Assembly (NCBI RefSeq): GCF_036588685.1
Contig: NC_086380.1
Coordinates: 30,008,001 to 30,072,000, forward strand
Direction of reading: 5' to 3'
Source of the DNA: Mytilus trossulus
Taxonomy: Eukaryota
Length of the DNA stretch: 64,000 bases
A program made the position numbers and the translations under genes. Positions 1 to 64,000 of this stretch are shown here, piece by piece; position 1 is the first letter of the stretch, and each line of letters begins with the position of its first letter. Below the pieces are notes generated by a model, which made no database searches, was not told the origin of the DNA, and was given only the letters and a program-made list of their open reading frames with translations.

Positions 1-2717
1 AGAGAAAGAAAATGGGGAAATTATAACAAAACAAAAAGATATTTTGAATGAAGTTAAATATTTTTATGACAATCTTTATAAAAAAAGGGATACTAAAAGT
101 ACTTTAAGTGATCTTAAAAAAGACTTGAAAAATTTAAATGTTCCTATACTTTCGTCTCTGGAAAAAGAAAACTTGGAAGGTACAATTACTGTTAAAGAAG
201 CTGGAGAAGCATTAAAAAAAATGAAAAACAACAAAACTCCTGGAACGGATGGTTTTTCAGCAGAGTTCTATAAATTTTTTTGGAAGGATCTTCAAATTTT
301 TATTGTAAATTCTTTAAATTATGGTGAAAAAACAGGGGAACTATCTGTTACACAAAAAAAAATTTTCAATTTTGGCGAATCTATCATCAATTGGGTTAAA
401 GTTTTTTACAATAATATCAACTCTGCTGTCATCCAGGGGGGGAACCTTTCAGATTTTTTTACTATTGGAAGAGGTTGTAGACAAGGGGACCCCTTGTCTC
501 CATATCTTTTTATTTTATGTGTTGAGATTCTGGCATTGAAAATAAGGGGAAATAGCGACATTAGTGGCATAGAGGTCACACGGGTTGAGCATAAATTGTC
601 ACAATTTGCTGATGACACCTCTTTGATTTTGGATGGGAGTGAAAAATCTTTACAAGAATCATTATTAGAATTAGATTGGTTTGCAAAAATATCTGGACTG
701 AATATTAACTTCACAAAAACACAAGTTATTTGGTTTGGGAGCAAAAAATATAGTACAGATACTTTATGTCCTAACAGAAATCTGTCCTGGGGTGAAACTT
801 CTTTTAAATTACTAGGAATTAATTTTGATGTAGATCTTGAAAAAATTGTTAAGATAAATTATTCTGAAAGAATTGTACAGATTAAAAATACTTTAAATCA
901 GTGGTCTAAAAGGAATCTAACTGTTATAGGGAGAATAACTGTGATCAAAACTCTAGTCTTGCCTATTGTAAACCATCTCATTATCTCTCTGCCAAATCCT
1001 TCAGATGATATTATTAAGAGAATAAATGAACTTATTTATTCATACATATGGAACTCACCTATACATAGAGTTAAGAAGGATATTCTAATCAAAGATTACT
1101 TGGAGGGTGGTTTGAAAATGCTTGATTTGAATATGTTCATTACAGCACTAAAAACCACATGGATTAGGAGGATTTTGCAGAGAGATAGTAGATGGCAAAA
1201 TATTTTCATGTCAAACATAGATAAAATAAAGTTGTTTAGTTGTGGTGTTGATTATATTAGACAACTGTATATGACAGTTAACAACCATTTTTGGAAAGAT
1301 GTACTAAGATCCTGGGAAATGATTATTCAAAAAGAATGAAATTTTACTTATGATTCATTTTTATCAAATCCACTATGGCTAAACAATAATATTAAGATTG
1401 GTCATAAATCAGTAATTTATCAAGATTGGTTCAAAAGTGGTATTAGATTTGTAAATGATATAGTTGACCAAAATGGATTGTATATTTCATTTGACCAATT
1501 TAATCAAAAATATAACATTAACACAGATTTTCTTAAATTTAACAGTGTTATTTCGGCAGTGAAAGAGGCATCAAAATCTTTCCCTAAAGGATCTTACAAA
1601 TTAGTTTGTCCTTTTATACCATCATGTCTACAAATATTTTTAAAACATTGTAAAGGATCAAAAGAAATGTATTCTGTACTGACAAGAAATAATGTTATTC
1701 CTACTGGACAGCTTAAGTGGGTTAAAATTTTAGGTGAACAGAACCTGAACTGGAAAATGATTTTCAGACTGCCTTTTGCTGTTACTAAAAATAGTAAATT
1801 ACAGTGGCTGCAATATAGGATTAACCATTGCATTATTGCCACAAATCAGTATTTAGTAAAAATAAAATTGACTGATGATCCTTTGTGTACATTTTGTAAA
1901 TCAGATAATGAGTCTATAGAACACCTATTTTGGAATTGCAATACTGTACAAGATTTTCTACAGGATGTTGATAACTGGTTCCTTTCCGGTGGAATAAGTC
2001 TCCCAATGAATAAATTAAACTTTCTTTTTGGAGACTTATCCAAGATATTTCCCAACAACCCATATAACATGATTTTTCTTTATATTAAACAATATATGTA
2101 TAATTCTAGATGCTTTAAAAAGAATCTCTCATTGCAAGCAGTTAAAATAAAACTGAAAGATATGTATAAATTAGAGAGTATGATAGCTGTAAAAAATAAA
2201 AAGATAACTGAATTTGACAATGTATGGAATGTTTTTGAAAAACTATTATTGTATACTGACTAATGTCTTTTTTGTTGTTGTTACAATTACTTAGGACTAC
2301 TTAATTATAATCTTTATTAAAGAAAATATTATTGCCATGTTATGTACTTGATCAGTGTTGATGGCTGTTACGAAAGAAATATGTCTTGTGAATATAAAAA
2401 TAAAAAATTTCAACATAATCATGATAATTATGTGATATTAAAAATAAAGATAGGGATGTAACTGGATAATCCTTTTGAGTTTTGTTTTTGTTTTTTTGTT
2501 TTTTGTTTTTTATTTTTCCTTCTTTATTTCTTTATTTCTTTATTTTATTTAATTTTATTTTTTTATTTTTTTATTTCTTTATCTTTTCTATAGAAAATGT
2601 AAAATATTTCCAATTAAGATTTATTTATAAAAATGACATTGTATTTATCTTATATGTATTATATTGTATGTATATCATGTATATGTTGTAATTGTTGGAA
2701 ATAAAAAAATCAAAATC

Positions 2718-2746
<29 letters not shown>
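1..2746 (+). mobile_element. L1/Tx1-clade LINE, 3' part (ORF2 RT plus C-terminal zinc-finger region, T-rich 3' UTR, poly-A tail); defective
   Basis: ORFs 44-1339 and 1478-2263 share one frame, split by a TGA at 1337-1339. Motifs KTPGTDGF, GCRQGDPLSPYLF, QFADD, KLLGI and C-terminal CTFC..ESIEHLFWNC. AATAAA at 2700-2705, poly-A 2718-2746. In-frame deletion at ~354-362. Confidence 0.92.
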
Positions 2747-2752
<6 letters not shown>

Positions 2753-5100
2753 ACCCGAAGCTAGAGTTAATATGAACACATGTGCTATAGATTCTATGAA
2801 CCAGCAGTATTCAATTCACGCCCCTGCAGTGCATACCCGTCCGTCAGAGAATGTCATGTTTCAGGTCCCGTCAGAACCGAGATCTTCAAAATCTAATTAC
2901 CATAGGCTTCCAAAGTTAGACTTACCCTATTTTAATGGAGATATTATCAAGTGGCAGACATTTTGGGATTGTTTCGAGTCATCGATACACGACAACGACA
3001 CATGAACGCCAATCCAAAAGTTTAATTATCTGAAAGCCCAGCTGGAGGGAAGCGCCGCGCAAACAGTAGAGGGATTCGCTTTGACAAATGGTAACTACGA
3101 AACCGCAGTCAACCTTCTCAGAGATCGGTTCGGACAGCCTAGCAAACTGATACATGCTTACATGAAAGCACTCATGAATTTACCCGCACCGACAAATGAT
3201 GCTTTTAGTTTGAGGTCTTACGGAGACAGATTAGAATCATACGTACGAGGATTAAAGTCACTTGGTCAAACACCAGAGATGTATGGTTCACTTTTGGTAC
3301 CTGTAGTTTTGGACAAGTTACCGATTGACATAAGAAAGAATATTGCAAGAGAACACGGAAGAGATAATTTGATATTAGATAATTTACGCAAATCTATAAC
3401 TAAAGAGATCGACATACTCGAAGCTGGAGAAGGAGTCACAGATTCAGACAGATTGTACACCACTGCATTTTTCATGGGTACGCAATCACATTCATACAAG
3501 AGCAAATTCACAGACACACATCAGAAGACAAATACATGTACATGTATTTTCTGTTCAGGTGAGCACTATCCGACGGAGTGCTCTGAAGTAACAGACGCAA
3601 ACGCTAGAAATCAAATCGTAAAACAGAAACAGTTATGCTTTAACTGTTTAGGGTCACACCGAGTGGCCGCATGCAAGTCTACTAAACGATGTAAAAAGTG
3701 TAACGGAATGCACCATACTAGCATATGTAGAGGCAAAGAGGTAATTCCAGGTACGACACCGGAGCATACAACACAACAGTCATCAGTAAACAAAGTTGAA
3801 ACACCAAACGAGACTAGAGTAATGTATTCATCACAACAGAATCACAACATTCTCCTGAAAACAGCAATTGCACCAGTTGTATATAACGACCAAGAAGTAG
3901 AATGTAACATCTTATATGACGAGGGAGCACAGTGTTCTTTTATAACTCAGAAACTAGCTGATCAATTAGAAATAAAACCCACAGAAAAAGTAAGCATTCA
4001 ACTGTCTGCGTTCGGAGATTTATCTCAGAAAGTTCGTAACTTAGACACTGCAACAATACAACTACAGACCGACACAGGAGAAAAGGTGCATATTAATACA
4101 CTCATTGTTCCAGAAATTGCCGTCCCAATTAAGAACAATATTTCCCTGACTACAAGGAGCTTGCCACACTTAAGAGAACTTAAACTTGCACATTCTATGC
4201 AAAGTACAGAACGTTTCGTAATTGACTTTCTCATAGGCGCCGACCACTATTGGGACATTCTCGAGGACAAAGTAATTAGAGGAAACGGACCCACCGCTGT
4301 TCAGTCAAAGATCGGATATCTATTATCAGGACCGATCAATAGAAACATCAACCAGCCATCAACAGTTCTTGTAAACGTCATCGCACACAAGAACACAACT
4401 ATTGATAACGAGAAAGGCAATTCCACAGAAGGGTTGTCTCAGAAACATAACCATCAAGATGATGTACCTTCAGGTATGATCGTTACAAAAAGAAGACCCT
4501 TTGAGGAAAACAACCAAGGAAGTGACTATCTACCAAGACCGCCCGAACGAACACACCCTCAACTGGTGGAGTCAAGAAGCCACATAGATACAGGACAGAA
4601 ACTTATAATGAAAGAAATTTACAGCTGAGCCTGAAATTACCGTGTGTGCTAGAAGGAACATCCATGAATGGACTAAAAGATAAACTGTAATTGTGTTCAG
4701 TCAAGGTTAAGGAACTAGATTATTTTATTTGAGATGGACATTAATTTTAAATCATTTATCTCTATTGTGAATTTTACATTTGTTTAATTGTCGTTACATA
4801 TTTCACTTTTGTCGGCCCCCAGAATGTCGGAAAATACGTGAAGTACTAACATTACGTTATGGTAACGTTGTTACCATAACGCTATACTGTGTGACGTTAT
4901 ATTATATGCATTAGCTATCACAACGATTAAACGTATGGAAAACACAACGCATGATTTACTTAGATTATTCAACATATCTAACGCTTTTAAGTTCATTTCA
5001 GTGTTTACAATAAACCTATTTACACTTTTGGTATTTAGCTGAATTTTGGCTCCAAATGACCTTAGATCAGCTCCGAATAACCTTGTAATTTCAAGCAACA
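2747..5100 (+). mobile_element. BEL/Pao LTR retrotransposon remnant (gag plus protease, pol deleted, probable 3' LTR ~4825-5100)
   Basis: LPKLDLPYFNGDIIKWQTFWDCFESSIH (BEL gag), three Cys-His knuckles (CIFCSGEHYPTEC, CFNCLGSHRVAAC, CKKCNGMHHTSIC), protease LYDEGAQCSF. In-frame TGA at 3003-3005. Pre-LTR tract CGGCCCCCAGAA then TGT at 4825. The LTR right end (ACA at 5100) is approximate. Confidence 0.85.
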
Positions 5101-5554
5101 ATCACTTTTTTATTGTGACGTCAAAGTTTTTTAATTGTTACGTCAAAGTTTACCGGAATTTGTGTGATTTTACGTAATGGGGGACAAATTTGCATACAAG
5201 TGTAAATACGTCTATAAATGCAGCACAATGTTGACAGATTATCAATCTCTTTTATTTAATTTTATCATCATTTAGAGGCAGCGTGTACAGGAACTGAGAT
5301 AGTGAACTACTTCCTTAGCTCAACAGTTTAAGGCTGACAAATTGTCTACTACATTTACTAAGGGAAGCAATCCCACCACACTTGCTATACTGTTAATCAC
5401 TGTAGCTACATTTTTTATTGAATAGTATAAGTTTGTGGACATCACACTACTCAACAAGTCCTCAGTATGGATTTTGACTAGTAATGAAGTTGACATTTTC
5501 ATACAAGAAACAGCGTTAAACTGCCTGTTACAGGATATCTGCCCATCTATCATA

Positions 5555-6453
5555 GAATTATAGTTAACCTGTACCATTGTAAACTCGTACCAACGTCAAC
5601 TCGTACCACTTTACAAAAACTCGTACCAATGCAAACTCGTACCACTGCTAACTCGTACCAACGTATTTAAATGCATTCAAATTGTGTTTAATTATGTTTA
5701 TACTTTACTTTCACTCAATATCTCTTAAGCCTGTAAAATATATATAATTTGAAAATACAATGACAAATTTGTAGCTAATGTTCACTGTCTATTGGATAGA
5801 AAATACCGTGGCAGATTTGCTTTGTTGTCTCCTTTGGATAGACTTTTTTTTAAACTTTTACTGATAATTATTCAATTTAATTTTCAATCATTCCAAATTA
5901 TTTTTTCATGAATAAATCCTAGCAGTTAATCAAAATGATTTCCAAAATGAAATTCTTACTTTTTATGAATAATAAGTTACAATGAAATGTAACTGTTTCC
6001 TGTTCCCGAATTTTCCCGCCAAAAAGCACATGGCTTTCAACAAATGTAAACATATATATGTATCATATATATATCATTCAATTTGTGATCATGAATTACA
6101 GCATTAATTAATTTAATTTGGATAATTTGGATATAGATATTCAACCTAAGGTACAGTAAACACAATGTTTTTACTTTCTTCTGGATTATAACTACTTTGA
6201 AAGATCAGCTCCAAAAATAAAGCTTTTAGAAAAACAATCGTATTTTTGTCTATTTAAAGCCAGTATAAAATTAAAGTTATTCAACATTAGTTTTATTAAG
6301 TTTACAAAAAAATACCATAAAATATTCCTAATTTTTAATATATTTTTGATGGTACGAGTTTGCAGTGGTACGACTTCCCAGTGGTACGAGTTAACTTTTT
6401 TGGTACGAGTTAACATGGTACGAGTTTTCGTTGGTACGAGTTAACTTGCTTCC
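5555..6453. mobile_element. Non-autonomous DNA transposon with arrays of subterminal inverted repeats (foldback-type)
   Basis: AACTCGTACCA repeats at 5581-5660 and their inverse TGGTACGAGTT at 6350-6442. Direct repeat CTATCATA at 5547-5554 and 6454-6461 (TSD). Confidence 0.8.
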
Positions 6454-6661
6454 CTATCATAAATCCTTTCCTAGCAAAACATTTAACTATAAACATCGCA
6501 AAGTTAAGACATGAACATTATATAGACCTTGTCTCCTCTATCACAGGTTACAAAGACCTCATATTAACAAGTGTGAATACAGGCGCTCTAAGACAGTGTG
6601 AATAGAAATAAGGATGAAGGTAACTGTTGGAGTAGCCCTGATTTTTTTAACACAACCTTAC

Positions 6662-6818
6662 CTATAAGTAGGAGAAAATTTGGGTCGCTTAAATTTGAAT
6701 ATACAGTTGATTGCTGCAATAAATTATATAAATCAGTAGGCTCCAACAACTCTAGATTTTCGGTACATTGATTTGCGAACTCCTGCCAATCAGTGTATTC
6801 TTCCCTTCCATCTCCCAT
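6662..6818 (-). CDS. STYXL1: Serine/threonine/tyrosine-interacting-like protein 1 (MK-STYX pseudophosphatase), first coding exon; rest of gene probably left of the window
   Basis: MGDGREEY...LELLEPTDLYNLLQQSTVYSNLSDPNFLLLI(D) resembles the human STYXL1 N-terminus ([32 protein letters not shown], from memory). Phase-1 GTAAG donor at 6661. Divergent from MDH2 as in human. Confidence 0.8.
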
Positions 6819-7156
6819 TTTGACCGTTTAGTGTATTTTTACTTTATTCACATGTACAGACGTAGCACGTCAAAAATATACAAATGTTCTTGTGCATAAA
6901 ATATAATCCTACATAACAATCTCAGTTAAGTTCACCAATTGAATGAAATACCAAATAAAAAACAATTTATATTTTCCATCTCTATTTTGACTTCTTATTT
7001 ATAAACAAAAATGTCATCAATTCATCAAAATTATTTTTTATACATTAGTTTGGTCGTCAAGTGCGGATAAATCTTAAAATTTGTGTACGCATGTCACATC
7101 TTTTCATTTCCACTTCCTGTCATTCAGCAAGGACACCGGTTAAAATTTTTATAAAA
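6819..7156. promoter_or_regulatory. Putative bidirectional promoter and 5' UTRs between STYXL1 and MDH2
   Basis: Only 338 bp separate the two divergent ATGs. ETS-like ACTTCCTGT at 7112-7120. Confidence 0.6.
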
Positions 7157-10100
7157 ATGTTTTCAAGGCTAGCAAAACCGAGTACTGTCACATTTATTGT
7201 TAGCAGGTCATTCTGCAAAACTTCACAGGTATAAGTCAAATTGAACGGACGCCAAACAATAGGCGGGAATTAAAACATGTTTAAAAATGCTTATCCTTGA
7301 CAGTTGTGATCAGTTGTCGGTTGATGATGCAAAATTGCCTCATCATCAATTCAAGCCAACTATCCTTGATCGCAACACACGCAACTTGTCTTTCTTAATT
7401 TTAAGTAGAGTATGCAGCATTTAGATGTCTCTTCTTTTGTAAACTTAAAGTGAGACAGTTCCTACCTGATCAGCACTAGAACAGCTGATCCTGAAGGTTA
7501 TTCATATAATTGGTGCATGTATATTTAATTTTTCATTTTTTTAAGATATCAGATATATGGATTCGAAGTTGATAAAAATTGTATGCTCCTGTATAACATC
7601 ATACCAAAATTGTAAATTAAAGTCAAGAAAAGAAATGAAAACTGCAAAAATTTATAGCCAGGGTCTATTAAAAAAATCAAAAAAGGATGTATTAAATATT
7701 TTTATTTATGCTCTAACATCATAATTACATGTACATTGAATCATCCAATTAAGGTTTTGATTCTGGGTTTTGCTTAAATTGAATGACACACTCAAATTAT
7801 CTTCTGTGAACTTGGGTGATAAATTAATTTCTACTTATATATATAATTAGTATTCATAGTAGATTTGCTCATAAAGTGTCCTTTTTACTCTTCAAATATG
7901 GAGGGATGTAGTCCCCCTCTTCCCAAACACTTTTAAATATTATGAGCCTTTGTTTCTGTTTCATTGCCCTGATTTGCACACACAAAAAAATGTTTTTGAT
8001 TAAAGCCAATTATAATAGGGCTCTTCACGGTTAGTTCGGCCATATTGGATAGGGGGCAGATTTTCATAATATAGATGTAAAAAATGGTGTGAAAAATACG
8101 GGAAAACATCATTTAAACAGAGCTGTTGCTTAGAAACACACAGGATTTCCCACATTTTCATACTGTTTCCACCTCCTTCCAAAAAATCTGCCCCCTATCC
8201 AATATGGCCGAACTAACCGTGAAGAGCCCTATTGCAATATTCAATTATAATTTTTTCATATCTAATATATCATTTATATAAAAAAGAACTTTTTGTACCA
8301 TGTTTGTGACTGATACATGTATCAACTAGTTTGATTTATTATCAATTCAGTTTCAGAATATACATCAATAATAATATATAAATCAAATTCATTAATTGAT
8401 ATCTTTCAGGCTTGGCAGTCTCCTAAAGTTGCTGTACTTGGAGCCGGTGGTGGTATTGGTCAACCTTTATCTTTGCTTCTAAAAAATTCAGCAAAAATAG
8501 CAAGTCTGTCATTATATGATATTGCTCATACACCAGGTGTCGCTGCTGATTTAAGTCATATTGATACACGAGCCCATGTCACTGGTCATCTTGGTCCAGC
8601 ATCATTGGAAGCATGTCTGACAGACGCAAATGTTGTACTGATACCAGCTGGTGTTCCAAGAAAACCAGGTAAGTGAAAATAAAACTAAGACTGAAATGGT
8701 ATTGGTACAAATGTATGTTCATAATTCTCTAAGGTATGTTCACAATTTCATTGTGCTCTGGTGACGAGATCAAAACAAAATGATCTCTTGAAAAGAAAGC
8801 AGAAGAGATGTGGTATGATTGCAGTAACATGAAACCACTATCCACAAAAGTCTGCATGTCTGAAAGGATACACAAAAGTGCTTCTAAACATTTACATCTG
8901 AGAAAGTGAACTCTGGTGTCAGTTTTAAGGTTGAAAACTCCCCAATTACACCAAATAAATGTAAGATAAGATAAGGCCTTCAACAAGGTGCCTCGCCTCA
9001 CACCAAACAGCAATTCAAACATAAAAACCAACGGTCTAATTTATATAGAAAACGAGAAACACTTGAAAACCACATCAACAAGTAATGACCACAGACACAG
9101 AACAACATGTTCCTGACTTAGGAGTCGGGACAGGTGCTAACAAATGCAGCAGGTTTAAACGTTTTAACAGGTGCCAACTGAACCATTAATATAACAATAC
9201 AATAGAGGATGACACCCTATAAAATATCAAGCATTAAAATGAATAAACATACTGGTACAAAACATTATTATTTAATGATAATATTCCATTAAAATTACTA
9301 TTGATAATTCATTGTTTAAATGTTACAGGAATGACAAGAGATGATCTGTTCAACACAAATGCTGGAATTGTCAGAGATTTAGTGTCAGCCATTGGAGATT
9401 TCTGTCCAAAAGCAATGATCTGTATCATTACAAACCCGGTTAGTATTTAAATGTTACTTCTCTTTTTACAACATTGACAATAAGTTATATGAATTGAATG
9501 GACTTGTTTGTTATTTGATATTGCAAGCACTTTATTATAGGGATTCAATGACTGTGAATACATAAATACAGCAATTCAAGTTAAAAGTATTTAAACAAAG
9601 TTGTGATCTTTTTATTTCAACTGTAATAAAACAATGAAATTGTCAAAAATAAAGAATAAATATAAAATGAAAAACAACAAAAACAGCAGGATCACTAATA
9701 AGGGGAGAGTATAGATTATTCTCAATTGAAACAACTCTTCTGACTCTTAATAAATCTCACTTGCAGGAAATTTAGTGTGAAGACTTGATATGTTATCAGT
9801 TTTAAATTTTAAGATAGAAGAACTCCAGATATTAATTATATTTATTATATATAAGTCTAAGTCCTCATACATGTTATATATGCATTGATTTATTTGTAAT
9901 ATTTAATTTATCCTTTCTTACCAAGGTTAACTCCACAGTGCCAATAGCCGCAGAGGTTCTAAAGAAGAAAGGAGTATATGATCCAAGACGTCTATTTGGT
10001 GTTACAACATTAGATATAGTTAGATCAAATGCATTTGTAGCAGAAGCTAAGGTTTGAGTTTTGTATTTAACACATGTATATATTTTACACCTTAATGGAA

Positions 10101-12813
10101 TGCACTCATTGAATAAATTTGACAAGATTAATAATTTTTTGGTTTGGGTACAAATAAACTAGAAAGTACAAATTTTCTAAAGGTTCCTGTGCAAACTTTT
10201 TTGAAAAACTACAATTTAAAAAAAAAAGAGAATGAGACAACTGTCAACAAGAGACCAAAATGACAGACATTAACAACTATAGGCTACCGTACGGCCTTCA
10301 ACAATGAACAAAGTCCATACCGCATAGTCAGCTATAAAAGGCCCTGATAAGACAATGTAAAACAATTCAAACAAAAAAACTAACGGCCTTATTTATATAA
10401 GAAAATGAATACAAAACCATTTATCTCCAAAAAAATAAATAAATTCACAGTAGGCAGTGAACAAAGATCAATCCTCATTTGTTGCAGCAAATTTTTTTTT
10501 TTTTATCAGAAGCTCTTGCCTCCATTGAGCAAGGCTTTACTGTCACCTAAGTGGAGGCCTTATACAAAAGGAAAGTCAATATCTGTCCCATTCTATGATT
10601 TGGTAAATAAATTCCTTTTGGAAATAAGTGGCATTTTTTACATGCACTTAATATCTAGGAGCAGCCAAAAGCAAGAGCAAGTCAACGATCTGATCTTCAT
10701 GATGAAAATGCTATACTTTCACTATGGTAATAGTCACATACATGTATGAGTTAATTTAAATTTTCATCTTCTTTGTAGATACTGTAGATACTCTGTTAAT
10801 TAATATGACACACCTTTCTTCAATCAAATATATTTACCATTTATTTTCATTGCAGGAATTGGATGTATCTAAATTAAATGTTCCCGTTATGGGTGGACAT
10901 AGTGGAGTAACAATTATACCTGTCATCTCACAAGCTAACCCCAGTGTTTCGTTTCCACCAGTAAGTATCATTGACACCTGTCTGTCAGCTCACAAGCTAA
11001 CCCCAGTGTTTCATTTCCACCAGTAAGTATCATTGACACCTGTCTGTCAGCTTTAAGTATCATTGACACCTGTCTGTCAGCTTTAAGTATCATTGACACC
11101 TGTCTGTCAGCTCACAAGCTAACCCCAGTGTTTCATTTCCACCAGCAAGTATCATTGACACCTGTCTGTCAGCTCACAAGCTAGCCCCAGTGTTTCATTT
11201 CCACCAGTAAGTATCATTGACACCTGTCTGTCAACTCACAAGCTAACCCCAATTATAATTGTTAGTTTTGCCTGTTGTCAGATTAAAATTACATCATCTC
11301 TAGTCCAAAAAAAATAGATGTTAGGAATATGATTGATCAGTTAAATAAATAATGAGAAACAAATATCATGTCTGGTAGTGCAATGGTAAATACACCCTAT
11401 TGAATCCTATATTTCAACTGAAGTCAATATAATTAGCAGATAACTTCTTTTAGATAACATTCATAATTTACTCATGCACTACATGCATCATTGTATTTCA
11501 TGATTCTTCAAATATAACACTGTTTTTTCAGGAGGAGAGAAAGAAGATTTCAGAGAGAATACAGAATGCCGGAACAGAAGTAGTAGAGGCCAAGGCTGGT
11601 GCTGTAAGTTACTCACAAACATTTTGATGTTGATTGTAAAGCTAACTCTGCAAAACCATTTGGTTGCTTGAGAAATTTATTTGCAACATTTTTTTTGTAA
11701 CTTTGAAATATGTTTTACATTACATATACATAAGATGTTTCTTTTTTGAAAAAAAAATGTTCTTACAATGAAGTTTTAAAATCTCCACACTAGTCTACTC
11801 TTTCCAGTCACTATTTGTCTATTCTGCATTGGAAAAAAAAATACAGCGTACCTGAATTTTGTTTGAAGTGTTTATTGATGATTTTACTTCAGCCTATATA
11901 AGCTTATTGTAATATCACCATGTGATGCCTTGAAAGAATAATTGTCATTAATGACTATACAATCAACTAAAAATTCATATCAATGCACGGTTTATAAGAG
12001 TACTTACACCAACATGATTTCTGAACTTTAGGTCGATATGGATATATGCAAACATTGACTATTTTGCAATATCATATGATTACTTTTTTTCCAGGGATCA
12101 GCAACCTTATCTATGGCCTATGCTGCATCAAGATTTACATTTTCACTGTTAGAAGCTATGGCTGGAGGTGAAGGTCAAGTAGAATGTGCATATGTACAGT
12201 CAGAAGAAACAGATGCTGCTTTCTTCTCAACGCCCCTGTTATTGGGTGTAAGTATAAGAATAAGAAGACGTGATATGATAACTCTACCTGAGACCAAATG
12301 TCATAGAAGTTAGCAATTATAGGTCACCGTACAGATTCATTAATGTGCAAAACCATACCACATAAAACTAAGGAAATTACAAATGTTAAACACTTCAAAC
12401 GAGAAAAATGGCCTGATTTATAACCTTGAAATGATTTTAAATATCTGAAAATAATTAATTTCTTTTTCTGCCGATTTTGAATAAACTGAGGACAAATAAC
12501 ACAAGTATAATAAACATCCAAATTCAGTGTTTTATGAATAGTACTTTTACTATTAAAGACTAAAAGCTAATTTTAATTATTCCATACTTTTTTCTCCATT
12601 TAGGTCAATTTTGATGTGTTTATCTTTGTCCTACATGACAAAATTTTTTATTTAAAAATTCTATTTTATTCTTTTTTTCTTCAGAAAAATGGTGTTGAAA
12701 AGAATCTTGGAAGAGGAAAACTCATTGACTACGAAATGCAGCTCTTAGATGCAGCTATGCCTGAACTTAAGAAAAACATTCAAGCTGGAGTTGACTTTGT
12801 AAACAAATCATAG
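7157..12813 (+). CDS. MDH2: Malate dehydrogenase, mitochondrial (8 coding exons, 341 aa)
   Basis: Exons 7157-7228, 8410-8668, 9329-9438, 9926-10051, 10856-10960, 11532-11603, 12095-12247, 12685-12813. All GT-AG and phase-consistent (1026 nt). Presequence-like [16 protein letters not shown]; motifs [47 protein letters not shown]. Confidence 0.97.
8014..8233. mobile_element. MITE with ~50-bp terminal inverted repeats (MDH2 intron 1)
   Basis: AATAGGGCTCTTCACGGTTAGTTCGGCCATATTGGATAGGGGGCAGATTTT and its reverse complement ending at 8233; GGG...CCC core flanked by TA. Confidence 0.8.
10921..11250 (+). repeat. 62-bp tandem repeat built from the MDH2 exon 5 3' end plus splice donor
   Basis: CTCACAAGCT units start at 10927, 10989, 11111, 11173 and 11235; two 30-bp truncated units at 11051 and 11081. 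Confidence 0.95.
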
Positions 12814-14767
12814 TGTTCTTATTGTCAGATAAATTATATACAAACACAAATTTACATTATTATCTGAGGGTAAAGTGAGATTCCAATTTAATGCAATCCG
12901 AATATTTTCTTTTGAATTTATAAATAATTTTATTTTACAGTTTTCTTCAACATATGGTCCTATTTAAGTGTTTAATTTCTTTCTTTAGATTTCATTCCTT
13001 GTATAATCTGTTAGGCATGGTGCTTAAGTCATAGTATCAATTGTTTTCTAAGTAGAAAAAAAAAGGAAAATCGTATCTGAAACAATAAATACTGATTTTC
13101 CAGCCAAATCTGTAAATGTAAAATTTACTTATCTTCTCTTCGTAAAATCACTTATGGCCAGTCATATAACATTCACTTGTGAAATTGGTGAACATGCCTT
13201 TGAACAATGTCTAAGTTTGTGAATCCTATAATTCAATTTTAAATATTTCATATACCGGTTCGTCTTATTATTCATTATATGTCAAGGTAAGAACATCTGG
13301 GAATTTAATTTTATTTATAAAATTTACCTCCATGACATAAAAAACCAATTTTTCAGGCCATGTTGAGGTTGAAATTAGGTTGATTCATCTAAACAATCCA
13401 TTTTTCTGCTTTACATAGTACTTGATCAATGTTTGTTCTCTTTTGAAAGCTTTGCTGTGAAAGTATGCATACAAAATGTCTGTATTCTCAATAAATATTT
13501 TTACTTTTGACGGTATTAAGTATTTAGCATTATGTAAAACATTACATTAATGAGATATTATATAGTATAGTACTGTATGAAGACTTTTTGTGTGCTCTAT
13601 TTTGTTATGTTGTGAGATATCATAGAACATAGTTGTTATACCACAATAAAAAGAATTAATTTTATTGTATCATTTCTTGATGTATATCATTTTAAAAGAA
13701 TGTTTGCTTTATTTTGTTTCAAATAACAAGCTTGTTTGGCTTTATAAATATTTTGATATGAGCGTCACTGATGACTGATCAGTCTTATATAGACAAAATG
13801 CGTGTCTGGCATACTAAATTATATTCCTGGTACCTTTGATAACTAATTATAAACTTATGGTATATAAATAATGGAACTTCAAAAGAAGAAAAAAATAATA
13901 GGTTGGTGTGCTTGTTTTTGAGATATGAGCCTTTGAAAATTTGACAGGAAATGATTCTCTCTAGGGTTTTTATGCAACCATCATATGCAACTTTTTCACC
14001 CCAAAAAAATAGAAAAAATTTCAAGGATTTTATAAGATTTTCAAATATGGCTTTCAAAACTATCAAATAAAATTTTGAAATTAAAAGTAGGGCTAAGTGG
14101 TATTTTTTTTTTAATTGACACTAGGTTGATTAAACCAGAAGATTCCAAATATAAGATATCAAAATCAAGAGGAGCAAACATCCTTAATCTTACAAAAATA
14201 AAATTGAAGCTATAAAAAGACAACATCCTGGTAATATATACTGCAAGAAAATCATTTTATTGTGGTCATCATGTTTTGCCACTTATAGCTGCATCTCCAG
14301 GACAGTATAAAGATGGGGACAAGTACTAAAGTACATGATATGATCTTCTTATGAGGGTTACAAAAAGGTTATCTGGGAGAAAGGTCATACTCATTGGTAT
14401 AATGAGGTTAAAAGAAAGTAGAATAAAAGTTAAAAACGAATTGTCAATATCCCTTCCAAAATCGATAACACCTCGCTGGACATTCCATACAAATTCAAAT
14501 GGCTTCACCCTGAAGGTGGTACTGCTGCCGATGACCTCGGGAATATGTCAGATGAATGGTAGTTGCATGTGTAGAAAATGGTTGAAATTGCGGTAAATCT
14601 TGTAAGAGATTTTGGAACAATATCTATATGTTTCAAGTTAACTATGTGTGGTTCTTTTGGTTCACTCTGTTTCTGCTTCTTTTTGATTATTCTCTTTGAT
14701 TATTGTGTATGGTATATTTTTGTTGTAACACAAGATTCTAGATTCTGTCTGTGAGTCAACATTATAA

Positions 14768-15110
14768 GTTATATGGTTCGCTACTGACCCCATACGGATC
14801 CATAGAGGGTTAGTAAAATCCATAGGGGGTGAGGCCGGAGGCCGAGTCCCCTATGAATTTTATTCACCCTCTATGGATCCGTAGGGGGTCAGTAGTTAAC
14901 CGTATAACGAATTTATCGGACGCTGGACGTTTTCTGCGGCGTTTTGTTGAAAAATAAACAATGAAACATAACAACCTTAATAGATGACGTCGCCATTAAC
15001 GCGTCACGAACCCCATATGAAACTTACTAACCCCATATGGTCTCATAGGGGGTCACCACGTGACGGCGTTTAACCAATCACAACGTGATAATTCATCTGT
15101 GGTCCGATAA
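14768..15110. mobile_element. Palindromic non-autonomous element (long hairpin with GAGGCCGGAGGCCGAG loop plus a short inverted repeat)
   Basis: ~60-bp stem spanning 14768-14908; TTATCGGAC at 14913-14921 inverted as GTCCGATAA at 15102-15110. Confidence 0.65.
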
Positions 15111-15766
15111 TAAGGTTCAGTCTGGTTTCTAATCTTGTAGACTGTCAAGGTTAAACTCTGCTAGTCTTGTAGGAAGACAAATCTGCAATCAGCTTATCTT
15201 GTAGACTGGTGAGGTTAAGGCTCCTCCATCCTGCTAGAATTGGATGCAGACAAAGCTACTCTCTGATTATGTTGTAGACAGACAAAACTACAACCTAACA
15301 ATCTTGTATACAAACAAAGCTATGTTTTACTGAGCTTGTGGACTGACAAGGCTACACCTTGCTTATCTTGGAGCCAGACAAAGCTGAACTTGGCTGATCT
15401 TGTAGACTGACAAAGTTACACGCTACTTATCTTGTAAATAGGCAAATCTAGTTCTAAGTACCTACTTATCTTGTAGAATGATAAGCTTTAATAGGGCTAT
15501 AATCTAGAACACTCTTCTAACCTTGTAGACGTACAAAGCTACACTCTGTACTTATCTTATAGACTGAGAAGTCTGCACCCTGTTAATCTGGGAGGCAGAC
15601 AAAGCTACACTTTGCTGATATTGTAGGCAAATAAAACTACAAACCTAATTATCTTGTAGACCTAAATGGCTAAATTCCGCCAACCTTGTAGACTGACAAG
15701 ATTACACCCTGCTAATCTTTGAGGCAGATAAATTTACTTTATCATATACTTAGACTAAATAACATA

Positions 15767-16437
15767 TGATAATAGCATTTAATTAACGTAAATTTCATAT
15801 TTTTCGAATTGGTGCTTAGTGGGCTGATATGAAAAGTTTATCACATGCCTTTCCGTAACGTTATCGCATGGCACTCCGGTGAAACTCGGCAAATTCCGGA
15901 AAATACACCTCAATGCTACGTTTTCACTGAAAAACATTACAAAGTAGTGTACAAAACAATTATTTGGAGACTGGAAAGTATAATTTGTAAAAAAATCCAA
16001 AAAAAAAAAATGCATTTTTTTAAAGTTTCTAACATATTAATTTAGAAAGTAACTTTACAAAAAAGTTGACTTTTCCAAACAGTGTCATTTCGTATATTTT
16101 TTTTTTTTTTTTTGTCGTTTCGTCAAAATTTGAATGTTTTTCTTCTCTGTTGAGGCATATGATAGAAAGCTTTCGTATTGAATGTACTAAATTTGGGGTC
16201 CGACGTCCGTGAACTTTTCACTCTTTGAACTTCTATTTGGGAACCACGTAAAAGGATCAATATACGAATCTGTGATTTTTCTCCATCATTGAAGCATATG
16301 ATAAAAAGATCATAACATGTCACTTTTCATATTGCATGTATTATCAGCCCTAGAGCAATGCGGCTCTTTGGCTGATATTGAACCTAGGGCTGATAATACA
16401 TGCGATATGAAAAATGCCATGTAATAATCTGATAATA
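15767..16437. mobile_element. Non-autonomous element with a terminal hairpin, inserted in the satellite
   Basis: Hairpin TTTTCATATTGCATGTATTATCAGCCCTAG / CTAGGGCTGATAATACATGCGATATGAAAA at 16324-16413; related GGGCTGATATGAAAA at ~15821; TGATAATA at both edges. Confidence 0.5.
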
Positions 16438-16761
16438 TCCCTATTTAGTGTAGACACTTAAAGCTTCAATTTGTTAATCTTGTAAACAGACAGACCCACA
16501 ATATGCTTTTCTTTCAGACAGACAAAGCTTCATTATCACAATTATACAGTAAACAAAACAGACAAAGCTACATTATCACAATTATACTGTAAACAAAACA
16601 GACACAGCCACAACCCTCTAATCTTCAAATACTACCAAGGATTAAGTCTGCCTTTAATCTGCAGATCAAGAATGAAGTAACTCCTTAATGTGTCTATTGT
16701 GTACTGGCAAGATAATTTCCTGCCTACCTGCTCAACAGAAAGATCCCAAACCATCTAATAT

Positions 16762-16889
16762 CAGTGGCGGATCCAGGAATTTTCATAAGTGGGGGCCCAC
16801 TGACTGACCTAAGAGGGGGCCCGCTCCAGTCACGCTTCAGTGATTCCCTATATAAGCAACCAAATTTTTTCCCCCTAAATCCGCCTCTG
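16762..16889. mobile_element. Short MITE (CAGTGGCGGAT...ATCCGCCTCTG termini)
   Basis: Imperfect 11-bp terminal inverted repeats; no clear TSD. Confidence 0.65.
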
Positions 16890-18653
16890 AAGATAAGAAG
16901 CACTCTAGCTAGAACCACCACGGGTAATCTGGTAGACAGACAAAACTGCATTATTGGACAAAATGCAAAGCTAAATCTCGCTAACACGATAGACCGACAA
17001 AGCTGTGGGTAATGATAAATTACTAGTAAGCACAAACAAAAAGCAACGATACGATATGGTAGAATAAAACAAAAAAAACGGTAGGTTGTTTATTTGACAA
17101 TGAGGCAAAGCTACAACCCGATAATATGATAGACACACTGACAAAAAGCTGCATATTTTTAATTTGGTAAAAAGGCAAACCAACAACTTGCTAATCTCAC
17201 AGACAGATACAACTGCAGGTTGCTAATTTGGCAGACGAACAAAGCTAAAACGTGGCTAAAACTCGCTAATCTGATAGATGCAAAGCGGCAGGTTATTAAT
17301 TTGGTAACCATTCTTTCTTATGTTGTACCGATATGTACTGTCCCAGGTTAGGGGAAGGTTGGGATCCCGCTAACATGGTGGATAGTTGGCATTCATACCA
17401 CATCTACTTTTTTTTATAAAGCTACAGCTTGCTTGCCCGGTAGATAGACAAAGCGAACAGTTATTGACCTGGCAGCAAGCCAGGCAAAGCTACAACTATC
17501 TAACCTGGTAGACATCCAATATTGTAGTTGTTTATCTTAAAAAAACAGGCAAATTTACAGATCTCTAACCTGATATAGACTCACAGAGCTACAGTAGGGT
17601 TTTTTTTTGTAGATAGGCAAAGCTAAAAACTCTGCTAGTATTGTAGACACAGCAGACAATGCTACAATCTGCTTATCATTTACACAAACAAAGCTTGAAT
17701 TGAATTGAAGACCCCCAAATCTAGATTCCATGATTAACAAATGTACTAGTATATGCAGCTGAAAGACGTTAAACCGGTATTGTTTTATATATATATTTTG
17801 TTTTTCCCAAAAGTGTCACCGTAAAAACCTTCAATGAAATCTAGAAATACACAGAAAAAGGGAGCTACGAATTTGTATTACTAGTATGTAAGGTTTGTTT
17901 CCCTTCTTTTTGATGTCCGATTGCTCATGTAGTAAAACTACAGTTAATATCATTGATGGTGTGTGTTCGAATTCTAATAGCTAAAGTGCGTTTCTAGAAC
18001 TCTCATGGCTGGTGCGTTCACCGTCAATTATAATTAACTATAACAAATCAAATGTACTCTCCTGGCACCCAGCTTCCTTGACCAATAAAAACTGCCAGTC
18101 ACGATATAGCCAAGAGTGCTGAACTTGTGCTTATCGTCAACAACCAATACACAAACACAAAATCTGTAAAACTGCCGACAGATCGGACGATTGAATATAA
18201 CTCCACACCGATCATATCGCGCTAATACAATTTCTGTAATAAAAGTGTGACCAATTTACTTTGCAATTGCTTCATTTCATGACATGCTGGACAAAAATGG
18301 GTTATTATCCGCTGCTTAGGAGTAAGCCCGGGGGGGGGGGGGGGCTGGGTTATTTCCTATATTTTTAGTGGTACGAGTGTGCCGCAAAACAGGGTCCTTT
18401 TTCGTGCCCTGATGGTTAGAACAGGGTCCCGTTTTCACGTTGTACTGGATACAACAGGGTCACTTTCACATGCCCTGCTAGTGAGAACAGGGTCTTTTAT
18501 TAAACAAAGTATTTTTCTAGTACAGGATTACTTATTTAACTGTTTAATATTCAGTCTAGAACCCGGGTTTAGAACAGTAATTATACAGAATATACATTTT
18601 CTGAGCGTGTCAAGAACAGGGTATGTTATTCAATATTTCTGTTTAGAACAGGG

Positions 18654-18846
18654 TTAGTCCTATAATATAAGACTCTGCAGGTTCATACTATTTACATTCA
18701 ACGTTTTTAATCGGATTTATTTTTTACTGTCAATGTTGAACATCAGACATCAGATTCAACATTGATCATTAAAAAAAATATCCGATAAAAAACGATGAAT
18801 GTAAATGATATGAACCTGTAGTCTTATATCAGGCCTATAGGACTAA
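18654..18846. mobile_element. Fully palindromic MITE nested in an AGAACAGGGT-repeat element (~18328-18955); half copy at ~21863-21951
   Basis: TTAGTCCTATA...TATAGGACTAA termini with ~85-bp inverted arms; same arm sequence at 21863-21951. Confidence 0.75.
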
Positions 18847-18987
18847 GAATAAGAAAAGGGTGTGTTTTTCCATGTTTGCTGGTTATAACATGGTATGATT
18901 TCGCGAGTGCAGTCGGCACAGGTATACCCGAAAGGAAAGTCAGTAACCCCCCGCGGTGAGTAGAATGAAATTATATGGATAAGAGTT

Positions 18988-19246
18988 GGGGACGACATAA
19001 AAAAAATCAAAGAAGGATAAAATAAATTAATTCAAATAGTTTGGGATGGTGGTGGTGGGGAGGGGCCAAATTGCTACAAGTTTTGTATAAATTGACATCG
19101 ATTTTACATACATCCTTATTGGTCAATCAATTTTGCCCAAATTAAGTTAAGAGGGGGGGGGGGGGGTAGGGGGTAGGGGGGTCAGTGAAAAAACTATATG
19201 AATTTAGTTTTTTTTGTATCCTTCATTGAACTTCTGATGTTGTCTT
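18988..19246. mobile_element. MITE with ~45-bp imperfect TIRs and internal G-runs
   Basis: GACGACAT..TCAAAGAAGGATAAAATAAA..AATTC versus GAATT..TTTTTTGTATCCTTCATTGA..ATGTTGTC. Confidence 0.55.
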
Positions 19247-22200
19247 TTAGACCCTGTGTCAACTGAGCTGATGCAAAGGTTTCCTATTCTATTTTAAGTC
19301 CTTGATAATGCAGCATATGACTAGCACACACCCCGGCACCCGTCCATTTTCATCAAAGAACTACTCATTAAAATAGTAATTGCTAAAATTGAATAAAAGA
19401 GATTTAAAAAAGAAAAAAAAAATACAGATGCCCATAATGAAATTTGTCTCCGTCTCATCTTAGTTTACAGTCTGTGTTTGTATTTCTTAATAGTTGATTC
19501 CCTATAGAAATATCAGGGATATTGATACAGCAGCTGTCTTACTAGCCAAAATTGCTAGGAAAATCTAGTTTCTGCAGTATATTTGGCTTTTGCACATATA
19601 ATAAATTTATAGTCTGACGGGCATCACCGTGTATTACTGAGACTACTCATGATAACACAGTGTTATAGTAGTCTCAGTGTATTTTAATAAAATTAAAATA
19701 ATTTAACAAATATGCTACCCTATATCCTTTTTATTTTCATAAAACTACTGATATTGAATCAATAAGATCAGGAGAATTTCAAGTTCTTAAAAAATATAAA
19801 TGAACAAAATCTTTACAATACTTGATAGAGGTTACTATGAACTTATCATTGAACATGACCTTGACCTCTGGCATTTTGCTTTTCAAACAAAATGTAAGCA
19901 AAATTTAGTCTAAACACTTTTTCTAAATACTTTTAGGGTTTATTTGATTAAATTTCTAAGAAAATTTAATAAAAAAATGACCTACGGTCAAAGTCAAGCT
20001 GAAGGTCATGAATAACCTTTGCCCTTGAGGTCAACTTTCAGGTCATTGAATGCACATTGACAACATGTTCGAAGTGTTTTTGAAGTATACTGATATTTCT
20101 ATTTGAAGATAACTTCAAATGCAAAATATTCTTAGCTTTAAAAGTTTAAACGTGTTTGTTTTGAGAAAAATCATTTGAAATGTTGGATTAAAGGCTGTTT
20201 GGAATTTCCTGATGTTTTGTCAACGGAGGACACATATTCGCCGTTGTTAACTTACACATCTATTTAAAACCAAATAACTGCAGCTTTAAACAATATTGCT
20301 CAAATAAATTTCATTATCTAGATGAATAGCAGACATTTGAAAGGTGTAAAAAATGAAATTTAGGGCAATCAGTCAAAGAATTACTAAAGAAATACTTCTT
20401 TGAAATCGTTTTTTTCATTCAGGAAATTGGCTGAAAATCGTTGTCCCTTTTTCGGTCCTTTTCGATAAGTGCCGAAATTTGGTCTCATTTTCAAAAATAA
20501 TCATATTTGTTATAAAAAATATAATTTACCTGCATAAGTTTCTTCAATTTCAAGCATCCTTTGAAGTTTTTACACCTCAAAATCATAAAGCGGCGAAATT
20601 ATGTCCACGGCGAATATGAGCGCCCCACTCAGGCTACTTCAAAAAAACTTATAAAAGCCGGGAAAGAAAAAAAAGGGGGAACAATGCCTCAAGTACCTGC
20701 ATTTTATTGAATCGCCTATAAAAAAAACCTTGGCGAATGCTCTGGTCATAGGGACAATGATTGAAACAGTGCCTTATGTTACCGATTTCTGATAACAGTT
20801 AATATCATAATAGTATAGTTTAAGCTCCTCATAGAATGAAACCAGATCAGCATGTGTCTGTCCCCTACCTAAAGGTCTCCCAAATACAGCTGACCTTTCA
20901 AAATGTTTACCCGTCTTGCAAAGCCAAATCATGACATACGGTCAATTTTACAGAAATCATTTTCTATATCATCACAGGTAATTATTTCACAGATCAACCC
21001 GTTCGCAGGCTTTGTGAAAGTCAAAGCCTATTGTCAAAGGTATCGACCGTAGTCGTAGACTGTGACAGTGTAAATTGTGTATTGAAAATGTATTGAAAAG
21101 TATTGAAAATAATTTTGGCTTGTGGCTCACTGCAAAAGAGTCGCCCCTATAGTCATGCTCCAATGAATCCCTATAAAATAATCAACTATTTTTTCCAGAT
21201 AAGGAGGACACAAATTTATGGAAAATCATTTTAAATGGTCATGATGGTATGGCATACTAGTCCAAATAATTATGATGTTTGGTTTTCAACATATATTTCA
21301 TAGTTGTAGCATGCTGAAAAATAATGGTACGGTTTCGGCAAATTCGAAATATGGGACATGAAAGTGTCCGATCCAGCCTCATATAGCGAGGCTGCATTAC
21401 GGCAGGGGGTATGGGGGCCGCTCAAGGCCTCCAGAAGCTCTGGGATTTATAGCGTTATAATCCTGCATTCTAAGTGTTTCATGGCACTAAAAAATGTTTC
21501 CCAACAGCAGCATTTTTTACAAGACCATTTGATAAAAAATGAATGTCTGTGTCTTGCGGGTTTTGCAGTTTGTTTTCTATTTTTGTGTCCTTAACATAGC
21601 AAGATTGGCGAATGAGAACAATACTGCCATACTATTATCTCGCAACAAATCATTGGGCAAAATTCATGATTTACAAGTGATTTCTGTCAGTTTATTAATT
21701 ATAAGATCTTAAAATATTATTATTTTTAAAATAAAACAATCAAAGTACGGCTAGCAACTATTGAGCTATAGTGAATAGAAAAATGAATGAGGATCGGGAA
21801 TGTGTAAAAAACTACAACAATCCTCACACACTGCATGCATGGGATAAGCTGCAGCTGGTCCGGTAGTCCTATAATATAAGACTTCTGAGATTCATATCAT
21901 TTACATTTAACTTTTTTTATCGGATATTTAAAAAAAAAATCAATGTTGAACCCATCTTCGCTAGCCAAGGGTTATGTGTTGAACCCGAATTCGGGTTAAA
22001 CCATGTGATTGATAGTAAATAAAATACATAATAAAAAAAGGTTGAGTGCAAATGATCAGTCAGAGATATAACTCTATAGGGTTATTACAGAAAATAACTT
22101 ACATGTGTTATTACAGATACTTTTCTTTAAATTTTCTAAATCTGTAATAACATATGTTTGTTATTTGTAAAATTATTTAATCTATAGTGGACTCTAGGGA

Positions 22201-25129
22201 ACTCTTGAGACTTTGCGCAGAAACTAAATGCATAGCCTTGATAATTAATTTTTAAATTGAATTAATACATTTTTGATTAACCATGGTTAATCAATGAAAC
22301 AAGGCTATTTAGGAATTAGCTTAGCTGTGATAACAACATGAACAAGGCTTAGTTATTAAAGGAATGTAACTTATTATATAAGACACTTGGGAATTACTGA
22401 GAAACTTGCGCAGAACCTCATTACATGCTCTGGTCATTATTTCTAACAATAAATTTAAATACATTGTAATTAAGCATGATTTATGTCTGAGCAAATACTT
22501 TGAAGTGATATAAAGAAGCTGTGATAACACCCTTTAGTTATTATTGGCGAGTTTTGGATGTGTCTATGGGCCACTCGATATCTCTCGGTCGGAAGTCAGA
22601 ATTAATTTCTCGGAACGTATCGAAAGTTTTCGGTTGTTTATACAGGACTACAGGTCGTTATCAAGTCTTTGATGTGGTCCCTTGAGGGCCCTTGACGATG
22701 TAATTATATGTTGGTCAATTATAACTTGGTCACTAGTGTCTGTTGTCTCGATAACATGTAAACTAATTATGTTTGAAGATTCAACCACGGGATACTGTGT
22801 ATTTCATCATAGACTTGCGAGAGAGAACATTCAGGTTAAAATATTTAAAATATTAGATCGGAAAACAGAAAGATAATATTCTTATCAAATTTATTTTATT
22901 CAATCCGAATCAAAGAAACGTATATAAAATATATACTGTATTTATGTTTCTGAAGAAACTAACAATGATTGAAATCAGAATGTTTTCAGAGTTGCAATTA
23001 AGAAATAAGCATTTTATATGACAAGATACTCTGCTTTGGTATTTTTAAATACTCATTTGTACCGGAAACATAAAAATTAAATTTTTGCATCATACAAAAA
23101 AAATGTTTATAATCATAATCCTTACATTTCTACGTTATTTATTTCATACCATGGTGTTATTGGTTTTTTTTGAGTAATTAAGTTTTTTTGTATTATTATA
23201 TATCCATAAAAACGGAAAGTAAGATAAATCTATAAAATATTCCAATTTTAAACGGTCGTGAATAAAAATACTTGTGTGTTTTCAATTCATAAAGTATGAT
23301 TTTAAATCCTCGCAGCTCACATCAACCGTAAAAATAATCATTATTTACAATTATCACAAAAAAATTTAATTACGACCATAATGTTGATTATTTTATACTG
23401 GTTTAGTATGGATTTAGAAGCCTTTGCTTATATTTTGCATAGTAATATATTCACATAGTGGAATGTTTGAATTTGAAAATAGATTCATTCGATAAGTAAA
23501 ATGTCCATCAGTAAATACTTGACTTTCGTGTCAGTTATTGATTTTATATATATTCAAAGCATTTGAAAAAAAATACTAACAAAAACGTTAGTTTATTATG
23601 AAATTTCAATTCAAATTTTGTTTTTTTTGTTTTAATAGTTTAACCTTATAGCATCTACATACTGTACTATGGTACGGTTTTGAAAATTGTATTCATTGTG
23701 TTGACCAACTATCCGACATGTCTTGATTCATTCACAATTATAAATCACATTTCAAAAGCACACTATCGGTTTGCGTTCTCAAACATTCTGGATAAAATGT
23801 CAATGAATTCGGAGTCAAAACATTTAATGTAGACCGTTTGACATTCGAATTCAACTATTAGATTTTCCTGAGTATCGGTGCGCTGAAATAATACTTGCAT
23901 ACAATACTATTAAATTCATTGGTGAAAGCTTATGTTCGTTTTTGTTATCTAAATACAGGACACGGCAGAAAGAGCTTTACATGTGACTTTCAAGCACGGT
24001 CATCATTACTAACGGCATTCTGACCTCGAGTTGTTTCTATTTTATTTCTTTTTTTGAGTCACTGTTCTATTATAAACTTTGTTCGAAAAGCTAAGGATTG
24101 TCTACCCAAGGAATAGATTCCTTAACTTTGTAATGTACATGTATTTAGTCTTTTAACTTTTTTCATTCGAGCGTCCCTGATGATTTTCTTGAAGACTTAA
24201 CTCGTGTCTGGCAAAGGTATTCATAAACTTCAGAATTAAGAAATTCTTCGGCAAAACTAAGTTTCCCTGTATAATGTTTGAATTGATTTAGTAAAATCAG
24301 GAAATCCTTAAAATTTGAGATGTTTTATGAGACCAAAAAAAGTCTCTTCGTAAGAGGTTCCAATCAATTGCATGCCACAGGTTTCACCGCATACAATATC
24401 TACCATGAGAACAAAATATAAAGATATGATAGGTAAAATAAATGCATCCAGAATTCTAGATTATAAAGCAAACTGAGTGCATAAATTTTTATTGCGATAG
24501 GTTTGTGCAATTTGCATAAATCATCCGGTTAGTAGAAATTAGGATTTGTCAAAGAGTTATAATCGGAAACATTATGTACATTCCCAAGTAATAGATAAAA
24601 TAGTTGAGCTATAACATAACTATTCAAATAAATACTGTAAATATATACTCTCAACTGGCTTCTTCTATTCACAGTCAATTATTTCAATTCAAAAGCAAAC
24701 ACAAATACAGCAACAATCTTTTGGTGACCCGGCAGTCAGCGGTCTTAGGTTCATGTATTGCATTTCTTTTTTTTAAAGAAAGCAACTTGTTCTGTAATAA
24801 CATATAGGTGTGCTATTCAAAATTGGAATACTATGAACTGTTATATCTTTCAATAGTTAAGTATACATAAAGACAAAAGTAATATCAATAGAACTTGTAT
24901 ACATTTTAACTAAACTTATGATGTATATTGTCCCTTTGAAATATATAACATACGTATGTTATCACAGTTCTTTGATTTTTTAGTCCACAATAACAAATGT
25001 ATGTTATTTTCCTGTAATAACTCTATAGAGTTTATATCCCTGACTGATGATATGAACCTCAAAAGTATTTTATTATAGGACTGCCGTCCCAGAAACAACA
25101 TATTCTGGGTAATGTACACCTTTCTAGAC

Positions 25130-25440
25130 CCCCATCCCGCTGCAAATGTTTGCACCTGTCCTAAGTCAGGAATCTGATGTACAGTAGTTGTCGTTTGTTT
25201 ATGTAATATATACGTGTTTCTCGTTTCTCGTTTTGTTTATATAGATTAGACCGTTGGTTTTCCCGTTTGAATGGTTTTACACTAGTAATTTTGGGGCCCT
25301 TTATAGCTTGTTGTTCGGTGTGAGCCAAGGCTCCGTGTTGAAGGCCGTACTTTAACCTATAATGGTTTAATTTTTAAATTGTTATTTGGATGGAGAGTTG
25401 TCTCATTGGCATTCACACCACATCTTCCTATATCTACCCA
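25130..25440. mobile_element. Abundant SINE-like repeat; other fragments at ~8800-9180, 10230-10410, 12260-12420, 27860-27950, 57495-57600, 57875-58290, 59065-59305
   Basis: Shared blocks GATGTGGTATGATTGCCAATGAGACAACT, TATAGGTCACCGTACGGCCTTCAAC and CCTGTCCTAAGTCAGGA (either orientation). Confidence 0.7.
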
Positions 25441-28402
25441 TAACACACAAAAGAACTTAAATTGAAAACAATACAAGAAAAACAAAGCCAGAGGTTCCTG
25501 ACTAGAGAGAGTCGCAAAATTGCGATAGGGTTTTAAACATGTTAAATGTTTCAAAGTGAACGTTAAATACAAGCACTTCAGTCGACACTAGGAGTCATCT
25601 TGGCCTGGTAGAATATAAATATTTAATGTGATCATGCAGCCACTATCAAGATGAAGAACTGAAATAAATAACTGTGTTCTTGATAATTTGTATCTTGTTT
25701 AAATGTACTGTGTACGATTTTGTCATATAAATATATGCATATTTACTAGAGAGCCTGTCGCAATTACCGTGATTTTTTGGACAACGGTTGTCTTGCAAGA
25801 AGGACCTGCTTACACTTCTGGAGCACCTGTAGTCGCACCAGTTTTTTTTAAGGGGTCAGTCCGTGTTTCTAATTTGATTTTGGCTTTCACTGTTGAATGG
25901 TGTTGTTTTTCTACATAAATCAGTGTACACCATTCCAACAGTTTTTTTTTAATTATTGTAATAAACAATCATGATGGAAAGAGTAAATCAGCGGTCTCAC
26001 AAAAACAGCCTCCCGGTGAAGTATAGATATGTGAAATAATAGTGATTTATCTTCTGGTTTATGTTACAGAAGGGCACTTAAAGAAAGGCACAGTGCAGGA
26101 AGTGGTATTAAGACTTAGAGATCTCACGAATCCCGACAGAGTCCCGATACAGGTTATATCCCCTTTTGCAATACGGTATCTTACATTTTAAAAAAGGCCC
26201 TCACCTCTGATTTCAATTGACATTATGCTTGAAATATTTGCAACTGTACGTTAGGAAAATAAACAATCAATCAACTGAATTTGAACTTGACTTGTGGTGG
26301 TTTTATTAAAAAAAACCGAGTGAAATCATTACATACATCTGTTACCTGCAAACCTAAGGATATTGCATTGTGCAAACAATAATATTACTATTTCCAATGT
26401 TTTAAATGCTATGAGGTTTATCCCTATCTACATCATCTGGAATCAAAAATTGCAACAATTATTCAAAAGAAAAACTGCTGGCTGTTTCAACCTTGAAAAT
26501 GTTTCCAAACTGATGCGTTAAACTTAAAGAACTAGCAACATCATGTGAAGATTTTCCGAATTTATTAGCTGTCGATTGTTGCTGGCTTTAGCATTCTTCA
26601 GATTATCCATCAGTTTCAGTTTATTCAGTCTGTGTCAGATTGGCGCATGAACCATAACAACACCCAACATTATCTGCAACAGCATCTTAAACAATGCCGA
26701 TTAATTAATCATTAATTGCTAATCAATACTGATTACGGTATTTTGGTTACGTACATTGACATGCTCAGTACTTTTAATGTTGAAAGACGTTTTTTTTCAT
26801 TCTTTAAGAAAACAGCCTTCAAGATAAATGTAAAACATTTATTGTATGGAAGTTGTATGCTATTTAAGCTTTTTTTTTTTAAATATGTTGATTTTTTTTT
26901 GGTACCAACCGTACCGTGTGCTACGCCAGTGTATTTGTTCCACCTAACAGAAGTTCCAGTGGTAACTTTATTATAAACAATGTCATAATACCTGTACCTG
27001 ATGGAACAAATATTCTATACTATTTATTCTGTTAGGTACATCTATTGTAACATTTATTCCTACATGGAAGTAATATTCCTGAATATTTTTCCATTTGGAT
27101 CTTACATTTTGAAGGAACTTCTATTCCGTGACATGGCAAGGCTATTTTAATTTGTCACTAATTGCAGGGGATTTCCCCCATAAAAGAGGGTCTGGATTTG
27201 GGAGGTGTCTGTTATTCTGTAAACATTTAATTTTAACCCCTTTTTTCTCTAATCTTAAAAAAATTAGCCCATTTTTTCTCTAATCTTAATTTTTTTGCCC
27301 GTTATTCTCTAATCTTCATTTTTTAAGGGCATTATTCTTTAATCATATAACCCCATCCAAACCCTCATGAAAGCTCCTAAATGGAAATTTTATAAGAGCA
27401 ATTTTGTCTACAATTTTAAACTAAACAGTTTATTTTACATTTGTAGACAAAATGCATGAAGAAGGCCACCTTGAACTTTAAAGCCATCTTGCAAGCTAAA
27501 CCCCCATGTGCATTTTGAAAAGTAAGCAGGTATGATATGGTCCTCAGACATAAATTAGGGTGAGGGTGAAATCAAATGCTGATTAACTTATGTTGTCAGA
27601 AATTCTGAAAAATAAAAATAAATTCTGGCATTCTCACATGCCGATCACATGATCACATGATCGAGATGATTGACAGCTGCTAGAAACAGTTTATGTTGTT
27701 GGAGGAAAGTGGTATGAACCCAAATGGACACGTCTTACTTTTATACACTCTTTAGGAGCATATAATACAAAACAGAAACTCTTCTGGACATTCCGAAATA
27801 AATAAAGTTTTCTGAGTTATCTCCCTTAATACATTGTAATGCAAATTTTTAAAAACAATCATACATTACAGTGACCTATAAATTTTAATTTCTGTGTCAT
27901 TTTGGTCTCTTGTGGAGAGTTGTCTCATTGACAATCATACCACGTCTTCTTTATTATATATATTTTTGAAACTTTATCTAACGGTTTAATCTCATTTTCT
28001 TTAATGATAAAGTTAAAGGAAAAAACAACATCAACTATTAATGATAAACATCGCGATCATCTTTATAATCATGGTTTATAAATTTGTAATATTATAGTTT
28101 GGTAAAAGCACATACCCCACATCCAAATCATCAGAGGGAAATTTAGGGGGAGGGAGCCTGTGTCCTCTCTTATAAAGAAAAACTTTGATTGAATGTTTAT
28201 GCAATCACTGAAGCATGACTGTAGCAGACATTGGGTAATCATGATCAGTTATCGTAATCAGATGTAATCGATTTCATTTTGCAGTGTAATCCTATGCAAT
28301 CAGTAATCATGCCATTTCTAATTACAAGTTATTGTAATGTAATCGATTACATTGCAAAAAACAGGTGTTATCATTATTACTTTGAGATAACTTTAAGATT
28401 AA

Positions 28403-28982
28403 AGGAGTAGGTCCGGTAAGGACCGATTTTGGCCTCAAATTTCAGGTTCATTTGACAAAAGATTTTAACCACTTTTTAAACACTTAAGTGTCTATTTCAT
28501 TTGAATCAAATTGTTTATGTGAAAGATTTTAACTGATTTAGTCATTAAAAACGATCCGATTCAAACTCAAATATGAAAAATCAACCAAATATGCCAAAAA
28601 ATGTAACTTTTCGGATGGTTTTTGTCAAAAACGAAAGTGGCCGCATCCGTGTTCATCCTCAACCTTTAAATATGTTATGTATTATCATAAAATACAACTT
28701 TCATTTCAATATTAAGGATGAACACGAATGCAGCCACTTTCGTTTTACACGAAAACCGTCTAAAATTTAACTTAAATGCTAGAATTTTGAAGAATTCAGT
28801 AATTTAGCATGACTTTAAGGTGCCATTACCCGATATATGTTCATTGTATAGTCAAAAATAGCCCATATTTATGTAGCAGAAGCACTCTACTGTTCAATAA
28901 ATAATTAAAAGTTTACATTTTATCAATTTTGTAAAACTGCTATATTTTGAGGCCAAAAAGGGCTCTTACCGGACCTACTCCT
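28403..28982 (+). mobile_element. Kolobok-type non-autonomous DNA transposon
   Basis: TIR AGGAGTAGGTCCGGTAAG / CTTACCGGACCTACTCCT; flanked by TTAA (left) and TTAT (right); AG...CT termini. Confidence 0.75.
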
Positions 28983-29585
28983 TTATGTGATTACTTGCTG
29001 ATTACAAATCCTGTATACATCAGTACATATTATTTGCTGATTACAAATCCTGTATACTTCTTGCTAATTACAAATCTTGTATATTTATTTGAAAATAGTT
29101 TTTGATAGACAATATGAAAATAAGAAAATCTAAAGCATAAATGAAAAATCATAAAATTAGTAGGACTTTGTTTAATGTGATAAATTGTATCATCTATATA
29201 TCAAGTTTTGTATAATTAAGTGTTTTATTTTGTTAACAGTTTACTAAAGGAATTTACCTTTCCAATGTTTCGTTGTGAGATTGGGCTCTTATGATACAAG
29301 AATATGCCTTGAAAGCATTTGTTGTTCCTTGATTGAACATTTCTCATGTTTCTGATACTAACTCCAATTTCATATAATTTTGCCCAATATTTTGTCACTG
29401 TAGCCCCCCTCTTAGGATCATCCTTTGATCATCACTTCTCATCAATGTATTTGAATCTAAGCCAATACATCATATAGACTTATAAGAGCCATGAAAATTA
29501 AAGACTCTCAGTATTCATGTTAATAGCTGATAGCCACCATGATCACTTCTCATTAGTGTTACACATATGTATTTAAATCTTTCAG

Positions 29586-32500
29586 GTGAACAATAATCAC
29601 CAACATCCCCATCGTCACCATCCAGTACACCATCATCAACATCCTGTTCACCATTCACCACATAAAGTGACAGTACTGGGAGCAGGTGGAGCTGTAGCTC
29701 AACCATTGTCTCTTCTGCTGAAAAGTTCCTCCAAAGTTGGCAGGCTATGTTTGTACGATATAGTTCACTCACCAGGTGTCGCTGCAGACTTAAGTCACAT
29801 AGATACAAGAACTGTTGTTACTGGTTACCTAGGCACTGAACAGCTGGAGCCCTGTCTGACAAAATCTGATGTTGTACTAATAACAGCTGGAATTCCTAGA
29901 AAACCAGGTAATTAAATGATTAACAAATGGGACAATCGCCAAAATCGCCAAAACACTACACATAAAACTAAGAGTAGAAACTTAGTAAAAAGGCTAGTGA
30001 GGAAATCAGTTAGTGTGACGAGATTCTGCTCTACAAGTCACAGTACTAGTCTTGTCAGGAAAAGTATATATCTGGCAATATAAAATCATATTCTGTGGTA
30101 ATGAATAAGGATCAGAGGACATGATTATGATTTATAGCTTGCCTTATGGTTTGGATGCTATGAAGTTATGATAATGACCTTGAGATAGAAGATAAAGATA
30201 TATTGGATTTATAATTCATTGAAACAGCATCCATTGTATACAGTGAAAAAAAAATACCAGGAGACAAACTGCAGCCTTCAACTACATGTACTACTACATG
30301 CATGGGTGTTTAATGACCTTGACTACCCATGAAATTTCACACAATCAGCAGTCCTCAACAATGAATTAATACTATGTATGTCAAGCTTTTAGTTATCCAG
30401 ATTTCACATCAGTTACACCAGGAGATGTGGTACAATTGTTAATGAGACATGCATCAAAGTCTACAGGCAATTATGTAAAAAAAGGGAAAAGATACCAAAG
30501 AGATATACTCAATTTCAAGTGGAAAACACCCTGAAAGTACCACATGGTAAAAATTGCAAAAGGATCACAAGAACAAACAACAGTATAAGAAAGAAAACAT
30601 AGAAAACTAAAGACTGAGACACAGGAACCTACCAAAATTTGGTGGTGATTTCAGGTGCTCCATAGTGGTAAGAATATGTCATGATGCTCTTTTAGTCTAA
30701 TTAATTAGGTCTTTTAGTAGCTAAATGTAAGTTCAAATGCTTCCTTGTTGTCCCCTTTTCTTTGGAATGATGATCCATTATTTAATTCAAAATTAAGATT
30801 TTTAGTTTTGTAAGTTTGTTGCCTTACAGGGAGACCTACACTTAGACTTAAACTAGAGGCTCTAAAGAGCCTGTGTCGCACACCTTGGTCTATGTGAATA
30901 TTAAACAAAGGACACAGATGGATTCATGACAAAATTGCATTTTGGTGATGGTGATGTGTTTGTACATCTTACTTTACTGAACATTTTTGCTGCTTACAAT
31001 TATCTCTATCTATAATGAACTTGGCCCAGTAGTTTCAGTGGAAGATGTTAGTAAAAATTTACAAATTTTATGAAAATTGTTAAAAAGTTACTATAAAGGA
31101 CAATAACTCCTTAAGGGGTTGATTGACCATTTTGTTCATGTTCACTTATTTTTAGGTCTTACTTTGCTGTACATTATTGCTGTTTACAGTGTATCTCTAT
31201 CTATAATAATATTCAAGATAATAACAAAAAACGGAAAATGTCCATAAAATTACCAATTCAGGTGCAGCAACCTAGCAACAGGTTGTCCGATCAATCTGTA
31301 AATTTCAGAGCAGATGGATCTTGACATGATAAACAAGTAAACCCCAGTCAGATTTGCTCTAAATGCTTTGGTCTTTTTTGTACATAAATTAAACCAAGTT
31401 TTAATTTAATTTTAAATCGAAATTGACAATTCAAATTGTCTGACCTGTTGAGTAATTAAATTATGAAGCCAGTTGGTATGGAATTTTTATTTGTTTATAA
31501 TAATAGTTTGGAGCTTGTGATTAAATGCCAGGTGTGAATTAAAAACACAGGTAAAGAGATTAGCAATCATTAGCCAATAGCTCCCCGAGGCATTAATACA
31601 GTTATTAGGAGGGCCCTCAGGATTAAAACACTTTATTGGAGTGGCAGTTTAATTACAAGAAGTTGATAACAAATCAAAAATATGTTCAAAATGGCGATTT
31701 TGAAAGTCGATCTCAACGAAATGACCGAAATTATTACTGTTGAAAAATAAAATTTGACCTAAATCCCAATTAAAAGTTTAGGACATTATAGTTTCAGTTT
31801 AGGACATGACTGGCAAATATGACTGTTTCCGGACCCTTGCTTTGAGTTATAAGCCACAAACTGCATTTTACCCCTATGTTCTACTTTTAGCCGTGGCTGC
31901 CATCTTGGTCGGATCAGAGACATATATACACATATATGTCTCTGGTTGGATGTCCGGGTCAACAGACACATTTTTTAAACTAAATATCCCAAAGATGATT
32001 GTGGCTAAGTTTGGATTAATTTGGCCCAGTAGTTTGAGATGAGAAGATTTTGTAAAAGATTACTAAGGTTACGAAAAATGTTTTAAAATTGACTATAAAG
32101 GGCAATAACTCCTAAAGTGGTCAACTAATCATTTCGGTCATGTTGACTTATTTGTAGATCTTACTATGCTGAACATTATTGCTGTTTACAGTTTATCTCT
32201 ATCTATAATAGTATTCAAGATAATAACCAAAAACAGCAAAATTTCCTTAAAATGACCAAAATCAGGGGCAGCAACCAAACAAAGGGTTGTCTGATTCATC
32301 TGTAAATTTCAGGGCAGATAGATCTAAATGCTTTGGTTTTAGAGTAATAAGCCAAAACTGCATTTTACCCCATGTTCTATTTTAAGCTGTGACGGCCATC
32401 TTAGTTGTATGGCTGGGTCACTGGACACATTTTTTCAAATAGATACCCCAAAGATGATTGTGGCCAAGTTTGGATTAATTTGGCCCAGTAGTTTCAGAGG

Positions 32501-35500
32501 AGAAGATTTTTGCAACAGATTACTAAGATTTATGAAAAATTGTTAAAAATTTACTATTAAGGGCAATAACTCCTAAAGGGGTCAACTGACCATTTCGGTC
32601 ATGTTGACTTATTTGTAAATCTTACTTTGCTGAACATTATTGCTGTTAACAGTTTATCTCTATCTATAATAATATTCCAGATAATAACCAAAAACAGCAA
32701 AATTTCCTTAAAATTACCAATTTAGGGCAGCAATCAAACAACGGGTTGACAGATTCATCTGAAAATTTCAGGGCATTTAAATCTTGACCTGATAAACAAT
32801 ATACCCCTATGTCAGATTTGCTCTAAATGCTTTGATTTTTGAGTTATAAGCCAAAAACTGCATTTTACCCCTATGTTCTATTTTTAGCCATGGCGGCCAT
32901 CTTGGTTAGTTGGCAAGGTCACTGGACACATTTTTTTTTAAACTAGATACCCCAATGATGATTGTGGCCAAGTTTGGTTTAATTTGGCCAAGTAGTTTCA
33001 GAGGAGAAGATTGTTGTAAAAGTTAATGACGCCGGACCCCAGACGGTGGACGCAAAGTGATGAAAAAAGCTCACTTGGCCCTATGGGCCCTATGGGCCAG
33101 GTGAGCTAAAAAATAAACGTTTTTTTCTTTAAAATAGGTATGACTGAGGATGAACAGTTCAACACAAATGCAGGAATTGTCAAAGATTTAGTGTCTGCCT
33201 GTGCAGAGTTCTGTCCAAAAGCAATGATCTGTATCATTACCAACCCTGTAAGTACAATGAATGTGAAACATGATGTAAGTCAAAAGCTGAAAACAGGCAT
33301 TTAATGTAGTACATGTACAATGTGCTAATATCAGCATGTACCAAAGTTAATTTTAGATAGGAATAAACATGATAAAAGAGATGTTGGAGTATTCAATAAT
33401 GAAATATCTACCTTAAAACACAATAAAACTAAACAAGACATGTATAGGACAACATATGTTCTTCAATGATGTCAAGTTTTTAAAAATGGTTACATTTTAG
33501 ATTGATTGATTGTTGGTTGCTTTACGCCGCATTAGCACAACAAGGCTATATCACAGCGATTCTATTCTCGACAATTTGTACATAACATAGGTATATCTAC
33601 AGGTCTTATCCCAAATTCTTAGAGGTCTTAGAGTAATGTAACTAAAATTGAAAAATAAAGCAAAACACACAATGATTTCTTAATGACAGCATTTTACTAA
33701 AATGCTATTATGTCAAAAAGATTTATGCTATATATTAAATAAATTAATATTAAAAGATAATCTTGCATGTTTTCAACTCTTTAGGTAAATTCAACATTGC
33801 CACTTGCTGCTGAAGTTTTGAAGAAGAAGGGTGTATTTGATGAAAGACGCTTGTTTGGAATGACAGCATTAAACTTATCAAGAGCAAAAACATTTGTGGC
33901 AGATGCAGTGGTAATGACTTTTTAGCTTATCTAAAACTTCTGTCTTTTTCTTTAATATAAATGTTTAAAAAGTGTCAAAATAGGTGCAATTTGGGTACCC
34001 TCATATTTTAAGTAATTTGCAGTGAACCTAGTTTGGAAGACATATTTTTACTTGAACAGTTTTGGTCACACTATTAGCTTTTGAAAAGTAATTAATCAAA
34101 AGAGTTGATATATTTTAAATATTTGTATAGGTTTATAATTCTTTATTTGAATTTTCAATATTGAGATTAATGATTATTATGAGGAGAAATAAATTCATAT
34201 TCAAACATAAGCTTAATTTTTAGGGTTGCAATGTTGCTAAGCTAGTGGTACCAGTTGTGGGAGGAAACAGTGGAATTACTATTGTACCTCTAATATCACA
34301 AAGTATACCTCCTGTAGATTTATCACAGGTAAGTACCAGTCATGTCTCCAAGTTAGTGGTACCAGTTGTTGGAGGGAATAGTGGTACATGTATATCTGTT
34401 GTACCTCTTGTATCACAAAGTTTACCTCCTTTCTGTTAAACACAGGTAAGCACCAGTCATTGTTGTCACTCAACATACCTGATTAATATCTATGGCTACT
34501 AGCAAGGTTGAAACACGGATCTAAAGAAATAAAAATTTGTAAGGGTTCCGCGGAACCCAGTGTCTCGCCTACTTTTGTTGTAAATCACAGGCTCAACAAC
34601 AATGAGGGAAAAAAATCAATAAAAATATTCCTCTTGATACTATCTTTTGATTGTAAGAAGCTTCTGTCTAAGTTTGGTAAAAATCTAGGATAGTTAATTA
34701 ATCTTATAAATGTTTTGAAAATTTTAACTGCAGACTGTATGTAATATTAACTGGAAGAAAATTATAGACCATTTAAAAGTAAAATACAGAAAAAATGGAG
34801 TTATACTTTTACAAAATTTACTTCTGGATACTATCTTATAATAGTCCAAGTTTGGTACAAACCCAGGATAGTTAAAGAAAGTTTTTAAAATTTAACAACT
34901 TTAACCACAGAGTGAATGTAATGTTTCCCTGCAGAAAAACTAAGTCCATTTAAAAGTAAAATACGGAAAAAATGGATTTATTTTTTTACAAAATTTACTT
35001 CTGGATACTATCTTATGATCATAAACAAGCTTCTGTCCAAGTTTGGTACAAACCAAGGATAGTTTAAGAAAGTTATTAAAATTCTAAAAACTTTAACCAC
35101 AGAGTGAATAAAAATTTTCCTCACAGAAAAAACTAAGTCCATTTATAAGTAAAATATGGAAAAAATAGAATTTTATTTTTACAAAATTTACTTCTGGATA
35201 CCATCTTATGATCATACACTAGCTTCTGTCCGAGTTTGGTATGAATCCAGTATAGTTTAAGAAAGTTATTAAAATTTCAAAAACTTAAACCACAGAGTGA
35301 ATATTTGTGGACGACTACGCCGACGGAAAGTAGGATCGCTTAGTCTCGTTTTTTCGACTAAAGTCGAAGGCTCAACAAAAACTGTACGGATGGAGTGTGA
35401 TTGAATTTATTATTTTTTTGTTCAAAAGCCCCTGCAAATCCAAGTTGGTAGTTTATTTTATAATATAGTGTTTTAATTCTTTAAAGAACATTGATGACAT

Positions 35501-38498
35501 ATAGGGATGTTATTTATGTTCTAAATAGGATAAGATCGTTCACCTATATGGTATGGATTGCACTTACTCATGTTCACAAGTGGACCTCATTGTCCAAGTG
35601 GTATTTTAGTTAAAACACATGAAAATAAAGGAATCCACAGTATTTGTCCATATACCTTAAGACATTTTATTCCCTCATAACGGTTCATTAGGAGATTTCT
35701 GGATTTTCAAAAAACTTCTTCTTTCCTGGTATCTAGATTGTTTTTTCTTGTTAGTATAAATGTATACTTTGTTTAAACAATGAACACTCAATTTAATAAC
35801 TTAGCATTGTTTCCCTTTTACCCAGTGTTCTTTAACCATTTTTTATGCCAGGGGAAAGGTAAATATTTAAGGAAACTCCATACATAGAATCTACCATGGA
35901 AGCTACCAGTCATCATATTTGCTGTGTATAATAAATTATAGAACTTTGGCCATTTTTTATTTAGGAAGAAAGAAAGAAAATAATACAGAAACTACAGAAT
36001 GCGGATACAGAGATTATTGAGACAAAAGCTTCAACTGTAAGTGATCTTTAGTAAACTTGTACAAGAAGCACCTTACAATAAACCTTGTGGATACTGTTAA
36101 AAGTTGATCTGAGCTTGAGTTGTTACAATTTTTTTTTTTACAATTACACATCATAAATCTTGATTGTAGAAGAATGCTGTCTGATGCAGTCCAGCACTTG
36201 TTTTATTCAGGGTAGTTATTAAGAAATAATTGGTGCAAGCTATACTTTATTGTAGTTTTAACATAGGTAGGCATTATATTCATGATTATTTTTGCCCGAG
36301 TGATAATGAGGGCTAATATAACACAAATATAATGACTACCCATATTAAAACTACAATAAAGTATAGCTTACATCAATTAAGGACAATTAAGGTAATTTAT
36401 ATGTCTGATGTGTGTAAGTGTAGAATGTTTGTGTAGGCTCTTCCATGAATCTCCTTTTTTTGTTTGCAAACAAGCAAAAGACTGGCAATGTGATTTTTCA
36501 GAGGGATGAGTTTTGAACAGCCAGAATGAACGATTGTCTTATTTAAGTCAAATATGTCAATTTCAACTGCAACACATAACAGTCATAATAAATGACTTGG
36601 TAAACAACATGTGCATCATTTTAAAGGTTGGAAGTGTTTTAAGTAAAATGCATATCAATTTGATAAAAATTCATTACTCTGCAGCAGTCAATATAAGCAT
36701 GTGCCAACAAATATTATTGGATTTAGAGCATGGGTTTATTCACAAAGTGAATGAAGCACATCATATTAGAATGAATGATAATTCAGTCAAACAATTTTTT
36801 TCATGCCAATTTTCAAGATGAAAAACTTGTAGATTTACAAAAAACATCATTAACATCTCGAAATTAACTGGTTGCATTAAGGGGTTTCACAACCCTTTGA
36901 AAATGTAAAAATAGAAGAACAGTATTATATTCTAAAAGATAAGACCTGCTTAAGTGATCTTTTTTTTAAATTTGAAAAATGTGTTTTATTTTTAGCTCAA
37001 ACACAAATTATATTTTTAACAGGGTTCAGCAACTTTGTCTATGGCACATGCAGCCTCCAAGTTCACACTATCTTTGCTAGCAGCAATAGATGGAGAGGAA
37101 GGACAAGTAGAGAATGCCTATGTAAAATCAGAGGAGACCACCTCACCTTACTTGGCAACACCTCTGTTACTAGGAGTAAGTATATGATAATGTAAAGTCA
37201 GAGGAGACAACCTCACCTTACCTGGCAACGCCACTGTTACTAGGAGTTAGTATAGGAGAATGTAAAGTCAGAGGAGACCACCTCACCTTACTTGGCAACA
37301 CCTCTGTTACTAGGAGTAAGTATATGATAATGTAAAGTCAGAGGAGACAACCTCACCTTACCTGGCAACGCCACTGTTACTAGGAGTTAGTATAGGAGAA
37401 TGTAAAGTCAGAGGAGACCACCTCACCTTACTTGGCAACACCTCTGTTACTAGGAGTAAGTATATGATAATGTAAAGTCAGAGGAGACAACCTCACCTTA
37501 CCTGGCAACGCCACTGTTACTAGGAGTTAGTATAGGAGAATGTAAAGTCAGAGGAGACCACCTCACCTTACTTGGCAACACCTCTGTTACTAGGAGTAAG
37601 TATATGATAATGTAAAGTCAGAGGAGACAACCTCACCTTACCTGGCAACGCCACTGTTACTAGGAGTTAGTATAGGAGAATGTAAAGTCAGAGGAGACCA
37701 CCTCACCTTACTTGGCAACACCTCTGTTACTAGGAGTAAGTATATGATAATGTAAAGTCAGAGGAGACAACCTCACCTTACCTGGCAACGCCACTGTTAC
37801 TAGGAGTTAGTATAGGAGAATGTAAAATCAGAGGAGACCACCTCACCTTACTTGGCAACACCTCTGTTACTAGGAGTAAGTATATGATAATGTAAAGTCA
37901 GATGAAACAAAAGCAGTTTAAACATTTAAATATGTGGTTAACCTGTACATATAAAATCCAGGAACATTGGTATTCAATGAATAATAATGAATCCTCAGTA
38001 GCAGAAAAAAGCTGCTATCATGACAACAAAATGAAGAAAGTATTAAGGTTTTATAAAGTTGCAGTAGTCAAAAACCGCTTACATGCCAAAGCTAGTGTTA
38101 CTGAAAGTTAGTATAGGGGAATATACAGTATATATGGAGACAAAAACAGCTATCATGACAATACCTAGGAGTAGGTATACAGGGATTTTAAATCTGAGAA
38201 AGCAACAGAAACAAGAACATGTAAAATAATCAAATAAATAAACCAGTTGTTAGACCAAATAAAAACTTTGTTTCATATATAAACTTAAGTGTGATTTTAT
38301 TTGGAAAAATTCCTGTAATAAAGCTTTCATGCATAGGGCAAATTTAAAGCAGAAATGATTTATTTTCAGGATGAAGGAATAGTAAAGAATCTTGGTATGT
38401 CTAGTTTGGATGAGTCTGAGACAGAACTGGTGAAAGCAGCCCTACCTGAATTAAGCAGACATATTCAAAAAGGAATAGATTATGCTAATAAGTCATAA
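29586..38498 (+). CDS. MDH2-like tandem paralog with His-rich N-terminal insert and substituted active site (predicted pseudoenzyme); exons 2-8, first exon not firmly located (candidate 27506-27529, MCILKSKQ)
   Basis: Exons 29586-29907, 33138-33247, 33785-33910, 34224-34328, 35965-36036, 37023-37175, 38370-38498. Exons 3-8 match MDH2 in length and phase, all GT-AG, no stops or frameshifts. Motifs [43 protein letters not shown]; ends GIDYANKS*. Confidence 0.92.
30851..33113. mobile_element. Helentron-associated non-autonomous element (HINE/pearl-like) with ~460-bp internal tandem units and a nested insertion (~31371-31837)
   Basis: Terminal stem-loop AGGCTCTAAAGAGCCT; other end AGCTCACTTGGCCC..GGGCCAGGTGAGCT followed by an A-run; GACG-type microsatellite remnant ~33028-33052; units begin GGGCAATAACTCC at ~32100 and 32561. 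Confidence 0.75.
34528..35381. mobile_element. Second HINE-like element with ~180-190-bp tandem core repeats
   Basis: Stem-loop GGGTTCCGCGGAACCC near one end and TTCGACTAAAGTCGAA near the other; ACAAAATTTACTTCTGGATAC at 34811, 34988 and 35181. Confidence 0.7.
36227..36379. repeat. Long intronic inverted repeat (hairpin) of probable transposon origin
   Basis: TAATTGGTGCAAGCTATACTTTATTGTAGTTTTAA pairs with TTAAAACTACAATAAAGTATAGCTTACATCAATTA. Confidence 0.75.
37121..37902 (+). repeat. 70-bp tandem array with A/B alternation (140-bp higher-order unit) built from the paralog exon 7 3' end plus donor
   Basis: 11 monomers (6 A with GTAAGT, 5 B with GTTAGT) at exact 70-bp spacing from 37121, plus a partial unit. 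Confidence 0.97.
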
Positions 38499-38780
38499 TT
38501 GAACCAGCTAGACATATACTGTTTAGTGTATCTGATTTATCATGACTATGCAGTGGTTGTGCCTTATTGTGCCATTATCTGTGATGATTTTTCCCATAAA
38601 ATGATTAGGTTCACGTATATATTATATTATTTTAGTTATATATAAGAGACAGTTATTCAATTTTACAAATTAACTGAATTAGCAATAATAATAAGAATGG
38701 ATAAAAAAAATTAGTATCAGTAGTCACCAGCATCTGGTGGCCATAATTATAAACATGATGAATGTTGACTGGGCTAGCAA

Positions 38781-40069
38781 AGCAGTAGGTCTGGTAAGGA
38801 CTGATTTTGGCCTCAAATTTCAGGTTCGTCTGACGAAAGATTTTGGACACTTTTTAAACACTTAAGTGTCTATTTCAGTTGATTCAATTAATTTATTTAA
38901 AAGATTTTAACTGAGGTACTCATTTAAAACACTCCAATTCAAGATTAATTATGAAAAATCTATCAAATATGCCAAAAAATGTCACTTTTCATATGGTTTT
39001 TGTCAAAAATGGAAGTGGCCCCATCCTTGTTCATCCTCAACCTTTATACATGAGCTACATCAAATAAAAATCAACCTTATGCAAACAAAAATCAGTACCT
39101 TTGTTGAATTATTTTGGGTTGAAATAATTTCTATGGAAAGTCTGTAATTATTCCAAAAGTATAAAAATAAATAAAACCAACCAACAGGCATTTTATTTAT
39201 TCCAAAATTGATTAAAGTCTTAATAATAATAATACTTTATTCAGAAGCAATACAGCTTAAAACATGTATCTGTGTACATGTACTTGCATAAGGTCGATTT
39301 CTATCCGACACAGCTCATATGCAGAAACATTTTTCTTTCTAATAAATAACTAAAAGTTTTCATTTTAGCAATTTTGTAAAACTGCTATATTTTTGGGCCA
39401 AAAAGGGGTCTTACTGGATCTATTCCTTTTCTGGAGCAAAATTTTAAACTGAGATTTTTGGTTCACTTTATAAAGCAGGTAAACAAAGGAGTAGGTTCAG
39501 TAAGACCCCTTTTTGGCCCCAAAATATAGCAGTTTTAGAAAATTGTGAAAATGTTATTGTTTCGATATTTATTGAAAAGTAGAATGCTTCTGCTACATAA
39601 ATATGAGCTGTTTTTGACAATACAATGCACATTTATCAGGTACTAGCATCATTGAGTCATGCTAAATTACTGAAATCTTCACAATTGTAGCATTTTTGTT
39701 AAATTTTATACGGTTTCCGTCTTAAATGAAAGTGGCCGCATTCGTGTTCATTCATAATATTGAAATGTAAGTTGTATTTGATGATAATACATAATATATA
39801 TAAAGATTGAGCATGAACACGGATGCGGCCACTTTCATTTTTAAAACAAAAAAAATCTGAAAAGTTACGATTTTTGGCATATTTGATAGATTTTTCATAT
39901 TTAAGCTTGAATCGGAGTGTTTTTAATAGACTTAATAAGTTAAAATCTGTCACATAAACTAATTGAATCAATTAAAATAGACACTTAAGTGTTTAGAAAG
40001 TGTCTAAAATCTTTTGTTAGATGAACTTGAAAATTGAGGCCGAAATCGGCCCTTGCTGGACCTACTCCT
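38781..40069. mobile_element. Two Kolobok-type MITE copies in tail-to-tail inverted orientation (38781-39427 +, 39487-40069 -)
   Basis: Same family as 28403-28982 (AGGAGTAGG TIR, GATTTTGGCCTCAAATTTCAGGTTC, GAAAGTGGCCGCATCCGTGTTCAT). Confidence 0.8.
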
Positions 40070-43000
40070 TTCAAGGAGTCATATGAAGCTGTCTTAAACA
40101 CTGGAAAAGTTCTGTTTTTGGTAGACCTAAACAACGAAATATATTATTGTTTCTCAGGGAGAATTTTTGACAAAAATGGCTCATTTAGACAATTTGACTT
40201 AGCTTCAGCACTAACACTTCAGCAAAAGAAAACTAGTTGTATAATGTATTCTAGAACAAACAACTTCTTCATTGGTTTGTCTAAAATATTGTAGACATAC
40301 ATGTTCTCTCTTTTCAAACTACTATGCATCTGTGTTTTAATTGAATTTGCTTTGCTGTACTTCTCTGTAGGTGTTTTATTACACATAAGACCTTTCCAAG
40401 TTCAAACAATTGGACCCTTGACCAGGAGTAAGATAACCTTAAGTTCTTCTATAAAGTTTACTAATAATGTTATTTCATTTTAACTATGTGAGATATTTAT
40501 GTAGGTATTCAAGAAAGCATTAAAGTTTCCAATCTATAGTTTGTGCTTTGCTACTTGAACTATGCAACTAAAAGGTGGTAACTGTATTTCTAAATATATA
40601 AAGAAATTTACATATGATAATGTAACCCAAGGACCAATTTTTTCATCAGGAATGTTGTATTTTGTACTTTTACTTATATTTTGACATGTTTGATAACTTT
40701 CATGTTGTTTTTCTAATAGTTTTGTTGTGAATTAATATGTTCCAAGATTTTTATACCATGTGTTGAATCCTGACAACTGTTTATCTCTTTTACATGATTT
40801 ATTTTTTATAAAAAATATTATTCATGCATATACAATGCATATCCAGTCCCTGCTTTGTCAAAAGCTGATGTAAAATATCTTTGATTTAAATATTTGAATA
40901 ATACATGTATATGTTATCATATTTTAAGGGTTACAGTTTGAGCCAAAAAGGTTCTTGCACTTTATATTTTATTAAAGAAGAATAGTTTTGATTGATTTAT
41001 ATTAAAATTTTGAGGTGATCTCATTCTTCAAATAAAGATTGGGTTTGGATTTATTTTGAAGATTTTAGTGTCATACATATATCTGAAAAAAAGTGGCAAA
41101 AATTGGTATATATTTTTTCAGATTGGAACATTTAATTTCACTCATGAGTCTTTAAAATTTTTCATTCAACTTGCTAACTGATTTAATGCATATGTTTATT
41201 GCAAAACTTTTTTAAGGTATAAGTAATTGTGTTTGTTATTGTGCTACAAAAGCAGTCTTAAAATTCATTGATATATACATCGAAAAACCCTGTCTCTTAT
41301 ACTTACATTAACCAGATATTTTGTCTCATTTTTGCTCTATGTGGTCTTTATGTATATGCCTTTGAAAAGCATTCAGCTGTTTTTTCTGACAAAATTTTTT
41401 ATTAACATATTTTTCAACTGAATTGATTTTTAACAGAACAGGTGCTTACTTTGAACATAATTTATTATGTTTATCGAACCCTTGGTTTTCAAACCAAGCC
41501 TATGATATACAATCTAGAGAATGTCACACACTTTACCTTTCCTGATTTATCAGTTTTTAGTTCTAACAAAATATTACAAGCCAGGCAAAACCTTCATCTT
41601 CTTTTGAACCTGCATCATGTTATTAATGAGATATTTTAATGCATACATTGATTTGTTTAGCCTTTCTCGTATGAGTACAATTTATAGTATGACCATTATA
41701 TTAAGCAACTGATTACTGTTGCCTTATGAAAAAAAGTAAAACCAGAAAAAAAATCCCAAACTAAGAGCAAAACCCAAAATGGAAAGTCCTAGACCAAGTG
41801 GCAATATCAAAGACTCAAACCCATCAAAAACTGAAATCATAAAATAACTGAACACTGAGGTAAATTCAAGAAAATTCAAATGGCATAATCAAAAGTTCAA
41901 ACAAATGGATAACAAATGTAATATTCCTGACTTGGTAGGCATTTTCTTATGTAGAAAATTGAGGATTAAACCTGCTTTTATTGCTAGCTATGATTTTATA
42001 AGGCTTAAGAGACAATTTAGGAAAAGAGACCCAATTTGAAGTCATAGATTCCCATGGTTTGCATTTAAAACATTGGTCATGATTTATATTAAATTTTCAA
42101 GGCTACAAATTATGATGTCATAATGGCATTATTATTATCAAACTAGTACAATAAAATTACATGTATTTGTATTCATCTGAAATATTTTCCTGTGAAATGG
42201 TTCTCCCATTTCAAAATGGATTTTTTTCCATTTGGAAAATAAGTGTCTGATTTGCTCAAATGAATTTTATGCATATGGATAAATTATTTTCTCCATATTA
42301 TCTTGTTCTTATAGAATTGAATGATTAGCGGATGAATTTATTTCTAATTATAGAGGCAATAATTGGTGCAACTATTTATATAATCTGACTAACTTAAATA
42401 CTTTTTTTTCTATGCAAATTATTCTGTAATAACAAGATGGAACTTTTCACATTTGGAAACATTCTCTCTTGTTTATCAGAAACTAGTTTTTGAATTTCAT
42501 CACTTAAAGAATAATGTTTTAATCAATCGGTATCAAGTGTGCTGCATTTGGCAAGGCAAATTTAAAGCTACTGAGGAAGGAAAATGGATGTCTGATTTGC
42601 TCAAATGATTACAAATTTATGTATATGGATAAATTATTTTCTTCATAGTTTTTAGTTCTTGTAAAACAGAATAATTACTTATTTTCTAATATACATGTAT
42701 AGGCAATAATTGGTGCAAGAAGTATTTGTTTATTTTATTAACTTAAATTATTGAGATATTAGTATTTTTGGGAATTTACAGTGATTGTTTCAGCCTTTAT
42801 CCTATCAATACACTTTATATAATGCTATTATACATGTTAAAAGTAAAATCACAAAAATACAGAACTCTCAGGAAAATTTAAAATGGCAAGTCCCTTCTCA
42901 AATAGCAAAATCAAAAGCTCAAGCACATGCATTTTCAAATGTAGAAAATGGTTGATTAAATCTAAAGTTTCCTGATGATGTTTTTAGGCTTAAGAGATAA

Positions 43001-45590
43001 TTTCTGAAATGAGACAAAATTTGTAGTCATGAATTTCCTTTTTTGCATATAAACATACAATAAGATATTGATGTAAATTGGTTATTAATTATATTAAATT
43101 GTCAATGCTATATACCAGTTATGATGTGATAATTGCATCAGTAGTATCAAACTAGTAAAATTAGATGGATTTGTACTCAGCTGATTAACAAAAATGAAAA
43201 ATGAATCTGTAATTACTAAATTTTCTCTTGTTAATTCGAAACTGTTTTTGAATCCCACAAAAATGATGTTTTAATCATTGGGTATTGTGCTGCAGTTGTC
43301 AGGGCAAATTTAAAGCTACTGAAGGAAGACAACTTTCTGTTTGATTTGCTCAAATAATTATAGATATATATATTATACAACATATTACGTCCCAGGTTAT
43401 TGTGAAATGGAATGATTATCGAAAAAAAAATATCCATTTTCTATTATATAGGCAATTTTTGGTGCAAGACTTATTTATATATTTTATTATTGTATGTAGT
43501 TGATACATTATTTTTTCGGGAATGGACTACAATTAAATATTTATGTAATCTTGTTTGTTTATTTTTATCTGATGACATATTCCAAAAACAGTGGATACCA
43601 TAAAACCCTTTGCTACAGAAAACATTAAATTATCACAAAAATATCCTAGATGTTGCAATAAAATAGTGCTTCTACCAAGTGTATGTCCGGGTACACTTAT
43701 CAAGTAAACTAAGTCCGTTTACCCTTCGATTTTATGTAGAACATACTAAGTCAGTATAATAGATTTTCTTTATATTTTTAAAACAATACATCTAGTCACA
43801 ACATGTAGGATAAAGTGTTTGTCATATTTCTCTAGTTATTAATCAGTACACACACACCATTCCAAAGTTCTAAGGTGGCTTCTTGGAAGCTTCACACATG
43901 CCTAGTTGACAATAACACAAAATATATTATTTTTGAAATTGCATGTGTACATTGTGTCACAATCACGAATTGTTTGAACGAAACGATGTTGGTGTATATG
44001 TTTCAACTCACTTGTGATATGTTTTGCGTGGCTTTGGATCTCCATGTAGTCGTTTTATTTGTGAGTTCGTTGATTGTGCCCTATGCCCAGTTTTGACATT
44101 CCGATATTCTGACTAAGTTCGGTTTTGCATTTTTTGAAAAACTAAGGCTTTTCTATCTCAGGAATAGATTATACATTAGCTGTATTTGGCAAAACCTTTA
44201 GGAATATTTGGTCCTCAACGCCCTTCAACTTATAACACAATTTGGCCTTTTTAACTTTTTTTTTATTCAAGCATCACTGATTAGTCTTTTGTAGATGAAA
44301 AGCGCGTCTTGCACAAATACAAAACTTCAATCCTGGAATCTATGAGGAGTTAATTTGCATGGAAGCTTATTCTGTAAATGCAACTGGTCTCTGTACCACT
44401 TGCTCGGTACTTTCGAGTTCTTGCAATTCCCTTCTTTTTTTTAATTTGACAATAAACAGTATGCTCTAAATGCATTTATTTTATTTGAACACCGGTAAAC
44501 TACTGTTGCCTCAAAATTTCTACAATGTTGCCTATTAAACACGATTAGACACAGAAAATGTGGTTGTGGATCTCTTTGGTAATTCTGGTTAAAATCGTGG
44601 TCCTTATTGTGATAGCATGAGTCAGCCTCTCAACTATTAGTGAGGTTAATATATTTTTTTCCAAAATTGTTTAACAGCAAAATTTTAGTCATCTGTATTA
44701 GGGATAGGGTAATTGAAAATGTAATGGTTATTAAGTGTAATGCATTACAATTTTCCATGTAATGTGTAATTGAGCATTTGTTTAATTACATGTAATGGTA
44801 ATTTAATTAATTACATTGAAAAAAGCATGTAATGCTCAATTACTTTTGAATTACATTTCAATTACATATACTTTTATGGTGTTAAAGATAAGGACTTGTG
44901 TTTAATAATATTTATTGTAAAATAATACTTGTTTTTTAAATATTGATATCACATACTTTTTTGATATATGATCGAAGTCTAAAATTTATACTGAAGTTAC
45001 AATGTATATTAATATTTAATTGACCTGTGAAAATGTGAGAATCATATATTAGTAAAATTGAGAATGGAAATGGGGAATGTGTCAAAGAGACAACAACCCG
45101 ACCAAAATAAAAAAAAAACAAAAAAAAAACACAATAGCAGAAGGTCACCAACAGGTCTTCAATGTAGCGAGAAATTCCCGCACCCGGAGGCGTCCTTCAG
45201 CTGGCCCCTAAACAAATATATACTAGTTCAGTGATAATGAATGCCATACTAATTTCCAAATTGTACACAAGAAACTAAAATTTAAATAATACAAGACTAA
45301 CAAAGGCCAAAGGCTCCTGACTTGGGACAGGCGCAAAAATGCGGCGGGGTTAAACATGTTTGTGAGATCTCAACCCTCCCCCTATACCTCTAACCAGTGT
45401 AGAAAAGTAAAAGCATAACAATACGCACATTAAAATTCAGTTCAAGAGAAGTCCGAGTCTGATGTCAGAAGATGTAACCAAAGAAAATAAACAAAATGAC
45501 AATAATACATAAATAACAACAGACTACTAGCAGTTAACTGACATGCCAGCTCCAGACTTCAATTAAACTGACTGAAAGATTATGATTTCA

Positions 45591-45657
45591 TCATATGAAC
45601 ATCAGGCACAATCCTTCCCGTAAGGGGTTTAGTATCATACCATCATAACATATATGA
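45591..45657 (-). promoter_or_regulatory. SECIS element (type II)
   Basis: Minus strand UCAUAU-AUGUU-AUGA-U-GGUAUGAU-ACU-AAA-CCC-CUUAC-GGG-AAGG-AUUGUGCC-UGAU-GUUC-AUAUGA: helix I, AUGA/GA core, helix II, AAA bulge and ministem, ~50 nt after the ORF stop. Confidence 0.88.
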
Positions 45658-45707
45658 GAAGAACATAACCCGTGTCATGCCAACAACTGTTTTTAGAATA
45701 AATGTGT

Positions 45708-48588
45708 TTAGTTCCGACGCAAAGACCTTATCAGTGACTCAATATCAACGCCAAAATATGCAATCTTTAATGACTTGACAACAGTATCGTAATTATATCC
45801 CTTCTTAATAAGTCTATTCAAAGGTTTTGTAAGTTTATGAGTTGAATACTGACACCTTTGTGCTTTATAAAGAATATTTCCATAAAAAAATGGATGTGAA
45901 ATACCTGAACGTATAAAAAGTCTGCATGTTGAGCTATATTTACGAATGATGTCTTTATACCGATGATAAAATTTAGTAAATGTTTTGACTAGTTTGTGAT
46001 ATCGAAAACCCTGGTGTAATAATTTTCAGTAATACATAAATTTCTCTCGTTAAAATCTAAAACATTGTTACATACACGAGCGAATCGTACAAGTTGAGAT
46101 ATATAAACACCGTAAGATGGTGACAATGGAACGTCACCATCTAAAAACGGATAATTAACGATAGGAAATGAAAAATCATCACTTTTATCATAAATTTCAG
46201 TATTCAGCTTTCCGTTAGTGATATAGATATCAAGATCGAGGAAAGGGTAGTGGTCATTGTTAGTATTAGCTTTATTTAAAGTAAGTTCACCAGGATAAAT
46301 TTCTTTAATATACATACTGAAGTCGTCATTATTGATAGCCAAAATATCATCCAAATATCTAAAAGTATTATTAAATTTGTTTATCAGATGTTGTTTTGAT
46401 GGGTCTTTGCTTATTTTTGTCATAAATTGTAACTCGTAACAATACAAAAAGAGGTCCGCAATAAGTGGTGCACAGTTAGTCCCCATTGGAATTCCGATAA
46501 TCTGACGATATACGGAATCCCCAAAGCGAACAAAAATGTTATCTAGTAAAAATTCCAGGGCATATATAGTATCAAAGCATGTCCAATTAACATAGTTTTT
46601 TTGTTTATTGCTACTAAAAAACTTTGAACAGATTCAAAATCACCAATATAAGCATGCAATTTATCAAGTACTTCCAACGAGTTCTTGACACTCCAAAAGT
46701 AATTTATTCCACTATTTGCGAAGGCCTTATTTGAACAATTTATTATAAGGTTTTTAATTGTACCAAGTGTGCTGGTAAGAATAATAGACAATTTAGTAGT
46801 TGAACAATGGCTTGAAGACGAAATAAATCTATATTTGTAAGGGGTTTTGTGTAGCTTTGGAAGCCAATACATAGTTGGGACTTTCATTGTATTTGGCTTT
46901 GCTTGTAAAGCGGTGGCTAAAAGTTTATGTTTGTTACAGATTTCGTTTTCTGAAAATGGAGTCAGTTGGAATGTTGGTGAATTGGTGATTTCCTTTTTCA
47001 GAACCTCAATGTAAAATTTACGTCAAACAATAATAATATTATTAGCAGCTTTATCGGCCGGGACAAAAACAAATTCCTTGGCTAGTTCTTTTAGTTTATG
47101 TTTGATACGAGAAATAGGTTTATTGTGGTTATTGTTAATAGTAAAATGTTCTTTAAAATGTTGAATACGTATATCAACTATTTTCATTACTGAATTAAAA
47201 AAAGAGTCCAAAGATTTTTTGTCAGCTTTTTCCCGTTTTATCCATTTCATACAGTAAGTATGGAGTGAGTCGTGGATGATATTACGACACTCATTCCAAT
47301 TAATAGTTGACGGGGGACGATATTTAGGTCCTTTACTGAGAAATGATTTTAACTCTCGGTCTTGACCGATGTTAAGATCTCCTGTTATAACATGGGAAAT
47401 GGGTCCATAAATATATTCGGAATTACTGCAATTACATGAAGTAGGTGTATTTTCACTGATATAAACATCTTTACACAATTGACTATAATTAAACACAAAT
47501 TTCCGGGTAGATTTCTTGTAAATATAACAAATAAGAGGTAGTTCAGTATTGTCAAAATATCCAGGAATTTGTTCTTTAACAGAATGGTCGTTAAATATAC
47601 CGGCAATATTTACAAAATCAAAGCCTTTATTGACATACTTAATTTAAATAAAATGTTTTTTATGATCTTCAGGGCGATCAATTTTGGGAAATAATTTAGA
47701 ATAACAATATGCCATAATAATTTGAACAATTTCATACTTAGGACTGCTATATGAAATTGTGTTGCAATCCTCCAAAATTTTATTTAACTTATTAACCGGT
47801 AACGAACAGAGTTTTGTTAACAGATAATGTCTGCCGTTGTTTTTTGAAATAGAAATTAGGTCCGAAATATTGGTATGATTGGCCCGAAATTTTCTTTGAT
47901 TGCGATTTGTTCTACAACCGTGAGAAAGATTTTTACGAACAGTTTTAGAAACAATATCCAAAATGTTAACGGAATTGGTTCTAGATATATTACCAATTCC
48001 CATGATATTATCATTTAGACCGAGAGGATAAACTGTCTGTAATTTTTTAATCCAATTTAATTCAATTGTTTTCCGTGATCGTACAAACTTTGAATGCGAT
48101 TCACCAGGCTGCTTATTTACTACTTCTAAAGGTTGAACTGCTAAATATTTAAAAGGATGGTTGTGCTTCTTAAGGTGTTGGTAAATGATACTTTTGAATT
48201 TATTAGGTCTTTTAAAACGATACAGATGTTCTTGAGTGCGTTTTGATAAATATCTTCCAGTTTCTCCTACGTACTGAATACCACATCCCGGTTTGTTTCA
48301 TGTGAGTAAATAAATAATACTGTTTGTTTTTCAAGTAATATCAGTTTCAAAATTTAAAGAAAATGTGCGACCATTAAACGTGGACCTTACTGTATTGTTG
48401 GTGGAAAGACGGGGACATGTAAGTCATTTTTTGGCATGACACTTATCGATAGAAGGGTAACCACAATTTTTATTGTTAAAAATGTTAGCGATGGTAGTAT
48501 TTTTAGATAACCGATTTTGAAGATTGAGACGTGTAGATACCCTTTGAACAAGTTTAGTATTTAGTATTTTCCCGTTTCTTAGCTTCAT
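45708..48588 (-). pseudogene. Naiad GIY-YIG/RT selenoprotein ORF (4 putative Sec codons), inactivated in this copy
   Basis: In-frame TGA at 48424-48426, 48331-48333, 48298-48300 and 47023-47025, all at Cys-type positions. Lesions: TAA at 47644-47646, a deletion at ~46618 removing the DFxxLYT motif, and a 1-bp deletion at ~46023. Confidence 0.88.
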
Positions 48589-49445
48589 AATTGTTTTGTT
48601 AGTGAATTACATAATAAAGGAGCAAAGATTGTCGTCCAGAATATGAACCAGCATACAATAATTAAGTTAAGTAAAAGTGATAAATTTGTTAGCTGAAAAT
48701 GTCAAACGCTATCAGTATTAATTACCCGAAAAAGATAGTGTATATCAGGGTAGGACTGATGGCTGACCAATTAGTAGAATGGGGCTGAATATTGAAATAC
48801 TACTTTTTGATAAACATTCCTAAAGTAATGAACTAGAGCAGTTCCGGCTCGGACACACACTCCATAATCTAGTATATTATAAGAGCATAAACCTGAAGCA
48901 CGGGGAGGCATTCTACTGCCTCCACACGGCACTAAAGACAAACTCTGTAAAAAATAAAATTGAGAATGGAAATGGGGAATGTGTCAAAGAGACAGAAGGT
49001 CACCAACAGGTCTTCAATGTAGCGAGAAATTCTCGCACCCGGAGGCGTCCTTCAGCTGGCCCCTAAACAAATATATACTAGTTCAGTGATAATGAATGCC
49101 ATACTAATTTCCAAATTGTACACAAGAAACTAAAATTTAAATAATACAAGACTAACAAAGGCCAAAGGCTCCTGACTTGGGACAGGCGCAAAAATGCGGC
49201 GGGGTTAAACATGTTTGTGAGATCTCAACCCTCCCCCTATACCTCTAACCAGTGTAGAAAAGTAAAAGCATAACAATACGCACATTAAAATTCAGTTCAA
49301 GAGAAGTCCGAGTCTGATGTCAGAAGATGTAACCAAAGAAAATAAACAAAATGACAATAATACATAAATAACAACAGACTACTAGCAGTTAACTGACATG
49401 CCAGCTCCAGACTTCAATTAAACTGACTGAAAGATTATGATTTCA

Positions 49446-49512
49446 TCATATGAACATCAAGCACAATCCTTCCCGTAAGGGGTTTAGTATCATACCATCA
49501 TAACATATATGA
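49446..49512 (-). promoter_or_regulatory. SECIS element, second copy in the pseudo-LTR
   Basis: Same as 45591-45657 except one C>U change that turns a G-C pair into G-U. Confidence 0.85.
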
Positions 49513-51609
49513 GAAGAACATAACCCGTGTCATGCCAACAACTGTTTTTAGAATAAATGTGTTTAGTTCCGACGCAAAGACCTTATCAGTGACTCAATAT
49601 TAACGCCAAAATATGCAATCTTTAATGACTTGACAACAGTATCGTAATTATATCCCTTCTTAATAAGTCTATTCAAAGGTTTTGTAAGTGTATGAGGTGA
49701 ATACTGACACCTTTGTGCTTTATAAAGAATATTTCCATAAAAAATGGATGTGAAATACCTGAACGTATAAAAAGTCTGCATGTTGAGCTATATTTACGAA
49801 TGATGTCTTTATACCGATGATAAAATTTAGTAAATGTTTTGACTAGTTTGTGATATCGAAAACCCTGGTGTAATAATTTTTCAGTAATACATAAATTTCT
49901 CTCGTTAAAATCTAAAACATTGTTACATACACGAGCGAATCGTACAAGTTGAGATATATAAACACCGTAGTGTTCAGTTCTTAAGAAAGATCTTTTAACT
50001 TAATAGATTGATAAGTAACTAATCACCTTGTTAAACAAAAACAAAAAAAAGTGTCACTGTGAAAAATCTTTCTTATACAGTTCATTTAGAATTTAAAATC
50101 ACTGCACACAATCATTTTGTCAAATTAGTATACACAAAAGGATTATAGAAATAAAAATTAACAGCTGTAAAAACAAACGGCATTTAATCAGATTACAATG
50201 TCAAGGCAAAGCCACTGTTACATGTATTTTTACCTAATTAGCAAAATATTGCTAAAATTTAGACATTATACATACATTATTTGTACTAAAAATTATTTTC
50301 AATATTGTGACAAGCACACTTTTTGATATTTTTAATGTAAAAGAAATATTTATGATTTATGTATAATATCTTTATTTATATTATGTTTAATTTAATTAAA
50401 TGACTTCATTTCTGAGATGTCAAAATATACCTTGATGTATTGGGAGGTCAATAGGAACCAATTCCCCCTTCTTTCAATATGATGATCTTCTGATCACAGA
50501 ATTTCCATGTTCTGATCAGGCAAAATCTGCTGCATTAGCTCCTATCGAAAAGCTATTTAGAATTGATGTCAAAGTGTTCAGACCAGAGAGATTCAGACTA
50601 AATGACAAAACATCAAAAATAGCTAATGATTATCAAATGCAACGCTTAAACTATGCTTACATGAATATTTTACACATGCATTATTTATAAATGTATAAAA
50701 TTGTTAAAAATTACCATGACGAAATGTAATGTGTAATTTAATTAATTACTTCAGTAAAGTAATTGTAATTTAATTAATTACATTTCAAAAACAGTGTAAT
50801 GTGTAATTGATGTAATTGATCATTTTTGCAATGTAATGTGTAATTTAATTAATTACATTCCAATGTAATTGACCCCAAGTCTGATCTGTATTTTCATGTC
50901 AAAACCGATGTACTGGATATTGTGCTGATGGTATACTCGCGGACTAATTGTCCACCAGCAGAGATATCAAAACAGTAGTAGTAATAAGAACATGCCTAAA
51001 TGCCCCCGAGATAAGCACCATTCATGACTGATCAGTATTAAACTTTGTCAGACTTGGTGGTGTTTTATAATGATTTTACAATTCACGGATTGCCAACTTT
51101 TGTAAATACCATTTGTTGTGGGTGTGTTCAATTGTTCAATTAAAGCTTGGATACGTTCCACAAGGTGAGGTGATTAGTTGATTGATCTTTGGTTATTGAA
51201 CAGAGAAAACAGTTACAAGGAAGCGTTACACTTATCACTTTTCTTAAAGATATTATCAGAGTATTTGATAATTTGAGTGCTCGTAAATATTGTAACCAAG
51301 TTCTTTAGTATCGAGTCCGCAAATAAGCAGGGTAGCTAGTGGTTTTCCTTATTATATCCTTTGCAGCTTGTTGGTGTCTGAGTTAACGTGTAGGGATAAC
51401 AAAATGTGTTCTTGGTAGTAGATTTTACTAGCAAAATGTAAATATTGTCATACTATATCATATCGATATTTATTATATGACCATCGGGGGTATTCGAAGC
51501 CCATGTCCTGTATTTGATTTTAGACTTTTTTATAATTTGGATGAATGTGTGGACTATTAGTCCCCGAGGGTATCACCAGCCCAGTAGCTAGTACTTCGGT
51601 CACCTCACC

Positions 51610-54600
51610 TCACCTATCCTCTTCATGCCGGTCGGCATTTAAGGCCCTGATACATTCTTTCCATTTTACACGGTCTTTAGCTGTTGTTCTTGCTGTAGCC
51701 CAGCTGTTCCATCCAAGTGATGTTCTTTCAGTCTCTACAGTCCGTCTCCAGGTGGTTTTGGGACGTCCAACTTTCCTCTTTCCCTCAGGTTTCCATGTGA
51801 GTGCAACTGAGCATATTCTGTTGGTATCCATCCTTAGTACATGACCAATCCATCTCCATCTTCGTTCTATTATATCATCACTTAGCTTTTTTGTTCCAGC
51901 TTTTAAGTGAAGGTTTTCGTTGGATACTTTATCAGGCCATCTTATTTTTAGTATCTGTCTTAGACATCTGTTTTGGAAGGTGTTTACTTTCTTCTTGTCT
52001 TGTTCGGTGGTTTTCCAGGTTTCACATCCATATAGAAGGACTGATGTGACTAAGCTGTTAAATAGTCTGACCTTTGTTTTAAATGACAGTACTGATGATC
52101 TCCAAATTTTTCTTAGCCTGCTAAATTGGCCTTTAGCTTTCTTCAACCGGTTGTCCATGTCATTGTCACATCCACCTTTTGTTGTTATTATTCCTCCTAG
52201 GTAAGTGAAGGTATCGACATCTTCTAGGTCTTTCTCATTTAACTTCACTGGGTTGTTATTTGTGGTGTTCATCCGCATTACTTTTGTTTTAGAGGTGTTA
52301 ATCTTAAGTCCTATTTTGCTGGCATTCTCTTGAAGTTTATCTGTTTTCAGTTGTATGTGTTGGAAATTGGAAGAAAGTAGTGCTAGGTCGTCAGCAAAAT
52401 CAAGGTCCTCTAGTTTGGTGGTAAATTTCCATCTGATTCCTGTTTCATGGTCTTTAATCGTTTGTTTCATGACATAGTCAATGGCTAATAGAAATAAGAA
52501 ACCAGACATCACACATCCTTGTTTTACTCCTGTTTTTACTTTAAACCATTCCGATTGTATTCCTTCGTCTATGACTGCGCACTCAAATGAGTCGTAAAAG
52601 AGTTTTATAACTGTGATGAGTTTGTCTGGAATGTGGTAAGCTTTTAAGATGGACCATAAGCTTTCCCTGTGGATGGAGTCAAACGCCTCTTCAAAGTCTA
52701 CAAAGTAGAAGTATAAAGGAGCATTCCATTCTGAACATTGTTCAATGATGTTTCTTAATGTGAAAAGTTGTTCTGTAGTGCTTTTACCCCTTCTGAAGCC
52801 AGCTTGTTCTTGTCTCAGTTCTTCATCTATTCCTTCTTGTATTCTTTGGATGATGATCTTAGTGAATACCTTACTTGGCACAGAAAGTAGTGTTATGCCT
52901 CTGTAGTTATCGCAGCATGTTCTATCACCTTTCTTTACTATTTTAACTATCAGACCTTTATTCCAATCTTTTGGTATTTCATCTCCAATCCATATCATAT
53001 TGTACAGTTTATGTAAATACTTGATGGTTGTTATTGAATCTGCTTTTAGTATCTCAGCTGTTATGCCATCTATACCTCCTGACTTCCCATTTTTTAATCT
53101 TTTCAATGCTTTTGAAATTTCCTCTTTCGTGATTGGACCTGTATCTATACCTCTTTCCTCGATTTCATAGTTTAAATTGATGTTAACTGGTATTTCAGGC
53201 TCAGGTCTGTTCAAGACTTCTTGAAAGTGTTCTTTCCATCTTTTTAGTTTTTCATCATGGCTAGATAATGGATTTCCAGACTTATCTTTGATGACTTGAG
53301 GTGGTTTCTGTTTTTCATTGCAAATTGTTCTTGTTACTTCGTATACAGTTTTCATCATGCCATTGCTTGCTGCTTTTTCTGCTTCTTCTATTAAGTTGTC
53401 TGTCCATTGCCTTTTGTCATTTCTCATACTTTTCTTCACCTCCTTGTCTTTGTCACTGTACTTGGCATGTAAGTTGTTCTTAACTCGTTCTGATCTACTG
53501 CTGTTAGTTCTTTCCTTTAGTTGTCTTCTCTCATCTACAAGTTTCCATGACTCATTGGAGATCCAGGGCTTTTGCCCACGCTCTTTGAAACCTAGGGTGT
53601 TAGTTGCTGTTTCTTTATAGCATTTTGTTATACCTTCCCAGAATGTTTCTATGTCCTCTAGCTCGTCTAAGAGTTGGAACCTGTTCTTCAACTCGATTGA
53701 AAATGCTTTTCTTATTTCTGGACGTTGTAGTTTGGTGGTATCGAATCTCTTTCTTGAAGTATCTGTTATTATTTTGTATTTCTTAAGTTTGATTCTTAAT
53801 TTGCATTTGAGGAGTCTGTGATCGCTGCCAATGTCTGCTCCTCTCATAGCTCTTGTGTCCAGTATTGATGTTCTGTGTTGTCTTGTAACCAGGATATGGT
53901 CTATTTGATTTTCTGTTTTCTTGTTTGGTGATATCCATGTTACTTTGTGTTTGTCTTTGTGTGGAAAGATTGTGCCAGTAATGACTAAGTTGTTCCTTTG
54001 ACAAATATCAAGGAGGTTTTCTCCATTTTCGTTTCTTCTCCCTATTCCATGCCTTCCCATGATGTTCTCATGACCTTCATTGTTCATTCCAACCTTTGCA
54101 TTAAAATCTCCCATTACTAATAGGATGTCATGTTTAGGTGTTCCTGCTATGACTCTATCTAGCTGTTCTATGAAGCTTTCTTTTGTTTCATCTGTAGCAT
54201 CGTTGGTCGGCGCATATACAGTGATGATACTTATTTTAATGGTTGATGTGTGGAATCTGGCATACATTAGTCTCTCAGTGATTGGCTTCCATTCAATCAG
54301 TGCCTTTTTTGCTCGACTTGACAGCATCATTCCAACTCCTGCCTGATGTATTCCATCATTCCTGCCTGAATATAATAATACTTTGCCATTTTGAAGTGTA
54401 AGCTTTCCACTGTCTAGCCATCTGACTTCGTTTAAGGCCAATATTTCTATATTGTATCTGTCCATTTCTCTCTCCACTTCTGCAGTTTTACCTGTGGCAT
54501 ACATAGTTCTTACATTCCAACTGCCTAGAAGTATATTATCTTTTGGTGTACACAAGGGTGTTAGCTTGTGGACTTCCCGTGGGCTTTCATCCACCAGCGT

Positions 54601-54684
54601 CATGTCCCTTAAACCATGTTGTTCAGCAGAGGTGTTATCCTCATGCTGATTTCTAAATGTATTTTGGGTTTCCGTAATCATCAT
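51610..54684 (-). CDS. RTE retrotransposon ORF, AP endonuclease plus reverse transcriptase (1024 aa, uninterrupted)
   Basis: GSWNVRTM, ALNEVRW, YAPT, MGDFNAKVG, NQIDHIL and GSDH (APE); NYRGITLL, EQAGFR, DFEEAFD, GVKQGCVMS, LDFADD and FTYLG (RT); C-terminal RRWRWIGHVLR...GRPKTTW. Confidence 0.95.
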   Translation of the reverse strand: MMITETQNTFRNQHEDNTSAEQHGLRDMTLVDESPREVHKLTPLCTPKDNILLGSWNVRTMYATGKTAEVEREMDRYNIEILALNEVRWLDSGKLTLQNGKVLLYSGRNDGIHQAGVGMMLSSRAKKALIEWKPITERLMYARFHTSTIKISIITVYAPTNDATDETKESFIEQLDRVIAGTPKHDILLVMGDFNAKVGMNNEGHENIMGRHGIGRRNENGENLLDICQRNNLVITGTIFPHKDKHKVTWISPNKKTENQIDHILVTRQHRTSILDTRAMRGADIGSDHRLLKCKLRIKLKKYKIITDTSRKRFDTTKLQRPEIRKAFSIELKNRFQLLDELEDIETFWEGITKCYKETATNTLGFKERGQKPWISNESWKLVDERRQLKERTNSSRSERVKNNLHAKYSDKDKEVKKSMRNDKRQWTDNLIEEAEKAASNGMMKTVYEVTRTICNEKQKPPQVIKDKSGNPLSSHDEKLKRWKEHFQEVLNRPEPEIPVNINLNYEIEERGIDTGPITKEEISKALKRLKNGKSGGIDGITAEILKADSITTIKYLHKLYNMIWIGDEIPKDWNKGLIVKIVKKGDRTCCDNYRGITLLSVPSKVFTKIIIQRIQEGIDEELRQEQAGFRRGKSTTEQLFTLRNIIEQCSEWNAPLYFYFVDFEEAFDSIHRESLWSILKAYHIPDKLITVIKLFYDSFECAVIDEGIQSEWFKVKTGVKQGCVMSGFLFLLAIDYVMKQTIKDHETGIRWKFTTKLEDLDFADDLALLSSNFQHIQLKTDKLQENASKIGLKINTSKTKVMRMNTTNNNPVKLNEKDLEDVDTFTYLGGIITTKGGCDNDMDNRLKKAKGQFSRLRKIWRSSVLSFKTKVRLFNSLVTSVLLYGCETWKTTEQDKKKVNTFQNRCLRQILKIRWPDKVSNENLHLKAGTKKLSDDIIERRWRWIGHVLRMDTNRICSVALTWKPEGKRKVGRPKTTWRRTVETERTSLGWNSWATARTTAKDRVKWKECIRALNADRHEEDR

Positions 54685-54977
54685 TTTTTTATTCTGTCTG
54701 GTGATTAGCCATACGAGAAACCTACTACCTGTAGGATGGAGTTTTGTTGTCTAGGTTTTCCTTCCCATAGATGGTTGCCTGCCATGGCTGACGAGTTCCA
54801 TCTTCCCGGCTTTTCTTTCTGGGTCTGCTCCCATAGCCTTTTGATCTTCCCAGATCTAACCACAAGGCAGCGGTACTATTTACCCATAGTTGGGACAAGG
54901 TTGATGAGTGCAAGGGCGTGTCCACACGCCGGTGGGCCTACACACTGCATCTCTAGGGCCCTTGCTGCTCCGAGATC

Positions 54978-55203
54978 CTCTACAATAATGCCTAGAATGC
55001 TAGATCCTAGTTACCATGTGCTGTCGCGGGGAGGCATTGTAGAAGTCTTGAATAGTGTAGAGGCTATGTACTGGCAGACAGACTTACGCACTCGGCTTTC
55101 TTTTCACCCACAAAGCAGGCTAGCCAGCGGTGATAGAGAGCCTATAGCCCTAATCACACTAGTAGACGCATACACAATCCTGTGGTACATACCACCAGCA
55201 CAC
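54978..55203 (-). ncRNA. HDV-like self-cleaving ribozyme fold at the 5' end of the RTE
   Basis: P1 GUGUGCU (55203-55197)/AGCACAU (55022-55016) with G1-U wobble; P2 UUCUACAA/UUGUAGAG; P3 GCC/GAC; L3 UCCCCGC; P1.1 GG; P4 CUAGGAU/AUUCUAG; putative catalytic C at 54990. Confidence 0.7.
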
Positions 55204-55409
55204 TTCGGTACTGGCATGAAAATACGGATTTTTTTGTGTTATTAAAATTTGCTGTTACAAAATATTATAAATTATTATAAATTAAGGAATGTATCTCCCT
55301 CATGCAAAGCTCTGATTTCTTTCATGGATTTAGCTATACTTTTTGGACCCTTTGGATTTAGCTCTTCATCTTTTATATAAGCTTTGGATTTCAAATATTT
55401 TGGCCACGA

Positions 55410-55453
55410 GCATCACTGAAGAGACATGTTTTATCGAAATGCGCATCTGGTGC
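55410..55453 (+). ncRNA. Minimal type I hammerhead ribozyme in a retrozyme-like repeat (host ~51562-51600 plus 55204-55480); degenerate copies at 13762-13812, 24171-24212 and 44271-44312
   Basis: GCAUCA-CUGAAGA-GAC..AUC-GAAA-UGCGCA-UC-UGGUGC: stem I GCAUCA/UGGUGC, conserved core, palindromic stem III, AUC cleavage triplet ending at 55447. Confidence 0.75.
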
Positions 55454-56142
55454 AAAAAAGTTGGTACCGTTAATTTTATTATACATGGTTATAAATCAAT
55501 ATGAGAATTCGAGAAAAATCGATGAACATGAATTTGACAGCTATATATATATATATATAGTGCCCCATAAAACAACATAGATTGGATATTGCTAGGTCTG
55601 TTAAATTTCATATAATAGATTAAAACTGTCTGTTAATTGTCGTTTTTTACCTGTGTTAAAATGATTTTTTGTGGATCGAATCAGCCTGCTCAGTCAAATA
55701 CCGGTATACCCTCTGGGTAAGGGGTAATTAACTGAAAGAATATTATTAAGATGATAAATAAAATTTGACATTTACGCCAGACGATAAATATATTATTATT
55801 TTAAAACACAAGTTAAAGATATATCATAATACGACAGGGTATTATGCTGATATACATAATCAATAAATTATAAAATATCATGTAAATAAATGTTTCAATT
55901 TTTTTCTATCAATATTAACTTTCATGTCGCTAAAATTGTTTTCTTTTGCATATTCTTTTAATAATTATTTGGAATAAGTAATTTTAATTAAAATCATATG
56001 TTTTCTTAAAAAGTTTCTTGTCGCTTCTTGTCGCCTTTTTTCGCTTCTTGACGACGCTTCTTGGCGCTTCTTGTTTCTAATTAGTGAGACCTCTGCTGAG
56101 GAACTCTTTTGTGTAGGAGATTCGATATGGCGGCAGTTGAAA

Positions 56143-59100
56143 ATGGCTGCCAAATTAAAAACTGTAAAAATTACTTACGGAGAATTGGAAAATATTGTTG
56201 AAAGGAAGTCTGAAAATAAACCTAATAGCCATCAAAAGGACAAAATTAATGGTAATAAATCATAATTTATCCAGTATTTGACCGAAAACCTAGTTTTTAA
56301 TGATCACCCGACGCGTTACAGTTTCACAACATGAAACATGAGAGACAAAAAACGTTGCTTGACAAAACGAAAGTACTCAATTATAACGAAGATCTTACTG
56401 TCTAGCGACTGTGATTTACACATAGTTCATTGAGGTCTAAATTAAGAAGTTGGATATCATATCAATTGATCAAAAATTAACACAACAAATACTGAGGCCA
56501 AAAAAGCGGGCAAAACCGAAAATTTGGGAATTTATTAGGTTTCCTCTCGTAAAAAAGAAATGAATATGGCTTAGATTTGTCAATTGAAAATAAAACTTAC
56601 CAAATCTTAGAAAGGTTATTGTTATCTTATTCCCTAAGAGGTTCGTCATACATGTCATAAGACATGGGGCACAGGGAGTCATTACCATAACAAATTTCAA
56701 GAATGGACAAATGTTTGTTTACGTTGTTAATTAGTTAAAATATTGGAATGAGAAGAAGAAAATATCTACATACTATTAACAGGGCTTTCAATAAGTAAAA
56801 ATTTAGAAGTAGGAGGATAGAAACAAAAAATAGAAGGCCCAATAACGGGGACGGAGAAGCCGGCCGCGACAACGAGCTTGCTCGTACATGTAGAAACCTA
56901 AGCCTGTTCAAGGGCTCCGTAATTTTTTTTGAAATGGTGGAAAATCCTGCATTCTGGGAATCTCCTGGACCCTGTTTCAGTCCTCTCAAAACATCATTTT
57001 TTTTAATGAGCATAATGTAAATGTTTGATTTAAATTCGTAGCATGGTTGGATTTTCTGTAAATGTTGATTACATTTATGCATTTGATCCAGACTTCAACT
57101 TAAAGCTTGTATTTGAAGTTGTTTGAGAATAGCAATGACATGGTGATAATATAGGGAAAGATCCACATCCAATCATATTTATTCATTAATAAAATTTTAT
57201 TATACTTGAACTTCTTGAGTTGATTTGTATTGATTTTCATTTCAGGTATAAAGGGTGAAAAACTGAAAATTATCAATTCTTCATCTTATGTTTTACTGCC
57301 TAATATTACCAAAACTGTATGAATTCAACTCTAGTAAATTATATATAAAATGAGTAAAATTTGATGTACCCTAAATACTTTTTACATGGAAGGTAAACTA
57401 TAAATTATCCCAAGACTTTATGTAAATTTTTAATTTGAACTATGATCAATTATGAACATTCACAGACAAATCAAGGTAAACATATAAAAATGGAAGATGT
57501 GGCATGATTGCAAATGAGACAACTATCCACAAGAGACCAAAATGACACAGACATTAACAACTATAGGTCACTGTACAGCCTTCAACAATGAGCAAAGCCC
57601 ATGGTGATAATGATTATGTCAGATGATGGATCTGCTTAATTAAAGAAAAATATAATTGATATTGATTAAAATCTTGTATTTTTAATTGGCTTAACATTGT
57701 TGTTTCTAACAGTCAAAGTTGCTATCATCCTCACTCTCTTCATCACAGTCATCTGATTCATTAGCAATGATTAGTAATCCCCAGAATTGTAAAACATTGA
57801 AAACAGATTTGTTAAAGGCAAAAGCTCAAACTGAAATGGTTTTAAGAGAATTTTGTCCATCTGATGAGCTAATAGGTATAGGAAAATGTGGTGTGACTGT
57901 GCCAATGAGACAACTCTCCATCCAAATAACAATTTAAAAAAAAAGGTAATCCATTAGGCCAAAAAAAAAAAATAGGTGTGTTTCCGGTCGCCCGACCGAC
58001 CCTAATTTTTTGGCGCCGACCCCGGAAAAAAAAATCTGGATTTTTTTCGTTTTTTTCCGGAAACGGTTTTTGTTTAGTAAAGCCTTTGAATGGCATCTTT
58101 TAAACGTTTGATTTCAAATAAAATTTTAATACAGTAAGCATTTGTGTGATACAGATTGAAGTCAAATACCTACCTACCGACCCTAATTTTTTGGGGCATG
58201 CAACAGGAAACACACCTATTTTTTTTTTGGCCTTATAGGTCAATGTACGGCCTTCAACATGGAGCCTTGGCTCACACCGAACAACAAGCTGTATTATTTT
58301 GTGATTCAATTAATAGCAAGAATAAACATGATGTAAACCATCCAGCGTTTCAGAAATATTATTTCAGAAATTTGAATAATGATTTTGCCTCATTTACACA
58401 TTAGTTTAAAAGCAGTCGTTGGCATGATACCACATCTTCTTTTTTATATTAAGGACTTAAAATTGAAAATTCCACAGTGATAGACCATGTGATATGCTTC
58501 TTTTGTAAACCAGATCAGTATTAATTTGATTGTAAAGTATAAAATTTGAGGGAATTACGTATACATACCATTTGAAAAAACTCAGATTATCAAGTTGCAG
58601 TTGATTGATAATTGTTGTTGTTATTTGGCATGCAATTATGATCTGCTTTAAACTTGTACTAATACTTGTTTAAAAGGTGGATGCTGATTGCCTTAATCAT
58701 CAAAGACATGTGTTCAAATGTTAAACTGGTGCAACTTTTTTTAGCCTATAGACATGATAAATTAAAATATATAGATTTTTGTGATTTTATTATAATTACT
58801 GAATTAGATAATCGTGTTAATAAGAAAAATGCTCTTATGTTTTCAGAGAAAAAAAGAAAAACAAAAAGACCAGAAATAGGAATATATCGTCCACCAAGTC
58901 TTTTAAAGCAGAAAAATCCAGTAGAAGATGTAGACAGTGGCCAACAACAGCTAAATGAGCAAGGGGAAATCTGGGAGGAAGAAGAACACAGTACCAGTTC
59001 TACCACAAACAGTAAAGAAAACAGTATTGAAAGAGAGGTATAAACAAATTATTTTTAAAGAATAAGAACATGTGGTATGAGGGTTTGGATGGGGTTAAAT

Positions 59101-62100
59101 GATTAAAGGGGTTAATTTTTTTTTGAAGATTAGAGAAAAAAGGGGTGAAAATTATTTTTTTTCAGAATAACAGACCCCCCATCCCCCATCCAGACCCTTG
59201 TGGTATGATTGCCAATTAGGCAACTCTCGAAACAGAGAAAAACTGACATACATAAAAGTTAACAATTATAGTCTATAGGTTGCAGTACAGCCTTCAAAAA
59301 TGAGCATTTTTATGGCCTTAATAAATATCTCACATCTACAGTACTGTTCAAAAATATCGATTCGATAACTTTTTTCTCCGATTTCCGATTTTCTCGGAAT
59401 CACACCGAGTACCGCGGATTTCACTCCTAAAATCCTCCAAAGATTCTCTCCCAACACCGCGTGGCTGTTAATTGGTTTATTGCCCATCGGATGTACTTCA
59501 AATTAACGACGCGTGACAACATAATTGGATTACCCAGATAATTTACCTTTGAACATTTAATCGATCTTGGTTGCACAGGTGTGCTTTAAAATCACGGTAT
59601 TATAAATTGAACAAATGTTTTCCTTTCTTTGACAGATAAAGATGTGACAATATCATTTAGAATAAGATATAATTATTATCTTTTATATTTGTGTCTTATG
59701 CCGTTATCTTTAAAAATAGAACGTACATACGAAAAAGTATGAAGAAAATTGTTATTTTGTGTTTCTATTACAGTCCGGTCAGGTCATACATTGTGTTCTT
59801 TCAGCAAGGACGATTTTGCCACAATTAGTTTCTTTTATAACTTATTCAATAAGCAATATCAGCGCATTAATTGTTCATTATTAAAAAATCAACTGGCTAA
59901 TAAAATCATGTTTTTTTTCGGTAACCCGATTCATCGGATTATCAAGTAAACTTAATTTATTGAGCAATGTAAAATATGATGTTTCACCACCTCGGTACAT
60001 TTATACAGACTTGAATAATTCAAATTACGAACAGAAACTGTTAAATGACAACTCTGTTGACAATGAAATAATTTCAAGTGATATTGATAGTGCTCGTCAT
60101 TTTCGCATTTTACGGAACGGTTTTCAAATTGACGAAAGTATTTATATCAATTTCGTCAAGTGAAAAATATTTTCACATTAATTATATTATAAATGTACTA
60201 TAATTCTACCGGTGTTTGACAAGTTTATGACGCTCAATCATTTTACGTTTACAAAAGATGTTAAAAGTTGTGATGATAAGTAATCCGCTTATCGCTATCC
60301 GATAGGTCACTAATCCTTTAATTATTAATAAAATTTATCAAACCTCATAATTGCCCATCATAATATTCTATTCCAGTTAAATCAGTCATCATTTTATTTT
60401 CAAAATTTCCCAACCGCCTACAATTGGCATTTCTTTATCGTATTATCATGATTATTGTCATTTGAATACAATCAGTCACCCCGGACAATTTCCATCATAA
60501 TTTCAATTAATACATCACCAACTGTAAATCTATATTATTGACCATGGACATATAACTAATGTACTTTCTTTTTTGAAAGATAAAACATTAAAATTCAAAT
60601 AGTTAAAAATGTGTTCACGTTTATTCGGATAAGAATTATATTTTCCCGTTAAATCAATTGTAAAAGGACCTTCTGGAGCCTCAATACGATTGCACAAAAA
60701 TGTCGTTCTGCAACTTTAGAAACCTTGAATGGACTTTCCCACGGTCGGCCAGAAAGGTCACCTGAGTTTACTAGTACGCGATATTTTTTCCCGCCCTTTA
60801 AAAAACTCGTGCTGTGGATAACATTGATGTTAACTATTTTTAGCATTTAACATTGTTAAGTAAGTCAAGTTCAAGTTCAACCCAAACTGTTGATAACTGA
60901 GATGTGTATCGTGGAATTGTCTTCGCACGGCAAATAATTGTTTTTAAAATCTTTTGTTGAAAATACACAAATTTACATTCATTGTGCGAAAGTTAATATT
61001 AAACAAAGACGAATTAATGCAGCTGGAAGTATTCCTGTTGTAACGAAAATGTATTATTATTCTGCTGTACTGCCAACAAATCGTAAAACGAAAATGCCGT
61101 AATTGTTATGCATAACGAATGGTGAATAATAGTTTCCTTTTAACTTGAATATACAAAACTTTCAAACACGTAATTTTATTTAACAGCTCAGATTAATTTA
61201 GCGAAAGTTACAGGTTATTTTTACACAAGTATGCTCATTTCGTAAATAAAATATTAATTTACTGGTGAAGACATCGAGGTCAAAATTAAGTAGTTTTCAT
61301 TTTTTATAAAACTTAAATACAATTGAAAGAATTAACAACAACATTTTGCTTTTAAATCTTTTATTCATTCCAGTAGTTAGATAATCGTAAAAAGAAAATG
61401 CCGTAGATTTACACAATTAATACGGGGCAATCATTTTGTCTAATGAATGGTGAATAAATTTTCCTTTTTACTTGCATATATAAAACTTTTAGACTTATAA
61501 TTTTTAAATAAAGACTTTAACTTTGAAGTAGAATATTTTGTTTTTCACATATTCCGCTATATTTTATAATCGTTTTTTTTTAAAGCAAGTACATTAAGGT
61601 TAAGATATTTTTAGATGGGCTGACAAAAAATACGAAAATATTTTGACTTTAGTTTTTATTACCACAAATAAAATTTAATTAGTATAAAAGACATTTAAAA
61701 TTATACACCTGTTTGACACTTAAACTGGTACAGTAGACCGGAAATATAACTCTTTATTACTTCAACCTTTACCTGTCAGGTAATCCAATTACCCATTCAG
61801 TCTTGTGCCGGTATACATCAAAGTAGGATAAGGGCAATTAATTCCTCGGTGTAGAGAGTGAGCTCGTTATCACAATAAACATTTACCTGATTTTGGGAGA
61901 GATTACTCCCAAATTCCTCCCAACATTTTGGGAGGAATATCGGAGTTTGTCGGAGTGGCTCCGACATTTTCCTCGGTGTAGGGTGTGGGAGAGTTGGTAC
62001 TCTTGAACTGTACTGTACTACATTTATGCCAATTTAATTTATGATTATATCATGCAGCTGTAATGAAATATTATAACAAAGTTTCCTGAATTTTTTTTCA

Positions 62101-64000
62101 GAATTATAATAACAATAGTAAATTTATTTTTTATTCTTTAGATTAATGATGGAATTAAAGATATAAATCTGAATGAGAAACATGATTTATCTAAATCAAG
62201 AAGAAAAAGACCAGAAATCCAGAGATATGTACCTAAAGGGAAGATACTGGAAATGCAACAGAATAAAAATGAAGATACAGAATCATCGGGCGAAGTGGGC
62301 GATGTAACGCCCTTGTTTATTGATGAAGGTTCCGATACAAACGATAGAAAAATTGACTTAAAATTGGATGATATCAAGAACATAAAAGTTACTGTTTCAA
62401 AAGATGGTGAATCAAAACAAGTTTCTAGATCAAGATCTAATACGGCTGAGGCACAGAGCGTAGAAGACATGCCATCCGCCTCAAGGTCAAAATCGGAAAC
62501 TCAAAGTACAGAAAAGTATCAAAGGCAACCTTCACAAAAAGGACAATGTGATTACAGAGATTATAAGGGCAGTAAAAGTGATACAAGAAACCAGTATTCT
62601 AATGTTAAAAAGGAAGGTTTCTCTGCAAGTCCAAAACCACAAAGAACTGATAGAAGACAAGGCAAATTTCAGCCCGCTCAGAATAATAACCAGCGTGTAC
62701 CTGATGAAGATTTATCTGACGAAGGAAATGTCATTCAGACAATGGTGTTTGAGAGAAAGGACGATAATCAATCAGATTCAAAACTAACCGTGGAAAACTT
62801 ATCACAGAAGCCACCAAGAGGTAGTGGAAAGCAAGGCTCAAAGAGATACTCAACAAACATGAGACGTCCTAGAGCAGGAAGTTTTAGTAGTGATGTCAGT
62901 ACTGCCAGTGATCTCAGTATTGATGAGGAAACGACGGAAAGAATCCTCTCCTGGGATAGGGAAGTTGAAATGGAAATGGCAAAGCAAGTTCACAATGAAA
63001 CTCAGAAGCTAAAAGAGTATTTAGAAAAACAAGAAAGTAGTGTGGATTGGAATAAGGAAGACAAGCACATGGATTGGAGTGAAATGGTAGCTGACATGCC
63101 TATAGATGATATACAGGATATTCCTCCTGACTGGGAACACATCAAACCGGCAGGATCTGTTGAACTGCTGGATAAGATATCTAGTAGGAAAGAAAATGAA
63201 GACATTGGACAGAGAAATTATCAAAATGCTGGTACATTCCCTAGAAGGAATAAGAGAAATTCTGGTGAGCGAAATAAAGGTAGCTCAATAGAAGGCAGAA
63301 ACGAGAACTGGAATGCTGGCTCGTGGGACAGACGTTGGAACCATGATAATAAAAATAAGCAAGACAATGATGATTATTACAGGGGTTATGACAGAAGGGA
63401 AAGGAGACTAAGTAATGGTTCAACTGGCGGAAGGAGAAGGAGACAGTCCAGGGAATCCAATGGAAGGAGAAGTAGGGATTCTAGTGTGTCAAGTGTACAG
63501 AGTGTTAGAAGTAACCATGGAGATGAGGATATGTATGGATCGTACAGAAGACATAAAAGACAAAATAGTAATTCTAGCTTACGTGGGGGTTCAAGTCGAG
63601 AAAGACTAAATGAGCCAGAAAGTTTGAATATCAAAGTGACAATAGGAAGTGACAGGCGACAAGTTGTTGTTCCCGAAGGGGATGGCAAGCAGCAAGGAAA
63701 AAATGTTGGTAGAGGAAGAGGTAGAGGCAGGCGTCAGCATGGCTTGGATATGAGTCAAGGTCAGAGGGTTGGAAGCAGAGGGCCAAGTGAAGAACCAGAA
63801 AGTATAGATATGCAAAGGAAAGACCAACCTAACAGAGGAGGACACAATAAAGAGGAATCTTCTCGTGGTAGGAATGTTGGGAGAGGTAGAGGTGGTCGTA
63901 GTCGTAGCAAAGAATCTGTAGATTGGAACAGAGATCGTCAGGGCAACAAGGATCTTAGTGATTGGAATAGAGATCGTCAGGGTAACAAGGAACATGGAGA
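56143..64000 (+). CDS. SMG6: SMG6/EST1A nonsense-mediated decay endonuclease, 5' exons (gene continues beyond the window)
   Basis: Exons 56143-56251, 58847-59037 and 62142->64000 (appears open to the window end), phase-consistent GT-AG. N-terminus MAAKLKTVKITYGELENIV resembles human MAEGLERVRISASELRGIL (from memory). Two EJC-binding-motif-like peptides, KRPEIGIYRPP and KRPEIQRYVPK, then a long low-complexity R/G/D/S region. TPR and PIN domains are not in the window. Confidence 0.82.
57957..58232. mobile_element. PIF/Harbinger-type MITE nested in a SINE-like repeat (SMG6 intron 1)
   Basis: TIR GGCCAAAAAAAAAA..ATAGGTGTGTTTCC / GGAAACACACCTAT..TTTTGGCC; 3-bp TSD TTA at 57954-57956 and 58233-58235. 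Confidence 0.8.
59339..62015. mobile_element. Non-autonomous Tc1/mariner(pogo)-type DNA transposon, 2.7 kb (SMG6 intron 2)
   Basis: TIR CAGTACTGTTCAA / TTGAACTGTACTG (12 of 13 match), TA on both sides; no transposase ORF seen. Confidence 0.7.

Follow-up and report, generated by a model that had tools for sequence, protein, structure and literature searches.

The Drosophila S-Laps are inactive enzyme duplicates that serve as structural parts of sperm mitochondria (PMC6388916; review PMC11012351), and the Drosophila Mdh2 paralogs CG10748 and CG10749 are male germline-specific and mitochondrial (PMC6154878, PMC7560327). In the malate dehydrogenase (MDH) family, plastid NAD-MDH belongs to the FtsH12-FtsHi/Ycf2 complex (PDB 8xku), where its role is independent of its activity (PMC8197885). 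The histidine-rich domains (HRDs) of mussel preCols are terminal stretches of 20-100 aa that contain about 20 mol% His and bind Zn, Cu, and Ni (PMC6477608).

We present here a tandem MDH2 paralog of the mussel Mytilus trossulus that carries a His-rich N-terminal arm. Like the S-Laps and the fly Mdh2 paralogs, it is a duplicated mitochondrial enzyme with a presequence; as in the S-Laps, the catalytic residues of the duplicate are lost and the presequence is kept. The fly Mdh2 paralogs have a separate origin, whereas the mussel paralog nests with Mytilus MDH2, and the accessible portions of the fly accounts make no mention of a His arm. Plastid NAD-MDH is of the same family but is an active moonlighting enzyme, while in the mussel copy the catalytic residues are replaced. 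The preCol HRDs are likewise terminal, His rich, and from mussels; they belong to secreted collagens, whereas the arm of the paralog (55% His in 22 aa) sits on a protein predicted to reside in the matrix. Inactive duplicates of mitochondrial enzymes are familiar, as are His-rich tails; an MDH2 fold combining the two was encountered in these searches in Mytilus only. A literature search, with most subscription journals outside its scope, returned no paper on this Mytilus paralog.

Gene structure

The window is the whole stretch analyzed, 64,000 nt of M. trossulus contig NC_086380.1 (assembly GCF_036588685.1, forward-strand positions 30,008,001 to 30,072,000); the features of MDH2 and of its paralog are on the + strand. 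The parent gene MDH2 (7157..12813) encodes 341 aa with all catalytic residues intact in eight exons (7157-7228, 8410-8668, 9329-9438, 9926-10051, 10856-10960, 11532-11603, 12095-12247, and 12685-12813), and its product is identical to residues 23-363 of XP_063396091.1. An in-frame upstream ATG (7091-7156) gives 22 extra residues in the M. trossulus and M. edulis RefSeq models; other records begin at 7157. The tandem paralog (20903-38498) encodes 363 aa, and its spliced product is identical to M. trossulus XP_063397522.1; exon 7 lies at 37023..37175, and exon 8, including the stop codon, at 38370..38498 completes the 363-aa product. The eight exons of each gene match in phase, the introns are GT-AG, and neither frame contains an internal stop; the products are identical at 217/341 aligned residues.

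Several repeats accompany the two genes. A 117-nt partial tandem copy comes after paralog exon 5 (34239-34460), and the copy number of this exon varies: an M. edulis isoform (P0003) has a second copy, and the representative P0374 has three. MDH2 contains its own tandem array at 10920-11251 (62-nt unit, 5.4 copies), made of the 3′ half and donor of exon 5. The terminal part of paralog exon 7 recurs in an array at 37120-37910 (units of 70/140 nt; 11.3 copies; 99% at period 140) that contains donor-like sites. In paralog intron 1, 29425-29460 is a near-copy of the sequence just 5′ of the exon 2 acceptor (29540-29580). On one 279-kb contig of M. coruscus, the paralog-like models CAC5371862 and CAC5371863 lie beside MDH2 CAC5371860 (P0004, P0006, and P0126); the two are either isoforms or a further duplication. 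Retroelement remains occupy 1340-2263, 3006-4628, 45700-48300, and 51610-54750 and include zf-RVT and DUF1759/DUF1758 with an aspartic protease. They further comprise a reverse transcriptase (RT)-like region with no Pfam match, which has a 978-nt duplicate (99%, 45138-46114/48993-49969), and, on the minus strand, an open endonuclease-RT frame of 1,046 aa.

Catalytic residues and constraint

Ten paralog rows were compared with 225 non-paralog MDH2 sequences at the active-site residues that we take, in E. coli numbering, to be catalytic (H177 and D150) and substrate binding (R81, R87, and R153). The catalytic His, present in 225/225 of the others, is Asn in nine paralog rows and Lys in one (n = 10). 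The catalytic Asp is found in 223/225 others (2 gaps), and the paralog rows have Asn in nine cases and a gap in one. The second substrate Arg (R87) is Arg in 224/225 others and Glu in 10/10 paralog rows, R81 and R153 are both retained, and an invariant pocket Gly is Asp in 10/10 paralog rows. In the M. trossulus gene, these replacements are Glu136 (33146-33148) in exon 3 (33138..33247), in place of the second substrate-binding Arg; Asn199 (33872-33874) in exon 4 (33785..33910), in place of the catalytic Asp; Asn226 (34266-34268) in exon 5 (34224..34328), in place of the catalytic His; and Asp260 (36004-36006) in exon 6 (35965..36036), in place of the invariant substrate-pocket Gly. The NAD-ribose Asp is retained in 9/9 aligned paralog rows, and the nucleotide motif has Ala or Ser in place of its last Gly; Ala at this position also occurs in active cytosolic MDH1.

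Judged by these residues, the paralog is probably a pseudo-MDH without malate dehydrogenase activity. The initial annotation had described a dead enzyme, and this description is supported: the catalytic His, the catalytic Asp, and one substrate Arg are replaced, and the core is under purifying selection. Compared with the MDH2 family, the paralog shares exon structure, fold, presequence, the NAD-ribose Asp, two of the three substrate Arg residues, and most interface segments. It differs in having Asn for the catalytic His and Asp, Glu for Arg, Asp for the pocket Gly, Ala or Ser for the last nucleotide-motif Gly, and the His-rich N-terminal arm. In database records from five mussel species, it is annotated simply as mitochondrial malate dehydrogenase, despite the lost catalytic residues.

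A tree was built from a selection of 33 of about 240 rows. Rooted at the midpoint, it joins the paralog and Mytilus MDH2 as sister groups (support 99/95), the stem of the paralog measuring 0.58 versus 0.085. The next branch holds two intact MDH2s, P0130 and P0131, which are likely from other mytilids. Between M. trossulus and M. californianus, the paralog is 89.7% identical and MDH2 98.1%, so that the paralog evolves about 5 times faster. Among five orthologs, 51 sites are variable, of which 9 belong to the 117 highly conserved sites, compared with 19.1 expected (P = 0.0008). The dN/dS of the paralog versus MDH2 is 0.18, with a dS of 1.34, near saturation. Fixed paralog changes at conserved sites number 18, many of them in the active site; the difference at Lys355, also a conserved site, is a change in MDH2 and not in the paralog. 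The locus is a tandem duplication of MDH2 with active-site replacement and an intact frame in five species.

His/Pro-rich tract and its expression

The His/Pro-rich tract (29598..29663, residues 30-51) is predicted to be disordered. It translates, as initially annotated, to 22 residues with 12 His and 4 Pro and with HPVHH twice, and it stands just before the first Rossmann strand, which begins at Lys52 (29664). Its exon 2 (29586..29907, phase 0) is 322 nt long, compared with 259 nt for MDH2 exon 2, a difference of 63 nt as first noted. Of 32,442 stop-free 22-codon segments in six frames, all 18 with at least 7 His are at 29577-29628, and the maximum elsewhere is 6. The His codons of the tract are mixed (8 CAT and 4 CAC). 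A Pfam search gave no family matching the tract, and an ESM Atlas search with residues 20-75 gave a best score of 0.89 to short proteins and was uninformative.

The intron 1 acceptor (29576..29585) has its last 9 intron nt and first exon base in common with the MDH2 exon 2 acceptor. Since this acceptor is shared over 10 nt, it was probably inherited from the ancestral gene, with the additional 63 nt lying within the exon; exonization of intron sequence through an acceptor shift was considered and ruled out by the same identity. The acceptor AG (29584-29585) has the top score (9.6) among all AGs in 29300-29907; scores of the 13 other true acceptors range from 8.5 to 17.9. The initial annotation had foreseen that transcripts might use a downstream acceptor and skip the tract. 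There is no in-frame AG between 29586 and 29844, and the only in-frame AGs within exon 2, at 29844 (score, −12) and 29850 (−14), score very poorly and lie deep in the NAD domain, so the tract cannot be spliced out in frame. All 6 of 6 full-length gene models, which are annotations and not reads, join exon 1 to the tract; they come from M. trossulus, M. edulis, M. galloprovincialis, M. coruscus, and M. californianus.

For transcript evidence, 4 of 24 sequencing runs were aligned to 20600-37110, where intronic repeats dominate. The exon 1-2 joint was absent among the 15 joints listed (there were 422 further joints) in these four runs over this region, and coverage of paralog exons 1 and 2 was thin. 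In one run (X10), a single 175-nt contig covers 29618-29792 (depth, 2.7; 7 differing letters), its status as RNA being a guess. Two other runs (X1 and X2) gave a 29810-33149 joint whose intervening letters are undetermined and which may derive from MDH2; it was left uncounted. In a search for short spliced fragments (Logan), all tract matches were unspliced genomic read-throughs of exon 2. These observations would fit a paralog that is barely expressed or decaying, with the tract never made in meaningful amounts. We consider this very unlikely, given the eight exons in the phases of MDH2 without a stop, the intact models in five species, and a constraint that tracks MDH2 conservation.

Fold, dimer interface, and charge

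The paralog passes TIGR01772 (MDH_euk_gproteo) with 381 bits against a cutoff of 273, and its two strong Pfam matches are the LDH/MDH domains PF00056 and PF02866. Its AlphaFold model has a mean pLDDT of 85.6, with residues 16-47 below 50; the core superposes on human MDH2 with a root mean square deviation (RMSD) of 1.2 Å, and the model superposes on the MDH structures PDB 2dfd and 1mld with an RMSD of 1.1-1.2 Å. Three segments, presumably dimer-interface helices, are identical to MDH2 at 8/8, 12/13, and 12/14 positions; a fourth interface-contributing helix is identical at only 5/13. The paralog core has a pI of 5.5, compared with 6.3 for MDH2.

These properties bear on a metal-free pH switch, in which the 8-12 His residues would become protonated upon acidification of the matrix during emersion or anoxia, altering the oligomeric state or the binding to MDH2 or membranes and so tuning tricarboxylic acid (TCA) cycle or malate flux. 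The pKa of His, about 6.5 (PMC6477608), suits such a switch. The more acidic core does so too, as do the retained interface segments and the former substrate pocket, which has gained acidic residues and could dock a protonated arm. The AlphaFold model, however, shows the arm undocked, and matrix pH is normally well above 6.5. On balance, a pH switch appears unlikely.

Targeting and predicted mature N terminus

Exon 1 (20903..20977) encodes a 25-aa mitochondrial presequence homologous to that of MDH2, with a net charge of +3 and an amphipathic moment of 0.58 (0.51 for MDH2). A simple hydropathy test found no hydrophobic core in exon 1 (best 8-residue hydropathy, 0.82), and there is no upstream in-frame ATG. 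The rule for two-step presequence removal places R or K at −10, a hydrophobic residue (F, L, or I) at −8, and S, T, or G at −5 from the mature start. This motif occurs in 170 of the 193 other MDH2s with a presequence, and in 158 of those 170 it predicts a mature protein that begins one residue ahead of the first-strand Lys, as does the porcine chain 1mld. In the paralog, the motif is K-x-F-x-x-S (20954-20971); Lys in place of Arg is likewise seen in 29/170. The call was made at motif level, from the family cleavage register, and places the paralog start at Asn28, giving a predicted mature N terminus of Asn-Asn-His (29592..29600). Asn-Asn-His is the predicted start in 7/7 paralog models with a presequence, from five species. 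Removal of the tract as part of the targeting peptide, a prospect raised in the initial annotation, is not supported by this register, which puts the predicted cleavage ahead of the tract.

Asn-Asn-His is of the X-X-His type known as ATCUN, an amino-terminal Cu/Ni-binding motif formed by a free amine and a His at position 3. The mature paralog is thus predicted to begin at an ATCUN-type Cu/Ni site; the fit depends on predicted cleavage, and in the paralog a poly-His/Pro stretch then follows. Among the 170 other MDH2s, an X-X-His predicted start occurs once, in P0131. The Asn-Asn-His start represents one or two evolutionary events plus a prediction, and we regard it as a lead.

The presequence also speaks to a role as a byssal or shell His-metal crosslinker like the preCol HRDs, which likewise form a terminal His-rich stretch in a mussel protein (PMC6477608). 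With an exon 1 of mitochondrial type, no hydrophobic core, no collagen or flanking domains, and only the LDH/MDH domains as strong Pfam matches, such a role is so improbable that we give it hardly any weight. The byssal parallel drawn in the initial annotation accordingly finds no support, there being a mitochondrial presequence, no signal-peptide-like stretch, and no collagen domain.

Origin and conservation of the tract

The tract contains a degenerate 21-nt tandem duplication (29610..29651) with 4 mismatches, 2 of them synonymous; with CAT and CAC mixed, it is not a pure microsatellite. M. coruscus and M. californianus lack one 7-residue unit that matches this duplication, and their shorter tracts have 9 and 8 His, respectively. 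The check for length polymorphism proposed at the outset thus found the tract in five Mytilus species in two lengths, one 21-nt repeat apart, with the direction of the 7-residue indel unpolarized in a comparison without an outgroup. Absence of the tract from orthologs, which would have spoken against it, was not seen in any of the five Mytilus species examined.

The last five residues of the tract, HHSPH (29649..29663), are likely its ancestral seed, given their likeness to MDH2 relatives. Before the first-strand Lys, the paralog has HHSPH, the intact P0131 HHSNH, P0130 QQSNH, and Mytilus MDH2 WQSP. The last 22 residues are free of His in 181 of the 225 other sequences and contain at most 3. 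We infer a His-bearing seed that existed before the gene was duplicated and was then lengthened in the paralog, with loss of the His from MDH2. To call the insert "new" was consequently too strong, as the tract likely grew from an HHSxH seed present in a catalytically intact MDH2 relative, P0131; the same HHSNH leaves a de novo origin of the His motif after loss of catalysis unsupported.

Conservation of the tract was assessed in three samples. In 11 edulis-complex sequences, variable columns number 0/22 in the tract and 7/82 in the adjoining core (Fisher P = 0.34), and tract length is constant in 11/11. In six genomic alleles, 0/22 tract columns vary, compared with 3/22 in intron read-through (Fisher P = 0.23); tract and core together vary at 2/104, against the same 3/22 (P = 0.04). 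Across the five species, the eight shared His columns are invariant, and 4 of the other 11 columns vary. Taken by itself, the tract gave no significant signal of selection in either Fisher test. That a disordered tail is as conserved as the core suggests constraint, in a sample too small to show it.

Degenerate MDH2-like proteins are not confined to mussels, and the others offer a comparison. Five catalytic sites could be aligned in 140 of the 150 best cluster representatives; all five residues are present in 91, and the His is missing in 16, several of which appear truncated or misaligned. In the 128 representatives with an aligned N terminus, the 22-residue stretch preceding the first strand has at most 3 His. 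Since the other degenerate MDH2-like proteins among the 128 examined have no His tract, a pseudo-MDH2 needs no such tract. Seven proteins (P0400, P0409, P0420, P0466, P0479, P0485, and P0521) are near full length and MDH2-like with the catalytic His missing, some with presequence-like N termini; in five of the seven, the pocket Gly that is replaced in the mussel paralog is likewise replaced, by Asp or Glu, a hint of convergent pseudo-MDH2s. Orthologs of the paralog beyond Mytilus were not found in the best 120 of each protein search or the best 150 cluster representatives, which may cover few other mytilid proteomes.

The tract could be a tolerated passenger: in a permissive linker, a His-containing seed would have been expanded by slippage once constraint on the duplicate relaxed, so that the arm does nothing specific and the pseudo-MDH acts through its fold, by NAD(H) binding, as a heterodimer with MDH2, or as a scaffold. 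The 21-nt tandem structure and the 7-residue length difference favor this, as do the seed in an intact relative, the roughly fivefold faster evolution of the paralog, the lack of a tract in the other degenerate proteins, and the nonsignificant selection tests. A neutral disordered tail, however, should vary more than the core, and the tract varies less than or equally to it; its His columns are invariant while adjacent non-His columns change, and its length is constant in the edulis complex. We regard a passenger tract as the main competing reading and a serious possibility, although short of probable.

Discussion

We tentatively favor, at slightly less than an even chance, the reading of the His tract as an in-frame, predicted-disordered metal-binding arm on a mitochondrial pseudo-MDH2, with Cu or Zn as the likely metal. 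This reading draws on the single usable in-frame acceptor ahead of the Rossmann fold, the gene models that join exon 1 to the tract, the cleavage register, the invariant His columns, the degenerate repeat, the predicted disorder, the constraint on the core, and the three conserved interface segments. The arm would have grown within exon 2 as the older HHSxH seed underwent short tandem duplications. Two-step removal of the presequence is predicted to expose Asn-Asn-His, followed by 7-11 further His. The paralog presumably still dimerizes like MDH2, the near-unchanged interface segments making dimers with two arms likely. Metal bridges between arms might then link dimers, or the arms might hold Cu or Zn in the matrix; the role of the arm would be structural or regulatory rather than catalytic.

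Several points weigh against this metal-binding arm. Selection tests on the tract were nonsignificant, the other degenerate MDH2-like proteins examined have no such tract, the fourth interface helix is poorly conserved, and the exon 1-2 joint was absent among the joints listed in four runs. The tract is 7 residues shorter in one species group than in the other. The intact P0131 has HHSNH and a predicted X-X-His start, and the linker may be His prone in this clade. The Asn-Asn-His start is one event, and a His at position 3 of a His-rich tract is not very unlikely. Free Cu and Zn in the mitochondrial matrix are very low. The initial annotation had proposed a metal-binding or pH-sensitive assembly tag on a dead enzyme; the pseudo-MDH under purifying selection and the coding, retained tract bear this out in part, while the metal or pH role itself stays conjectural.

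Mytilus is a genus that transmits paternal mitochondria, and by analogy with the fly duplicates, a germline role of the mussel paralog may be envisaged. In the most specific form of the proposal, a Cu/Zn His arm, specific to Mytilus, would crosslink MDH-fold dimers into a metal-bridged scaffold within sperm mitochondria, putting His-metal assembly to use inside cells; this version is improbable.

A native His-tagged MDH look-alike would copurify on metal-affinity columns, confounding MDH2 proteomics. Mussels are much used in metal monitoring and in studies of paternal mitochondrial inheritance. The paralog is an uncomplicated example of a pseudoenzyme that has been conserved and bears a single lineage-specific addition, the chemistry of which is accessible with a short peptide. 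Should the arm prove neutral, only the pseudoenzyme itself would be of interest; if the arm binds Cu or Zn in the matrix, an MDH scaffold would be tied to mitochondrial metal handling or structure.

Follow-up and report, generated by a model that had tools for sequence, protein, structure and literature searches.

Downstream of its mitochondrial malate dehydrogenase gene (MDH2), the mussel Mytilus trossulus carries a second MDH2-like gene with an altered active site. We asked whether this paralog is a maintained gene for a protein that acts without catalysis, an enzyme with changed chemistry or a pseudogene in the making. The window referred to below is the whole stretch of DNA that was analysed, 64 kb of M. 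trossulus contig NC_086380.1, and all coordinates are positions in it.

MDH2 and its paralog in the window

Two MDH2-type genes, both on the + strand, emerged from motif scans and from a tblastx comparison of the first gene with the window, with seven colinear exon pairs (Table 1). A genome search found only these two MDH2-type genes, MDH2 and the paralog, in M. trossulus. The preliminary description of the locus had placed the paralog about 17 kb downstream, with splice sites, the lengths of exons 3-8 and an open frame kept. We confirmed this: 16.8 kb separate the MDH2 stop from paralog exon 2, the paralog introns are GT-AG throughout, the frame is open down to the TAA, and exons 3-8 measure 110/126/105/72/153/129 nt in both genes. 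The extent given there for the gene, 29586-38498, corresponds exactly to exon 2 up to the TAA; it missed exon 1, which lies 8.7 kb upstream.

The joined paralog product has 363 aa and is identical to RefSeq P0381, 'malate dehydrogenase, mitochondrial-like' of M. trossulus. Its exon 1 shows 50% identity with the MDH2 presequence, and both end in ...SQ at a CAG/GT junction. A secreted or byssal role, suggested by the His-rich tract of exon 2, was considered and rejected, because exon 1 is similar to the presequence of MDH2 and lacks the hydrophobic core of a signal peptide. Pfam Ldh_1_N matched paralog exon 2 (E = 1e-18).

Table 1. Features of the two MDH2-type genes in the window. Boundaries of the MDH2 exons are as read.
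Feature	Position	Strand	Description
Parent gene, canonical MDH2	7157-12813	+	8 exons, every catalytic residue present
MDH2 exon 1	7157-7228	+	
MDH2 exon 2	8410-8668	+	
MDH2 exon 3	9329-9438	+	
MDH2 exon 4	9926-10051	+	
MDH2 exon 5	10856-10960	+	
MDH2 exon 6	11532-11603	+	
MDH2 exon 7	12095-12247	+	
MDH2 exon 8	12685-12813	+	
Paralog exon 1	20903-20977	+	ATG and 25-aa MDH2-like mitochondrial presequence, phase 0, donor CAG/GTAATT; found by tblastn with M. edulis MDH2
Paralog exon 2	29586-29907	+	His/Pro-rich insert, altered glycine loop GAGGAVA, LYDI, DLSHI, PRKPG (R81 kept)
His/Pro-rich tract of paralog exon 2	29598-29663	+	absent from MDH2; built on a 21-nt repeat (29609-29654)
Paralog exon 3	33138-33247	+	110 nt; mobile loop GMTEDEQF (R87E, D89E, L90Q)
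Paralog exon 4	33785-33910	+	126 nt; TALNLSR (D150N, R153 kept)
Paralog exon 5	34224-34328	+	105 nt; GGNSG (H177N)
Degenerate intronic second copy of exon 5 and donor	34335-34460	+	second GGNSG at 34371; in-frame TAA at 34437-34439
Paralog exon 6	35965-36036	+	72 nt; QNADTE (G210D)
Paralog exon 7	37023-37175	+	153 nt; GSATLSMA helix, dimer interface
Minisatellite	37120-37910	+	70 nt x 11.3; unit is the last 54 nt of exon 7 and the donor
Paralog exon 8	38370-38498	+	129 nt; ends with TAA stop

The paralog also contains repeats and inserts. The His/Pro-rich tract lacks one repeat unit in M. californianus and M. coruscus, as judged from the ortholog alignment, and is predicted to be disordered (pLDDT <50). 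The second copy of exon 5 reads as non-coding in the M. trossulus genome; its M. edulis version keeps the frame and counts as coding in the annotation (P0380, P0383). At the minisatellite, a full-length frame is obtained from the first donor only. Further, we observed abundant repeats within intron 2.

Active site of the paralog

The paralog is 63-65% identical at the amino acid level to its parent and to vertebrate MDH2, without gaps over 312 residues. Its alignment with human (4wle) and pig (1mld) mMDH is ungapped over residues 52-360, which fixes the residue correspondence. All the altered active-site motifs that had been reported earlier are present, as are the retained motifs PRKPG, LYDI, TNPVN and DLSHI. 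In E. coli numbering, the substitutions are R87E, D150N, H177N, G210D, G11A and G13A, while G7, G10, D34, R81, N119, R153 and M227 are retained. Every one of these positions, substituted or retained, is invariant across 25 animal MDH2 sequences.

The same changes were observed in the orthologs from other Mytilus species described below. Residue 177 is Asn in all of the Mytilus orthologs (4/4) and His in all MDH2 sequences (25/25), and residue 150 is Asn in each ortholog whose model includes exon 4 (3/3). Residue 87 is Glu in 4/4 orthologs, and the adjoining D89E and L90Q are also fixed. E87, N177, D210 and A11 are common to the four sequences, with either Ala or Ser at position 13. The substrate arginines R81 and R153 and Asn119 are retained in every ortholog. 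In the dinucleotide-binding elements (GxxGGxG loop and Asp34), G7, G10 and D34 are retained, and G11A and G13A/S are altered; the two glycine changes make NAD binding by the paralog uncertain.

There were 115 MDH2-invariant columns, 93 of which are unchanged in all orthologs of the paralog. The 22 altered columns fall into four clusters, namely the glycine loop, a strand of 10 residues, the mobile loop, where RDDL became EDEQ, and the segments TLDIVR, GGHSG and NAGTEVV.

In LDH and MDH the His-Asp pair relays the proton, and the role of R87 is to polarise the carbonyl of the substrate. To our knowledge, every characterised oxidoreductase of the LDH/MDH superfamily works via the His-Asp pair. 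Because Asn, Asn and Glu replace this pair and R87, 2-hydroxyacid dehydrogenase activity of the paralog would not be expected.

Profile searches placed the protein within the family. P0381 matched PF00056 with 134 bits and PF02866 with 107 bits, both above the gathering score, and single exons matched too. TIGR01772 scored 381 bits against an equivalog cut-off of 273; therefore the paralog carries a malate dehydrogenase name in databases.

Orthologs and age of the duplication

Exon-wise searches and searches by database identifier found orthologs in three other species, namely M. edulis (P0380, 400 aa; the older models P0251 and P0383 are truncated), M. californianus (P0379, 355 aa) and M. coruscus (P0260, 313 aa; the model skips exon 4). 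All of them are intact, carry the dead residues as in M. trossulus and share the same exon 1 and the His/Pro tract. Thus the check on orthologs proposed in the preliminary description came out in its favour. The term 'bivalve' used there for the pseudo-MDH was too broad, as orthologs were found in Mytilus only. Beyond this genus the remaining top matches, including those of other bivalves, were normal MDH2, and no further ortholog was found. Two mytilid-like transcripts (P0261, P0263) are normal MDH2 as well. Among protein representatives at 50% clustering, the exon 2 query detected only MDH2 fragments and no representative for the paralog itself, and the metagenome scan with P0381 gave no match.

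The maximum-likelihood tree unites the four paralog sequences (100/100) and places them as the sister group of Mytilus MDH2 (96/89); P0261 and P0263 join the two in a wider group (97/93). The stem of the paralog clade has a length of 0.61, compared with 0.17 for MDH2. Between MDH2 and the paralog, dN was 0.24 and dS ranged from 1.3 (NG86) to 2.1 (ML), and 53% of 4-fold sites were different. Since dS is above 1, the duplication is old when set against the radiation of Mytilus. Exon 3 is exceptional (dS = 0.33 against MDH2) and otherwise near-identical, which suggests a past gene-conversion tract in this exon that spared the EDEQ loop.

Evidence of constraint

Pairwise omega between the paralog and MDH2 was 0.11-0.18. 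This lies in the range of about 0.1-0.2, in line with the maintained gene that the preliminary description had proposed to check by dN/dS, and it concerns the pair of paralog and parent (dS >1), not the comparison within the clade. Neutral drift since the duplication would push dN toward dS on the paralog branch alone. Within the clade, constraint was assessed by site-class and listed-difference tests.

Variation among the four orthologs, which postdates the loss of the catalytic residues, was found at 6 of 115 MDH2-invariant columns and at 43 of 196 others (Fisher, p = 4.5e-5). The variation thus avoids the MDH2-invariant columns, and therefore the MDH fold is still constrained. Further, we analyzed 13 cross-species nucleotide differences listed for the exons, a subset picked by read support and not by codon position, in contigs from four organisms. 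Third positions accounted for 11 of the 13 (P = 2e-4). Eight of the same 13 were synonymous, while 73% would be expected to be non-synonymous (P = 0.009 for five or fewer non-synonymous differences).

We did not observe any disabling lesion (stop, frameshift or lost splice site) in the window gene or its orthologs, in four Mytilus species; indels among the orthologs consist of in-frame repeat units only. Approximately 3.7% of random substitutions in the paralog coding sequence would be nonsense, and with a neutral tree length of 0.2 the probability of finding none is 3e-4. The protein of M. trossulus differs from that of M. edulis by 5.5% for the paralog and by 0.9% for MDH2, so that the paralog evolves approximately 6 times faster. 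Relative to MDH2, constraint on the paralog is clearly relaxed.

Transcripts

Twenty-four sequencing runs, drawn from 12 studies and 4 organisms, contain 9-14% of the words in the 9.3-kb gene, which is approximately the exonic share. Contigs of four runs from four organisms, only guessed to be RNA, were aligned to 28400-34340, a region that covers exons 2-5 only and was chosen in part because it stays clear of the long repeat at 37120-37910. Depth across the four runs was 3-45 in exon 2 and about 4-176 in the bins of exon 4 and exon 5. The unique intron bins at 29992-30389 had a depth of 0 in 4/4 runs, and the unique bin at 33574-33772 had depths of 0, 0, 1.2 and 0. Exon 3 was excluded as evidence of expression, because at the 88% threshold mRNA of true MDH2 also covers part of it. 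One contig of 426 nt spans 29583-29905 with unaligned overhangs of 52 and 51 nt, in the manner of a spliced mRNA.

In our view this is good, though not conclusive, evidence that spliced transcripts exist. The check on such transcripts proposed in the preliminary description came out in its favour in so far as RNA-like contigs lie on exons and not on unique intron; no exon-exon joint was among the joints listed for these presumed RNA runs, a list filled by the repeat of intron 2. In a 2-DE paper on gill we found generic mMDH spots only.

Predicted structure and dimer

An AlphaFold2 model of the paralog, obtained with a 29-sequence alignment, had a mean pLDDT of 81. Confidence was low for residues 1-46 (presequence and His tract) and for residues 261-270, which adjoin G210D and the pocket. 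The rest of the model superposes on pig mMDH 1mld with a TM of 0.95; a normal MDH fold is thus predicted, and modelling the structure, also suggested earlier, agreed with a maintained protein.

A heterodimer predicted for the paralog and M. edulis MDH2 scored 0.94, and the best of 3 controls scored 0.01. Of 78 solved complexes, 51 attain the mark used for this score, as do 2 of 108 mismatched pairs. Agreement between the runs extended to at least 98% of contacts, with a partner pLDDT of at least 93. We place low weight on this prediction because MDH homodimers are solved structures, and the score probably reflects the memory that the model has of them; it shows likeness to these dimers rather than pairing in the cell. 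The predicted interface was conserved relative to MDH2 at 35 of 47 positions (74%), compared with 168 of 265 (63%) elsewhere; the difference was not significant (p = 0.18).

Discussion

We read the paralog as a functional gene whose product is a mitochondria-targeted MDH2 pseudoenzyme, catalytically inactive and maintained by selection, and we assign this reading a probability of about 0.7. The earlier proposal of a selected non-catalytic protein rather than a decaying pseudogene is supported by the intact orthologs, an omega of 0.1-0.2, the avoided invariant columns, the excess of third-position differences and the RNA-like contigs on exons.

The gene would have originated when MDH2 was duplicated in tandem in the ancestry of Mytilus. 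On the stem of its clade the His-Asp relay (H177N, D150N) and the loop arginine (R87E) would have been lost and an acid gained at G210, by which the dicarboxylate pocket would have been turned from basic to acidic. A disordered His/Pro-rich tail directly behind the presequence would also have been gained. Thereafter selection would have kept the reading frame, splice sites, presequence, MDH fold and dimer interface. Import, loss of activity, dimerisation and function are what we infer for the protein: it would be imported into the matrix and form an MDH-type dimer with itself and/or with MDH2. Its action may rest on binding and not on catalysis. It may serve as a scaffold or as a regulatory subunit that is perhaps still able to bind NAD(H), and its His-rich tail may add metal or partner binding.

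The pseudoenzyme may take one of three forms: it may be a scaffold or ligand binder that forms homodimers, it may join MDH2 in a heterodimer, or its role may lie in the His-rich tail. A bolder proposal, which we consider unlikely, makes it a TCA-cycle regulatory subunit peculiar to Mytilus. This subunit would pair with MDH2 in the matrix, where the His-rich tail, by protonation or metal, would tune or anchor MDH2. If true, it would link malate/oxaloacetate flux to the state of pH, metal or redox in intertidal aerobic-anaerobic switches, and an IDH3-like pair of catalytic and regulatory subunits would have evolved anew in one animal genus.

Different readings of the same locus have to be weighed. 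The paralog might still be an enzyme, with changed chemistry or substrate, whose remodelled pocket (E87, N150, N177 and D210, with R81, R153 and N119 kept) binds a non-dicarboxylate ligand and uses NAD(H) or another mechanism. This would fit the pocket substitutions, which are concerted and fixed across species and not scattered, the persisting constraint on the fold and the fact that most NAD-contact motifs are kept (D34, TNPVN, SMA). However, His and Asp were both changed to Asn, which would be unable to pass on a proton, the dinucleotide loop has had two of its glycines replaced, and the alignment shows no candidate general base in place of His, so we find an enzyme of this kind rather unlikely.

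It is slightly more improbable that the paralog is transcribed under relaxed selection and becoming a pseudogene, its intactness a leftover aided by occasional gene conversion from MDH2. Its approximately 6 times faster evolution, the signs of gene conversion in exon 3 (dS 0.33), low contig depths and the unstable exon-junction repeats in introns 5 and 7, extra copies of which are included in M. edulis models, all point in this direction. They are set against a dS above 1 outside exon 3, which excludes recent homogenisation, four species with neither stop nor frameshift and with in-frame indels only, a conserved presequence exon, the excess of third-position differences, and variation that avoids the MDH2-invariant columns (p = 4.5e-5). 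Moreover, gene conversion would also restore the catalytic residues, which it did not. An artefact of assembly or annotation, confined to one genome, is hardly credible as the source of the dead residues: we found no support for it, though the older models P0251, P0260 and P0383 are truncated or skip exons, and the same substitutions are present in independent assemblies of four species, in Logan contigs of many runs and in the contigs aligned to the window.

A maintained pseudoenzyme would join a known class, as dead enzyme paralogs as such are already known. The beta and gamma subunits of IDH3 are dead paralogs of a mitochondrial TCA-cycle dehydrogenase which heterodimerise with the catalytic subunit and regulate it, as shown by experiment. 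They are a model for reading the mussel paralog as a modulator of MDH2, but they have another fold and are ancient and, as far as is known, universal in eukaryotes. Omega-crystallin of scallops is an inactive, ALDH1-derived lens protein, cytosolic and lens-specific. It is likewise a bivalve enzyme paralog retained as a non-catalytic protein, although its fold is different and it is cytosolic, whereas the mussel paralog keeps a mitochondrial presequence.

Closer in fold are two malate dehydrogenases with architectural roles. MDH1B and MDH1 together form a structural strut in radial spoke 3 of cilia (bioRxiv 10.1101/2025.05.19.654877). Similarly to the mussel protein, MDH1B is an MDH paralog that has diverged and carries additional N-terminal sequence, and it heterodimerises with the canonical enzyme in its architectural role. 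Unlike the mussel protein, which is predicted to be mitochondrial and is not known to belong to a partner complex, it is of the cytosolic MDH1 type, ancient, widespread and axonemal, and its N-terminal domain is globular. Plastid NAD-MDH serves as a non-catalytic subunit both in the Ycf2-FtsHi/FtsH12 import motor (PDB 8xku) and in the BAM1-LSF1-MDH complex (PDB 8j5d), a moonlighting function mentioned in PMC8042743. It belongs to the same mitochondrial/glyoxysomal-type MDH family and its fold is used as a structural subunit; the two structures were among the top fold and sequence matches of the paralog. The plant protein, however, is fully active and moonlights, while the mussel protein is encoded by a separate gene and lacks the catalytic residues.

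The parent MDH2 (pig 1MLD, human 2DFD/4WLE) resembles the paralog in its 8-exon structure, presequence, TIGR01772 score and predicted fold. The paralog differs from it by R87E, D150N, H177N, G210D, G11A and G13A/S, by the His/Pro-rich tail and by its faster evolution.

Our literature searches yielded no account of a mitochondrial MDH2 that is catalytically dead, whether from mussels or from any other animal, and nothing on the protein accessions of the paralog or on links to Mytilus sperm, gonad or proteome. The paralog is tractable, with an active parent adjacent, an origin dated within one genus, four orthologs and defined pocket changes. It offers a clean case for asking why the fold of a TCA-cycle dehydrogenase is kept without catalysis. 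It is also an annotation trap. The paralog passes the malate dehydrogenase equivalog cut-off and is so named in RefSeq and UniProt, and because of this score and name it would be counted as a second mMDH in gene-family counts, allozyme and thermal-adaptation studies and metabolic models of Mytilus.

Exon 3 and intron 2 of the paralog

We compared exon 3 of pseudo-MDH (33138-33247), the predicted pseudoenzyme, with exon 3 of its canonical parent gene MDH2 (9329-9438) and obtained a dS of 0.33, while dS exceeded 1.1 in every other exon. Exon 3 is probably an old gene-conversion tract between the two genes, and the EDEQ mobile loop (RDDL in MDH2), at the 5' end of the pseudo-MDH exon, probably escaped this presumed conversion. 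MDH2-like SAIGDFC was present in pseudo-MDH exon 3 of M. californianus and M. coruscus.

Contigs from four sequencing runs (four organisms), guessed to be RNA, were aligned to positions 30788-33175 (pseudo-MDH intron 2) and 28400-28996. Their summed depths reached 1e4 to 8e5 and internal joints were numerous. This pattern suggests a repeat family that is very abundant and apparently transcribed.

Exon-derived and coding repeats

Three minisatellites derived from exons were detected in the window. In each, the repeat unit consists of the 3' end of the exon with its splice donor, and the GTAAGT donor recurs in every copy.

Exon-derived minisatellites of MDH2 and pseudo-MDH
Feature	Position	Strand	Unit (nt)	Copies	Higher-order unit
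MDH2 exon 5	10920-11251	+	62	5.4	
pseudo-MDH exon 5	34239-34460	+	117	1.9	
pseudo-MDH exon 7	37120-37910	+	70	11.3	140 nt, 99% identity

The exon 5 repeat of M. edulis pseudo-MDH is in frame and annotated as coding (37 additional aa in model P0380; three copies in model P0383).

The His/Pro tract of pseudo-MDH (29609-29654) is a tandem repeat with a 21-nt unit, whose copy number varies among species; M. californianus and M. coruscus have a tract that is 7 aa shorter. In the HMMER alignment, the tract was paired with the artificial His-tag of PDB 4wle.

Gene models and related exons

Exon 4, which is in phase, is missing from both M. coruscus models, P0260 (pseudo-MDH) and P0262 (true MDH2). 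Since MDH2 without this exon would have neither D150 nor R153 (E. coli numbering), the omission is probably an error of annotation.

An open exon of 367 aa at L001:722-1825 (G000:C2:69523500-69526000) matched Ldh_1_N and has no glycine loop; it resembles MDH1B, an MDH paralog of the axoneme. An additional LDH/MDH exon was located at G000:C3:26177587-26177757.

MDH2 exon 1 (7157-7228; site 6662-7228) adjoins the region named in the preliminary description as a STYXL1-MDH2 head-to-head pair. Mouse radial-spoke-3 proteins include STYXL1 and MDH1/MDH1B (bioRxiv 10.1101/2025.05.19.654877); the parallel with the named STYXL1-MDH2 pair is probably a coincidence.
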